Source of the DNA: Macrostomum lignano
Lineage: Eukaryota
DNA: 64,000 bases
Direction: 5' to 3'
Assembly (NCBI GenBank): GCA_002269645.1
Contig: NIVC01001903.1
Coordinates: 1 to 64,000, forward strand
In this document: positions 1-64,000 of the stretch, piece by piece
How positions within the stretch are numbered: the first letter of the stretch is position 1
How the letters are laid out: every line of letters begins with the position of its first letter
Position numbers and translations under genes: made by a program
Notes under the pieces: generated by a model
Databases searched by the model: none
Told to the model about the DNA's origin: nothing
What the model saw: the letters and a program-made list of their open reading frames with translations, nothing else

Positions 1-322
1 TGATAAGATTTGTATTTTCTATACACATTAAAATGAAGAGGTAAGTTCTACTGATAGATTTATACTAATAATGATTAGCAGCATGATTAAGGAATAATTT
101 CTATAATATAAAGAGATAGCAAAGATTTTGATAGCAAGGATAGCTAATGTCATGCAGAATGAACTCAATATATACACAAAAAGAAAATGGTTATTCAGTG
201 AAGCAAAATGTTTAAAACTATAACAAAAATATATGACTATTACAGAAGCTTAATTCAAAGGTTATGAATTCATAATCTATAATTGAATAAATGCAATGAA
301 TCACTAACTATTTTAATAAATA

Positions 323-1364
323 TGAAGTACAGGCTGTTTCTCGGGGTGGCCTGGTAGGTCTTTGAATCCACCGCTGCCACCAGTGAAGTACAATGGGTTT
401 CTTCCCGGTTTAAGGCCCTTGGTGATTAGCTTAAACCTCGAGCCTCTTCAGTGGGAAGTCCTTTCAGCGCGCAGTAGCGTAGGTAGTGCTGCCACCAGTT
501 CCTTCAGGTCTCGGCCTTCGATGAGGTGAGCTTCCCGTCGAACGAAATAAACAAGTCAACGAACTCAGCACAGCGTGCAGATTTGCAGATTAATGAACAA
601 GGCGTCCTGATCAGCAGATCCCCGCCGGGCTCAGGGGTGACTGGGAAGGCAGTGTTAGCCCCTTAGGCTTGGGCTTTAGTGGGGTCTCAGTCAGACCAGT
701 ACAAACGGATTCAGTACGCAAAGGGCACTTAGTTAGACACTGACGCACACGGGTTCTTAGTGAATTCTCCGCAGATAAGAAGCCTTTCCTTGACGGAAAC
801 AAGGGAGAGGGGTCCTATTTATAGCCGGGAAACACCCACGCACAAGACCTCGTGACTTGTTCTATTTTTAGAACTGACGTCACTTGAGTCTCGGGCAGGG
901 TCTCAGTGCGCGCAAGACCTCGTGACTCGTTCTATTTTTAGAACTGACGTCACTTAAGGTCTCCGGCCAGAGTACACGCGGCTGTGACTCAGTTGCTATT
1001 TTTAGCAACATGAGTCACTCCTCTCCTTAGAGAAGGGAGGGGTCCGAAAGCACGTGATTCTCCCGGTAAACAGGGCCAACGAGTGCAGTAAACATGTTTA
1101 CTGCACTTTAGGACTCGAAGAACGCAGAGTCTGTCATGTGACTTGCTCACATGACAGAGGAAAACGGGACGGGAACGAAACAGAGACAGCCCACAGCAGA
1201 GAAGCTGAGGGTTGAGAACAGAGACGCAGAAGGGCAGAACAGGCCAAGGGCAGCAACAGACGGGCCAAGGGGGGGAAGCTGACCAGCGCAGACAGCAACC
1301 AGGGCGAGGGCGAGGGAGACTGCTGACAAAGTGGGCGCCTAACACCAACTAGCGGATCACTACA
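323..1364 (-). repeat. 3' LTR (LTR1), including a 61-bp terminal extension (323-383)
   Basis: Matches LTR2/LTR3 from 384 to 1364. Preceded on the minus strand by PPT GGGAGAG (1365-1371). TATA box TATAAATA at 816-823 (minus). Confidence 0.92.
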
Positions 1365-1890
1365 CTCTCCCGTTCAAATGAAGAGGCGGAGTGAGAGCGA
1401 AGCGCGCTTTATTTAATAAACGAAATAGTGATTTTACTAAATAAACTTATTACAAATGCCTGGCAAAAGGATGGCAGTGTCACAAGGCATGCAAATTATT
1501 ACACGGCTGGGCCAAGGTCAGGATTGTGACAAAATGGCGAAGCACCAATAGCACCGGTGGGTTGCCCACGCCAAGGCAGAGCCCTAGAAAATCATAAAAT
1601 CGGAGGGGCTGGCAAGTCCCTCGGGCGTACGCAGAATCAGGACCTCAGTCCAACAGCGGTTTGGGGGCGCCGGCCCGGAAAATGGGCGCCTAAATATACG
1701 GGATACCATAGACAGCCGGCAGAGCCCGTCACTGGGAGAAGGGGGATGCAGAACTGCATCAGAGCAACAGCTCACGGGAAGATAAAAGAGTACGCATTGC
1801 GGGGGCGCTGGCCGCTATTGAGGCGCCACATAAAGTAGAGCAGGGAAAAATCAGAGGGTGCCTGTCAGCACCAAGTCCACAGAGTCAGAG

Positions 1891-4800
1891 TTAATCGCTG
1901 CGTTGGGTTGATCGGTGCACGCAGATGCGGGCAGTGCGACTAACATACGTCTTGGCCCTAGGATTAATAATTAGCCTCTCAGGCTGCCTACGATTCCTAG
2001 CCGGCCTACCGACATCTACAGACCCTAATGACGCTTCCACCGGAGTGGTGCATAACGACGGCCCAGGGGTCTGGACCACAGAAAAAGCAGCACTGGGAGC
2101 GGGAGCAGAAACGGGCGGAAAAGAAACAGCAGGCATAGACGCATCAAGAACAGGCTTATGCAGATGACATTCACCATACGGCACTGGCTCACGCCGAAGT
2201 GCACTTGCCTGGTTCGCTGGTGTCGTGACCGGTCCACCTCCTGGCTGCACCTCCGGGATCGCCAAAGGCCGGAAGTGCCATCGGAAGGCCGGCCTTGCGT
2301 CGTAGCCGTCATCATCGTCATCGTCGGGGTCGTCCTGGTCGTCCTCGGGATTGGCGTCAGGGTCGCGGGTCCTGCGCCGTCGGGGACGTCGGGCGGCCGC
2401 CGGCGTTTCTTCGGTTTGTCGACTTCAGGGTCCGAAGTTCTCGTGTAGTCAGCGTCAGGCACGAGCAGAAGGTTCCGGCGATGGACGACTAGTTCGTCTC
2501 GTCTGGCTCTCGGGTTGGGCAGTCTCCGTCGAATCTTGTAGACGACCTCGCCCTTGGGCTCGACGACTTCGTATAGGGCTTTGCGAGGTCGATGAAACTT
2601 CGCCGCCTCATCCGGTTCGAGTACCGGGTTGTTGAGGAAGACCAGATCACCGGGTTGAAGCTTCGTGGCGGCGGGCAGGTTCGAATAGTGCTCGTCTCGC
2701 AGTTGCTGGTGCAGATGCAGGCGCTCCTTGGCTAGCTCAGTCGCCTCGTCCAGGCGACGTTGGAAGTCCTTGACGTAGTCGGGCAGGTCGGCGTACTCGG
2801 GCAGCTTCTTCAGCGCGTTGTCGATCGGAGTCGGAAATCACGGCCGAACACCAGGTAGTGAGGCGTGAAGCCGGTCACCGGGTGCACGCTGGAGCGGAGA
2901 GCCATCAGACAGGCCGGGAGGAAGGTGTCCCAGTCGTTGTGGTTGCGCTCGAGCAGACAGGTGAGGACACTCTTCAGCTGTTTGTTGAGGTTCTCGACTT
3001 GTCCGTTGGAAGCTGGATTGTACGGTGTTGTTGTCGTATGCCGAATGCCAAACAGGTCGCAGAACTTCTTGAAGGCCGAGCCGGTGAAGTTGGTGCCTTG
3101 GTCGGTGTGGATCCAGCATGGTACACCGAACTCAGGGATGAAGCGCTCCTGCAGAAGCTTGATGACTGTTTTGGCTTTCTGGTTTCTCATCGGGTAGGCG
3201 AATGGATACTTCGACGTCGCATCGCACAAGGTCAGGATGTAGCGGTTGCCGCTCTTGCTCTTCTGCGCGATTGGTCCTACTACATCACAGTGGATTCTAC
3301 CCAGAACTTCGCAGACTGGGAAGCTCTGGACCGGACTCTCTCTCGCCGTCGCGATTTACTTTCAAGGCAGGTGCGGCACTTACTGATGAAGGTCTTGGTA
3401 GCACGGGCTAATCCGGGTCTCCAGAACCGTTCTCGTAGCCGCAGTAACGTCTTCGTCTCGCCAAGGTGTCCACACAGTGGCGAACTGTGGAGCTCCTGGA
3501 GCACCTGGGCGTCAAGGGCCTCAGGCAGAACAACCTTTGGCGGCTGCTGGCCATCGGACAGGTCAATCAGCAGCAGGCCGTTGTCCTCCTGCAGGTTTCG
3601 TAGTATCCGAGCAGGTTCCGCTGCTCCTTCGTCAGGCGCAACCGGGCGTCGAACTCAGGCTTCGGGGCTTCGTCCTTGACCAGGTTGAGCACGTAGCTGA
3701 TGGCTCGGTCAGCGCGCTGGGCTTCAACGAACTGTTGGCGAGTCATCGGCAGCTTCAGAATATCAGTGAGCACAGCGCGGCATGGCTGAGGGGTCCGGAT
3801 TCCCGCAGTCTCCGCTTTAATGGCTCCAGGTCGATCACACGGCACCGTCTTGTCGGCGTCAGGATTAGGTCGCTCCGAGGGACTTTGTCTCACGACGTCG
3901 GCGTACGTCCGTTGATCTCGAATCGAAGTTCTCTTCATCGCTCTCATGACAGAAGATTCCGCAGATGGAGCAGCGCGCATGCCTCCACTGCATAGCACAG
4001 GCGACTCTTGGCTGTAGGGCGGGACGCAACACGTGAAGCACGCCTCGTCGCAGGCAGCCGTAGCCGTCGGCTCAGTCGTCGTCAAAATTGGGTGAGTCTT
4101 CTCCAGCACTGGGCGGTGTCGCAAAGGGGGACTCGACTTTCCGCACAGGCGATGAGCAGCTGTCTGTCGGCCCGGGGGACAGAGCTTCGACCTTGCAGCT
4201 GGCGCGAGATTCTGGCCCCTGTCAACATGGCGAGAGATCTCAGCGAAAGGCTCAGGAGGGTTGTACTTAAGTTGCTGTCCTGGAGTTGCGTTGCGGGCCG
4301 TCATCAGAAGGGCTGCGGCGCGGTGGCCTTTGAATCTTGGTCCGTGGGCGTCTCCAGATTCCGAGACCTGAGTCTTGGGCGTCGTCAAGGAGGTCTGTGT
4401 TCACAGTGGCCTCAAGGTCTTCGTCCAGGTTGGTCTCCAAGTTGCGGTAGGCGGAATGGGCATCGCGGCAGAGGGCTGTTGTCGCAGTGGCCTCTGAGTT
4501 GTCGTCCAGGCCGGTCTCCAGGCGTTGACTGCAGCGGTGGGCGTCGTGCTGGAAGGCTGCTGGCGCAGTGGCTTCCAGGTCTTCGTCCAGGTCAGTCTTG
4601 GCCTCCAAGCAGCGAGAGTGGACTGTCTTCTGGAGGGCTGCTCTGGCAGTGGCCTCGGGTGTCGGGTCCAAATCCGGTTCCAGGTCGTGGTCGTCACCGG
4701 GTCGGGCGTAGAACCAGGTTGCTCTAGCAGTCGGCCATGCTCGAAGAAGATCGGCGGGCCCTCCGGTCTTCTTGACAGGGCATCAGCGTTGGCGTGGTCC

Positions 4801-7158
4801 TTGCCTTTGCGGTGGTTGAGCTGGAAGCGGAACTCGCTTAGGCGCTCGATCCAGCGGCCTAAAATACCTGTGGCCTGAGTTTGGTTCAGTAACCACAGTA
4901 AGGCCCGATGATCGGATCGAACTTCAAACTTCTTGCCGATTAAGTAATGACGGAAATGTCGCATAGCGTCCACAATTGCAAGCAGCTCTTTCTTCGTGAC
5001 CGTGTAGCGCTTCTCAGGATCGCGAAGTTTACGGCTAAAGAATGCAATTGGACGTTCGACGCCGTCGGATTGCAGTTGTCCAAGACAAGCGCCTATTCGA
5101 ATATCAGAGGCATCCGTGTCGAGGACAAACTTCACAGCAGGATCAGAATTAAATTCAGGCAGAGCGAGAACTTCAGTAGAACACAATTTCTTCTTCAAAG
5201 TGTCGAACGCTACCTGATGCTCGGGAGTCCAATGCTGCCGTAGGCTGCCAATGTCCTTTCGCGTCAGGGCATGCAGCGGCGCAGCCACTCCAGCGTAGCC
5301 GTCGACAAACTTGTGGTAGTAATTGGCGAGGCCTAGGAATTGTCTCAGTTGAGTAACGGACTGTGGCACGGGCCAATCACGGATCTGCGCAATCTTGTCC
5401 TCACAGGTCTTCAGGCCGTCGGGAGTCACGACGTGACCTAAATAATGCAGCTCTTGAGGAACAAATGACACTTCTTCGGTTTCACTTTGAGGTTGGCTGC
5501 GATGATGCGCTGAAGTACAGTTCGCAAGTTATCCAGCTGTTCCTCGAAAGTCACTGAGTGCACCACGATGTCGTCCATGTAGCCAAGCGCAGTCTTTGGC
5601 GTCAGCCGTCCAGGAGCTTATTGATGCAACGCTGAAAGCTGCCAGGACTGTCGTGGAGACCCATCGGTAGAACGTTGAAACAGAATTGGCCGCGGTCGAT
5701 TACTGAGAATGCCGTCAAGTGCTGGTCGCAGTCGCGCAGCGGGATCTGCCAGAATCCTTGAGCAAGGTCCAAGCTAGAATACCACTGAGCACCACGAAGC
5801 TTCGCGAAGGTTTCCTGGATGTGCGGGAGCGGATACGGGTGATACACACACCTGTCGTTGAGAGCTCTGAAGTCGTGGACTAGTCGGATGTTGCCGTCCT
5901 TCTTGGGCACGATGAGCATTGGCGAATTGTAGCTCGAGTAGGCAGGGCGAATGATGTGCTTCGCCAGCATCTCGTCTAGCAGGGCGTCGAGTTTGTCCTT
6001 CAGATGAGGCGGGATTCGGCGCGGTGGTAGCGCGACTGGTGTCCGGTCCTTCAAGATGATCTCGTGGGTCACCAGGTGAGTCAGGCCGGCGTCTAGCGAG
6101 TGCTTGGAGAAGGCCGCTTGACATTCGACTAGTAGATCTCGCACTCTTTGATGTTGTTCTTTGGACAATTCGCTGTTGATCTCGACTTCATCTAGCCATG
6201 CTGTGCTGGACTCTTCAGAGTTCTTCGGGAGGTGCCGCACTTCAGGTTCGGGCGTCTCGCTCAAGTACATCAGGTCGGCAGTTCGGAGTGGCGTCGCAAC
6301 ACCAACACGGATACCGGCTTGCAGGAACACCTCGCTGTCGGCGGTGTTGACGACCTCAATGTAGCCGCGACCTTCAGGCATCGTCATCAGAGCAGGCGCT
6401 GCTTCCAGAGCGTTGCAGCTGGGATGCAGCCTCGACTTAACCAGCTCGACAATTGATGGCGATCCTCGATTCTCAGGGTGGCCGTCATCCAGTCTGACGG
6501 CAAGCAGCGCTGAACTTCTAGGCGGCAGGGTGCACTTCTCAGAGGTGTACACTCGGCAGTTCTGAAGCTCACGCCGCGAATAACGAACAGGGATGCACGT
6601 GCCATTGTTGAACGTTAGCATTCCTTGAGCGAAGTCCAAGTTCTGGCAGTGCTCTCGCATAAACGATACGCCAAGCAAATTTTCACAATCGGAGACCGTA
6701 ACGAGGAATTCGGTGTCCGCGACGACATCACCGAACTCCACCGGTATGGTCACCTTACAAGCAAGCGGGAGCTGCGTCCCGTCATACATAGTTACGCAAT
6801 CGGGAATAGCATGCGATATAATACAACGAGGCATCCGGCGTCTAATAGCGGCCCAGGTTGACGAACCGAGGAAGTTTTTCCGGCTGCCGCTGTCTAGCAA
6901 GAAAGGGACCTCTCGACTCGCCACTCGACCTGTGACGTACGGATCGGCCTCACGCGCATGGATTTTTTGATTCGGGGAGGTGTCCACGAAACCTCCGCAC
7001 TCAGCGTCGCTTACTGACGAGCGACTGTCGGACTGGGCATTGGCGCCTGCGCAGCCGACATCCTCTTCTTCTCGCGACCGTTCTGAATCTGCCAAGTAGC
7101 CTGGGCTTGGACCTCGCGGAGGGCGGTGCCGTTGTCGCTCTCCGCCTGGCCGTTTCCC
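1891..7158 (-). CDS. pol: Pol (copy 1), with additional 1-nt deletions relative to copy 2
   Basis: ORFs 5602-7095, 4401-5471, 3567-4388, 3280-3504, 2810-3229, 2025-2462 and 1891-2265 are colinear with copy 2. Confidence 0.85.
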
Positions 7159-8185
7159 TGGTTTGGCGCATCGGGCACTGGGTGTTGCGATGACCGGGCT
7201 GTCCGCAGCTATAGCAGATTATAGCTCTCTTTGGCGGGCTGGCTACCTGCTGTTGGTCACGCTGCACCAGGTGATCCAGCATTCGCTGCTGCTTCTCGAT
7301 CAAGTCGGTTAGAGTCAGCAAGGCTTGGGCGGTGACGTCGGGTTTCGGGTCGCCGTCCTCCTCCCCGTCCAACATCCTAACCGGGGGTTGAGCAGATCGG
7401 TGCGCCAATTCTTTGGCGCCTTCTAGTCGTCGTAGCTCTCGAATCGCAGCAAGAAGATTGTTCGGGCGAACCCAGTACAGCCGTTCGCGCAGATCTGGAG
7501 TCGTCCGGATACCAGCAAGAAATTGATCAGTAATCTCCTTCTCGCGGTCTTCAGGATGCATTCGAGGATATGCACGTTCACCCAGAGTTCTCAGGGCGTC
7601 AGCAAACTCTTCTGCTGACTCATTCTTGCCTTGTTGACGACGTCGCAACAGTTCTCGATACTCATCAGCACCACCATGACGGGCAAATCGCTCAATCAGA
7701 CGTTGCTTGACCTCCTCGTAGCTGGCGAAACGCGGAAGATTCATACCAAGCAAGGCTGGATACGCAGTAGCCAAATCGAGACTCGCGATGAGGTGTTGCT
7801 TCATCTCGAACGGGTCGACGATGCGCTCCATCTCGCAACGCTGCTCGAACGCGGCAAGCCAGACATGAATGTCCTGATTTGGAGTAAACTTCACAATTTT
7901 AACTTGTTTACTCACGGGCCGCTCCATCTGCTGCTGCAGAGCTGCCATCATGGTCCTGACGTCTTGGTGCGTGATGTTCCGGCCAATGTTGTCCAGGCCT
8001 TGCAGAAGCTCGTCTGGCGGGTCGTCGGACACGTCGCTTCTCGCACCTTGCCTCGGCGTTGGCTGCTGACCAAAGTCGTTGACCGCTGCCGCGGCTGCGG
8101 CGGCTTCTGCGGCCGCAGGCCTCGAACTGCTGATGTGCTGATCCAGCCGGCTGCTGCACCGGCTCTCGTCTCGCTCGTTGAACAT
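7011..8185 (-). CDS. gag: Gag (copy 1), one extra 1-nt deletion near the 3' end
   Basis: Same sequence as copy 2 except ggtttggc vs ggttttggc at about 7160. Confidence 0.85.
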
Positions 8186-8276
8186 GTTGACTTGTCGTAG
8201 TCGCTGGCCGATGTCGTTCTCGAAAGAGCGGTTGCCTTGGGTGTGTCGTAGTCGGATCTCACCGCTGCGTCACCAG

Positions 8277-9267
8277 TGAAGTACACGCTGTTTGCTTCCC
8301 GTATTAGGCCCTTGCGGATTACCTTAAACCTCGAGCCTCTTCAGTGGGAAGTCCTTTCAGCGCGCAGTAGCGTAGGTAGTGCTGCCACCAGTTCCTTCAG
8401 GTCTCGGCCTTCGATGAGGTGAGCTTCCCGTCGGAACGAAATAAACAAGTCAACGAACTCAGCACAGCGTGCAGATTTGCAGATTAATGAACAAGGCGTC
8501 CTGATCAGCAGATCCCCGCCGGGCTCAGGGGTGACTGGGAAGGCAGTGTTAGCCTCCCTTAGGCTTGGGCTTTAGTGGGGTCTCAGTCAGACCAGTACAA
8601 ACGGATTCAGTACGCAAAGGGCACTTAGTTAGACACTGACGCACACGGGTTCTTAGTGAATTCTCCGCAGATAAGAAGCCTTTCCTTGACGGAAACAAGG
8701 GGAGAGGGGTCCTATTTATAGCCGGGAAACACCCACGCACAAGACCTCGTGACTTGTTCTATTTTTAGAACTGACGTCACTTGAGGTCTCGGGCAGGGTC
8801 TCAGTGCGCGCAAGACCTCGTGACTCGTTCTATTTTTAGAACTGACGTCACTTAAGGTCTCCGGCCAGAGTACACGCGGCTGTGACTCAGTTGCTATTTT
8901 TAGCAACATGAGTCACTCCTCTCCTTAGAGAAGGGAGGGGTCCGAAAGCACGTGATTCTCCCGGTAAACAGGGCCAACGAGTGCAGTAAACATGTTTACT
9001 GCACTTTAGGACTCGAAGAACGCAGAGTCTGTCATGTGACTTGCTCACATGACAGAGGAAAACGGGACGGGAACGAAACAGAGACAGCCCACAGCAGAGA
9101 AGCTGAGGGCTGAGAACAGAGACGCAGAAGGGCAGAACAGGCCAAGGGCAGCAACAGACGGGCCAAGGGGGCGGGAAGCTGACCAGCGGCAGACAGCAAC
9201 CCAGGGCGAGGGCGAGGGAGACTGCTGACAAAGTGGGACGCCTAACACCAACTAGCGGATCACTACA
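8277..9267 (-). repeat. Shared middle LTR (LTR2, 991 bp)
   Basis: TGTAGTGA...TGTACTTCA on the minus strand. PPT (GGGGAGAG, 9268-9275) on one side and PBS (8258-8275) on the other. Confidence 0.95.
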
Positions 9268-9797
9268 CTCTCCCCGTTCAAATGAAGAGGCGGAGTGAGA
9301 GCGAAGCGCGCTTTATTTAATAAACGAAATAGTGATTTTACTAAATAAATTATTACAAATGCCTGGCAAAAGGATGGCAGTGTCACAAGGCATGCAAATT
9401 ATTACACGGCTGGGCCAAGGTCAGGATTGTGACCCAAAATGGCGAAGCACCAATAGCACCGGTGGGTTGCCCACGCCAAGGCAGAGCCCTAGAAAATCAT
9501 AAAATCGGAGGGGCTGGCAAGTCCCTCGGGCGTACGCAGAATCAGGACCTCAGTCCAACAGCGGTTTGGGGGCGCCGGCCCGGAAAATGGGCGCCTAAAT
9601 ATACGGGATACCATAGACAGCCGGCAGAGCCCGTCACTGGGGAGAAGGGGGATGCAGAACTGCATCAGAGCAACAGCTCACGGGAAGATAAAAGAGTACG
9701 CATTGCGGGGGCGCTGGCCCGCTATTGAGGCGCCACATAAAGTAGAGCAGGGAAAAATCAGAGGGTGCCTGTCAGCACCAAGTCCACAGAGTCAGAG

Positions 9798-12700
9798 TTA
9801 ATCGCTGCGTTGGGTTGATCGGTGCACGCAGATGCGGGCAGTGCGACTAACATACGTCTTGGCCCTAGGATTAATAATTAGCCTCTCAGGCTGCCTACGA
9901 TTCCTAGCCGGCCTACCGACATCTACAGACCCTAATGACGCTTCCACCGGAGTGGTGCATAACGACGGCCCAGGGGTCTGGACCACAGAAAAAGCAGCAC
10001 TGGGAGCGGGAGCAGAAACGGGCGGAAAAGAAACAGCAGGCATAGACGCATCAAGAACAGGCTTATGCAGATGACATTCACCATACGGCACTGGCTCACG
10101 CCGAAGTGCACTTGCCTGGTTCGCTGGTGTCGTGACCGGTCCACCTCCTGGCTGCACCTCCGGGATCGCCAAAGGCCGGAAGTGCCATCGGAAGGCCGGC
10201 CTTGCGTCGTAGCCGTCATCATCGTCATCGTCGGGGTCGTCCTGGTCGTCCTCGGGATTGGCGTCAGGGTCGCGGGTCCTGCGCCGTCGGGGACGTCGGG
10301 CGGCCGCCGGCGTTTCTTCGGTTTGTCGACTTCAGGGTCCGAAGTTCTCGTGTAGTCAGCGTCAGGCACGAGCAGAAGGTTCCGGCGATGGACGACTAGT
10401 TCGTCTCGTCTGGCTCTCGGGTTGGGCAGTCTCCGTCGAATCTTGTAGACGACCTCGCCCTTGGGCTCGACGACTTCGTATAGGGCTTTGCGAGGTCGAT
10501 GAAACTTCGCCGCCTCATCCGGTTCGAGTACCGGGTTGTTGAGGAAGACCAGATCACCGGGTTGAAGCTTCGTGGCGGCGGGCAGGTTCGAATAGTGCTC
10601 GTCTCGCAGTTGCTGGTGCAGATGCAGGCGCTCCTTGGCTAGCTCAGTCGCCTCGTCCAGGCGACGTTGGAAGTCCTTGACGTAGTCGGGCAGGTCGGCG
10701 TACTCGGGCAGCTTCTTCAGCGCGTTGTCGATCGGGAGTCGGAAATCACGGCCGAACACCAGGTAGTGAGGCGTGAAGCCGGTCACCGGGTGCACGCTGG
10801 AGCGGAGAGCCATCAGACAGGCCGGGAGGAAGGTGTCCCAGTCGTTGTGGTTGCGCTCGAGCAGACAGGTGAGGACACTCTTCAGCTGTTTGTTGAGGTT
10901 CTCGACTTGTCCGTTGGAAGCTGGATTGTACGGTGTTGTTGTCGTATGCCGAATGCCAAACAGGTCGCAGAACTTCTTGAAGGCCGAGCCGGTGAAGTTG
11001 GTGCCTTGGTCGGTGTGGATCCAGCATGGTACACCGAACTCAGGGATGAAGCGCTCCTGCAGAAGCTTGATGACTGTTTTGGCTTTCTGGTTTCTCATCG
11101 GGTAGGCGAATGGATACTTCGACGTCGCATCGCACAAGGTCAGGATGTAGCGGTTGCCGCTCTTGCTCTTCTGCGCGATTGGTCCTACTACATCACAGTG
11201 GATTCTACCCAGAACTTCGCAGACTGGGAAGCTCTGGACCGGAACTCTCTCTCGCCGTCGCGATTTACTTTCAAGGCAGGTGCGGCACTTACTGATGAAG
11301 GTCTTGGTAGCACGGGCTAATCCGGGTCTCCAGAACCGTTCTCGTAGCCGCAGTAACGTCTTCGTCTCGCCAAGGTGTCCACACAGTGGCGAACTGTGGA
11401 GCTCCTGGAGCACCTGGGCGTCAAGGGCCTCAGGCAGAACAACCTTTGGCGGCTGCTGGCCATCGGACAGGTCAATCAGCAGCAGGCCGTTGTCCTCCTG
11501 CAGGTTTCGTAGTATCCGAGCAGGTTCCGCTGCTCCTTCGTCAGGCGCAACCGGGCGTCGAACTCAGGCTTCGGGGCTTCGTCCTTGACCAGGTTGAGCA
11601 CGTAGCTGATGGCTCGGTCAGCGCGCTGGGCTTCAACGAACTGTTGGCGAGTCATCGGCAGCTTCAGAATATCAGTGAGCACAGCGCGGCATGGCTGAGG
11701 GGTCCGGATTCCCGCAGTCTCCGCTTTAATGGCTCCAGGTCGATCACACGGCACCGTCTTGTCGGCGTCAGGATTAGGTCGCTCCGAGGGACTTTGTCTC
11801 ACGACGTCGGCGTACGTCCGTTGATCTCGAATCGAAGTTCTCTTCATCGCTCTCATGACAGAAGATTCCGCAGATGGAGCAGCGCGCATGCCTCCACTGC
11901 ATAGCACAGGCGACTCTTGGCTGTAGGGCGGGACGCAACACGTGAAGCACGCCTCGTCGCAGGCAGCCGTAGCCGTCGGCTCAGTCGTCGTCAAAATTGG
12001 GTGAGTCTTCTCCAGCACTGGGCGGTGTCGCAAAGGGGGACTCGACTTTCCGCACAGGCGATGAGCAGCTGTCTGTCGGCCCGGGGGACAGAGCTTCGAC
12101 CTTGCAGCTGGCGCGAGATTCTGGCCCCTGTCAACATGGCGAGAGATCTCAGCGAAAGGCTCAGGAGGGTTGTACTTAAGTTGCTGTCCTGGAGTTGCGT
12201 TGCGGGCCGTCATCAGAAGGGCTGCCGGCGCGGTGGCCTTTGAATCTTGGTCCGTGGGCGTCTCCAGATTCCGAGACCTGAGGTCTTGGGCGTCGTCAAG
12301 GAGGTCTGTGTTCACAGTGGCCTCAAGGTCTTCGTCCAGGTTGGTCTCCAAGTTGCGGTAGGCGGATGGGCATCGCGGCAGAGGGCTGTTGTCGCAGTGG
12401 CCTCTGAGTTGTCGTCCAGGCCGGTCTCCAGGCGTTGACTGCAGCGGTGGGCGTCGTGCTGGAAGGCTGCTGGCGCAGTGGCTTCCAGGTCTTCGTCCAG
12501 GTCAGTCTTGGCCTCCAAGCAGCGAGAGTGGACTGTCTTCTGGAGGGCTGCTCTGGCAGTGGCCTCGGGTGTCGGGTCCAAATCCGGTTCCAGGTCGTGG
12601 TCGTCACCGGGTCGGGCGGTAGAACCAGGTTGCTCTAGCAGTCGGCCATGCTCGAAGAAGATCGGCGGGCCCTCCGGTCTTCTTGACAGGGCATCAGCGT

Positions 12701-15070
12701 TGGCGTGGTCCTTGCCTTTGCGGTGGTTGAGCTGGAAGCGGAACTCGCTTAGGCGCTCGATCCAGCGGCCTAAAATACCTGTGGCCTGAGTTTGGTTCAG
12801 TAACCACAGTAAGGCCCGATGATCGGATCGAACTTCAAACTTCTTGCCGATTAAGTAATGACGGAAATGTCGCATAGCGTCCACAATTGCAAGCAGCTCT
12901 TTCTTCGTGACCGTGTAGCGCTTCTCAGGATCGCGAAGTTTACGGCTAAAGAATGCAATTGGACGTTCGACGCCGTCGGATTGCAGTTGTCCAAGACAAG
13001 CGCCTATTCGAATATCAGAGGCATCCGTGTCGAGGACAAACTTCACAGCAGGATCAGAATTAAATTCAGGCAGAGCGAGAACTTCAGTAGAACACAATTT
13101 CTTCTTCAAAGTGTCGAACGCTACCTGATGCTCGGGAGTCCAATGCTGCCGTAGGCTGCCAATGTCCTTTCGCGTCAGGGCATGCAGCGGCGCAGCCACT
13201 CCAGCGTAGCCGTCGACAAACTTGTGGTAGTAATTGGCGAGGCCTAGGAATTGTCTCAGTTGAGTAACGGACTGTGGCACGGGCCAATCACGGATCTGCG
13301 CAATCTTGTCCTCACAGGTCTTCAGGCCGTCGGGAGTCACGACGTGACCTAAATAATGCAGCTCTTTGAGGAACAAATGACACTTCTTCGGTTTCACTTT
13401 GAGGTTGGCTGCGATGATGCGCTGAAGTACAGTTCGCAAGTTATCCAGCTGTTCCTCGAAAGTCACTGAGTGCACCACGATGTCGTCCATGTAGCCAAGC
13501 GCAGTCTTTGGCGTCAGCCGTCCAGGAGCTTATTGATGCAACGCTGAAAGCTGCCAGGACTGTCGTGGAGACCCATCGGTAGAACGTTGAAACAGAATTG
13601 GCCGCGGTCGATTACTGAGAATGCCGTCAAGTGCTGGTCGCAGTCGCGCAGCGGGATCTGCCAGAATCCTTGAGCAAGGTCCAAGCTAGAATACCACTGA
13701 GCACCACGAAGCTTCGCGAAGGTTTCCTGGATGTGCGGGAGCGGATACGGGTGATACACACACCTGTCGTTGAGAGCTCTGAAGTCGTGGACTAGTCGGA
13801 TGTTGCCGTCCTTCTTGGGCACGATGAGCATTGGCGAATTGTAGCTCGAGTAGGCAGGGCGAATGATGTGCTTCGCCAGCATCTCGTCTAGCAGGGCGTC
13901 GAGTTTGTCCTTCAGATGAGGCGGGATTCGGCGCGGTGGTAGCGCGACTGGTGTCCGGTCCTTCAAGATGATCTCGTGGGTCACCAGGTGAGTCAGGCCG
14001 GCGTCTAGCGAGTGCTTGGAGAAGGCCGCTTGACATTCGACTAGTAGATCTCGCACTCTTTGATGTTGTTCTTTGGACAATTCGCTGTTGATCTCGACTT
14101 CATCTAGCCATGCTGTGCTGGACTCTTCAGAGTTCTTCGGGAGGTGCCGCACTTCAGGTTCGGGCGTCTCGCTCAAGTACATCAGGTCGGCAGTTCGGAG
14201 TGGCGTCGCAACACCAACACGGATACCGGCTTGCAGGAACACCTCGCTGTCGGCGGTGTTGACGACCTCAATGTAGCCGCGACCTTCAGGCATCGTCATC
14301 AGAGCAGGCGCTGCTTCCAGAGCGTTGCAGCTGGGATGCAGCCTCGACTTAACCAGCTCGACAATTGATGGCGATCCTCGATTCTCAGGGTGGCCGTCAT
14401 CCAGTCTGACGGCAAGCAGCGCTGAACTTCTAGGCGGCAGGGTGCACTTCTCAGAGGTGTACACTCGGCAGTTCTGAAGCTCACGCCGCGAATAACGAAC
14501 AGGGATGCACGTGCCATTGTTGAACGTTAGCATTCCTTGAGCGAAGTCCAAGTTCTGGCAGTGCTCTCGCATAAACGATACGCCAAGCAAATTTTCACAA
14601 TCGGAGACCGTAACGAGGAATTCGGTGTCCGCGACGACATCACCGAACTCCACCGGTATGGTCACCTTACAAGCAAGCGGGAGCTGCGTCCCGTCATACA
14701 TAGTTACGCAATCGGGAATAGCATGCGATATAATACAACGAGGCATCCGGCGTCTAATAGCGGCCCAGGTTGACGAACCGAGGAAGTTTTTCCGGCTGCC
14801 GCTGTCTAGCAAGAAAGGGACCTCTCGACTCGCCACTCGACCTGTGACGTACGGATCGGCCTCACGCGCATGGATTTTTTGATTCGGGGAGGTGTCCACG
14901 AAACCTCCGCACTCAGCGTCGCTTACTGACGAGCGACTGTCGGACTGGGCATTGGCGCCTGCGCAGCCGACATCCTCTTCTTCTCGCGACCGTTCTGAAT
15001 CTGCCAAGTAGCCTGGGCTTGGACCTCGCGGAGGGCGGTGCCGTTGTCGCTCTCCGCCTGGCCGTTTCCC
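9798..15070 (-). CDS. pol: Pol (copy 2): protease, RT, RNase H, long linker, integrase; broken by a few 1-nt frameshifts
   Basis: LLDSGS (PR), YMDD (RT), DTDAS...E...SDH (RH), H-x6-H...C-x2-C and DDE core (IN), C-terminal RPARNRRQPERL motif. Spread over ORFs 13514-15091, 12312-13490, 11476-12351, 9932-11413 and 9798-10172. Confidence 0.9.
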
Positions 15071-16098
15071 TGGTTTTGGCGCATCGGGCACTGGGTGTTG
15101 CGATGACCGGGCTGTCCGCAGCTATAGCAGATTATAGCTCTCTTTGGCGGGCTGGCTACCTGCTGTTGGTCACGCTGCACCAGGTGATCCAGCATTCGCT
15201 GCTGCTTCTCGATCAAGTCGGTTAGAGTCAGCAAGGCTTGGGCGGTGACGTCGGGTTTCGGGTCGCCGTCCTCCTCCCCGTCCAACATCCTAACCGGGGG
15301 TTGAGCAGATCGGTGCGCCAATTCTTTGGCGCCTTCTAGTCGTCGTAGCTCTCGAATCGCAGCAAGAAGATTGTTCGGGCGAACCCAGTACAGCCGTTCG
15401 CGCAGATCTGGAGTCGTCCGGATACCAGCAAGAAATTGATCAGTAATCTCCTTCTCGCGGTCTTCAGGATGCATTCGAGGATATGCACGTTCACCCAGAG
15501 TTCTCAGGGCGTCAGCAAACTCTTCTGCTGACTCATTCTTGCCTTGTTGACGACGTCGCAACAGTTCTCGATACTCATCAGCACCACCATGACGGGCAAA
15601 TCGCTCAATCAGACGTTGCTTGACCTCCTCGTAGCTGGCGAAACGCGGAAGATTCATACCAAGCAAGGCTGGATACGCAGTAGCCAAATCGAGACTCGCG
15701 ATGAGGTGTTGCTTCATCTCGAACGGGTCGACGATGCGCTCCATCTCGCAACGCTGCTCGAACGCGGCAAGCCAGACATGAATGTCCTGATTTGGAGTAA
15801 ACTTCACAATTTTAACTTGTTTACTCACGGGCCGCTCCATCTGCTGCTGCAGAGCTGCCATCATGGTCCTGACGTCTTGGTGCGTGATGTTCCGGCCAAT
15901 GTTGTCCAGGCCTTGCAGAAGCTCGTCTGGCGGGTCGTCGGACACGTCGCTTCTCGCACCTTGCCTCGGCGTTGGCTGCTGACCAAAGTCGTTGACCGCT
16001 GCCGCGGCTGCGGCGGCTTCTGCGGCCGCAGGCCTCGAACTGCTGATGTGCTGATCCAGCCGGCTGCTGCACCGGCTCTCGTCTCGCTCGTTGAACAT
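14923..16098 (-). CDS. gag: Gag (copy 2), 391 aa, with C-terminal CCHC zinc knuckle
   Basis: ORF track; CYSCGQPGHRNTQC knuckle; position directly after the PBS. Confidence 0.9.
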   Translation of the reverse strand: MFNERDESRCSSRLDQHISSSRPAAAEAAAAAAAVNDFGQQPTPRQGARSDVSDDPPDELLQGLDNIGRNITHQDVRTMMAALQQQMERPVSKQVKIVKFTPNQDIHVWLAAFEQRCEMERIVDPFEMKQHLIASLDLATAYPALLGMNLPRFASYEEVKQRLIERFARHGGADEYRELLRRRQQGKNESAEEFADALRTLGERAYPRMHPEDREKEITDQFLAGIRTTPDLRERLYWVRPNNLLAAIRELRRLEGAKELAHRSAQPPVRMLDGEEDGDPKPDVTAQALLTLTDLIEKQQRMLDHLVQRDQQQVASPPKRAIICYSCGQPGHRNTQCPMRQNQGNGQAESDNGTALREVQAQATWQIQNGREKKRMSAAQAPMPSPTVARQ

Positions 16099-16170
16099 GT
16101 TGACTTGTCGTAGTCGCTGGCCGATGTCGTTCTCGAAAGAGCGGTTGCCTTGGGTGTGTCGTAGTCGGAT

Positions 16171-16188
16171 CTCACCGCTGCGTCACCA
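16171..16188 (-). promoter_or_regulatory. Primer-binding site, degenerate tRNA-Leu type (TGGTGACGCAGCGGTGAG); same at 8258-8275
   Basis: Begins TGG 1 nt after the LTR end; resembles the complement of the tRNA-Leu 3' end (TGGTGGCAGCGGTGGGATT) with a 2-nt-longer, mismatched segment after TGGTG. Confidence 0.75.
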
Positions 16189-16189
16189 G

Positions 16190-17181
16190 TGAAGTACACG
16201 CTGTTTGCTTCCCGTATTAGGCCCTTGCGGATTACCTTAAACCTCGAGCCTCTTCAGTGGGAAGTCCTTTCAGCGCGCAGTAGCGTAGGTAGTGCTGCCA
16301 CCAGTTCCTTCAGGTCTCGGCCTTCGATGAGGTGAGCTTCCCGTCGGAACGAAATAAACAAGTCAACGAACTCAGCACAGCGTGCAGATTTGCAGATTAA
16401 TGAACAAGGCGTCCTGATCAGCAGATCCCCGCCGGGCTCAGGGGTGACTGGGAAGGCAGTGTTAGCCTCCCTTAGGCTTGGGCTTTAGTGGGGTCTCAGT
16501 CAGACCAGTACAAACGGATTCAGTACGCAAAGGGCACTTAGTTAGACACTGACGCACACGGGTTCTTAGTGAATTCTCCGCAGATAAGAAGCCTTTCCTT
16601 GACGGAAACAAGGGGAGAGGGGTCCTATTTATAGCCGGGAAACACCCACGCACAAGACCTCGTGACTTGTTCTATTTTTAGAACTGACGTCACTTGAGGT
16701 CTCGGGGCAGGGTCTCAGTGCGCGCAAGACCTCGTGACTCGTTCTATTTTTAGAACTGACGTCACTTAAGGTCTCCGGCCAGAGTACACGCGGCTGTGAC
16801 TCAGTTGCTATTTTTAGCAACATGAGTCACTCCTCTCCTTAGAGAAGGGAGGGGTCCGAAAGCACGTGATTCTCCCGGTAAACAGGGCCAACGAGTGCAG
16901 TAAACATGTTTACTGCACTTTAGGACTCGAAGAACGCAGAGTCTGTCATGTGACTTGCTCACATGACAGAGGAAAACGGGACGGGAACGAAACAGAGACA
17001 GCCCACAGCAGAGAAGCTGAGGGCTGAGAACAGAGACGCAGAAGGGCAGAACAGGCCAAGGGCAGCAACAGACGGGCCAAGGGGGCGGGAAGCTGACCAG
17101 CGGCAGACAGCAACCCAGGGCGAGGGCGAGGGAGACTGCTGACAAAGTGGGACGCCTAACACCAACTAGCGGATCACTACA
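16190..17181 (-). repeat. 5' LTR (LTR3, 992 bp)
   Basis: Essentially identical to LTR2; followed by PBS 16171-16188 and gag. Confidence 0.95.
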
Positions 17182-17821
17182 AATATAAAAGCTTTTATAC
17201 TATAGTTTAGATGGTACAGCATGGTATACTAGAAAAAAGACTCTTTTGTAATAATATGGTAAAAAATTAATAAAACAATAAAGGACCTTTTTGCAATTGT
17301 GACAATAAAAAACCATATTTGTAGCTATGAAATTTGAAATAAAATGCTATTGACTTTGCTAAAAACTTTCCTATAAAATTTGGAAAAAGCCAAAATTTGT
17401 AACAATTGTACATAAAAATAAAGTTTTTTTTTCAAATTTCATAGTGCATGTAATTTAAAAGAATAAAATTATTGCAACATGTAATTTTGTATTTATAAAA
17501 GTTTTGAAGTTTTGATGGGTATAAGTTTGTGTGCCAAAAATTTACTTGAGTTGAAAGTGGTATGCCAAAGTGGTTTATGCAAAAACAGTTAAACTATTCA
17601 CTAGTATGTGTAACAGTTGCCTATTATTTTGCCTATTTGCCTAATTTTGTCTATTTTGTCTATTGATTTCACATATAAATATGACTATTTTTCTAAAACT
17701 ACAAGAAATTATCTGTGCGTACATAAATAAATATTTTATATCATTAGTAGTAATTATTAGTTTCGATTAGTGGCCTACCGTATAATCTAGTGCTTTATTA
17801 GTTTAAATGCATCCGCCATTT

Positions 17822-18641
17822 TGTTAGCAAATCCTATATAAGCAAGAAAATATATCGAGAAAGAAAATAACTTCCTGCTTCGTTTGCTGAGACCTCCGCT
17901 AGTCTAGTTATTCAGCGGTTGTAACTGAACATTGTTCTAAAAATAGCTCCGTCTTAGTCATTTAAAGGCGTTCCGCCTTTCTTCTCCTGCGAAGCTTGTA
18001 CAGTTAGAAGTGTTTAAAACTTCTCTCCCCTTCCCCGGGACGTTCGGTCCTACCCCTGAGTTTTGGCTCTTCCCTTTCTCCCAGCGGAACTGGCGCCCGC
18101 CGCTCCTGCCCCTCCCCACTTCTAGTGGACAGTCTGTCTGCTCAGGTGTACAGCCTTATTCCCTCAGACATACAGTCTCCCCCGGCATCCCCGCCCCCAA
18201 CCCTTCCTTGTAGAAATTTCCCACATTCATTAGGCAGATTGCCTTCTTATCTAATGCTGTATTAAATGGTCAGTCTACTCATGTCAGCATTCCCTATTAG
18301 TGTTTAGAAATTCCCCATTAGTGCGATTTTCCCAGGCAACTCTGATCCATCGCGAAGCCCTTAATTCCCTCTCCCATCTATATTCCCCAGACTGAGAATA
18401 GGAAATTGTGTCTTGCCGCTCGGACACACCACGCCACCAGGAGCAACCTACGGCTTACTCCTGTTAGTAGTATAAATTGCGCAGTTCGCCCCAAATCCTG
18501 AGAAACTCCCTAAAATCCCCGGTAAACCCTGTAACAATTTGGTGTCAGCAAAAGGATAAACTCCCCTCCCCCACAACCTCTACGACAACTTGGTAGCTAA
18601 GCAGTGGGATTATTAACCAGAGAAGAAAGAGCCCTACAACA
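17822..18641 (+). mobile_element. LTR remnant of a second Gypsy-like family with two PBS-like modules at its end; left boundary 17822 or 17920
   Basis: TGTTAG (17822) or TGTAAC (17920) ... TGTAACA (18536), followed by TGGTGTCAG (18540) and TGGTAGC..GTGGGATT (18591). MEF2-type CTAAAAATAG at 17937-17946. Confidence 0.55.
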
Positions 18642-19028
18642 TATGCCAGAAATTTCCTGTGTACCAGTAACAGTGGGTAACCTTTAAAGTGTGGCTTTTA
18701 TATTATCACTTTCATACATGCGCAACCTCCAAATTTTGGTCGGCCATGCGACTTAGTTTTAACAAAAATGCGACGTAGTTTTTGGCCAAAAATGCGACTT
18801 ACATGTAAAAAAACCCGAAAGCAAAATTAACGCAACTTTGGGTAAACGGCAGGAGTAACTATGACTATCTTATAAAGCCAAAATGCCTCGTCAGCTACAT
18901 AGTACTACTACTCTGTGTTTTTTCGGGTTGGCATTTTTGCGACTGCCTTGGTTGGCCGCCAAATCGGTCGGCCGGATCGGCCGACTCGGCCGACTGTTGC
19001 GCATGTATGATCACTTTTTATTTAAAGT

Positions 19029-20301
19029 CAGTGTTGGGCACTTCCGTTACCGAGTAACTTGCAAATGGTAACGCAAGTTACTTTTCCGTAAAGCGTTCCT
19101 TACGCAAGTTACTTTCCTATTTTGGTAACGGAGTAACGGTAAGTTACTCAAATTTCGGAAGTCCGTTACAGTTACTTTGCAACAATCGCAATATTTAAAT
19201 TTAAAACTGATATGCTTAGCTATTACTCCAGTTGTCACATTTTTAGCATTTTTCATTCCTAAATTCAAAACTAAGTGAATAATATCATACGGTATTACGC
19301 TGTAATTAATAAAGAAATACTTGAAACATGTTTTTACTTTGTTATTTTCGGTAAAATATTTTTGCTTTTCGTTTTAAGTTAATAAAAATATTTTGTTTAG
19401 TTCTTAGAAACAAACAACCAAAGAAAGAAATTCATCTGTAGTCTCCACAAATCCACTCAGTGATCGACGTAGCCAGGAATTTTAATTTGGGGGGGGCGGG
19501 TTGGCCTGGCTGGCCATGCCTCATGCCATTGCCAATTTTAGCGCCGCAGGCACTCATTTTAGCGCCGCAAGCACTCATTTAAGCGCCGCAAGCACTCATT
19601 TAAGCGCCGCAGGCACTCATTTAAGCGCCGCAGGCACTCAATCGCCTCATGGTTTTTGGTACCCGCCACGCCCAACCCCACCCCCCCCCAGGTGGGGTGT
19701 CTTGCAGGTGGGGTGAAGTTGCCGCCCCAACGATTGTTAAGGCGGCCTCCCTAGCTACACCACTAAAGTCCACTGGCACTGCACTGCACTGCACAATTTA
19801 ATATTAATGATAATAATTGAAAATAAATAAAAAGACTAGTAAAGCAGACTATAGAGTGGAGTAAAGCCAGGTACTTATTACGAGCGATGTATTATCAAGG
19901 ACAACTGAAGTTACGTTAAGTTGTCCTTGTGTATTATAACTTATAATGTTATTAAAAATTAAATTGCGTTTTGCCTTTAACGTTTCTGACCTTCAGCTTC
20001 TTTTCTTTTTACGGAAAGGGCCTAAAGTGATTAAAATTTAATACAGTTACTGAAATTAATGTTGTTGTATTCTTCCTCCTGGCTTTCGCGATCATTTGTG
20101 CTGTTCCAGCGCATTTGCAATGTTAAAAAAGCAGAAAATTTTGTTAATAACATAGGTAACGGAAGTAAGTAACGGAAGTAACTTAAAAGTTACCGGGTTT
20201 TTGTATAAAGTTACTAGGCTAACGTAAGTTACTTTTTATAAAGTGGTAACTTAAGTTACAGTAACGCAAGTTACTTTTTTTGAGTAACTTGCCCAACACT
20301 G
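19029..20301. mobile_element. Non-autonomous hAT DNA transposon (1273 bp)
   Basis: TIR CAGTGTTGGGCA / TGCCCAACACTG, perfect 8-bp TSD TTTAAAGT (19021-19028, 20302-20309), subterminal GTAAC/GTTAC repeats, no transposase ORF. Confidence 0.9.
19458..19765. mobile_element. Small hAT-like MITE nested in the larger hAT, with about five 23-bp internal repeats
   Basis: Imperfect TIRs (CAGTG..CGTAGCCAG / CTAGCTACACCACTA), imperfect 8-bp TSD aatccact/agtccact, repeat ttaagcgccgcaggcactcat. Confidence 0.55.
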
Positions 20302-20711
20302 TTTAAAGTTGATATTATCAAAACTAAAAGCATAAAAAATTATAAGAAGAAAATTTAAACTAAGTTTCAAAAAACCTAGGCCTATTTTCTTAAAGGTTTT
20401 TAGAAAAAAACATTATAAACTTTTTTTGTTACTAATTATACTTTTATTAATAAACATATTTATAAATTAATGAATTAATATACTTATTAATAATAATATT
20501 AATAATATTTAATTCCCTGTCTAGGGTAAAAAAGCACAAAATAAAATTAGAGAAGAGCAAAGAAAGCAAGTGAAAGCTTTTGTTTTTATCCTAAACCACA
20601 AAACTACTGTTTTAAATAGAAATATTAGGTAAAAAAATTATTTTCATCCATAATTCATGGAAGCAATTTAAAGATATCATAACGACATAAGAAAATTGAT
20701 ATCAGAATTAC

Positions 20712-20987
20712 CTCAGAAGGTTCGATGTTATAACACTCTGCAATCTTTGCATAAAGTTCTTTGACGTTTGTAAAGCAACTAATTATTCCTGTGGGGCTTC
20801 CATGAGCCAGTTGACAATGAAAATTATATTGTGGCCTTTGCGACTCTGGGCTTTCATCTGCACTTCCTGGTACTGCACCAGCTTGTTTGTGGGTTGCATT
20901 TGAAGTTTGTGTTGCATCGCGGGAAGGCTGAGCGTGCGTAGGGCTTTCTTTATTGCCATCTTTCTTTTTCTTACCGAAAAGAGGCAT
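20712..20987 (-). CDS. GIPC: GIPC PDZ adaptor, first coding exon (GH1 domain start); downstream exons not in the window
   Basis: MPLFGKKKK...FHCQLAHGSPTGIISCFTNVKELYAKIAECY matches the GIPC GH1 motif; GAG|GTAATT donor at 20711. Confidence 0.88.
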
Positions 20988-21454
20988 TTTGATTCTATAC
21001 GCAGAAAAATTCGTAAAATATGCTTGCTTGCTTGCTTCAATAGTAAAAAACAACCCAGAGAAAACAAGTTAAACTTCAGTCAATCGGCGTGCCTAAAAGG
21101 CGTGGTCATTGACGTATTTGTGGCTATTTTGTAAATTTAGCGGTTTGTTATTTAACTTTCTATTTTTCTTGTACTTTTTATAATAGATTTAAAAGATAAT
21201 AAATAGCATTGTATTTAAACTTTGTTATACATATGTTATACACCGGATCTGTATACCAAATCTGTATGCATAGCAAACAGGGGGTATTCAGTTCGCATAT
21301 AAGATGTACCGGTATATATATATTATATTATATTTATACATATTAAAAATTTATAAAACTATAGTATATCAATCGGTAAATAAGATTTCGGACAGTTTAC
21401 GAAGCTCAAGGACCTTTGAAGTATAGTTACATGTATATACATGTACATTTCTCG

Positions 21455-21746
21455 ACTCTCAATATACTACAAATCTAGCGAGATGTTTGTCTGTTTGCAT
21501 TGTTTGTTGCGTATCTCCTCCCAGACTTCTAGCTATAAAAATTAAAACTCTGTGTGTCTGTCATTGAGGAAAGAATATAGAAATGGAGTGCTAATCTGAG
21601 CCCAGTTATTTTTGTTTCGCTCGATCTTCACTTTAAGAATCCCTCCCCCCGTTCCTTCCCCTACTAGACGTAATAGTACGGGACCATTAAATTGACAATA
21701 TTACAGATTGGTACCGTATGTTAAAACGGCCCTTGACGGGCTACTA
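21455..21746 (+). mobile_element. Possible non-autonomous Helitron-like element
   Basis: 5' TC..ATATACTA..GAGATGTTTGTCTGT block and 3' GCCC-TTGAC-GGGC hairpin followed by CTAA; weak evidence. Confidence 0.3.
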
Positions 21747-22664
21747 AAATTGACAACGTCACAGGAGGTATAAAGTTCTGCGGTTTTCTAAATTTCTAAA
21801 TTAATGCCTAAACTTCAAATATTTAAGACTATCTGTATGCGAGTACGAGAGCTATAGGTGTAGGCACTGTAGGGTTTTCACAAGAGTACATAGAAATGCT
21901 TTGCGGCGTGACTGTCTCCAGGGATTTGTAAAATGTTAGTTAGTGTTTTAGCACCTCAACTGAAAAGTCCTACATCGTCTATTGGTTCTTACGGCGGCTG
22001 TAGTGAGACTTCTTTCTTCTTTACCGAGTGCATTTGCCTTTGTCAACTGAGGAGCGTCTATACTTTCGTACCGAGAGCTGGACAGTCCAAGCGAGAGCAC
22101 TTCAACCGCTAAGTAACTGGGCTTAAACAAGCAAATCGCGATTGCAGCCGGACCTGTTGAATCGATTATATGGACCCAACACTCTATCGATATTAGTCTT
22201 AATTGTTTGCCTAAAGCAAATTTTCCTGCCAACATGCACATCGATAAATGCAGCATTTCTAGCCAAGGGGAAGCTGTGTAGATAGGCTCAATGCTTTTAA
22301 ATGTTTGCAGTGTAAGCTTGAACTGTGAAATAACGAATCGGTTAAAATCAAAGAGTATTGAGGTCGCCTAGTATAGAGTGCCAGTAAGGATGAAAATCTG
22401 AAGCCGATTTCTAGAATCCACCCACCCCCTCCAGTCACCAAGCTTTTTAGTCTATGGCACAAGTTGTGGCTAGAATGGTGTACAAAGCCGATGCTCGGTA
22501 CATAATCACCATAATTCATCATCATAAATTATCAGTACATAATCACAGCTCGTTCACGATAACATGAAAGCAGACAAATTTGCGATAACACGACTTGTGC
22601 AAGGATTTTTGTAGCTTTCATTCAGCAGTTCCTTGATCTGATGCTCTATTTTATGTCCATCAAT

Positions 22665-22990
22665 CTACAGTAAAAACAAGCCGATGATGGCAGCAGTAGC
22701 AACCACTCCGAACAGCGAAATAATCCGCTCAATTGCGCGTGCCGCGACGACTCATGTCCGAATCGTGGTGACGTTGGTGACGTGGTGACGTTACGGTACT
22801 GACGCAGAGCAGTCGGCCCACCAGGCATCGAACAAAGACAGCCCGAGTACATCCCGGCATGCGGCTGCCCTCCAGCCTGAAGTGGAACAGCATGACCAGC
22901 GATGTCAGCAGCAGCGACACGGTGGACAGCACCATGGCGGCCGTGATGAACAGGGCGATGGCAGGCAACTTTTGCCACTTTTGCGACTCT
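22665..22990 (-). pseudogene. 5'-truncated M3-M4 fragment of a fourth Cys-loop receptor paralog, closest to the 25121-26443 gene
   Basis: PAIALFITAAMVLSTVSLLLTSLVMLFHF...RCL is near-identical in DNA to 25420-25505. After a frameshift it reads VVAARAIERIISLFGVVATAAIIGLFLL*. No ECD or M1-M2 upstream. Confidence 0.8.
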
Positions 22991-23889
22991 CTCTCGTCCC
23001 TCTGCCCCGTGCGCATCCACCTCCCCCCGATCTGGTTTTAAGGTCTTCTCGCGTTGTGTTGGCTCGCCTTGTCTGTTTGCGCAGAGCCAATTTTTTATCT
23101 TCTGTGGTTTCTTTTATCTTTATTCATAATGGCGATCGCTTTTCCCTTAAAATTCGTTTTTATTGTCCCAAGTCTACAGGGTTTTATGGGGCTTGCGTGC
23201 CTCGTTCCCCCACATTGGTGTTTGCATCAGGCCGCTTTCGTGCTCCGACCGTGGAATTAAACAGTCGATAAGGAAACGTCATTGTGTGGAAAAGGTGGTA
23301 TTAAGACCAACATGTATGAGCCCAATAATTGCCATCGATTCTTAGAAAAGAGCTATAGGGAACAAGGCGACATGGTATATGCATGTATTGATGGCTGACC
23401 GATGTAAATGTACCCCTACATGTATATAGAAATGAAAACCTCTCCCACAACAAAAGCATGAATTTAATATGCAGTCACTACCGGAACGTTTTTAGTGGGT
23501 GAATCTCTCTTTAGTAAGACTCACAAAGAATTGGGGGCCAACGCGATTCAGACAAAATCTGGCACACGGCTAAATGCACTGCACGAAAATCTCATGGACT
23601 TCGGACTTTGTAGCTCTAAAATGTATTTTTACGAATTTTTTGTAGCTATTCATGTTTTTTCTGGAAAAAATTGATGTAATTATAATTCGCCTGTCTAATA
23701 TTTACATGTTACACATACAATTTGGATCTGTAATTCCTGCTTCTCTGCCCTCAAAAAAACTTTTTTAAGGGATAATTTTTTTAACAGTACGAGTTTAAAT
23801 GGAAGCTTGAATTCTGATTTGATTTCGAATTCTGGCCGATTTCTTTTGCCAGTTCGGAAGGCTCTAAAGTCCCGAAGATTTCGGTAGAC

Positions 23890-24410
23890 TCTCGCTCCAC
23901 GTGACTGGTTCGATTCCGTACGCGGCCCGCATGCATATCGGGCCTGTGCACGAAAGTTGGCCCAAGGGGTTGTCCTGCGATTCTCGCCCACATGAGGGCC
24001 TAACCCCAAGGCGCAGAGAGTGTGCATCCCCTGACGATTAGAAAGTCAAAAAGGGGCCCTGTGTGAGCGTGTGCACGAGTGCGTGCCTGCTTACAGTATT
24101 GGCGCGCTTGTGTGTGCTTGGTTGAGTGGGCCGTAGCCCAGCGGTCTAGCGCAGGCTCTGGTGTGCCAGCGACCCAGGCTCGATTCCAAGTGCAGTCGCA
24201 TTAATTTGAGGCTGAATTGGAATCTCGGCTTGGCTCTGCTCGTGCAATTAACGGCCTTGAGAGCCAACCCCCCAAGGCGCAGTGAAGTGTACATGCCTAA
24301 CGATAATATAAAGTTAGGGCCGCTGTACACTCCTGTGTGAGTGTGTGCCTGCGTACGTATCCGCGCGCTTGTGTGCCTGCTCAGGGGAGTCGGCGGAATG
24401 GGCAGTAATG
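23890..24410 (+). mobile_element. Two tandem copies of a tRNA-derived SINE (about 23890-24125 and 24128-24410)
   Basis: A-box (TAGCCCAGCGG) and B-box (GGTTCGATTCC / GGCTCGATTCC) heads; shared core ccaaggcgcag..gtgtacatgcc..acgat..aaagt..tgtgtgagcgtgtg also seen at 35480-35600. Confidence 0.6.
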
Positions 24411-25120
24411 CCTCTCGCCGGTTGTGTGCCAATGTCGCTTAAAGTGCGCCAGGGTGCACACAACCCCCCTGCTTCTAATAAAAAAAAATTATGTGCTTAG
24501 GAGTCGGCGGAATGGGCAGAATTGCCTTAGAATTGCAGAAGAGCAGTTATAGGGAGAGCACTTAAGCTTTCCTCTCCTAGCTACCGTTAATTAACTAGCT
24601 AGGAAGAATTGGATCCAGCTAAGTTAATTACACATTTGATTTCTGCTCTCGCTGAAATACAGACTGTTTACTCTGCAACTGAAGCAGGTTTAGCACCCAC
24701 CCATGGCAACTGGACGAACGGGCCGCATGGCTCGCTATTCAAATATTTGCCCAAACGTTAATTGCATTAGCAAAACGCCGAGCCTATTTCCAGTGCCTGC
24801 ATTTAGCGCTTGACTAGTGCGTATCCAATGGCAACGGTGACTAGTTACTTTGGTTTATTCAAGCCCTTCCGCAGTTGGCATTAGCCTGTGTATGAAAAAA
24901 AAGATCGCGCATCTTTCACTACAGATCTATCTAGTCACCTCACTGCCCAAGTAAGCCCGGGGATCAATGCCTGCTTCCTAAATTTCAGAGCCAAAAAATT
25001 CCCAGAAATCCAATTCAGAAAATAAAACAAAAACCACTGTAAACAGTATCAATGAATAGGGTAGTCAATAGAATGTCAATGCCTTTCATAAGCTTTCAAA
25101 TCTCAGTTAGTCAAGTTTCA

Positions 25121-26443
25121 TTAAGAAAACTGAAGATACGGCCCCATCAGAAAGACTACAATTATGACGGCGGTAGCAACCACTCCGAACAGCGACAAGA
25201 ATCTCTCGATCGCGCGGGCGGCCACCACCCAGTCTGAACCGACCGATTTCTGTTCCGCCGCAGGCGGTTTCTGAACTCCGTCGCCGTCGCCCTCAGCCTC
25301 AGCCGGATTCTGCTGGCCCACCTGTGACGCTGTGGCGCCGCTGACGCAGAGAAGGCGGCCCAGGCATCGAACAAAGACCGTCCGAGCGCATTTCGGCATG
25401 CGGCTGCCCTCCGGTCTGAAGTGGAACAGCATGACCAGCGATGTCAGCAGCAGCGACACGGTAGACAGCATCATGGCGGCCGTGATGAACAGGGCGATGG
25501 CGGGCATCTTGTGCGACTTCGGCAGGATTCCGTCCAGAAGCAGCAAGAACACGGTGTAGCTGAGCATGATTGTGATGCCGAATCCCAGCTTCTCACCGGA
25601 CTCCAGGGGCAGAAAGTACACCAGCACTTGAAGCAAAGTTAGGAGCAACAAAGGCGTGATGATGTTGATGAAATAGTACGTTGACACTCGCTTCAAGTGC
25701 AATCGCAGAACAAAGGTCGAAAGTTCGGTCTCGTTGTGTCCTTCGATTATAAAATATTTTTTGGTTTCCAAATCTGCTGTAGCATTTTTCAATATCCACT
25801 CGTTGCTAGGCTTGTAGATTCCTGTCACCCGCATGGGCATTGCGCTGCGAACAGGCCGCACTGCATCAGGATTGGCGTCAGTTGCAAGGAAGAACAGCAG
25901 CTCGCAAGTGTGCTGGTCGTACGGAAAGTCGGACATGTTGAATTGGCAAAAAAATTCGAACTCCCGGCGCCAGGATGAAGTAACCGTCGTCACGCTTGAA
26001 CTCTTAGACATCAGTGTAAGTCGGATTCGAGGAATCAGAATCTGTTCATCGCCGTTACCGTTGTATGTCATGATGATTGGGTACCAAATTTTTGCAGGGT
26101 CCCAGCTAGTAGAACTGACGCCACCAAAGTCGGCAGGATTCCACACGAGTCGCTCCTCTTCCCAGCTGACTTGAACGTAGGCAGCGATTTTGATGTTCTG
26201 CTTGGCAGTGTCCACTGAGACTAAATGGCTGACCATGATGTCTAACGACACGTTGACTTTGTTTGTCTTGTTTAGTATTGGCAAAATAAATTGGCTGTAG
26301 TTTGCAACTTTGTTGTTCAGGTGCTGCATTAGCAGGACATCGTAATCAGTAGCTAGTGTCGAGGCTAAGACCGAAACCAGCAGGATGAACGAGAATAACA
26401 TTTTTTGTCTCATTCTGCAGTGCATTGCTGATCGCATAGACAA
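25121..26443 (-). CDS. Intronless divergent Cys-loop ligand-gated ion channel subunit A (nAChR/5-HT3-like, cation type), up to 440 aa
   Basis: Signal peptide; Cys-loop C-QFNMSDFPYDQHT-C; four TMs; M2 SGEKLGFGITIMLSYTVFLLLL with Glu at -1'; no vicinal Cys; single open frame. Confidence 0.93.
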   Translation of the reverse strand: MSMRSAMHCRMRQKMLFSFILLVSVLASTLATDYDVLLMQHLNNKVANYSQFILPILNKTNKVNVSLDIMVSHLVSVDTAKQNIKIAAYVQVSWEEERLVWNPADFGGVSSTSWDPAKIWYPIIMTYNGNGDEQILIPRIRLTLMSKSSSVTTVTSSWRREFEFFCQFNMSDFPYDQHTCELLFFLATDANPDAVRPVRSAMPMRVTGIYKPSNEWILKNATADLETKKYFIIEGHNETELSTFVLRLHLKRVSTYYFINIITPLLLLTLLQVLVYFLPLESGEKLGFGITIMLSYTVFLLLLDGILPKSHKMPAIALFITAAMMLSTVSLLLTSLVMLFHFRPEGSRMPKCARTVFVRCLGRLLCVSGATASQVGQQNPAEAEGDGDGVQKPPAAEQKSVGSDWVVAARAIERFLSLFGVVATAVIIVVFLMGPYLQFS

Positions 26444-26784
26444 CTGGTATGTCTGCTAAAATAGTCCTAATGCCGTTTCAGCCCGACCAGTTACAGGTTA
26501 GGCTCAAAGATCGCCTGAGAATCCGTTCGCTGCTTTTATTTTATTGGACAGATAGAGACGGCTTTTATCGCTATTGACACAAGAACGTAATGCAGCGCCA
26601 GTGTCATTAAATTACTACCGAGATATTTGATGAGTCTCTGATAAATTATTTAGTTTGATTAATAATATTCCTTTCTCAGCAAAGCTATGGAATATAGCTC
26701 GTGCAAGCTTAATGGATAAATCTGTGTTAGATGTTGAAGAAAAAAGAGCAGAAATGGTTTAGAAATAACAATTATACCGATCGT

Positions 26785-27170
26785 TACCGACCGGGCGGAA
26801 TGCGTGGTGGTCGCCTAGGTCGGTGCACTTGGCCGATTTGCGGGCCTCGACCGAGGTGGCAGCTGCGCTGTGGGCGGACGGTAGAGGCATGCAGGTGACT
26901 TGGGAAGCAGGTGTGCGTGATATAGTCGCGTCCCAAGCAACGGCTGCCCGCGCTCGAAAGCTGCCACCGTGGCGTCATCGAAGCGGCAAGAGATGGACAG
27001 CTCAATGTCCGAGAGGCGCGTGACCTCGCGGCTGCTTGGCAGACAGGTAAAAAAGGCGGCAGACTCTGGGATTGAGGCAGAGTGCAGCCTGGCCATGTCC
27101 CTTGGCTCCGAGAGGCTGGCAGTCAGCGCCAGATGGTGGGCAAGGAAAGCTGCTCTTGCCAGGAGCGGGT
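26785..27170 (-). mobile_element. Degenerate 3' fragment of a CRE/SLACS-type non-LTR retrotransposon (restriction-like endonuclease region)
   Basis: DMARLHSASIPESAAFFTCLPSS...TRLSD.EL.IS and, in a second frame, AWDAT...AAATSVEARKSAKCTDLGDHHAFRPVG resemble the C-terminus of CRE-clade ORFs; zinc knuckle deleted. Confidence 0.55.
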
Positions 27171-27479
27171 GTGAAGAAATGGAGCACGTATTTCTGTTAA
27201 ATAAATATCTAAAGAAGTAATGGAGCACATTAGACGATAAACATAAAGAACTGAGTCACTGTACTTTATCATACAGAACAAATGAATCCTGAGGCATAGC
27301 AGACATATAAATGAAGCTTAATATAAAGTATTAATATAACGGTTGACATTATTTACATTCAAATATTTTATTAGGCTATATCCAATATTTTCCCTTAATA
27401 TCGCTAGGTCTATTCGAGAGAGCTATTTATTTGTCCCTAGACAACTACGGTAAAATAATTCAGGAATGGTATGTACTCG

Positions 27480-27773
27480 TCCCGGGAAAAAACATGCCAA
27501 ACTTCCCAAGTCAGCAATCATGTACATGTGCTTGGTTGACATTTTTGACTTACCAAGTTTGGGAAGTATCATTATCATGAACTGTCTACATCCAAGTACT
27601 TGGAAAGTACTTAAGAAGTGACTTAAGAAAACATTGCATACTCGTACTTATAAAGTACCTATCGAATATAAACTTGGAAAACTTGAAAAGTACTTAGGCG
27701 ATACTTGCCACGAGGTTGCATTGTTGACTTACCAAGTACTTGGCAAGTTTGGTTTGTTTGTTTTTCTCGGGGT
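27480..27773. mobile_element. Possible MITE with imperfect 30-bp TIRs
   Basis: cccgggaaaaaacatgccaaacttcccaag vs reverse complement ccgagaaaaacaaacaaaccaaacttgccaag; no clear TSD. Confidence 0.3.
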
Positions 27774-28313
27774 ATTCCCCACTGGATACGAGAAGTCAAA
27801 ACAACAACAACAGCAAATGTCCGAGTCCTTAGATGGCAGCGTAACAGGGTTGCAAGAAGCGTCACCAGAATGTAGCTTTTGTCTTATTTCTAAAATAGCG
27901 AACGTACTAATTCAAAGATTTAAATTGCTGTGATATGACTAGTTTATTTTTAATTTTTTAACAGTTTAGCTACGTCTCGTTTTTTGGGTGAGGCGTTGCG
28001 ACAACATTTATATCTAGCTAACGAAAATATAATGTTCAAGAGGGTTTATCTGGATAAAGCATAATTGCGTGCAGCTGAGATCATAAGCATTTCTTGGGTG
28101 GACAAGGAGTACAGCGAGAGTGCAAGTTGAAATCTAGTAAACTTTATTTATCGACCGAATCTACTGAAAATGTTTCGAAAAAGATCAAAACAATATTTAA
28201 AAAATAGGCTCATTCTTGAGTTAGCAATGGGTTAAATTTCAAACAAGATTATTTAAGCAGACAGTCCTAAATCCATTGCGCAGTTTTAGATTCTTCTTAC
28301 GCTCGTATACAGC

Positions 28314-29618
28314 TTAGTCTTGATTTTGAATCATGGGTTTCAAAACAAACACTCCGATGATTGCAGCTGTGGCGAAAACTCCCAGACCCACCATCAGCCT
28401 CTCAATCGCGTAGGAAGCCACAATCCATTCCGACTTCACCACGGGAGCTGAGTCGTCCATCTTGCGCACACTGGACTCGCTTGCCGCTGCGTCAGCAGTC
28501 GGAGTCTCACCGACCTGCGCACTGGACGAGCCGTTCACGCAGAACACGCGTCCAAGGAATCGGACAAAGAAGCCTCGGGCGCATGCGGGCATCTTGGTGC
28601 CCTCCGGAGCGTAGTGAAATCGCATGATTAGCGAAGTTAACAGCAGTGACACCGTTGACAGGATCATGGCAGACGTGATGAACGATGCAATAGCTGGTGT
28701 TGACTGCGACTTCGGCAGGATGCCGTCCAGAAGCAGCAGAAACACGGTATAACTGAGCATGATTGTGATGCCGAATCCCAGTTTCTCGCCGGATTCGAGT
28801 GGTACAAAGTACACCAGCACTTGAAGCAGAGTCAACAGCAACAGCGGAGTGATTACGCTTATCAAATAGTACGTTGAAACTCTTTTAAACTGCACCTTGA
28901 TGATATAAGATGGGAGCATTTGCTTCGCAGCTACTCCGCGAATCAAATTGTAAGCCCTATATTCAGCTTTTGAGGATGCATTCACTAATGTCCACTCGCT
29001 GCTCTCTGTGTATAGCGCCTTTATATTGAATGGGTAATTGGTCTTCGCTATTGGAATAACCATCGAATTTCCGTGCCCCTGGTCGCTGAAGAAGAACTCC
29101 AACTCGCAGTCGTGCTGATCCCAAGGGAATTTTGACACGTCAAATTGGCAGGCGAATTCGAACTCGCGACGCCACATTGCAGTAACTTGCGTACTGTTCA
29201 CTGTTGTCGACAAAAGATCTACCGGCATCTGCGGCTCAAGGAGCTGCCCATCTCCGATTCCATTATAAACTATTATGACGGGAAACCAGATCTCTGACGC
29301 GTCCCGGTTAATCACTTTCACGCCGCCAAACTTCTTCGGATCCCAAACCAGTCGATCCTCCTCCCACACAGCCTGAATGATTGCTGATATTTTTATGCTC
29401 TGCTTTGCCGTGTCCACAGACACAATCTGACACAGAAGCGAGTCCATTACGATTTGAATGACCTTGTCCTTGTTAATTCTTGGCAACAGATTCGGACTGA
29501 AATAGCTGATGTTGTTCTTTAAATACGTGTCAAGTTCACCCTCGAAGTCCTGCTGTCCCTGGACACCAGCCGCTGTCAGCAATAGTGTGACGAAAATAGC
29601 AAACAGAGTTGGTTTCAT
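28314..29618 (-). CDS. Intronless divergent Cys-loop channel subunit B, 434 aa
   Basis: Signal peptide; C-QFDVSKFPWDQHD-C; identical M2 peptide to subunit A; no vicinal Cys. Confidence 0.93.
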   Translation of the reverse strand: MKPTLFAIFVTLLLTAAGVQGQQDFEGELDTYLKNNISYFSPNLLPRINKDKVIQIVMDSLLCQIVSVDTAKQSIKISAIIQAVWEEDRLVWDPKKFGGVKVINRDASEIWFPVIIVYNGIGDGQLLEPQMPVDLLSTTVNSTQVTAMWRREFEFACQFDVSKFPWDQHDCELEFFFSDQGHGNSMVIPIAKTNYPFNIKALYTESSEWTLVNASSKAEYRAYNLIRGVAAKQMLPSYIIKVQFKRVSTYYLISVITPLLLLTLLQVLVYFVPLESGEKLGFGITIMLSYTVFLLLLDGILPKSQSTPAIASFITSAMILSTVSLLLTSLIMRFHYAPEGTKMPACARGFFVRFLGRVFCVNGSSSAQVGETPTADAAASESSVRKMDDSAPVVKSEWIVASYAIERLMVGLGVFATAAIIGVFVLKPMIQNQD

Positions 29619-30425
29619 GTTTGACTGTCAGCTAGTTCTGCTTTGGTATGCCTCGGTTCTCAAGAGAAATTCAGCCTACTTTTGTTATAAATATGGAGTC
29701 TGTCCAAACAAAGGGTTTGTATGAAATTGATTGGCTAGCTGTGTGGCTTCTCACGGGAGTCACGCACATACAGCATGCACATTTGAGTGGTGCTTCTAAC
29801 ACAATGCCTACCTGAGAGGTAACAACTATACAAAGTGATTGATTGATTTGAATAGGGAAATCAAGCAAACGGTCGCGCACAATCATATACATGTAGACGA
29901 GCTGATTAATAATCAATTCAGATGAAAAAATGGAAGCCATGATTGATGCCCAAACCTATTTCAGTGGCCGTTCTAGTGCCTTTCAATTAACCATCATTAA
30001 TTGTTTCGCTGTCGCAGCAATGAGCAGGTAAGAATGATGAGGGTTTGTCGGACGGAAAGCCAAGCCCACTAACCGATCTCATCGCAGATTAACAACGGCC
30101 CTTTTCTTTATTGACTCAATTACGTTACTTGCTTTATCAAACATTCTAAACTACTCATTGTAGCAAAAAATTTTTTTTGCTAACTTGTCTTTTTGGTGAC
30201 ATTATCGTTATATTGAAGATTATTCAGACAGAAGAAGTACTGGTGTGCAGAAAATGTAGCAGATAGCAGTAGTGCCTTATTAGGCAAAAATATAAATAGA
30301 TTTCTAATAAATTGTTTCTTTTAGAATAATGATGCGTGATGCGCATTTTCTCGCGCTGGATCCTCAAAAACAGAGAAAGATGTGACCTTCAGTGCAACTG
30401 TTAGCTGCAAAAGTGCAAATCCAAG

Positions 30426-31729
30426 TCAGCATTTGTGCGGCGAACCCCAGTAGGGCTTGATGATGAGGCCACCCAGCAGGGCGGCTGTGGCTGCAACACC
30501 CAGAGCTACCATCAGCCGCTCGACAGACTTTGTTGCCACCGTCCAATCCGATTGAATCCGGCTGGCGTCTTCATCCACTTTTCTAACGTTGGTCCGGCTA
30601 TTGTCGCTATTTTCCGTCCGAACCGTCGCGTCGCTACCTTTCACGCACAGCAGACGGCCTAGAAACCGGACGAGAACGACTCTAAGGCAGGTTGGCATTC
30701 CATCATCTCCAGGCGTGAGGTGAAGTCGCATTGTCAAAGAAGTCAGTAGGAGAGATCCTGTGGACAGAATCATCGCAGACGTGATGAAATATGCTACAAA
30801 TGGCAGCTTTTGTGACTTTGGTAGAATGCCGTCCAGGAGCAGCAGGAACACAGTGTAGCTGAGCATGATTGTGATGCCGAATCCCAGCTTCTCACCGGAC
30901 TCCAGTGGCACAAAGTACACCAGCACTTGAAGAACAGACAACAAAATGAGCGGTGCAATGATGTTCACGAAGTAATAATTTGATACTCGACAGATCTGAA
31001 GCCTTAATTCGTACGTTGGAAGCAGCGCCTTTCTCGAACCTTGAACCAGAGCGTACTCCTTGAACTCTGCAGACGTGGAGAAGTTCAGAAGTGTCCATTC
31101 GCTGCTATTTTGGTATAGAACTAGCGGGTTATACGGAAACAGTTTGTTGACCTCAGGTTGTACCACAGAATTGTTCCGTTCAGGATCGATGAAGCAGAAT
31201 GATATAGAGCAGTCGTGCATGTCCACGGGAAACTGGCTTACGTCAAACTTGCACGTGAATTCGAACTCGCGACGCCATAGAGCCGTGACTTGGGTTAAGT
31301 TGGGTGATCGCGACGTTAGGAAAACTGGCGTTTTTGATTGCAGCACCTGATCCTGTCCTACACCGTTGTACATCAAAATCAAAGGGCTCCAGATTTCATC
31401 AGCTTTCCAATTAATAACGGAACATTACCGAATTTGCTCGAATTCCAAACCAGCCGCTCCTCTTCCCATTTTCCTTGAAGCAATGCGCTTACACGTATCG
31501 TCTGCTTCGCCGTGTCGACCGCAGTAATGTGGGTTAGCAGAGTGTCCATCCTGACAGCAATTTTAGCTTTCGGCTCCACCTTGGGCAGGAGCAGGGGACT
31601 GTAATTGGTGATGTTGTTCTTCAAGTACTGTATCACGTTAGCCTGGTGGTCCACCCAACCATAGCTGTTGCAGAAGAAACAGACAGCAAGAACAGTAAGA
31701 ACGGCTGAGAGATTTCGTAGCAGAGCCAT
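30426..31729 (-). CDS. Intronless divergent Cys-loop channel subunit C (one 1-nt frameshift at about 31420, probably a sequencing error)
   Basis: ORF 31379-31750 (signal peptide, ECD N-half) plus ORF 30426-31382 (C-KFDVSQFPVDMHD-C, M1-M4). Restoring one T in gttccg gives continuous NVSVINWKADEIWSPLILMYN. Confidence 0.9.
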
Positions 31730-33189
31730 GGCGCTAAGCTTTCTCTGCACTGATCAAAACGGTTCAGAGCTCTGGACACGCTCATCAACAGTTATATCCT
31801 AAATGAAATTATATCTTCGCTTATTTCCAGTGTTTGCGATCGATAGACTGCATACACGGTGGCTAATAAAATGTTTGCCCATCAGCGGTCTCCATCAACT
31901 GCATCTGAGCCTTCCGACTCACAGTTAGAAAGCGCGATTGTCGTGTCAGTCTGTTTAAACTGCAATTTATTTGTCCGGCATTATCCTGAGCAAACAATTG
32001 GCCATTAGCGTTGCCAAGCTGACGATTATCAGGTTCGCGACTTGGTTAAGGCAAACAGACGAACATGCAGGCGAGAACTCAGAATAAATTGAATAAATTG
32101 ATAACAGCTACGTGGGTAGAATTGCTTTACTACAGTTTCACGTGCATGTAACACTTCATTGCATTTGAGTTAACTACAACTGCGAGTAAACATGTTCGAA
32201 ATTTCATGTGAATATTTGTGTCACCACAAATTTGCGGTGGAATCAGAATTGAATTGTTTCCAGATTACGTTTGCACAACTGCTCTATTTCAAGCCCTGCA
32301 GGTGCGCAGCGAAGATGCGTTTTGCCTTTAACTCTTCCTTTTCCATTACACCGCTCCCAAAAGGTTTAGCTGCCTTTCTCTGTACTAGTTAGACACTTCA
32401 GTAGCTGGCCTAAGTAGGTGAGAGCCGCTCCTGTTATGCCTGTCAATTGGCTTCAATTGTCTTCGAGACATTTTTTACACAGTTACACAATTATTGTATC
32501 ACAAAACACCCCCCTCTGGTAGCCTAGTATTCCCGCGGTAGCTTCTTCAATTCAAGAACTGATGCTGTTATATGCTTTGGTATAATGTAACTTGGGCTGC
32601 TCTGATGGCGAGCTAAGGAGCTTAAAACAATATATTTAATCGCCCTGCCTCTTAGCACGTAGACGGTGGAGGTCAGGGCCATAGACATGGATATACTTAG
32701 TAAGAGTCCATCCACATCAGATGCTTTAGTTGACTTTGAATCGATGGATGGAATCGATTCTATTAGCATTTAAAAGAAGACAGTTTGTGACATCTTGCTG
32801 GGTAAAATAGAAAAAAAGCAATTCCTTCCATCCTTAAGATTTAGCCAGGTTCTTAACAAGATGCCGATTAGTATAAAACGTGACGCTTATTAGGGCCCTA
32901 ACCAACGCGCAAAATCCTAAATTAAATTACAATTATTCTGAAGACTGAAGACATCAATGCTGAAACTCCTTATTAGAATAATCATCACCTCCTGCAGCGC
33001 TGCAGGGGCAACAGTCTGGGCCGCAGATGATGAAGTGCAGATCAATAAGAGCCGTGGGCAACAACTTTAGTTGGTCATACTTCTATTCATAGATAGATAA
33101 GATAGATAAGATTTATAGATAAGAAACTTAGCGCAAATCAATCTCTTCCTCTCGATCGTTTGCTCCGCTGATTGCGTAACAATGTCCTC

Positions 33190-33531
33190 AAAATTCTTTC
33201 CCTGCATCGGCAGGTGTCGCCCAGCTCGACCAGCTCAGCCGGTCGTTGATGGGCCTCGGCCGCTATTTCCCCGTCTCCTGGGTCGTCCTCGCAGCAGCGA
33301 CACTGATCAGGGCCTGATGTCGCTCAGCTCAGGGTGCCCACCCGAACGGCAACAAATGAGTCCGGATCTACTTTCCTTTGAACTTCACGGTCACTGGCTT
33401 CCTAGTGTTTGGCAACAGCACCAGGGCGGAGAACCCGGGCCGGGTGACTCATTTCTACGCTGGCCACTCGCCCAGGAAATCGCTGATGACCCCCTCGATC
33501 GTGTACTCGTCTGACACCTTCAACAACAGGG
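33190..33531 (+). pseudogene. Decayed exon of an unidentified (possibly discoidin/F5-8-like) gene; possible second exon at about 35630-36080
   Basis: Protein-like frame with two in-frame TGA (..GNK*VRIYFPLNFTVTGFLVFGN..FNNR|GTGAGC); second GC-rich block (GLE*QPLDGELKF..) also carries a TGA. Confidence 0.3.
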
Positions 33532-34027
33532 TGAGCCAGGCAGGTTTTTCAAACCCTAAAAGCCCAGCCTAAGTGTTTAGACATAACATTCACGTGTTTC
33601 GACTGGAGTTCTAATGGTTTAATGTATTAATCAGAAAACTTTCTGTGGTTGCCATGCAGTCTCAGTGCTTTGAATTTTGACCATTGTTGGTTTGTAAGTG
33701 TTTTGCGAATAGTGTTAGCTCGTCTCGTTGGTTCTAGAATGTCTTGGTGGTCAACCCGACTGGACTGATTTGATATGTACCATGCCTATCCACCCAAACT
33801 TGTGTGCCCAGTTTTGTAATTAACTTTTAATCCTTTGTCAATGTTACAACTTCTCGAATCAAATATAAGAACAACTTCTTACTTCGTTTAATAAATTTTG
33901 TGAGCCCCTAACGATGTCCATTGTGGAAGAAATGCATCGGCATTGATAAAACCGAATGCTCGCAGAGTTCATGTTGATTATTACTTTCATTTACTTACTT
34001 TTCGTCAAGCAAGCTAAATTACCTGTA

Positions 34028-35196
34028 TTCTATTCTATTCTATTCTATTCTATTCTATTCTATTCTATTCTATTCTATTCTATTCTATTCTATTCTATTC
34101 TATTCTATTCTATTCTATTCTATTCTATTTGTAGAGAACTGTAAATCATATCAGAACGCACTACTTAAAGTAATATTCTAACAAAATCAATTTAAACTCG
34201 CAATCTATTTTTAGAATGAGTCATGATGAGTCATATCTATTTTTAGAAATTCTATTTTTAGAATGAGTCACATGCAAACAGAAGTGACTCAGAGCCCTAC
34301 GTAGGACCGACGTTTATTTGATCAAGAAACCGGTTCTCGGGAATTTTATTTGCTTAATTCCATATATGGTAATGATCAAACATTCATGACCTCCTAATCA
34401 AACATACGTGACCTAAGTAAATAACCGATTTTGAACCAGTTTTTCACCAACATTTTACTATAAATATAAGCAAAAATCTGAGTCAAAAACTCAGACTCGG
34501 AGCGGTCTCAAGGAAGACTTTGGAATACGTTAACCGAAGAAGACTCATCTCTGAGAGAAGAAATCCGGATAGATTGGTAAGCGTTTACCCGATTTAGTTA
34601 ATTGTTAATAGCGCTAATAAGTTGATTAATTGAGTTTACGAGAGCCACTTATTGTCGACACATTTGAGAAAGGCCTCCTTGTTTCCTAGGATACATTCCT
34701 AGAGGATTTATTGAATTGAATTGAGTTATCCGTTACGTTTCGGACGTAACGAAGAAGACGCCCTTCAGGAGGACCTATTACAGAAAGTTATAGAGAATTC
34801 AATTGTTCATAAGGGCGCACGTGCACGTTCTATTGTTCATTCCGAGCTCGAGGACCGTCAAGAATTCTGATTCGCTCTCGTGTTGGTCGACCCACAGATA
34901 AAGTTAAGGACTCCAAGAAACAACAGTTGTTCACCGGAACCGGCCGCCGCCCAGCTCAGCCAAGCCAGACAGCGCTGCACACTACAAGAACCAGACGTCT
35001 ACAAACCACTAGAGGATCCGCCGCAGTCCGACTTGTATATACCTAGGCACTTGTTCCCCAGTGTCTAGAAGTGAGAGTTTATTGAGTGACTGATCACCAC
35101 TCAATATAAACTCTTCATATTCTATTCTATTCTATTCTATTCTGTTCTATTCTATTCTATTCTATTCTATTCTATTCTATTCTATTCTATTCTATT
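34028..35196. repeat. (TATTC)n microsatellite split by a solo LTR
   Basis: Pure TATTC runs at 34028-34129 and 35118-35196. Confidence 0.95.
34130..35117 (+). mobile_element. Solo LTR (988 bp) of a third Gypsy-like family
   Basis: TGTAGAGA...CTCTTCA termini, TSD TATT within the microsatellite, TATA (tataaatata at about 34460), MEF2/AP-1 cluster at 34205-34291. Confidence 0.85.
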
Positions 35197-35340
35197 AGCC
35201 ATCGCTTTGTTCCACCAAAGGCATCCCTTTCACATACAGTGCAAGTACTGCTTAAAATTCAGAATTACACAGAATACTGCATCCAAATTGCTAATTGAGC
35301 ACTATGAGTAGCATGCTAAAATATAGTATTTATAAGTATG

Positions 35341-35615
35341 GGGCAAAGCAGCTCAATGGCAAACGTGTCTGACTTTTGCGCCACGAACCCTGGTTCGATT
35401 CCGTGCCAGGCTGACATTCGTTTTGGGCTTGGGCACGAAAATTAGCCCACGGAGTTGTCGCGTGATTCGACCACTTCCCATGATGGCCAGAGCCAAGGCG
35501 CAGAGAGTGTACATGCCTTGGACGATTAGAAAGTCAAAGGGCCGCGCTGTACACTCTGTGTGAGCGTGTGTACGAGTGCTGTGCCTGCGTGCAGTATTGG
35601 CGCAGCAGCAGCAGC
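35341..35615 (+). mobile_element. tRNA-derived SINE, same family as 23890-24410, ending in (GCA)n
   Basis: CAGCTCAATGG A-box, GGTTCGATTCC B-box, shared core, simple-repeat tail. Confidence 0.65.
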
Positions 35616-36859
35616 AGCAGCAGCTTCTGGCTGTCCTACCTGCTGGTGGCTGGTGAAGACTTTACTAATCTGATGCACGGCCTGGAATGACAGCCTTTGG
35701 ATGGTGAGCTGAAATTTCTGGACTGTGGCGCAACCCACTGGGACAACCCAGTCCTAGGAGGGACACTGGCCCCTCCTACCCAGTTCCCAGTCACCTACAT
35801 GTACACAAACGAGACCTTCATTATGCCGTTCTTCCTGACGCCGCTGAGTCTAAAGTTTCACTTCGTCGACGCATCAGAAGAAACAACTGTTGACTCCGTG
35901 CTAGTCTGTCCCAAATGGTTGGATGGTGTCATTGCACAGCTGCTGGTACCTGGTGGAAATCCGAGTTACCTGGACCGCTGCCAGCCAGTTCTGCTCCGAG
36001 CACACCTGGGGCGGCGTCAGGGGCCGCCTGTTGGACGCCAAGGCTGCCGTGGAACGCAGCTTCATCACGCCACCTTGAATGCAAAATGAACCAGAGTGTG
36101 AACAAAACCCCCGAAAGCTTGGCTCAGTAACGATCCAGTTATTCTAGTCTAGTATATCAGGGATATTTTGGGAAGTTCAATAAAAAGTCTATAATCGAAT
36201 TGATAGCAGATCAATAGGGATCTGAATATGAGCTATTATAAATGGATATGATGTAATTATGCCTGGTTTCCCAATCCAGGTACTCGTGTTGGGGCTCTTG
36301 GACAAAGGAATTCTAAGAGTTATTTATTTCTTTAGAAGTGCAAAAATCTTGTATTGAGAGAAAGTAAAAATGGCCTGCATAGGAAAAAATCGAAAGTTAC
36401 TTACAAAAAATTAAGTGATTCCGTTTTTTATTCCTTTTATTTTCAACCAATTCGTTTTATTTTGAAGCTAAAATTAGAAATCATATAAATTATGACAGCT
36501 ACCCGCATAGCTATGGAGAGGAGATTTATAAAAAATCGCTGAAATGCAATACAATCCTGCTAAATTAGTCACACCATGGAAATTTTAACATATTAAGTTT
36601 CACTGACGAGTCGTAAATGCACTTTGAAAGTTAAATCTCTCCAAAGATTTCTTTGGTTGTTAGACTGATGCAGACTGCAGTGGAGCTGGAGATACACAAA
36701 TTCCTTTCAGGGCTGCAAATTGGCAAGAAAGATGACATGATCAAAGCATGAGAACAGCCATGAGAGTACTACATACCCACAAACTGCAGCTTTCGAAGCA
36801 GGGATCGGTAGACTGTTACCTCAAAGGCCAGAAAAGAATCCAGCTCATGGATGCGGGCC

Positions 36860-37310
36860 AGATGAGAGTGGAAAGGAGAGGGAATAGATGATAATAAAAG
36901 AGAGAATCGAGAGGCGAGAGAGGTGATGTGAGAAAATATAGAAGATGAAAGGGGAGAAAAGGGGAGTGAGGAGAGAGGGGAGAGAGAAGCGAGAGGACAG
37001 GAGAAAGAGGAGACACAAAGGTAAAAATAGAAGTGAAGTGAGGAGAGAGGAGAGAAGAGGGGAGAGAGAATCGAGAGGACAGGGGAGAGAGGGGGAAGGG
37101 AGAGGGAGGAGAGAGGAGAGGACCGGGAGAGAGAAGAGAGGAGAGAAGAGAGGAGAGAGAAAAGGGGAGAGAGTAGACAGGAGAAGAGAGGAGAGAAGAG
37201 AGCGAAGAGAGATGAAAGGAGAGAAAAGGGGAGAGAAGAGAGGAAGAAAGGAAAGAGGAGAAAAAAGAGAGGTGAGAGAAAAGAGTTGAGATAAGAGGGG
37301 AGAGGAGATT
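36860..37310. repeat. Purine-rich (GA) low-complexity tract
   Basis: Almost exclusively G/A on the plus strand. Confidence 0.9.
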
Positions 37311-38257
37311 GCCAGCTGATTGGGGGGGGGGATGGGCAGCAATCTCTATCACTTCACCATTTTACTTAAGAGTTACAAATTAATCCCATCTCCTTACTTA
37401 AAAATATATTCAGTTAGATTACTGTCCTGATGCTGTAAGTGTTTGCATAGTCTTAGATTCTATTTTTTCTATTCTAGTCAAAAATATACTTTTTAAAACA
37501 AATTTTCTCTCAGTTTTGTTTACATGTATCAATCCTAACTAATAGCAAGTTTTTGTTTGATTATGATTTCAGATTGAAGAATGCATCGAAAAATATTTCC
37601 AGGGAATATAGCGGGTTCAAAATCCGCGGGTTTCAACAGCCTGTAACTATACTATAACTATTGTACGATGCCAAGTTATTGATGTATAGATACTACAGTG
37701 GTGGTCCTTGCTTTAAATTCCGTAGAGGACCTTTGGACTGCATATACAGAATTTTATGTACCATGACTACATGTTTTAAGGTGTTCATTACGTTTAGTTA
37801 TGATAAAAACACAGTACAGCTCGATATAAAAACTTCAAGAATTACATGTGACGGTACATGTGTATGCATCAAATAAGAGCTTTCGAAGCGCTGCATGAGA
37901 TGGATCACCTTATGTTGTACTAGTACATACACATGTACATTTAACATTTACATGTGGATACAGATATCTATATATTAATTTGGAAAGCACATAAATAATC
38001 AAAAAAGATTCATTTTACATATAACAGTATAATTATAAGATGTATCGACGATATACTTGTAAAGTATTCACTAGAGCCACAACTATTTATCAATTATAAC
38101 TAGCCAAGCTATGAATAGCGTTTTTATAATTAAGTCGGAATTTACTTTCTAAAAGTGCACATGCTACAGCTGGTAAATTTAGTACTGTATATCTGAATAA
38201 AAACTAAAGCGCTGAAAATATACGCGTAAAATATAGCTTTGACTGCTCGACCAATCA

Positions 38258-41200
38258 TTACACGGGACACTTGTAAACATTGAAGCAGTGATTTCCTGTG
38301 TCAACAACCCCACCAATTGGTTGGCTTTGGTGCAGTAAGCCAGGCCTTGAGGCCCATACAGCTGGTCTCCGGCTGTGTTCACTGAGGCCAAGAAGCTGCC
38401 TTCGCTGTTGAACACCTGCGGGTCAGTGAAAAGTCGCATTTATTTTATTTATTTTTAAATTGCCATTAAGCTACAGTACTAGTGGCAAGGCTATTGAAAT
38501 CTGCTCAGATGTCAGTGGTTCATATGAGGAAGTTCTCCAGACTGCTAGGTTTGAGGGGCCTAATTTCTTAGATGCCAAAGCTTCATGATAAACTGCTCAG
38601 ATGAAATGCCAAAGCTTCATGGTAAACTGCTCAGATGAAATGCCAAAGCTTCATGGTAAACTGCTCAGATGAGATGCCAAAGCTTCATGATAAACTGCTC
38701 AGATGAAATGCCAAAGCTTCATGGTAAACTGCTCAGATGAGATGCCAAAGCTTAATGGTAAACTGCTCAGATGAGATGCCAAAGCTTCATGGTAAACTGC
38801 TCAGATGAGATGCCAAAGCTTCATGGTAAACTGCTCAGATGAGATGCCAAAGCTTCATGGTAAAGTGCTCAGATGAGATGCCAAAGCTTCATGGTAAACT
38901 GCTCAGATGAGATGCCAAAGCTTCATGGTAAACTGCTCAGATGAGATGCCAAAGCTTAATGGTAAACTGCTCAGATGAGATGCCAAAGCTTCATGGTAAA
39001 GTGCTCAGATATTCTACAATACTTGATGCTGAACTGCTCAGATGCTAAGAATTGATGTTAAAGCAAGGCACGTGTAGGAGGTTCTCCTACGAGCAATAAA
39101 AACGTAATACGACTTTTTGGTAGTGAAAGTCTTACTGCAATGCTTGAACTTCATGCTCCCCAAAGGAGCTATAGTGTGCTAGGGTAAACTCATTCAACCT
39201 CTATAGCCTCTATTACAGCAAATTTACCTGGATAGACGAGCTGCCCCAGTCCGCCACCATGATGTTGTCCTGCAGGTCCACAGCCACCCCAGTCGGTGCG
39301 TTCAACCTGCCGGCCTCGCTGCCCGCGCAGCCGATGCAAAACTGAAATTGGCCCTGACTATCGAAAATCTTTACGCAATGATTGTGAAAATCCGACACAA
39401 TCATCTGGTCCTTGGAGTTGACGGCGACGTAGTGCGGACCAGCGAATTGGTCGTCGCCGGTGCCGCGGCTGCCGAACTTGTGCACCAGCTTGCCGGTGTG
39501 CTTGAACAGCAGCACGCTGCAGGCTTTGTTGTCGACAACGGCAATGCGACCGTCGGACAGCACCGCGATGCCTTTTGGGCCCGCGAGCCGGTTGCCGCCA
39601 AACTTTGACAGGTATTTACCGTCCGGACTGAACACGTGGATGCAGCGACTGTCGAAGTCGCTAACCAAGTAACTGCCCGTAGCTGTCTCGGCCACGCCAA
39701 TCGGCCTCTGAACCTGGCCGGGGTCGCGGCCGCGCAAGCCGAAACGGGCAAGAAATTCCCCTCCAGAGCCGAACACCTGCACGTTGGCGTTGTTTGAATC
39801 GGCAACGACTATGCGACCCTCTCGTGTGACGCACAGGCCCTGCGGATTGTTGAACTCTCCGTGGCCGCGACCGCGACTGCCAACCTTCTGCACCATGTCG
39901 TCTTCAACCTGGAGTTTTGAGATGAGTATTGGCTTAACTCATTCGACAAGACAATGCCTAATGTTTTTTAATCGTCACTTGTCGAATTTACATGTAGTAA
40001 ATGACAATCATCACTGACAAACATCATCATCACTGACAATGACAAACATTAGACAATCATCACCTAGAGCACTCTCTTTAATATCAAGCAACAATCATCA
40101 GCACATTGAGCACTCTCCTCAGCATCAAGCAACAATCATCACCTTGAGCACTCTCCTCAACATCGAGCAACAATCATCACCTTGAGCACTCTCTTTAGTA
40201 TCAAGCAACAATTGATGAGGACGCACTTTTTTCCAAACTTCACGCTCGCACATGGGCTCTAAACTTACTAGCCTACTAACAACAGGCTATGGGAATTTTT
40301 TCTTTTCTTTATGTAATTTTTCTAGAATTCATACTAGTTATTACTTGTCGTTATAATAACATAGGTGCGGCTTTTGGGTCATAAATCATTGCTTTCGAAC
40401 TGGCCTGACAGCCACCTGCGCCTCACTCAATTGAGATTGGCGCCAGATGGTCTGAGAGGATGCGGGCAGTAGCTTTTTTCTCATCATTTTTACAGGCCAT
40501 CAAGATTTATGAGGTCAGGGCCAGTTGTTCGTGTTTACTCAAGCGTGTGACAGCTTTGACAGCTATGCGTTTTACCCCTAAAAGTTCTTTGGGATTAGCG
40601 ATTAGCGATTTCTCTTCATTATCTTCACTTTCTACTTAATAAGAGCTTTCTAATGTATATTTTTTCATTAATTTTTGTCATTCCTACGTGAAAGGTCATA
40701 AATCATTATGTAGCGATTTTGAGTGATTTATGACCGCACCTGTCGTATTTTTATGGCCCCGAGGGAACTGATAGGATCTTCTAGTCACGTGAGTTTGGGT
40801 GGCGACAAGCTCAGCCAATCAGAAAATTTGACGTGCGTTATAACAAATCGGCTCAGCCAATCAGCGTCGAGGTGTTCCATTATAACAAATTGCGGTCCAG
40901 TTGGCGGCTATTTAAACCGGTGTTTTTGGCCCGCTCGGACTCAACCTACTGCTCCGCCTCCTGGGACTTTGGCCTAACTTAGACCTCCCGGAGCTCGACC
41001 GTCGTCTCTTGATCCCCGGATCGCGACTCCCCCCATCATCATCAAGGACGAATCCCCCCGGCCGTCAGCAGCGAACATCAAGATTAAGAACATCACCTGC
41101 TAGCTACCTGCGAAGGTTGTGACATCAGCATCATCCCAGGCCTACAGCTGCGAAGCACTAAGCCGATTAGGTCCCTGTGGATTACCTGGTCTCGGGCTGT

Positions 41201-44200
41201 TGAGTTTCTGATTGGTTGGGTGAGAGGCTACCTAGACTTTCTTGATTGGGTGATCCCTTATTTGTCTCCTATTTCAGTAGCTGGATTAGGCGCACACTTT
41301 TGCTCATTTTTTCAGCAGTGCTGTTTTTGAGGCAGAAATCATTCAATAATACTGTTAGTAGTCCGAAACTCCATTCAATCTGAAGTGTGAAGTGATTTAA
41401 GGAGAAGGTTAAATCTGACAGTTATTTTTATCGGTTTTATTTCTTTGTTCGCCGATGGCTCAGATGAGTAGCTAAGCTAGTAGGCGCCGGTCACAGTGGA
41501 CCAATGGCAAGTCAGTCCTCAGTCGATCAATCTATCAAATCAGTTAGCAAAATTGCCAATAGTGCAGAATCGGCGCCAGAGATGTACTCTGTGCACCCTA
41601 GATTCGCCAAGCGGCTCGGGTAATGAATCATGCGGTCTCTGGAGTTTGAGTTAGTCTATCATCAGCGCTACGAGAGGCTGGTTGGCCCGTTGAAGGCCAA
41701 AAGTACAATTCTTCGTATTTAGCAATGTAATAGTACATGTAGCTACCCAATAGTCTCGCCACTGCAAGAATCGCCTGCACAAGTCCCCTCTGTACCTGCA
41801 TGGCCAATGCGATCTAGTCCCAGCAGTGTCCCTTATCATCAGCTATGACTTCGAGATCGACAGCAAAAAGACACTAGTTGGCAGGTAAGTGCAAAGCCCC
41901 TTCTAGTCGGAAGCCCGATTTCGAGAGTTCCGGTGTGGTGAGCCAGGACGTACGGGCTGGTGGCAGCGAGTTAGCTTAGTCTGCGGATTAGCTAATTTCT
42001 ACCTTCAAAATTCTCCCTACTTGTCTCTCGCTGTCCCTCTCTTAGCTATAGGACCTAGACAGCTCGCCACAAGATCAAGCTACCATGGGGCTGACCATCT
42101 GACAGGAGTGGGGGGGCCAGGTCTCTAAGTGATTTGTTTCTGAGACCTGAGGCCCGAAGGCTTCCCCACAAGGGGGCCGAAAGGTCGAAACCTATCACAA
42201 TCATCATCACCTTGAGCACTCTCCTGAACATCAAGCAACAATCATCACCTTGAGCACTCTCCTGAACATCAAGCAACAATCATCACCTTGAGCACTCTCC
42301 TCAAAATCGAGCAACAATCATCACTTTGAGCGCACTCCTCAATCTTCGTGCACATTGGTTATCTTGTAAGTACTTTAAGAAAAACCGATAGTCATTAAAA
42401 ACAACTTAAGACTCGACAGGTCAGAAAGAAATAACGAAGCAATCAAGCTCTCACCTGAAGACTCTGCCGCGATGTTCGACTCAATGGTCGCCTATTGGTG
42501 CTGCTAAGTTTAGACGAAGACGCGGTGCCAGCGCCGGAACCGCCGCCGCCGGAGCCACCGCCGCCAACAGCTATCGAAGGAGGCATGAGGCGACCGGTGC
42601 CGCCACGTTCTCCTGGTCGGAGGGAGCTTCGTCTCCTGCCCGCAGCTCCGCCGCCAGAGCTTGCGTAGTGACCAGAGCCGCCGCCGCCACCGCTGGCTCC
42701 TCCGTCGGTTCGACTGACCGCCCGTACGGTGAATGGCGAGCCGCGAATGTGCTCGCCCAGCATCTTCACGCTCAGCTCAAAGTTGCCCTCCTCTTCTAGC
42801 TGGAAGCGCACCTTCACCGTGTTTCTATCCTGCATGACGGCGACAAAGTGGGATTTTTCAAACGGCGAGGCGAGGCTGGCGACGCAATTTAGCGAGCCGA
42901 GGATGCTGGGATCCACTTTGTGGTTGCGATAGTCGCGCGGCACCACCGTCACCTGGTGCTCCTCGCGGATGGAGCACGACCGCAGATCGTGCTCGTTTTC
43001 CAACGTCGAGTTCGAGGCCTCGACGCTGCCCATGGCAACTAGGCCGGCTCGATGAATATGGCTGAACACCTGACCAGGAGGGGAGAAGAAAGACGTCAGG
43101 TCTCCGAAGCTCCGAACCCATAAGCTCCAAGTTCCACCCTTCTGCGATTACGTACATATAAGAGCTCTGAGCTAGAAATACAGATTAGTAGCACTGATAT
43201 TGAAACTAGGGGCAGAGCAGCGCGTCGGTAAACGCGTCTCACTCTTGCGGCGTGACTCCTAGTTAGTTTCTGATCGCAGCCACACTTAATTCCGGGGCTT
43301 GTCGTGCGACTCAAACCGCCGATGAGGGTCAATCCACACTGTGTACGAGTACTCTGACTATGAGAAATCACACCACGAAATATAGTGCACCACATTGTTT
43401 TTTTGTCATTCTCCGTCCGGAGGCAGGAAAAAATCGTCAGTTTTTTTAAGGGGTTTTTGCAAGATCTGGCTTCCTACATGCACACTGCAATAAACTCTAG
43501 GAGCTAGATTTTCGAGTCCCTGGGGTGCAAATTGCCAAATCTCATTGGGGGAATCTCGTCGGAAGAATCTCGTCGGGAAAATATCTTCCCGGGAATCTCG
43601 TCGGAAGAATCTCGTCGGGAAAATATCTTCCCGGGAATCTCGTCGGAAGAATCTCGTCGGGAAAATATCTTCCCGGGAATCTCGTCGGAAGAATCTCGTC
43701 GGGAAAATATCTTCCCGGAATCTCGTCGGAAGAATCTCGTCGGGAAAATATCTTCCCGGGAATCTCATCGGAAGAATCTCGTCGGGAAAATATCTTCCCG
43801 GGAATCTCATCGGAAGAATCTCGTCGGGAAAATATCTTCCCGGGAATCTCATCGGAAGAATCTCGTCGGGAAAATATCTTCCCGGGAATCTCATCGGAAG
43901 AATCTCGTCGGGAGAATCTCGTCGGGGAATCTCGTCAGGAAGAATCTCACCTGGTCCAAATCGGTTGGATAGTACGAGATCGAGTCGTCCTCGCTCGGAT
44001 ATGCTTTCGGCTTATTCTTTGCTAGCTTGGCGTAGCCTCGAAGTTCCGCCCGGCCCGTCTTTGGATCCAACCGGCCGTTCATGCCGTCCAGACGCTTCAG
44101 CGCGGCCGTCATCTCGTCATCGAAGCCGGCAATCTGAGCTGCCTCTTTGTGCGCCGCTTCCGTTCGCGCTGTCAACAGTTCGTCCAGAGTCTCGCCTAAT

Positions 44201-44499
44201 CGAGCTTTCCTCGTCCTCAGCACCCGTTCGATCATTTGGAAGCTGCGCTCGATTTGATCCAACACTTCGCGGCGTTGAACCTCGGCTGCGGCGCGGATTC
44301 TGTCGAGCGCGTCGCGACGATTCCGCAGCGCCTCTAGCGAGTCGGCCAGGGCGGCGCGCGACTCAGCGATGGCTTCAGCGTCGCCGCCAGTAGCTTCAGA
44401 CGCCGTGGCATCGTCGGTGCAGGAGCCGGCGACGCTGCTGGTGGTCTCTTCGAAGCTCGGCTGACTCGTCAAGTCGTCGTGCGTCTGGTCGTGTTCCAT
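38258..44499 (-). CDS. TRIM2: TRIM2/TRIM3-like protein (coiled-coil, filamin, NHL propeller); exons 44499-43951, 43069-42455, 39908-39228, 38415-38258
   Basis: VEDDMVQKVGSRGRGHGEFNNPQG, NHL repeats, VFNSEGSFLASVNTAGDQLYGPQGLA. All junctions are GT-AG, phase 0. One 1-nt loss in a G run at about 38310; corrected end is VGVVDTGNHCFNVYKCPV*. RING and B-box not seen; true start uncertain. Confidence 0.85.
38570..39010. repeat. 34-bp minisatellite, about 13 copies, TRIM intron 3
   Basis: Unit atgagatgccaaagcttcatggtaaactgctcag. Confidence 0.95.
40040..42335. repeat. 38-bp minisatellite in TRIM intron 2, split by a 2-kb insertion
   Basis: Unit caacaatcatcaccttgagcactctcctcaacatcgag at about 40040-40212 and 42198-42335. 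Confidence 0.85.
40213..42197 (+). mobile_element. 1985-bp insertion, probably a long solo LTR
   Basis: TGATGAGG...CCTATCA termini, 4-bp TSD CAAT (40209-40212, 42198-42201), two CCAAT boxes and TATTTAAA at about 40815-40917, no long ORF. Confidence 0.7.
43545..43950. repeat. 42-bp minisatellite (14-bp subunits), about 9 copies, starting at the TRIM intron 1 donor
   Basis: Unit gggaatctcgtcggaagaatctcgtcgggaaaatatcttccc. Confidence 0.95.
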
Positions 44500-45519
44500 G
44501 TTGACCTCCGGAGACGGCTGCTTGCGAGTAGAGCTGATTGTCAGGGAGGCGAGCACAGCTGCTAGGATTGGCTGCGGTTCTGACCTACTCTATGGAACAC
44601 GTATCTATAGACTGTCCGGAGATCTCAGTTGATTGTCTCTAGATTCTTATCTATACATATAGCTGTGTCTAATAAACTGTCTTTAGAGATTCAAGCTATC
44701 TGTATGCCCTGTAGGCTGTCTCTAGATACATGTATGCCTATAGAATGCCTCTAGATATGTCAGCGGACTGACTGGCTTACGTAGTTCAGAGAAAACGGCA
44801 CAGTGTTGGCTACAATAAACTCTCCCTGTCTCTCCAGGCTTGCATAAACAGGAAGTTAAAAGCAAGAGACTAACTTTGTAACCGGCAAGTTAGCTTAACG
44901 CTAGATATTTAGTTCAACAGATTAAACACACACAAAGTTTCTAAAAGTAAAGCAAGTTTAACTGATTAGACTTACAATATGAGCAATACTGTAGAGAATA
45001 GCTGAGAAGATATTCAAAGAAACAAACTCAACCTTGATTTCTACCGGTAAGAAAGTTTTTAGTCTTACTATTATTAATGCCTTCTCACGCCTCTCGGTCA
45101 GTTTGAATCCCCGTTTCCTTATTGGTTGTCGTCAAAGTTTATTGCGAACTGAGTTGGCCGTGACTTCTTTCGGCTAAGCCGGCTTTGAGGGCTCCAGATG
45201 TTTGAGCTATGCTCAACAATATTCTGTGCATGTAGTTTGTAAGCATGGCTTGCCTAATTGCGCTTTTCTGCTTTGGAAAAGGAAGAGAGAAATTTACTTA
45301 TTTTTGGTTTCCAGTGGCACTATAAAGTAAATATACTGCATATGCCTGTGTTGCTCTCGATCCCCTCAGTTTCATTTTTGGCTATAAAAATGTTATGACA
45401 CCGTCTTTTCAAACATGTAACAATCGAAAATACGCAATGAACGTGCAAAAAATTAATTAAATGTACGATAAGTACCATGTATATATATTTGCAGTTGAGA
45501 TTTACAGGTTGTCTTTGAG

Positions 45520-46005
45520 ATGGATAGACTGTCCTTGAGGTGGTTAGACTGTCCTTGGGGTGGTTAGACTGTCCTTGATGTGGATAGACTGTCCTTGGAG
45601 TGCTTAGACTGTCCTTGATGTGGATAGACTGTCCTTGATGTGGATAGACTGTCCTTGATGTGGATAGACTGTCCTTGATGTGGTTAGACTGTCCTTGATG
45701 TGGATAGACTGTCCTTGATGTGGATAGACTGTCCTTGATGTGGATAGACTGCCCTTGATGTGGATAGACTGTCCTTGATGTGGTTAGACTGTCCTTGATG
45801 TGGATAGACTGTCCTTGATGTGGATAGACTGTCCTTGATGTGGATAGACTGTCCTTGGGGTGGTTAGACTGTCCTTGATGTGGATAGACTGTCCTTGATG
45901 TGGATAGACTGTCCTTGGGGTGGTTAGACTGCCCTTGATGTGGATAGACTGTCCTTGATGTGGATAGACTGTCCTTGGGGTGGTTAGACTGCCCTTGATG
46001 TGGAC
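45520..46005. repeat. 20-bp minisatellite, about 24 copies
   Basis: Unit tagactgtccttgatgtgga. Confidence 0.95.
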
Positions 46006-46799
46006 ATGCTTGTCTTTAAGTGCTAGACACTCTTAAGGCCTAGGTGGACACACACATTGTTTTAGAAGTTCAGGGCACAGGACACACTTTCTTAGAGCCA
46101 AGCGGACATACTTGTACATGTACTGTACTAGCATAGAAGTGGATATTATATAGTGGATAGCCTATCTGGTGGGTACAAAGTCAACTTGCCCTTTGTCTCA
46201 TCGTATCCAGAATTGCTTAGATAATAAAAAATTCCTAGGTTCCGCAAAAGGAATTATGCTAATTTGATGCTAGCGTAAAACTGCAGTCAATTCTGAATTG
46301 CTTTTCAAAGCAGACTGCAGAGTTGCCGCGCACGTGAAACTGTTTTCAATTTTGTGACGCAAATTCGTATGGATGAGTACCGCGCGCACCCGGATTTTGA
46401 CAGCGCGTGACTTGCATGACAAAAATCCAATGCTATATTAATTCGTGAACTTTGAGTCGGCTTTATATATATACTTTTATATACATGTAATTTTATCGAA
46501 TAAAGAATTTGTTGTGTGCATGCACAGTACACATGGGCGTCGCCACGGATTTTATGGTGGGGGGACAAAGCAAAGAATTTATTTTGTGCATGCACATGAC
46601 TATTAAAGTCATACATGTACTTATTTTATGAATCGGTTTTGTCCGCGCTCATTTTAGCGCCGCCGGCACTCATTTTGGTGTCACAGGTGCTATATTTTTA
46701 GCGCCTTGATACAAAATTATTGCTTTCCACAACGGGTCAAAACTAAGGTTGAGTGGGGGAAAGCAGTCATGTCCCCTGGCAAGGGTGATCTCGCTCCTC

Positions 46800-47630
46800 T
46801 CAACCATGCAGCCAGCTTGATGTGGATCTGGATCGAGCAAATGACTTGTCGCCACTGTTTTGTGCTCCACCCCATTTGCCTTGCTCCCCATTTCTGTGTA
46901 ATGCTGTTGAAGTTTTTGTTTGTCTCGGTGTTTTCTCGACCGGTGTCGTCTTGAGGTGGCTTGACAGGTTTTCCATAATCCAACCGCTGCCACCAATGTT
47001 GTACCTGTGGTTGTCAGGTTGTGCTACCACAGAGATCTTGGGTTGTCTCAGGCTCTCTCTCTTGCTAGGAGCCTACTTATCAGTAGCGTTGGTAGTTGCT
47101 GCCACCAGTCCCTTCGGGTCTCAGCCTTCGGTGAGGTGAGGATCCCGTCGGAACGAAATAACAAAGACGAGCGAACACTCGTCTGGGAGAACGGTGCTAC
47201 GCTCTCCCATGCTCTGAATAATTCATCCATGGCGAGACCCCGATTTCGTCGACGTCAGATTGCATGACGCTATTGGTATTTTTAGCAACTGACGCTAGGG
47301 TCTTGCTTTAGAGAAAGCAAGGGTCCCGGAGCGCGTGATTTCTGCCATAAACACGGACCTATTGTGCAGTGAAGAACTCACTGCACTCTGGACTTCCGAG
47401 AAAACAGAGCTTGTCATGTGACTGGCTCACATGACAAGAGGAAAGCGGCCCACAGTGAAGCCACTACATGTAGTGACTGCTACACAGAGAGTGAACCAAG
47501 AGCAGGTCAAGTCGCCCAGCCCTGCAAAAAGGAGCATCGTCGCGGGGCGGCTCAGAGCGAGGGCGAGGGAAACTGCTGACTAGAGTGAGAGACGTAATTG
47601 CCAATGCAGTAATCCTAGTGGCTCACTACA
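46800..47630 (-). mobile_element. Truncated Gypsy element related to the 323-17181 family: 5' LTR 46997-47630, tRNA-Leu PBS 46977-46995, short leader
   Basis: TGTAGTGA start; shared blocks with LTR1-3 (gcagtagcgt.ggtag..gctgccaccag..ccttc.ggtctc.gccttcg.tgaggtgag); PBS TGGTGGCAGCGGTTGGATT. Confidence 0.85.
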
Positions 47631-48058
47631 CTATATAATAACTTCAAGACGGACAAATAACCATTCTCTTGTGAGCCTCTAAAGTACTGTATTTATAAAG
47701 TAAGCTCGTTGCACTCGTATAGTGCATCCAAGTATACATGTAAATAAATTACTATAATTCTATCACTTTGAATCTGGGCATCCATAGGACACGCGCGTGC
47801 ATAACCCATGCCATTATGGCTGAGCTATATGCAAGTTTCCTTACCGGATAAAATGTAGATGCGTAACAACTAAAATGTATATACTCTCGAATCATCGATG
47901 AGCACACAGTTATATTTTTTTAGGCTGAGTCGCATTTTAGCGAGTGCCGACTCAGTGCAGATACTACATGTACTTAAAGGGGCATTAGACGGTCTAATCT
48001 GGGGGGGGGGGAACTTGAAGGCTTGCATATTTATCATTTTTGTGTTCTTCTATTCTAT

Positions 48059-48972
<914 letters not shown>

Positions 48973-50642
48973 CTATTCTATATTGTCAGAGAATGACATA
49001 TGTTGAATATTTGAATAGAATAAATGGCTAATAGAAACTGCTATTTTGGTAGTCCAGACTCAGCAACTCTCTAATATCCTGACTTCTTTCTGATGCAAAG
49101 AACTTCAGCAGAGACAACAAAAACATCTATAGTTTTTTCCTGAACAAAAGTAGCGGCCTGTCTTATTATTTGCCTCGCAATGTATTGACATTATACAAGC
49201 CGGAATTAAGAATAACAAAGAATGTTAGTTCTTATAAGTAACATTAAACTGCTTTTGACAGCAGATAAATACAGTCTAAGAAAAAAGCCACAAAAGGCAT
49301 TTGATCAATACAATGTTTCTTGTAAATGTTTGGTTAGTTTGTCTCTAAAAAATTTAACATCGCTACCATGGTTGCAAATATGTTATCGTGTATTATACCG
49401 GTCTCCCGAAAAGCATTCACACCTTTTATCTGTGACTGTATTATCTATATATCTATATATCTATATAAATTAAGATACAATATACATACAGGCGATTGTA
49501 TTTGTCGGCAAACCCATTTTTAAGTCAGATCAGATGCCATCTGACGTATGCTATGGCATATGATCATGTATGATCGACGTATGTATACATTAATACATAC
49601 ATACACATGTGTGGCAGACAGGCGTCCTATACAAGATAACTAGCGTTTATCTCTTTTCGTAGTGTTCTGACAATGTATGTGTGTTTTTTAGAAAATATTT
49701 TTTTTATTTTTAGTATAACTGATGTCATCTATTCATACAATACAAAGGCAACAGCACTACACTACACTGAATATTAGCCAAAAGACATATTAAATATTTT
49801 ATTTAGATATCAAAATATCATATTTTCTGCTGATAATTAATGCATTTGTTCATGGTAAAGTTAAATAGGCAACAGACAGCAGAACTTTTTTTAGATATTT
49901 AGTGCAATAATTTGTGATTTGTGATGCTTATAGCCTACTACCCTTTAATCATAAGCTTATTGACACTTAGTTGAATTTTATCTTGCAAAACTAATTAAAT
50001 AATTTTCAAGTTATTAACTTTATAACAAAGATTCAAAATTAATCGAAATTAATGGTAACATTAAATTACCAGCACATGTCATTCATAGGATATTTTGCTA
50101 ATGATTGTTACATAGAATTCAGCAATAAAATACATATTGTAACATTGCTAGAACAGTATTTATGTTGTTTAGATTGTCAAATGTCTGTGCTAATCAAATG
50201 ATAAGTAAATATATGAATAAATTCAAATAATGATTTCATTTTTTGCTTTTAGAATAAAAAACTTGAAATTGGGGCTATACAAAGTATAAGTTCTTGACAT
50301 AGTACTATCCTATAAGTATATTTATAAAAAAGTAATAAATCAATTTAATATTAATATTCTTTTTTTCATACCAATTTAGTCTACCTTGAAATATTTTTGC
50401 TTTCTTTCTTGTTTTTCTTTCCTATACATATAATCATCATGCTGTAGATAGTATCACCTTTGTTGTATAAATAAATATTGGCTAAATTATTAGTTTATAG
50501 TACTATTCTAGTACTACTGTTGTATATAATAAATCGATTTCATATATATTTGCTTCTAAGTGCTATGTGACTAATAGCATCTGATATTCAGACTGAAAAC
50601 AATAATATTAAAGGAAAATCCAAACTAAAATTACAGATAAAT

Positions 50643-52841
50643 ATGCATCTAACAGTACTAGTGCAGTTATCTGACACTCAGCAGCCACCACCAACCTGGT
50701 CAGTCGATGCACAGCCCAGATGGAATGTTCTTTTCCTAAAGCAACTGGCTTGTCAGCATTTTGGTCTGGCACCAGTTGATGTAGAAATTGCGCTGCTGAC
50801 TGATACAGTATCTGGGTATGTTTTTTAAGTCGCAGCATATTCTTTCATCAAATTCAAGATCATAAATTTTTGATAAGAAAATTCGATTCCTACCTGGAAC
50901 ATATTCCAGTTCTCCCCTTGACGACAACGCCTCCCTAACTGACTGCGGTATTGTTGAGAATTCTCGACTTGAACTTCGCAGCCGGCGTTTTAATAGCGAT
51001 AGTTGTCATAGCAACGAGTCTGCCGCTGCCGCTCGACGCCTTGTGCCTACGCTGTGGCTGTTCTGCTACGATTGCGAGACTGCCAGATCGGCGATGGTTT
51101 GCGCCGTCTGCGTCAACTGCGGTAGAAGCGTCAGCTTGTCAGACAGTGGCGGCGATGTTGTTGGCGCTAACGAGCCCAAGAACTGGGCGGATCTGCTGGA
51201 CGACCCTCGAGCTGACAGTGGCGACTGCCCATACTGCGGGCATCAGCGATGCGTTCGATTTGAGGCCGCTTGCTCGGCTGAGGGTCCGCATGCGACCAGG
51301 AGGTGTGTGCCGATTAGAGAGCTCAGCACTAGTCTGGATGATGGTGAGGCCGCGTGATTGTGTTGCACCCAACACCTCATTTTCCTTGTCCTTTCCCTAT
51401 GCCACGTGACTCTGTCGCATCCACCACTCATTCCCGTCTCTAGGCCACGTGACTCAGTGTCGCACCCACCACCCATTCCCCTCTCTAGGCCACGTGACTC
51501 AGTGTCGCACCCACCACCCATTCCCCTCTCTAGGCCACGTGACTCAGTGTTGTACCCACCACCCATTCCCCTCTCAAAGCCATGTGACTTAGTATCGCAC
51601 CTTTCCACCCCATTCTCTTTCCCTAGACCATGTGACTCAGTATCGCAACCACCACCCCATTCTCTTTCCCTAGGTCACGTGACTCAGTTTTGCACCCACC
51701 ACTCCATCCTTCCTCCCCCAGGCCAATCCGCCTGTTGCGTGTGCGCAGAGCCGCAGCCAATCGGACGACCGCTTCTGTTCTTTCCTTGCGGCCACGCGGT
51801 CTGCCTGGACTGCTTCAAAACGGATGCCTCAGCCAGACTGTCCGACGGTCGACTGGTATTTCTAGCCGACCGCGGCCTGACCATGGACTGTCCGGCGCAC
51901 AACTGTCGCAGTACAAATCGTTACCTAGGCGACGCGCACGCTTTTCGTCTGTTAGGCGCGGAGTCCTACGAACGGGTGAAGCTGCTTGGCGCTCAGCGCG
52001 CCCTGCTTACAGCCGAGGCCGGTCACGTGATGTGCCCGCTGTGCTCGGCTCAGTACGAGCTGCCGGCCTCATCGGAAGTTCAACAAGTTGGTTAGAGCGT
52101 GTGTGTATGTCGCGACTTTCCTATTCATTTCTTAGTTCACTTTCACTTGTCTCTGTTTACTCTGTTTTCTCTCTCTCTGTCTAGCTTAATCTTGTTATTC
52201 TTATCTCTCTTTCCCTTGCTGCCTTCTGATTGGCTCTCCATTCTCACTTCTCTCCTTTAGTCGCGCACTCCACCCCTCTCTTCATTATCTTCAATTCAAA
52301 CCCCTCTGCAATTTAATGTCATATAAATATACTGGTTTGGGCCCTGCGCCCACTTACTGGCTCCTTATCTTACTTATTCAATTTAACATCTAATTTAGTT
52401 CCAATGTTTTCAGTCTTATTTTCTCGACAGTGTATGAGTGCGTACAGCGGATTGGGCAGCATTACCTCGGCGCTGGAATTGTTGGATGATGTGGCGTTTT
52501 GCCAGGATGTGTCAATTTCTCAACCTCACTCGTTCCAGGTGACCTGCGAGTGCGGCCTAGGCGGTTGCGGTGCCCAGATCTGCCTGTCCTGTCGAGCTTT
52601 GGCCCACGCCGGCTCCTGCGTTGAAACCAACGTCGAAAGCGTCGTAGAAGATTCGAACCCGGAACGTCAGTCGATGAGTACAATTCGACGAACTTCGAAG
52701 CCCTGTCCGCGCTGTCGAGCGCCAACTGAACGAAACGGTGGCTGCATGCACATGACCTGCCGGCTGTGCTGCCTGTCCTGGTGCTGGATCTGCCAGCTGG
52801 AGTGGTCTGAGCAGTGTCAGACCAATCACTGGTTCGGTTGA
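50643..52841 (+). CDS. PRKN: Parkin RBR E3 ligase, 424 aa; exons 50643-50815, 50910-51343, 51722-52086, 52539-52841
   Basis: Ubl, RING0, RING1 (FPCGHAVCLDC, HAFRLLG), IBR (VTCECGLGGCG..CLSC..AH) and RING2 (KPCPRC..ERNGGCMHM..HWFG). Splice phases 2/1/0 sum to 1275 nt in frame. Confidence 0.95.
51347..51721. repeat. About 45-bp minisatellite filling parkin intron 2
   Basis: Unit aggccacgtgactcagtgtcgcacccaccacccattcccctctct, about 8 copies. Confidence 0.9.
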
Positions 52842-52899
52842 ACTTATTGCGATAAAACTCGGTGCTTTTAACAGTTCAAAATGATTCAACAGTATTCTT

Positions 52900-53595
52900 T
52901 AGTGCCATTTATGACCCTATGTAACTTGGTGCCCTCTATGACCCTATGTATCTTGGTGCCCTTTATGACCCTATGTATCTTGGTGCCCTTTATGACCCTA
53001 TGTATCTTGGTGCCCTTTATGACCCTATGTATCTTGGTGCCCTTTATGACCCTATGTAACTTGGTGCCCTTTATGACCCTATGTAACTTGGTGCCCTTTA
53101 TGACCCTATGTATCTTGGTGCCCTTTATGATCCTATGTAACTTGGTGCCCTTTCTGACCCTATGTATCTTGGTGCCCTTTATGACCCTATGTAACTTGGT
53201 GCCCTTTATGACCCTATGTATCTTGGTGCCCTTTATGACCCTATGTAACTTGGTGCCCTTTATGACCCTATGTATCTTGGTGCCCTTTATGACCGTATGT
53301 ATCTTGGTGCCCTTTATGACCGTATGTATCTTGGTGCCTTTTATGACCCTATGTATCTTGGTGCCCTTAATGACCCTATGTATCTTGGTGCCCTTTATGA
53401 CCCTATGTATCTTGGTGCCCTTTAAGACTCTATGTAGCTTGGCGCCTTTTATGACCCTATGTAGCTTCGCGCCCTTTATGACCCTATGTAGCTTCGCGCC
53501 CTTTATGACCCTATGTATCTTGGTGCCCTTTAAGACTCTATGTAGCTTGGCGCCTTTTATGACCCTATGTAGCTTCGCGCCCTTTATGACCCTTG
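52900..53595. repeat. 27-bp minisatellite, about 26 copies, downstream of the parkin stop
   Basis: Unit ctttatgaccctatgtatcttggtgcc. Confidence 0.95.
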
Positions 53596-54009
53596 TGAAG
53601 ATTGTATATACATACCCTCATTGGTACACATGGTACACAATAGGCTTATAGTCTTATTTTCTCGAGTGCTAATAAGTGCCATGCATTAAACATTATTTCG
53701 CTGAGTTGTTATTTTTTGTCTAAAAATTTATCATCGCGTGCTCTTAAGTAACTAGTCGTCATTATTTATTGATTGTCCAAGTTGTTAATTAATTGATAAT
53801 GGAAACAGTTGAAATCAGCATTTTTTATGAATTTGTTAGTCTGCATACTGTGCCGCCGAAACCCTGACCGATTGGCGATTGGCGGCGATTTTCTGTGTTA
53901 CTTATTATTTGTTTTCTCTTAGCAGCTACTTATAATAGTAGAAATAATGTGTTTTGATGCTCAATTACATATAACGTATAAAGACTATTTTAATTGCAGA
54001 ACAATCGAC

Positions 54010-57000
54010 ATGACGGCGGGAAAAGTGCATGCGCCTGTAATTATCCCGCTGAGACCGCCTGTGCCCGGCCAGCCAAAGTCTATCATTGATAATTTGACCA
54101 AAATAGAACTGTCAACTGAGACTAGTGGAGCGAACATTTTCTTTACTATCGATGGCAGCAAGCCGCAGCCGTTCTCGCCTATGGGCAAGCGGGCAACCTT
54201 CAAGTACAGGCAGCCGTTCCCACTGCCGCCCGGGAAGCGGACTATCAAAGCTGTTGCCTATTCAAAGTGAGTTCGTAGTTTTTATTTTAAAGCCGATATG
54301 TATCGTAAGTATATTATTAGAGGGGAAAATATTCAGAGAACTTGCATCTGCGAGCGGTAATGAGCACGAATTTCGCGTCAAAGGTCTTGGGTTCGAAGCC
54401 GTGAGAGACCCGATGACAAGCTCCCGGCCCATTACTCATGAACAATTGCCCCACGTCGATGCGACCGCAGGCGGAATCGAACCCAGGGTACTTTGAGTTG
54501 AGAGTCGGACGCTTTGCTCGGCTGTGCACTAACCACAACCAACTCTTCTTAACTTTCCTATGCTGGCAAATAGGTTGCACTTTAATCTTATTAACAGGGA
54601 CGGCAGAACCGAATCGACCATTGTCACGAAGACATTCGACGTCGAGTCTGTCGAAGGTCCCCAACCGCCGGGCTCCTTAGACGTGCCTTCGTCGGCGCCA
54701 AATTTCAATGGCAATGCCGGCGGCGGCGGAGTCAGTGAGGACGCGTTCGCTTTTCTCGAGGATCTGCGACCGTCGCAGCCGCCGCGTCAGCAGAGACTGG
54801 CCGCTGGTGCTGCTGAACAGTCCGAGTTCGACGCTCCCAGATCACCGGAGAGCGTATCGGACCGGGCGTTGGCATTCAAGACGAGGCTGCTTGGCGTCTC
54901 GGCGGCCTCGGCGGCGGCGGTCTGGAGGATCAGGATCCCGACTTGCCATTGGAATTGGAGAGGCGGCCCGTCGATTGGTCGATGCAGCCACCAGGAGTTG
55001 GCAACGGCGCAGCTGCTGGGTGAGGATCTCTGCTGGGATCGGTAATGGGATGCTCTGAGTCTTAAAATGCTGCGTAACACGTCATAGCGTTATGTGCGTA
55101 GTACTTCCGGTGTCATTTTAGCATTCTATCACTCCATAGTATCACTCCAGTTTCACTCCATAGTATCACTCCAGTTTCACTCCATAGTATCACTCCAGTT
55201 TCACTCCATAGTATCACTCCAGTTTCACTCCATAGTATCACTCCAGTTTCACTCCATAGTATCACTCCAGTTTCACTCCGTAGTATCACTCCAGTTTCAC
55301 TCCATAGTATTAATCCAGTTTCACTCCATAGTATCACTCCAGTTTCACTCCATAGTATTAATCCAGTTTCACTCCATAGTATCACTCCAGTTTCACTTCA
55401 TAGTATCACTCCAGTTTCACTCCATAGTATTAATCCAGTTTCACTCCATAGTATTAATCCAGTTTCACTCCATAGTATCACTCCAGTTTCACTTCATAGT
55501 ATCACTCCAGTTTCACTCCGTAGTATCACTCCAGTTTCACTACAGTATCACTCCAGTTTCACTCCGTAGTATCACTCCAGTTTCACTCCATAGTGTCACT
55601 CAAATTGCACTCAACAATGTCGCATTTTACTTCTTTCAGTCACTCCTATTCAACTTAAGTGGGTGTTATTCCATTGTCACTTAATTGCCACTCTAACCTA
55701 AACTCCTAAGTCCACGTTCTCACAATGAAAATTTCTCAGCTCGGCTGGCATGTCTCTGCCGCAGCCGCACGGCCCGTGCCCGCACTGCGCCAAGCAGGTG
55801 CCTCTCGGCCTGGCCAAGTGCGTCGTCTGCGACCTGCCGTTCGCCGCCCCGCCGCCACCGCCGCCGCCGCCGCCGCCGCCTCCCCTGGCGCTCCCGGCCC
55901 CGGGCTTCTGCGGCCACTGCCGGCGTCTGGCCACCGGCCGGCCGGACGCTTTCTACTGCGACTGCTGTGGCCGCCCGTTGGCTGCTGGCGGGCCCGCCTC
56001 GGACGCCTCCACCGGGTTCACCCTGTCTTTGGCAAGGCAGGCCGCTGCGGCGGCAGCCCGCCCGCCGCCTGTGCCGACTCTTGACGCCGGCACGCAGACA
56101 GTCGGCCTGCTGTACCCGTCCGCATTGGAGCTGAGGAAATTAGAGGCAGAACTGCAGGTGTGTCTGTCTGTCTGTGTCTGTCTGTGTGTCTGTGTGTCTG
56201 TGTGTCTGTCAGTGTGTGTGTCTGTCTGTGTGTCTGTCTGTGTGTCTGTCTGTGTGTCTGTCTGTGTTTCTGTCTGTGTGTCTGTCTGTGTGTCTGTCTG
56301 TGTGTCTGTTTGTGTGTCTGTCTGTGTATCTGTGTGTGTTTGTCTGTCTGTCTGTCTTGTGTATCTGTCAGTGTGTGTGTCTGTCTGTGTGTCTGTCTGT
56401 GTGTCTGTCTGTCTGTGTATCTGTCAGTGTGTGTGTCTGTCTGTGTGTCTGTCTGTGTGTCTGTCTGTCTGTGTATCTGTCAGTGTGTGTGTCTGTCTGT
56501 GTGTCTGTCTGTGTGTCTGTCTGTCTGTGTATCTGTCAGTGTGTGTGTCTGTCTGTGTGTCTGTCTGTCTGTCTGTCTGTCTTGTGTATCTGTCAGTGTG
56601 TGTGTCTGTCTGTGTGTCTGTCTGTGTGTCTGTCTGTCTGTGTATCTGTCAGTGTGTGTGTCTGTCTGTGTGTCTGTCTGTCTGTCTGTCTGTCTTGTGT
56701 ATCTGTCAGTGTGTGTGTCTGTCTGTGTGTCTGTCTGTGTGTCTGTCTGTCTGTGTATCTGTCAGTGTGTGTGTCTGTCTGTGTGTCTGTCTGTCTGTCT
56801 GTCTGTCTTGTGTATCTGTCAGTGTGTGTGTCTGTCTGTGTGTCTGTCTGTCTGTCTGTCTGTCTTGTGTATCTGTCAGTGTGTGTGTCTGTTTGTGTGT
56901 CTGTCTGTGTGTCTGTCTGTGTGTCTGTTTGTGTGTCTGTCTGTGTGTCTGTCTGTGTGTCTGTCTGTGTTTCTGTCTGTGTGTCTGTCTGTCTGTCTGT

Positions 57001-60000
57001 CTGTCTGTCGTACCTACGTACGACTACGTACGACCTACGAACATGAAATAAAAAAAATAGTCGTGAATCATGAAATCTGTCAGGAATTGCGAAATCAATC
57101 AGCTGGTCCACCGTCGGTGCCGTCGCAGCAGCAGCAGCGACGACAAATTGCTGGAGGTCAGACTGAAGCTCAGCCGACGCAGTCGACATTCCTGACTACT
57201 GTCAGTCCGGGGCGCGGCTATTGGCGCCGTCAGCTGGAACACGTTGTGGCGCATCTCAAGGTTGGCTTCCAACAATTCCTTATCCTCCACCATAAGGAAT
57301 TTATAATATTCACTGACACATTTCTAATCCTTACCAACACATTGCTAACCCTCACTGACACATTGCTAACCCTCACCGACACATTGCTAACCCTCACCGA
57401 CACATTGCTAACCCTCACCGACACATTTATAATATTCACTGACACATTGCTAACCCTCACTGACAAATTGCTCACCCTCATCGACAAACTCCTCATCTTC
57501 ATCGAAACATTCCTAACCCTCATTGACACACTCTTAACCCTCATCGACACATTCCTAACCCTCACCGGCACATTCCTAACCCTCATCGACACATTGCTAA
57601 CCCTCATCAACACATTTCTTATCCTCACCGACACATTGCTAACCCTCACCGACACATTGCTAATCCTCACCGACACTCTAACTTGCAGCTGCACGCCGAC
57701 TCGAACCCGGAGTTCCGAGCCTCCATCGGCACGCCGCGCATGGAACGCCTGGTTCGCAGCCGCGTGTCGGAAACTGCCGGCGACCGCCTGCTGATCAGCC
57801 TGGAATTCGCGCTTCGCGACGAACGCCAGTTAACCAGGGCGCCGACGGCGCCACCTTCTCGACAGCCGCCGGCGACTTCGTTACGCTTCGGCGACGGTCG
57901 GCGTGGCAACAGAAACGGCTACGGCTACGACTACGGCGACGAATACGATGATGAAGACTATGTCGCCTATGGAGACGAAATGTACAGAAGCGACGAATAC
58001 GATTCTGGTTGGTCTCTTTTGGTGTATCACCGGTTGACGCTTTTAGTCTGGCATGCCTTGTTCTTGACTTTCACTAGCCTGTAATTTGCCTGTTGTTGTG
58101 TGTGTAACTAGCCTGTTGCTGTGTGTGTAACTAGCCTGTTGCTGTGTGTGTAACTAGCCTGTTGCTGTGTGTGTAACTAGCCTGTTGCTGTGTGTGTAAC
58201 TAGCCTGTTGCTGTGTGTGTAACTAGCCTGTTGTGTCTGTAACTAGCCTGTTGTGTCTGTAACTAGCCTGTTGTGTCTGTAACTAGCCTGTTGCTGTGTC
58301 TGTAACTAGCCTGTTGCTGTGTGTGTAACTAGCCTGTTGTGTCTGTAAGTAGCCTGTTGTGTCTGTAACTAGCCTATTGTGTCTGTAACTAGCCTGTTGT
58401 GTCTGTAACTAGCCTGTTGTGTCTGTAACTAGCCTGTTGTGTCTGTAACTAGCCTGTTGTGTCTGTAACTAGCCTGTTGTGTCTGTAACTAGCCTGCTGT
58501 GTCTGTAACTAGCCTGTTGTGTCTGTAACTAGCCTGTTGTGTGTGTAACTAGCCTGTTGTGTCTGTAACTAGCCTGATGTGTCTGTAACTAGCCTGTTGC
58601 TGTGTCTGTAACTAGCCTGCTGCTGTGTCTGTAACTAGCCTGCTGCTGTGTCTGTAACCCTGTAACTAGCCTGTTGTGTTTGTAACTAGCCTGTTGTGTC
58701 TGTAACTAGCCTGTTGTGTCTGTAACTAGCCTGCTGCTGTGTGTAACTAGCCTGCTGTGTCTGTAACTAGCCTGCTGCTGTGTCTGTAACTAGCCTGTTG
58801 TGTCTGTAACTAGCCTGTTGTGTCTGTAACTAGCCTGCTGCTGTGTCTGTAACTAGCCTGTTGTGTCTGTAACTAGCCTGTTGTGTCTGTAACTAGCCTG
58901 CTGCTGTGTCTGTAACTAGCCTGCTGCTGTGTCTGTAACTAGCCTGTTGTGTCTGTAACTAGCCTGTTGTGTCTGTAACTAGCCTGCTGCTGTGTCTGTA
59001 ACTAGCCTGTTGTGTCTGTAACTAGCCTGTTGTGTCTGTAACTAGCCTGCTGCTGTGTGTAACTAGCCTGCTGTGTCTGTAACTAGCCTGCTGCTGTGTC
59101 TGTAACTAGCCTGTTGTGTCTGTAACTAGCCTGTTGTGTCTGTATCTAGCTGTGTGGTACCTGTAACTAGCCTGCTGCTGTGTCTGTAAGTAGCATGTTG
59201 ATGTGTCTGTAAGTAGCCTGCTGTATCTGTATCTAGCTGTGTGGTACCTGTAACTAGCCTGTTGCTGTGTCTGTAAGTAGCATGTTGATGTGTCTGTAAG
59301 TAGCCTGCTGTATCTGTATCTAGCTGTGTGGTACCTGTAACTAGCCTGCTGCTGTGTCTGTAAGTAGCATGTTGATGTGTCTGTAAGTAGCCTGCTGTGT
59401 CTGTATCTAGCTGTGTGGTACCTGTAACTGGCCTAATCTGTCAGAGCAATAAATAATTAAACCGAATTCAGGCACTGAACGGGAAACTCGGCGATCGGGG
59501 AGGCGAGCACCGGCCAAAAGGTCGTCGGCAGGGCCGAAAAAGAGCGGCAGAAAGTCCGACGTAGAAGAGATGAAGGTGAGACAAATTTTAGTTCTGATAA
59601 AACAGACATGGAGCTAATGTATATCGACTGATTTTTTTCATTTTTAATTTAGCCGGCTGACAAAGCTTTGTTTCGCGAATGCGGAGCTAAAGGTGAAGGC
59701 AGGCCCGAGGAGATTCACGCCTTGGTGACTGAACAGGTGAGTGAGCAGTTTTAACTTTCAAAATAAAGCCAGAAGGTAGCAGCTATTGGTCTTTTTTTGT
59801 CTGAGAGAAAGAATGAGGTGGGAGTCAAAATAGCCACAGTGGGTAAGAGGTCTCTGCTTTCTCATTGGCTGAGGGGTGTAGTGAGGTGGGTGTCAACAAA
59901 GCCACGGGGTAAGAAGTCTCTGCTCTCTCATTGGCTGAGGGGTGTAGTGAGGTGGGTGTCAACAAAGCCACGGGGTAAGAAGTCTCTGCTCTCTCATTGG

Positions 60001-60421
60001 CTGAGGGGTGTAGTGAGGTGGGTGTCAACAAAGCCACGGGGTAAGAAGTCTCTGCTCTCTCATTGGCTGAGGGGTGTAGTGAGGTGGGTGTCAACAAAGC
60101 CACGGGGTAAGAAGTATTTGCTCTCTCATTGGCTGCGTGTTGGAGTTAGACCTAATTCGAAATAGCCACAGGGAGTAAGAAGTCGCGGCTCTCATTTGGC
60201 TGAGCGACGTTTAAAACATTTTAGGCACTAGACATACAGACAGATATTCTGACATTCAAAAGTCCCAAAACTCACCACTTCTATCGATTCTAGTCGGCAG
60301 ATCCCAAGGCTTTCAACGCTAACGGAGTTCCAGTACTAAGCGTTGCCGTCCGGAGTCTTCACTTTGACGCTGTCAAAGAACTACTGCAGCTGGGCGCCGA
60401 TGTGAACACTGCTGGAAAAGA
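54010..60421 (+). CDS. DZANK1: DZANK1 (double zinc ribbon and ankyrin repeat protein), 8 exons seen: 54010-54266, 54598-55019, 55740-56157, 57084-57260, 57689-58007, 59472-59575, 59653-59736, 60294-60421; continues beyond the window
   Basis: [25 protein letters not shown], zinc ribbons [45 protein letters not shown], ankyrin repeat. Phases are consistent if one C is restored at about 54862. Confidence 0.92.
54340..54530 (-). mobile_element. Probable tRNA-derived SINE head in DZANK1 intron 1
   Basis: GGTTCGATTCC B-box on the minus strand at 54473-54483 with an upstream A-box-like sequence. Confidence 0.4.
55128..55590. repeat. 24-bp minisatellite, about 19 copies, DZANK1 intron 2
   Basis: Unit tatcactccagtttcactccatag. 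Confidence 0.95.
56158..57008. repeat. Compound (GT)/(GTCT) microsatellite starting at the donor of DZANK1 intron 3
   Basis: CAG|GTGTGTCTGTCTG... for about 850 bp. Confidence 0.95.
57305..57682. repeat. 21-bp minisatellite, DZANK1 intron 4
   Basis: Unit ctcaccgacacattgctaacc. Confidence 0.9.
58078..59428. repeat. 20-23-bp minisatellite (about 1.35 kb), DZANK1 intron 5
   Basis: Unit tgtaactagcctgttg(ctg)tgtc; higher-order variant units at the 3' end. Confidence 0.95.
59835..60135. repeat. 66-bp minisatellite, about 4.5 copies, DZANK1 intron 7
   Basis: Unit gggtaagaagtctctgctctctcattggctgaggggtgtagtgaggtgggtgtcaacaaagccacg. Confidence 0.95.
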
Positions 60422-60581
60422 GTGAGCTACTACGGCTGCAGTTAGCATGCACTAGTCACGACTCGCCCATTGCCCATCTCTGTCATACACCCTGTCAACT
60501 GTCCCCGTGCCTGTCTACCTCATTTCCTCCCTGTCTACCTCATCTCCCTCCCTGTCTACCTCATCTCCCTCCCTGTCTACC

Positions 60582-63500
60582 TGTTACGTCTTTGCACAAA
60601 TCACGTAGTCACTAAGTAAAGCAACTTAGAAGTTTAGTCAGCTCAAGGCTCTGGCTTTTACGCCGTGTGTATTTCTCGCACGTTAGCGTCTAACTTAGCG
60701 AACTGTCTCTCTTTTAATTCAGCTCAACTTCAGCTCGCAGGCTTGCCCATAGACATAGTTCGTACTAAAAGGCATACATATCATTCCTCCTTTTCTTTAA
60801 AAAAAATTGTTCAGTCAAAACAGTTCAGTTCAGTTAATTCGCAACAAAAAAATCCGGTTTCTTCAGTTTTGACCGGTCACGCAAAACACGTTGGTTCGGA
60901 TGCTGTTTCACATCTTGGCCGTCCTTTGGCTTGATATCGAAGCTTGATGACGCGGCTAACTTTCGAGTTTTGTCTATGGCCCGCGAAGACTTGCCAGTCT
61001 GACCATGATGCTCTAGATTTGGTCCCGTCGATTCAGCTTCCTCTTTTGCATCCTTTTTCAACTTGTAGCTATTCTTGGCATTGTGTGCTTGCGTTAGTTC
61101 TGTGTCGAAATCACACTGTGGCTGGGGCACAACTTCGGTTTCAGATTTGATCAGATGATCCACGTGTCGTTTCCAGATTTGTCCGTTGACTTCCACGTGG
61201 TAGGACAGCGGCCCAGTCTGTTTCAACACTTTGGCTTGAGCCCACTTGTTTTCTTTTTCCCTCCTGAAATCAAGAGCTAGCACTATATCTCCAGCCTGAA
61301 ACTCTCGGTGAGGAATATGTTCCCGGCGCATCATCTGCTTACTTTGCGAATCCAGGACTCTCCCGTATGTGTCTGGCTTCAGGAAGTCCAGCCTTGTCCG
61401 TCTTGCATACGCAAGCATCATCTCGGCAGGTGACTTGCCCGTTGTGCTATGAGGCGTGCTTCTATAGCGGAATAGGAAATTGTGCAGGCTCAGCATGGCA
61501 TCACCGTGGCTCTTCATGCCTGCTCTGATCGCATTCTTGGCTGTTTGAACCATTCGCTCACTGAGCCCGTTGGTTCTTGGATGTCCTACAGCACTGAAGA
61601 TGTGATGGATGTTATTTCGCTTGGTGAATTCAGCAAACTCCTGTGATGCAAACTGGCTTCCATTGTCGGTCAGTATCTGTCGAGGTATTCCAAACCGAGC
61701 AAATGTCTCTCGAAAGCGTTGAATGGTGTTCGCGGCACTGGCAACTTTCATTGGAAAAACCTCTACCCATTTTGATGTGGCATCCACGATTACCAACCAA
61801 TTGAATCCGAAACACGGTCCGAAAAAATCTGCCTGAAGTCTCGTCCATGGCTTTTCTGGCCAACTCAACGGGTGAACAGCAGATTCTGGTGGTTTGCTTC
61901 GCTGCAGTTCGCATCCCTTGCATTGTTTCACAGCTCTTTCAATCTGTTGGTCGATTCCCGGAAACCAAACATGCAGGCGAGCGATCAATTTCATCGATAC
62001 AATCCCAGGGTGTCCTTCGTGCAGCAGGTCCAAAACTTGGTGTTGGAGGCTAGATGGAATGATGGCGCGTATACCCCAGAAGATGACTCCCTGCTCAAGA
62101 CAGAGTTCGTTTCCTTTCTGACGGTATATCTCAAACTCAAATTCACATTTCTCCGGCCAACCGTTCTGGCAGAACCTGATTACCTTGCTCAGGATAGGAT
62201 CCCTGGCTGTCTCTCGACGAATCTCGACAGCGGTGATAGACAGTTCTTGAAGTCGACGTTCCATGACTTTGTCCACTCGGGACGTCGAACTTGGCAATGG
62301 CAACCTGGATAACGCATCAGCGTTGCCGTGGTCCTCTGTCTTTCGAAATCTTATCTCGTACTGATGAGCAGAGAGCAAGACTGCCCAACGTTGCAATCTG
62401 CTAGCTGCGATGCTCGGGATGTCCTTCTTTTCTCCGAAAATAGTAATTAGAGGCTTATGGTCTGTTACCAAAATAAACTTGTTCCCGAATAGATACTGAT
62501 GGAACTTCTTGATCCCGAATATGATTGATAGCGCTTCTTTTTCCAGCTGAGAATAATTCTGCTCCGCTGGTGACAGTGTCCTTGATGCGTAACTGATAGG
62601 CAGCTCGGCACCACCTGGCATTGTGTGGGACAGAACACATCCGAGCCCATACTTCGAAGCATCAGTGTGTAGGATGATCGGCTTCTTTGGGTCGAAATGC
62701 ACCAGCAGCCGGTCCGATGTCAGAATTGACTTCACAGAGTCCAAAGCAGCTTGGCACTGACTGCTCCAGCTGAATGTCACATCGTTTCTCAGGAGTCTGT
62801 TGAGTGGCGCCAGAACAGTTGATGAGTTGGGTATGAATTTCCCATAGTAGTTAATAAGTCCAACCAAGGATCGAACCTCGGACACACTGGTAGGATTCGG
62901 TGCGTTTCTCACAGCAATTACCTTGTCAGGAGATGGGTGCAGTCCGTCATTATTGATAATATGACCCATGAATTCTACTTTTTGCAGCCGAAACTTGCAC
63001 TTGTCCTTGTTGAGTCTGACACCCCTGTATTGCAGTGTCTTCAACACTTTATGCAGTTTCTGATCGTGTTCCTCGAGTGACCTTCCCGATATTAGAATAT
63101 CATCGATGTAAGCAACAACTTCCAGTCCACAGAGAATTTTCTCAATCGCTTCTTGGAACTGAGCAGGAGCAGAAGCCAAGCCCATTGTTAGTCGATTGTA
63201 CTGATACAATCCCAAGTGTGTATTGATGGTCGTAAATTTTCTGCTGCTTTCTTCCAACTCCAGCTGCAGAAAAGCTTGAGAAATGTCCAGCTTGGAAAAG
63301 TACTTCCCACCATTCAAAGTAGCAAACATTTCCTCCTGTCGAGGCAGTGGATACTTGTCCACTTCCAGCTGTGGATTAATAGTCCTCTTGAAGTCCGCGC
63401 AGATCCTGATTGATTTCCCATCTTTCTTCAGCACTGGCACAATGGGAGAAGCACAATCTGATGAACTCAGCTTTGATATGATCCCTTCGTTGACAAGGTT

Positions 63501-64000
63501 ATTGAGTTCGTCCTCAATAAGCTTCTTCATTGCAAACGGTACAGGTCTGCTCTTGTGAAACTTCGGACAGTAATCCTCACGAACAATGATCCTTGCTTTC
63601 GCGTTGTTGATGAGTCCGAGTCCAGACGAAAACACCTCCGGGTAAGCCTCAAAGATGGATTTTGGTGAAAAGGTGCTTCCAATTTCAGCCACGTGGACAA
63701 CCTTCTGCCAATCCAGCTTAAGGATATTCAGCCAGTCCCTTCCTAGCAAATTCGATCCGTTGCCCTTAACCACCAAAACTTTCAGCTTATGCTGCAGTCC
63801 TCCATGAGTGACTTCGACTAGAGCTTCACCGAGCGTCGGAATTGCATGGTTCGAGTAACTAAACAGTCGCGTTGACGTCTTGCTCAGCTCCAACCCAATA
63901 TCCTTGTAGCAATGCTCGTTGATTAGCGTTCTGTCGGCTCCTGTATCGATGTTGAACTCAACATTTGTACCTTGCAGCTTGATAACACACCTGTATGGAG
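60582..64000 (-). mobile_element. Gypsy (Mag-like) LTR retrotransposon, 3' part: 202-bp 3' LTR (60582-60783), PPT (60784-60798), pol
   Basis: TGATATG...GTAACA LTR, PPT AAAGAAAAGGAGGAA, inserted in a 21-bp repeat (cctgtctacctcatctccctc), antisense in a DZANK1 intron. Confidence 0.92.
60834..63998 (-). CDS. pol: Uninterrupted Pol (protease DTG, RT YIDD, RNase H, integrase HHCC/DDE); frame open to the window edge
   Basis: 1019-aa ORF plus upstream NIDTGADRTLINE in the same frame with no stop. Confidence 0.95.
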   Translation of the reverse strand, partial: PYRCVIKLQGTNVEFNIDTGADRTLINEHCYKDIGLELSKTSTRLFSYSNHAIPTLGEALVEVTHGGLQHKLKVLVVKGNGSNLLGRDWLNILKLDWQKVVHVAEIGSTFSPKSIFEAYPEVFSSGLGLINNAKARIIVREDYCPKFHKSRPVPFAMKKLIEDELNNLVNEGIISKLSSSDCASPIVPVLKKDGKSIRICADFKRTINPQLEVDKYPLPRQEEMFATLNGGKYFSKLDISQAFLQLELEESSRKFTTINTHLGLYQYNRLTMGLASAPAQFQEAIEKILCGLEVVAYIDDILISGRSLEEHDQKLHKVLKTLQYRGVRLNKDKCKFRLQKVEFMGHIINNDGLHPSPDKVIAVRNAPNPTSVSEVRSLVGLINYYGKFIPNSSTVLAPLNRLLRNDVTFSWSSQCQAALDSVKSILTSDRLLVHFDPKKPIILHTDASKYGLGCVLSHTMPGGAELPISYASRTLSPAEQNYSQLEKEALSIIFGIKKFHQYLFGNKFILVTDHKPLITIFGEKKDIPSIAASRLQRWAVLLSAHQYEIRFRKTEDHGNADALSRLPLPSSTSRVDKVMERRLQELSITAVEIRRETARDPILSKVIRFCQNGWPEKCEFEFEIYRQKGNELCLEQGVIFWGIRAIIPSSLQHQVLDLLHEGHPGIVSMKLIARLHVWFPGIDQQIERAVKQCKGCELQRSKPPESAVHPLSWPEKPWTRLQADFFGPCFGFNWLVIVDATSKWVEVFPMKVASAANTIQRFRETFARFGIPRQILTDNGSQFASQEFAEFTKRNNIHHIFSAVGHPRTNGLSERMVQTAKNAIRAGMKSHGDAMLSLHNFLFRYRSTPHSTTGKSPAEMMLAYARRTRLDFLKPDTYGRVLDSQSKQMMRREHIPHREFQAGDIVLALDFRREKENKWAQAKVLKQTGPLSYHVEVNGQIWKRHVDHLIKSETEVVPQPQCDFDTELTQAHNAKNSYKLKKDAKEEAESTGPNLEHHGQTGKSSRAIDKTRKLAASSSFDIKPKDGQDVKQHPNQRVLRDRSKLKKPDFFVAN

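Follow-up and report, generated by a model that had tools for sequence, protein, structure and literature searches.

The LTRs of a tRNA-Leu-primed Ty3/gypsy clade in the flatworm Macrostomum lignano carry, at the U5 end, zero to three copies of a short unit that appears to be a heritable PBS-plus-att module and has probably been gained, lost and transferred between families during reverse transcription. Gain, loss and transfer at this step are likely because every unit starts with the same 18-nt primer site. The case described here lies in a 64,000-nt stretch of contig NIVC01001903.1 (hereafter, the window), in which one unit extends the 3′ LTR of a tandem retrotransposon.

The tandem occupies positions 323–17181 on the minus strand in the order LTR3-internal-LTR2-internal-LTR1, with one TSD flanking the whole array (Table 1). 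It is a Ty3/gypsy element, as characterized by TG...CA direct LTRs, a TSD, a PBS, a polypurine tract and an integrase that follows RT/RNase H. Pfam analysis of five natural frames of copy 2 gave zf-CCHC, RVT_1, RT_RNaseH, Integrase_H2C2 and rve, in that order. Gmr1 proper has an integrase-first layout, which is excluded by this domain order. The best named RT relatives by identity were M. lignano proteins (59–60%), one of which matches this genome at 100%, and an RT tree, built without clade reference elements, placed the window element in one lineage with two M. lignano proteins. The two internal copies exhibit no substitutions between them, and LTR1 differs from LTR2 by one substitution in the upstream 932 nt, which is also present on the duplicate contig C2137. 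The 46 nt preceding the unit also differ from LTR2 and LTR3, with nine substitutions plus indels between the U5 motif described below and the end, a feature overlooked by the earlier sequence-only reading of this DNA. Both the tip and the unit of LTR1 are closely related to those of an element on contig C890.

Table 1. Features of the tandem element and of a related solo LTR in the window
Feature	Position	Strand	Remarks
TSD, 3′ copy	319–322	−	4 bp, TATT on minus strand; matches 17182–17185
LTR1	323–1364	−	3′ LTR, carries one unit
Unit	323–383	−	61 nt: 1-nt spacer (383), tRNA-Leu PBS, constant core, variable tip ending CA (integrated end)
Unit tip	323–339	−	Copies differ at positions −12 to −8 and −5; CA at the end is constant
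Core boxes	345–358	−	CCTACC (358–353), GCCACC (350–345); predicted pairing with own PBS
Inner PBS	366–382	−	Complement of 3′ end of host tRNA-Leu(AAG/TAG)
Primary U5 tip of LTR1	384–430	−	Unlike LTR2/LTR3; close to that of C890 element
U5 motif in LTR1	482–497	−	Clade-wide; first 10 nt of PBS, then CTACC
TATA-like box	823–817	−	Inside LTR1
Internal region, copy 1	1365–8276	−	gag + pol; pol in several frames in this assembly
Polypurine tract	1371–1365	−	Ahead of LTR1
True PBS, copy 1	8256–8275	−	2-nt bulge and one mismatch to tRNA-Leu
LTR2	8277–9267	−	Middle, no unit; 0 substitutions vs LTR3
Internal region, copy 2	9268–16189	−	zf-CCHC, RT, RNase H, integrase
Bulged PBS, copy 2	16188–16169	−	
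LTR3	16190–17181	−	5′ LTR, no unit
TSD, 5′ copy	17182–17185 (17185–17182)	−	4 bp, TATT preceding LTR3
Older solo LTR	46908–47630	−	Same clade, decayed 89-nt unit (46996–46908); flanks ATAG/ACAG

Read on the minus strand, LTR1 passes from its ordinary end, TGTACTTCA (392–384), through a C (383) and the inner PBS (382–366) to a second TGTACTTCA (331–323), which TATT (322–319) directly follows; the outer end thus lies 61 bp past the primary end. The sequence-only reading had described this stretch as a PBS-att module lying between the ordinary LTR end and the TSD, absent from LTR2 and LTR3 and forming the integrated end, and all of this was borne out. The exact junction of PBS and core occurs 244 times in the genome, while a reversed control pattern does not occur; contig C2137 has an identical structure and flank; and contigs assembled from the short reads of four runs, one of which may be the source of the assembly, cross the stretch (one spans 200–364 and two more span 256–359 and 294–359) and bridge the junction. 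The outer end adjoins TATT, and 37 of 46 unit-bearing solo LTRs have CA and an exact TSD at the outer end of the last unit, with a near match in most of the other nine. The PBS had been called near-perfect for tRNA-Leu. Its identity was confirmed, as the inner-PBS sequence has 12 genomic matches and all eight examined are tRNA-Leu AAG or TAG genes, while its imperfection was not: an additional G in a G run is present in C2137 and in the short-read contigs of all four runs, so that the mismatch in the window is a reading error and the PBS is tRNA-perfect.

Units are widespread and variable. The LTR motif has 392 exact copies in the genome, and among its first 100 matches, units were present in 33 of 58 distinct solo LTRs, a sample drawn by LTR motif and not by unit, and in 3 of 18 distinct 3′ LTRs. 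An enrichment of units in solo LTRs relative to 3′ LTRs (p = 0.003) was considered and rejected, because it is gone in seven independent pairs of the LTR tree and is thus a lineage effect. Unit length ranges from 60 to 90 nt, of which the constant core makes up ~30 nt, and zero to three units per LTR were seen, with three at C1013. Among 49 distinct family-A units (60–65 nt), positions 19–39 show an invariance of at least 96% and the final CA does not vary, while tip positions −12 to −8 and −5 vary, the major base accounting for 37–69%; 10 of 35 unit 11-mer tips are also found as primary U5 tips. Heterotypic arrays contain two different units in both orders (C5151/C224 vs C981), and adjacent identical units occur at C1781, C1013, C910 and C1967. 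On a tree of 102 LTRs, built from the 500 nt upstream of the unit with the unit left out, unit presence changes at least 24 times, compared with 32 ± 2.5 times after shuffling, so some tree signal remains; LTRs identical over the tree columns carry zero, one or two units. The PBS was previously taken to have been captured at this locus, and the sequence behind it to be the spacer of a repeat-spacer-like stack. Neither view holds: the unit is polymorphic throughout the genome and across families, and the supposed spacer is conserved, with only the last ~12 nt varying and a core predicted to pair with its own PBS. A CRISPR-like array was likewise rejected, given the invariance of positions 19–39 in the 49 units and the lack of unrelated acquired spacers. 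The idea that LTRs grow by PBS-att modules is correct in that LTRs lengthen by whole units and incorrect in that growth is not one-way, as LTRs also shrink. Neither the tandem PBS pattern in metagenome contigs nor the PBS-core pattern in viral contigs was found, both being collections with few animal genomes.

A search in which the PBS was followed by other sequences, with 60 of its 209 matches inspected at first and more later, revealed homologous units in families A/A2, B, C and D; the family labels A–G are those of this analysis. RT/RNase H identity to the window element is 92–97% for A2, ~78% for C, ~68% for B and ~69% for D, and the primary LTRs of the unit-bearing families share only 17–21-nt matches, except A with A2. 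Over the 32 nt after the PBS, A and C units are identical at 29 positions, compared with 15 for their leaders and 11 for their primary tips. Units of B and one D type are identical at 22 of 32 positions, and the leaders and primary tips of the same family pairs at 15–19 and 11–15 positions, respectively. Unit tips resemble those of the host family, and some D units and the unit at L140 have other cores. In the sister families F and G (~60% RT identity), none of nine 5′ ends has a second PBS. Homology between unit and leader is weak (best p values of 0.002–0.09 in 40 comparisons, uncorrected).

A motif consisting of the first 9–10 nt of the PBS followed by CTACC is kept in the U5 of each of the seven (sub)families inspected, with RT identities as low as 60%, and lies 100–200 nt or more upstream of the PBS (in the window also at 8375–8390 and 16288–16303; elsewhere at L219, L222, L230 and L289–L297). 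The motif might fold into a small hairpin or pair with the two strands of the tRNA acceptor stem. A resemblance that would point to unit origin by mis-annealing at this upstream motif was found in family F only. A further PBS-like motif, with CTACC at 41958, is present at 41950–42200 on the plus strand of the window. In family B (L221, L224, L232 and L238), a short 37-nt unit retains only 12 nt of the PBS, and more remnants of the PBS lie upstream, which would suit a decay of older units from the side of the LTR. The leaders that follow the true PBS in families C (L222 and L250) and A2 (L233 and L253) contain tandem repeats starting with GATTCGA, which resembles the complement of the tRNA T-loop.

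Other features of the locus were recorded as well. Head-to-tail tandems with shared LTRs and one TSD comprise two repeats in the window and at least three at C255 (L224/L225). In the U3 of LTR1 (860–960 and 1068–1160), there is a direct repeat of 70 nt, along with a TGACGTCA palindrome and a number of short inverted repeats; a simple pattern search found no canonical heat-shock triplet array in this U3, and Rfam gave no match at the unit and one weak miRNA match (E = 0.019, below gathering) at an inverted repeat. Elsewhere in the window, ~18700–19010 matches the flanking DNA of L289 at 92%, 33900–60200 contains many unrelated minisatellite arrays with periods of 8–66 nt, and 48056–48975 contains a 312-nt inverted pair.

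Comparison of the two LTRs of single insertions provided an insight into how units are copied. We compared 48 LTR pairs, with C543 left out of the count; the elements were picked from matches, mostly by unit, and are thus a non-random sample. In 29 pairs, both LTRs carry the same number of units (at least one), 14 have none and five differ; two more (C199 and C511) swap only the tip. The unit numbers (5′/3′) of the differing pairs are 1/0 at C163, 2/1 at C1967, 2/1 at C440, 1/2 at C206 and 0/1 in the window. All seven mismatched pairs have TSDs, five of them have no more than two upstream substitutions in ~800 nt, and the tip swaps between otherwise identical LTRs of one insertion are confined to the last 20–50 nt. 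Priming at a downstream PBS, as postulated in the sequence-only reading, must have made the unit part of U5, since units occur in both LTRs of 29 of the 48 elements. Among these integrated copies, priming at the last PBS is thus implied by 29 pairs, and priming at an inner PBS by one clean pair and two compatible ones. The clean case is C163, whose 5′ LTR has one unit and 3′ LTR none; its two LTRs share one primary tip, and at the 3′ end the TSD adjoins this tip. This pattern matches the product expected from inner-PBS priming, although a slippage deletion of 7 nt could produce a similar pattern. The units concerned at C1967 and C206 are identical, and thus genomic slippage or mis-assembly is possible there. 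The window and C206, with more units at the 3′ end, would need two templates or a switch during re-copying, and the U5 tip of the window 3′ LTR, unlike those of the 5′ LTRs, fits copying from two co-packaged RNAs.

From these patterns we infer the following course of events. The tRNA-Leu would usually prime at the last PBS, whereby the upstream sequence, including any units, would be copied as U5 and the CA of the last unit would become the integrase end. If priming took place at an inner PBS, the resulting 3′ LTR would carry fewer units. Template switching from an inner PBS to that of a co-packaged RNA may add a unit, reorder units or move a unit to the LTR of another family, and switches within the first ~15 nt would swap tips. 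At the present locus, the U5 of the 3′ LTR, with its different tip and one unit, would derive from one RNA, and the U5 of the 5′ LTR, along with the bulged PBS, from another RNA that lacked a unit, through a plus-strand transfer of the Ty1/Ty3 type. For Ty1 and Ty3, it has been described that the tRNA is not the template for the PBS and that R-U5 at the end of the minus strand is where the plus strand anneals (PMC5371799). Such a route lets two LTRs take their U5 from different RNAs while sharing U3, which is the pattern seen in the window, and the persistence of bulged PBSs in 20 of 30 family-A 5′ ends would be expected of a PBS that often has another template than the tRNA. The three-LTR tandem may reflect a later or simultaneous duplication. 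The first unit might have arisen by an ancestral tandem duplication of the U5 tip, the PBS and the first ~30 nt of the leader; a duplication across the LTR end, the PBS and the start of the leader is our guess at the simplest origin.

The core is predicted to fold back on the unit PBS. The predicted hairpin consists of two 6-bp stems and a 9-nt loop over 44 nt. For the most frequent cores of A, A2, B, C and one D type, its stability is −17 to −23 kcal/mol, while 27 native PBS-plus-leader contexts gave −4 to −14 kcal/mol, no better than their shuffles. From one family to another, the loop differs, pairing persists for 11 of 12 stem partners and a single inner-stem change keeps a wobble pair; the PBS side of the stem is fixed by the tRNA, and loop and stem are equally conserved within family A, so that covariation comes from few between-family changes. 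A core variant with a longer linker is predicted to pair further, and no fold-back on the PBS was predicted for the main types of family D or the L140 unit. Shuffle tests of single cores were modest (for the commonest core, 3 of 60 shuffles were as stable). The unit PBS was costlier to open than the true one in 18 of 21 leaders (15.8 vs 13.3 kcal/mol, in related rows), but net tRNA binding of the unit PBS was overall no weaker (10 of 21), because true PBSs are often bulged. Masking of the unit PBS, if real, would be modest, kinetic and partial; it would disfavor inner priming and would thereby favor unit retention. Complementarity of the core to the tRNA D arm was also considered and rejected, as whole-LTR scans were significant only for a separate family B box (one of seven sequences), and self-pairing with the PBS may explain the two core boxes better. 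The decayed unit of the older solo LTR in the window is still predicted to fold on its PBS (−14.9 kcal/mol).

The true PBS is less regular than that of the unit. It is bulged or altered in the 20 of 30 family-A 5′ ends mentioned above, and perfect and bulged alleles coexist. True PBSs of A, C and D often have a 2-nt bulge after the first five bases (e.g., copy 1 in the window; L173, L228, L289 and L294), and those of F and G pair for only 10 nt before a break. Units were not associated with a bulged true PBS (6 of 12 with units vs 14 of 18 without, p = 0.14). In family B, the U5 (L219:1295–1317, minus strand) holds an antisense match of 22 nt to nt 1–22 at the 5′ end of tRNA-Leu(TAG), with a score of 34 against 29 for the best of 200 shuffles (p = 0.005).

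Several other explanations of the unit were weighed. That the junction is an assembly join, or that the TSD matches by chance, might be suspected from the position of the window near a contig end and from the homopolymer errors of LTR1 (eight indels); both suspicions, which the sequence-only reading had itself raised along with the restriction of the module to this site, can be set aside almost completely, as they are refuted by the 244 junctions, the identical structure and flank on C2137, the bridging short-read contigs and the position of the TSD beyond the outermost unit in 37 of 46 solo LTRs. Hardly more credible is a one-off product of this locus, formed either from a tRNA primer that stayed in place or by a small, independent TG...CA element inserted at the LTR end. 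The unit does begin with TG and end with CA, and its PBS is tRNA-perfect, but it has no duplication around itself, only the usual 1-nt LTR-PBS spacer, and no U3 sequence follows the PBS as it would at a circle junction. The unit is also present in both LTRs of many elements, and the genome-wide junctions, together with the LTR-pair comparison, refute this explanation. An independent element of the TRIM-like or solo mini-LTR type was rejected in general, because no TSD surrounds the units and units follow LTR ends (30 of the 244 junction loci inspected, the other 214 in part).

Two further explanations are more substantial and still seem unlikely to us. The unit may be kept because it benefits the element, whether by offering the tRNA another loading site, by forming a hairpin for packaging or dimerization or by acting as a decoy for 3′ tRNA fragments, with the true PBS drifting meanwhile toward a bulged form that evades these fragments. 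Consistent with this, unit PBSs are tRNA-perfect and the true PBSs of A, C and D are often bulged and altered where a fragment seed would pair, the PBS-like U5 motif is kept across the clade, and the U5 of family B has the antisense tRNA-Leu match; imperfect PBSs are also over-represented in mouse ERVs, which has been read as an escape from tRNA fragments (PMC7472051). Against it, many young full-length copies lack units (14 of the 48 pairs), units are not associated with bulged PBSs, and a PBS folded in a hairpin would be a poor decoy. We consider it a shade less probable again that the unit is a neutral tandem repeat inherited from the clade ancestor, changing mostly by post-integration slippage or unequal exchange, with the hairpin as a relic of the ancestral leader. 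Adjacent identical units, the weak folding of the native leaders of A and D on their PBS, and the lack of units in the sister families F and G, with which one origin suffices, agree with such a repeat. However, A and C units are 29/32 identical though the leaders, tips and LTRs are unalignable, heterotypic arrays occur in both orders, and tip swaps between LTRs of one insertion are limited to the last 20–50 nt.

We thus favor a module that is exchanged during reverse transcription. More tentatively, and with considerable doubt, the unit may be regarded as a selfish 60–90-nt hitchhiker of tRNA-Leu-primed retrotransposons, which would move among co-packaged families by recombination at the universal PBS, borrow the integrase tips of its hosts and hide its own PBS in a hairpin against loss by inner priming: a parasite of retrotransposons without an LTR, gene or insertion site of its own. 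Units provide a natural, countable record of the start of reverse transcription and of strand transfer in an animal Ty3/gypsy clade, in which unit number, tips and PBS alleles mark the RNA that supplied each LTR end. The data suggest that, by way of the PBS, LTR ends can pass between families with 70–80% RT identity, and this implies that different families are packaged together. As LTR ends can differ already at insertion, ages based on LTR divergence would be inflated. Since an intact PBS can be present in solo LTRs, these might serve as donors of U5 ends. As M. lignano is a laboratory animal, cDNA ends and small RNAs could be read directly. In the literature searched, which covered few subscription papers, we found no description of PBS-att arrays inside LTRs; a term search of the main text of a study on LTR elements of M. 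lignano (PMC12801592) gave no mention of PBS or tRNA, and its supplements, which may not include the family consensus files, contained none of three motifs searched.

The flatworm junction resembles the canonical U5-att-PBS junction of Ty3/gypsy elements and retroviruses in its CA end, 1-nt spacer, 18-nt tRNA complement and 4-bp TSD, and the element shares the polypurine tract and the gag-PR-RT-RH-IN order. Unlike the canonical junction, it is repeated inside the LTR in zero to three copies and is common to several families. Voronin and Pathak reportedly engineered MLV and HIV vectors with dual PBSs, in which two priming sites per RNA gave products differing by the intervening stretch; the flatworm units, in contrast, are natural and heritable and have an integrase end and a predicted self-pairing core. 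The surprising parts are the sharing of the unit across families and this core. Plus-strand transfer as described for Ty1 and Ty3 (PMC5371799) would likewise explain the persistence of bulged PBSs and a 5′ U5 taken from intact RNA, whereas PBS copies in U5 are not part of that account of the yeast elements. Because perfect and bulged PBS alleles coexist in the flatworm elements, both routes of PBS inheritance may operate. In Drosophila gypsy, which has two PBSs (PMC1635307), and in Ty3, with its bipartite PBS (PMC5371799), one RNA has more than one site for the same tRNA, as found here, but the second site as described lies at the 3′ end of the RNA, lacks an att end and is not a U5 unit of variable copy number. 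The PBS segment of HIV-1, with its primer activation signal and A-rich loop, illustrates how PBS-adjacent structure and extra tRNA contacts govern initiation (PMC11181671); the structures reported there, unlike the flatworm unit, are single-copy regulatory elements and not mobile. Complex elements with shared LTRs (PMC1950507) exhibit a three-LTR arrangement with one TSD and template switching between RNAs, as in the window, although whole elements are concerned in that report, and in the flatworm the exchanged pieces are PBS-bounded units at the LTR end.
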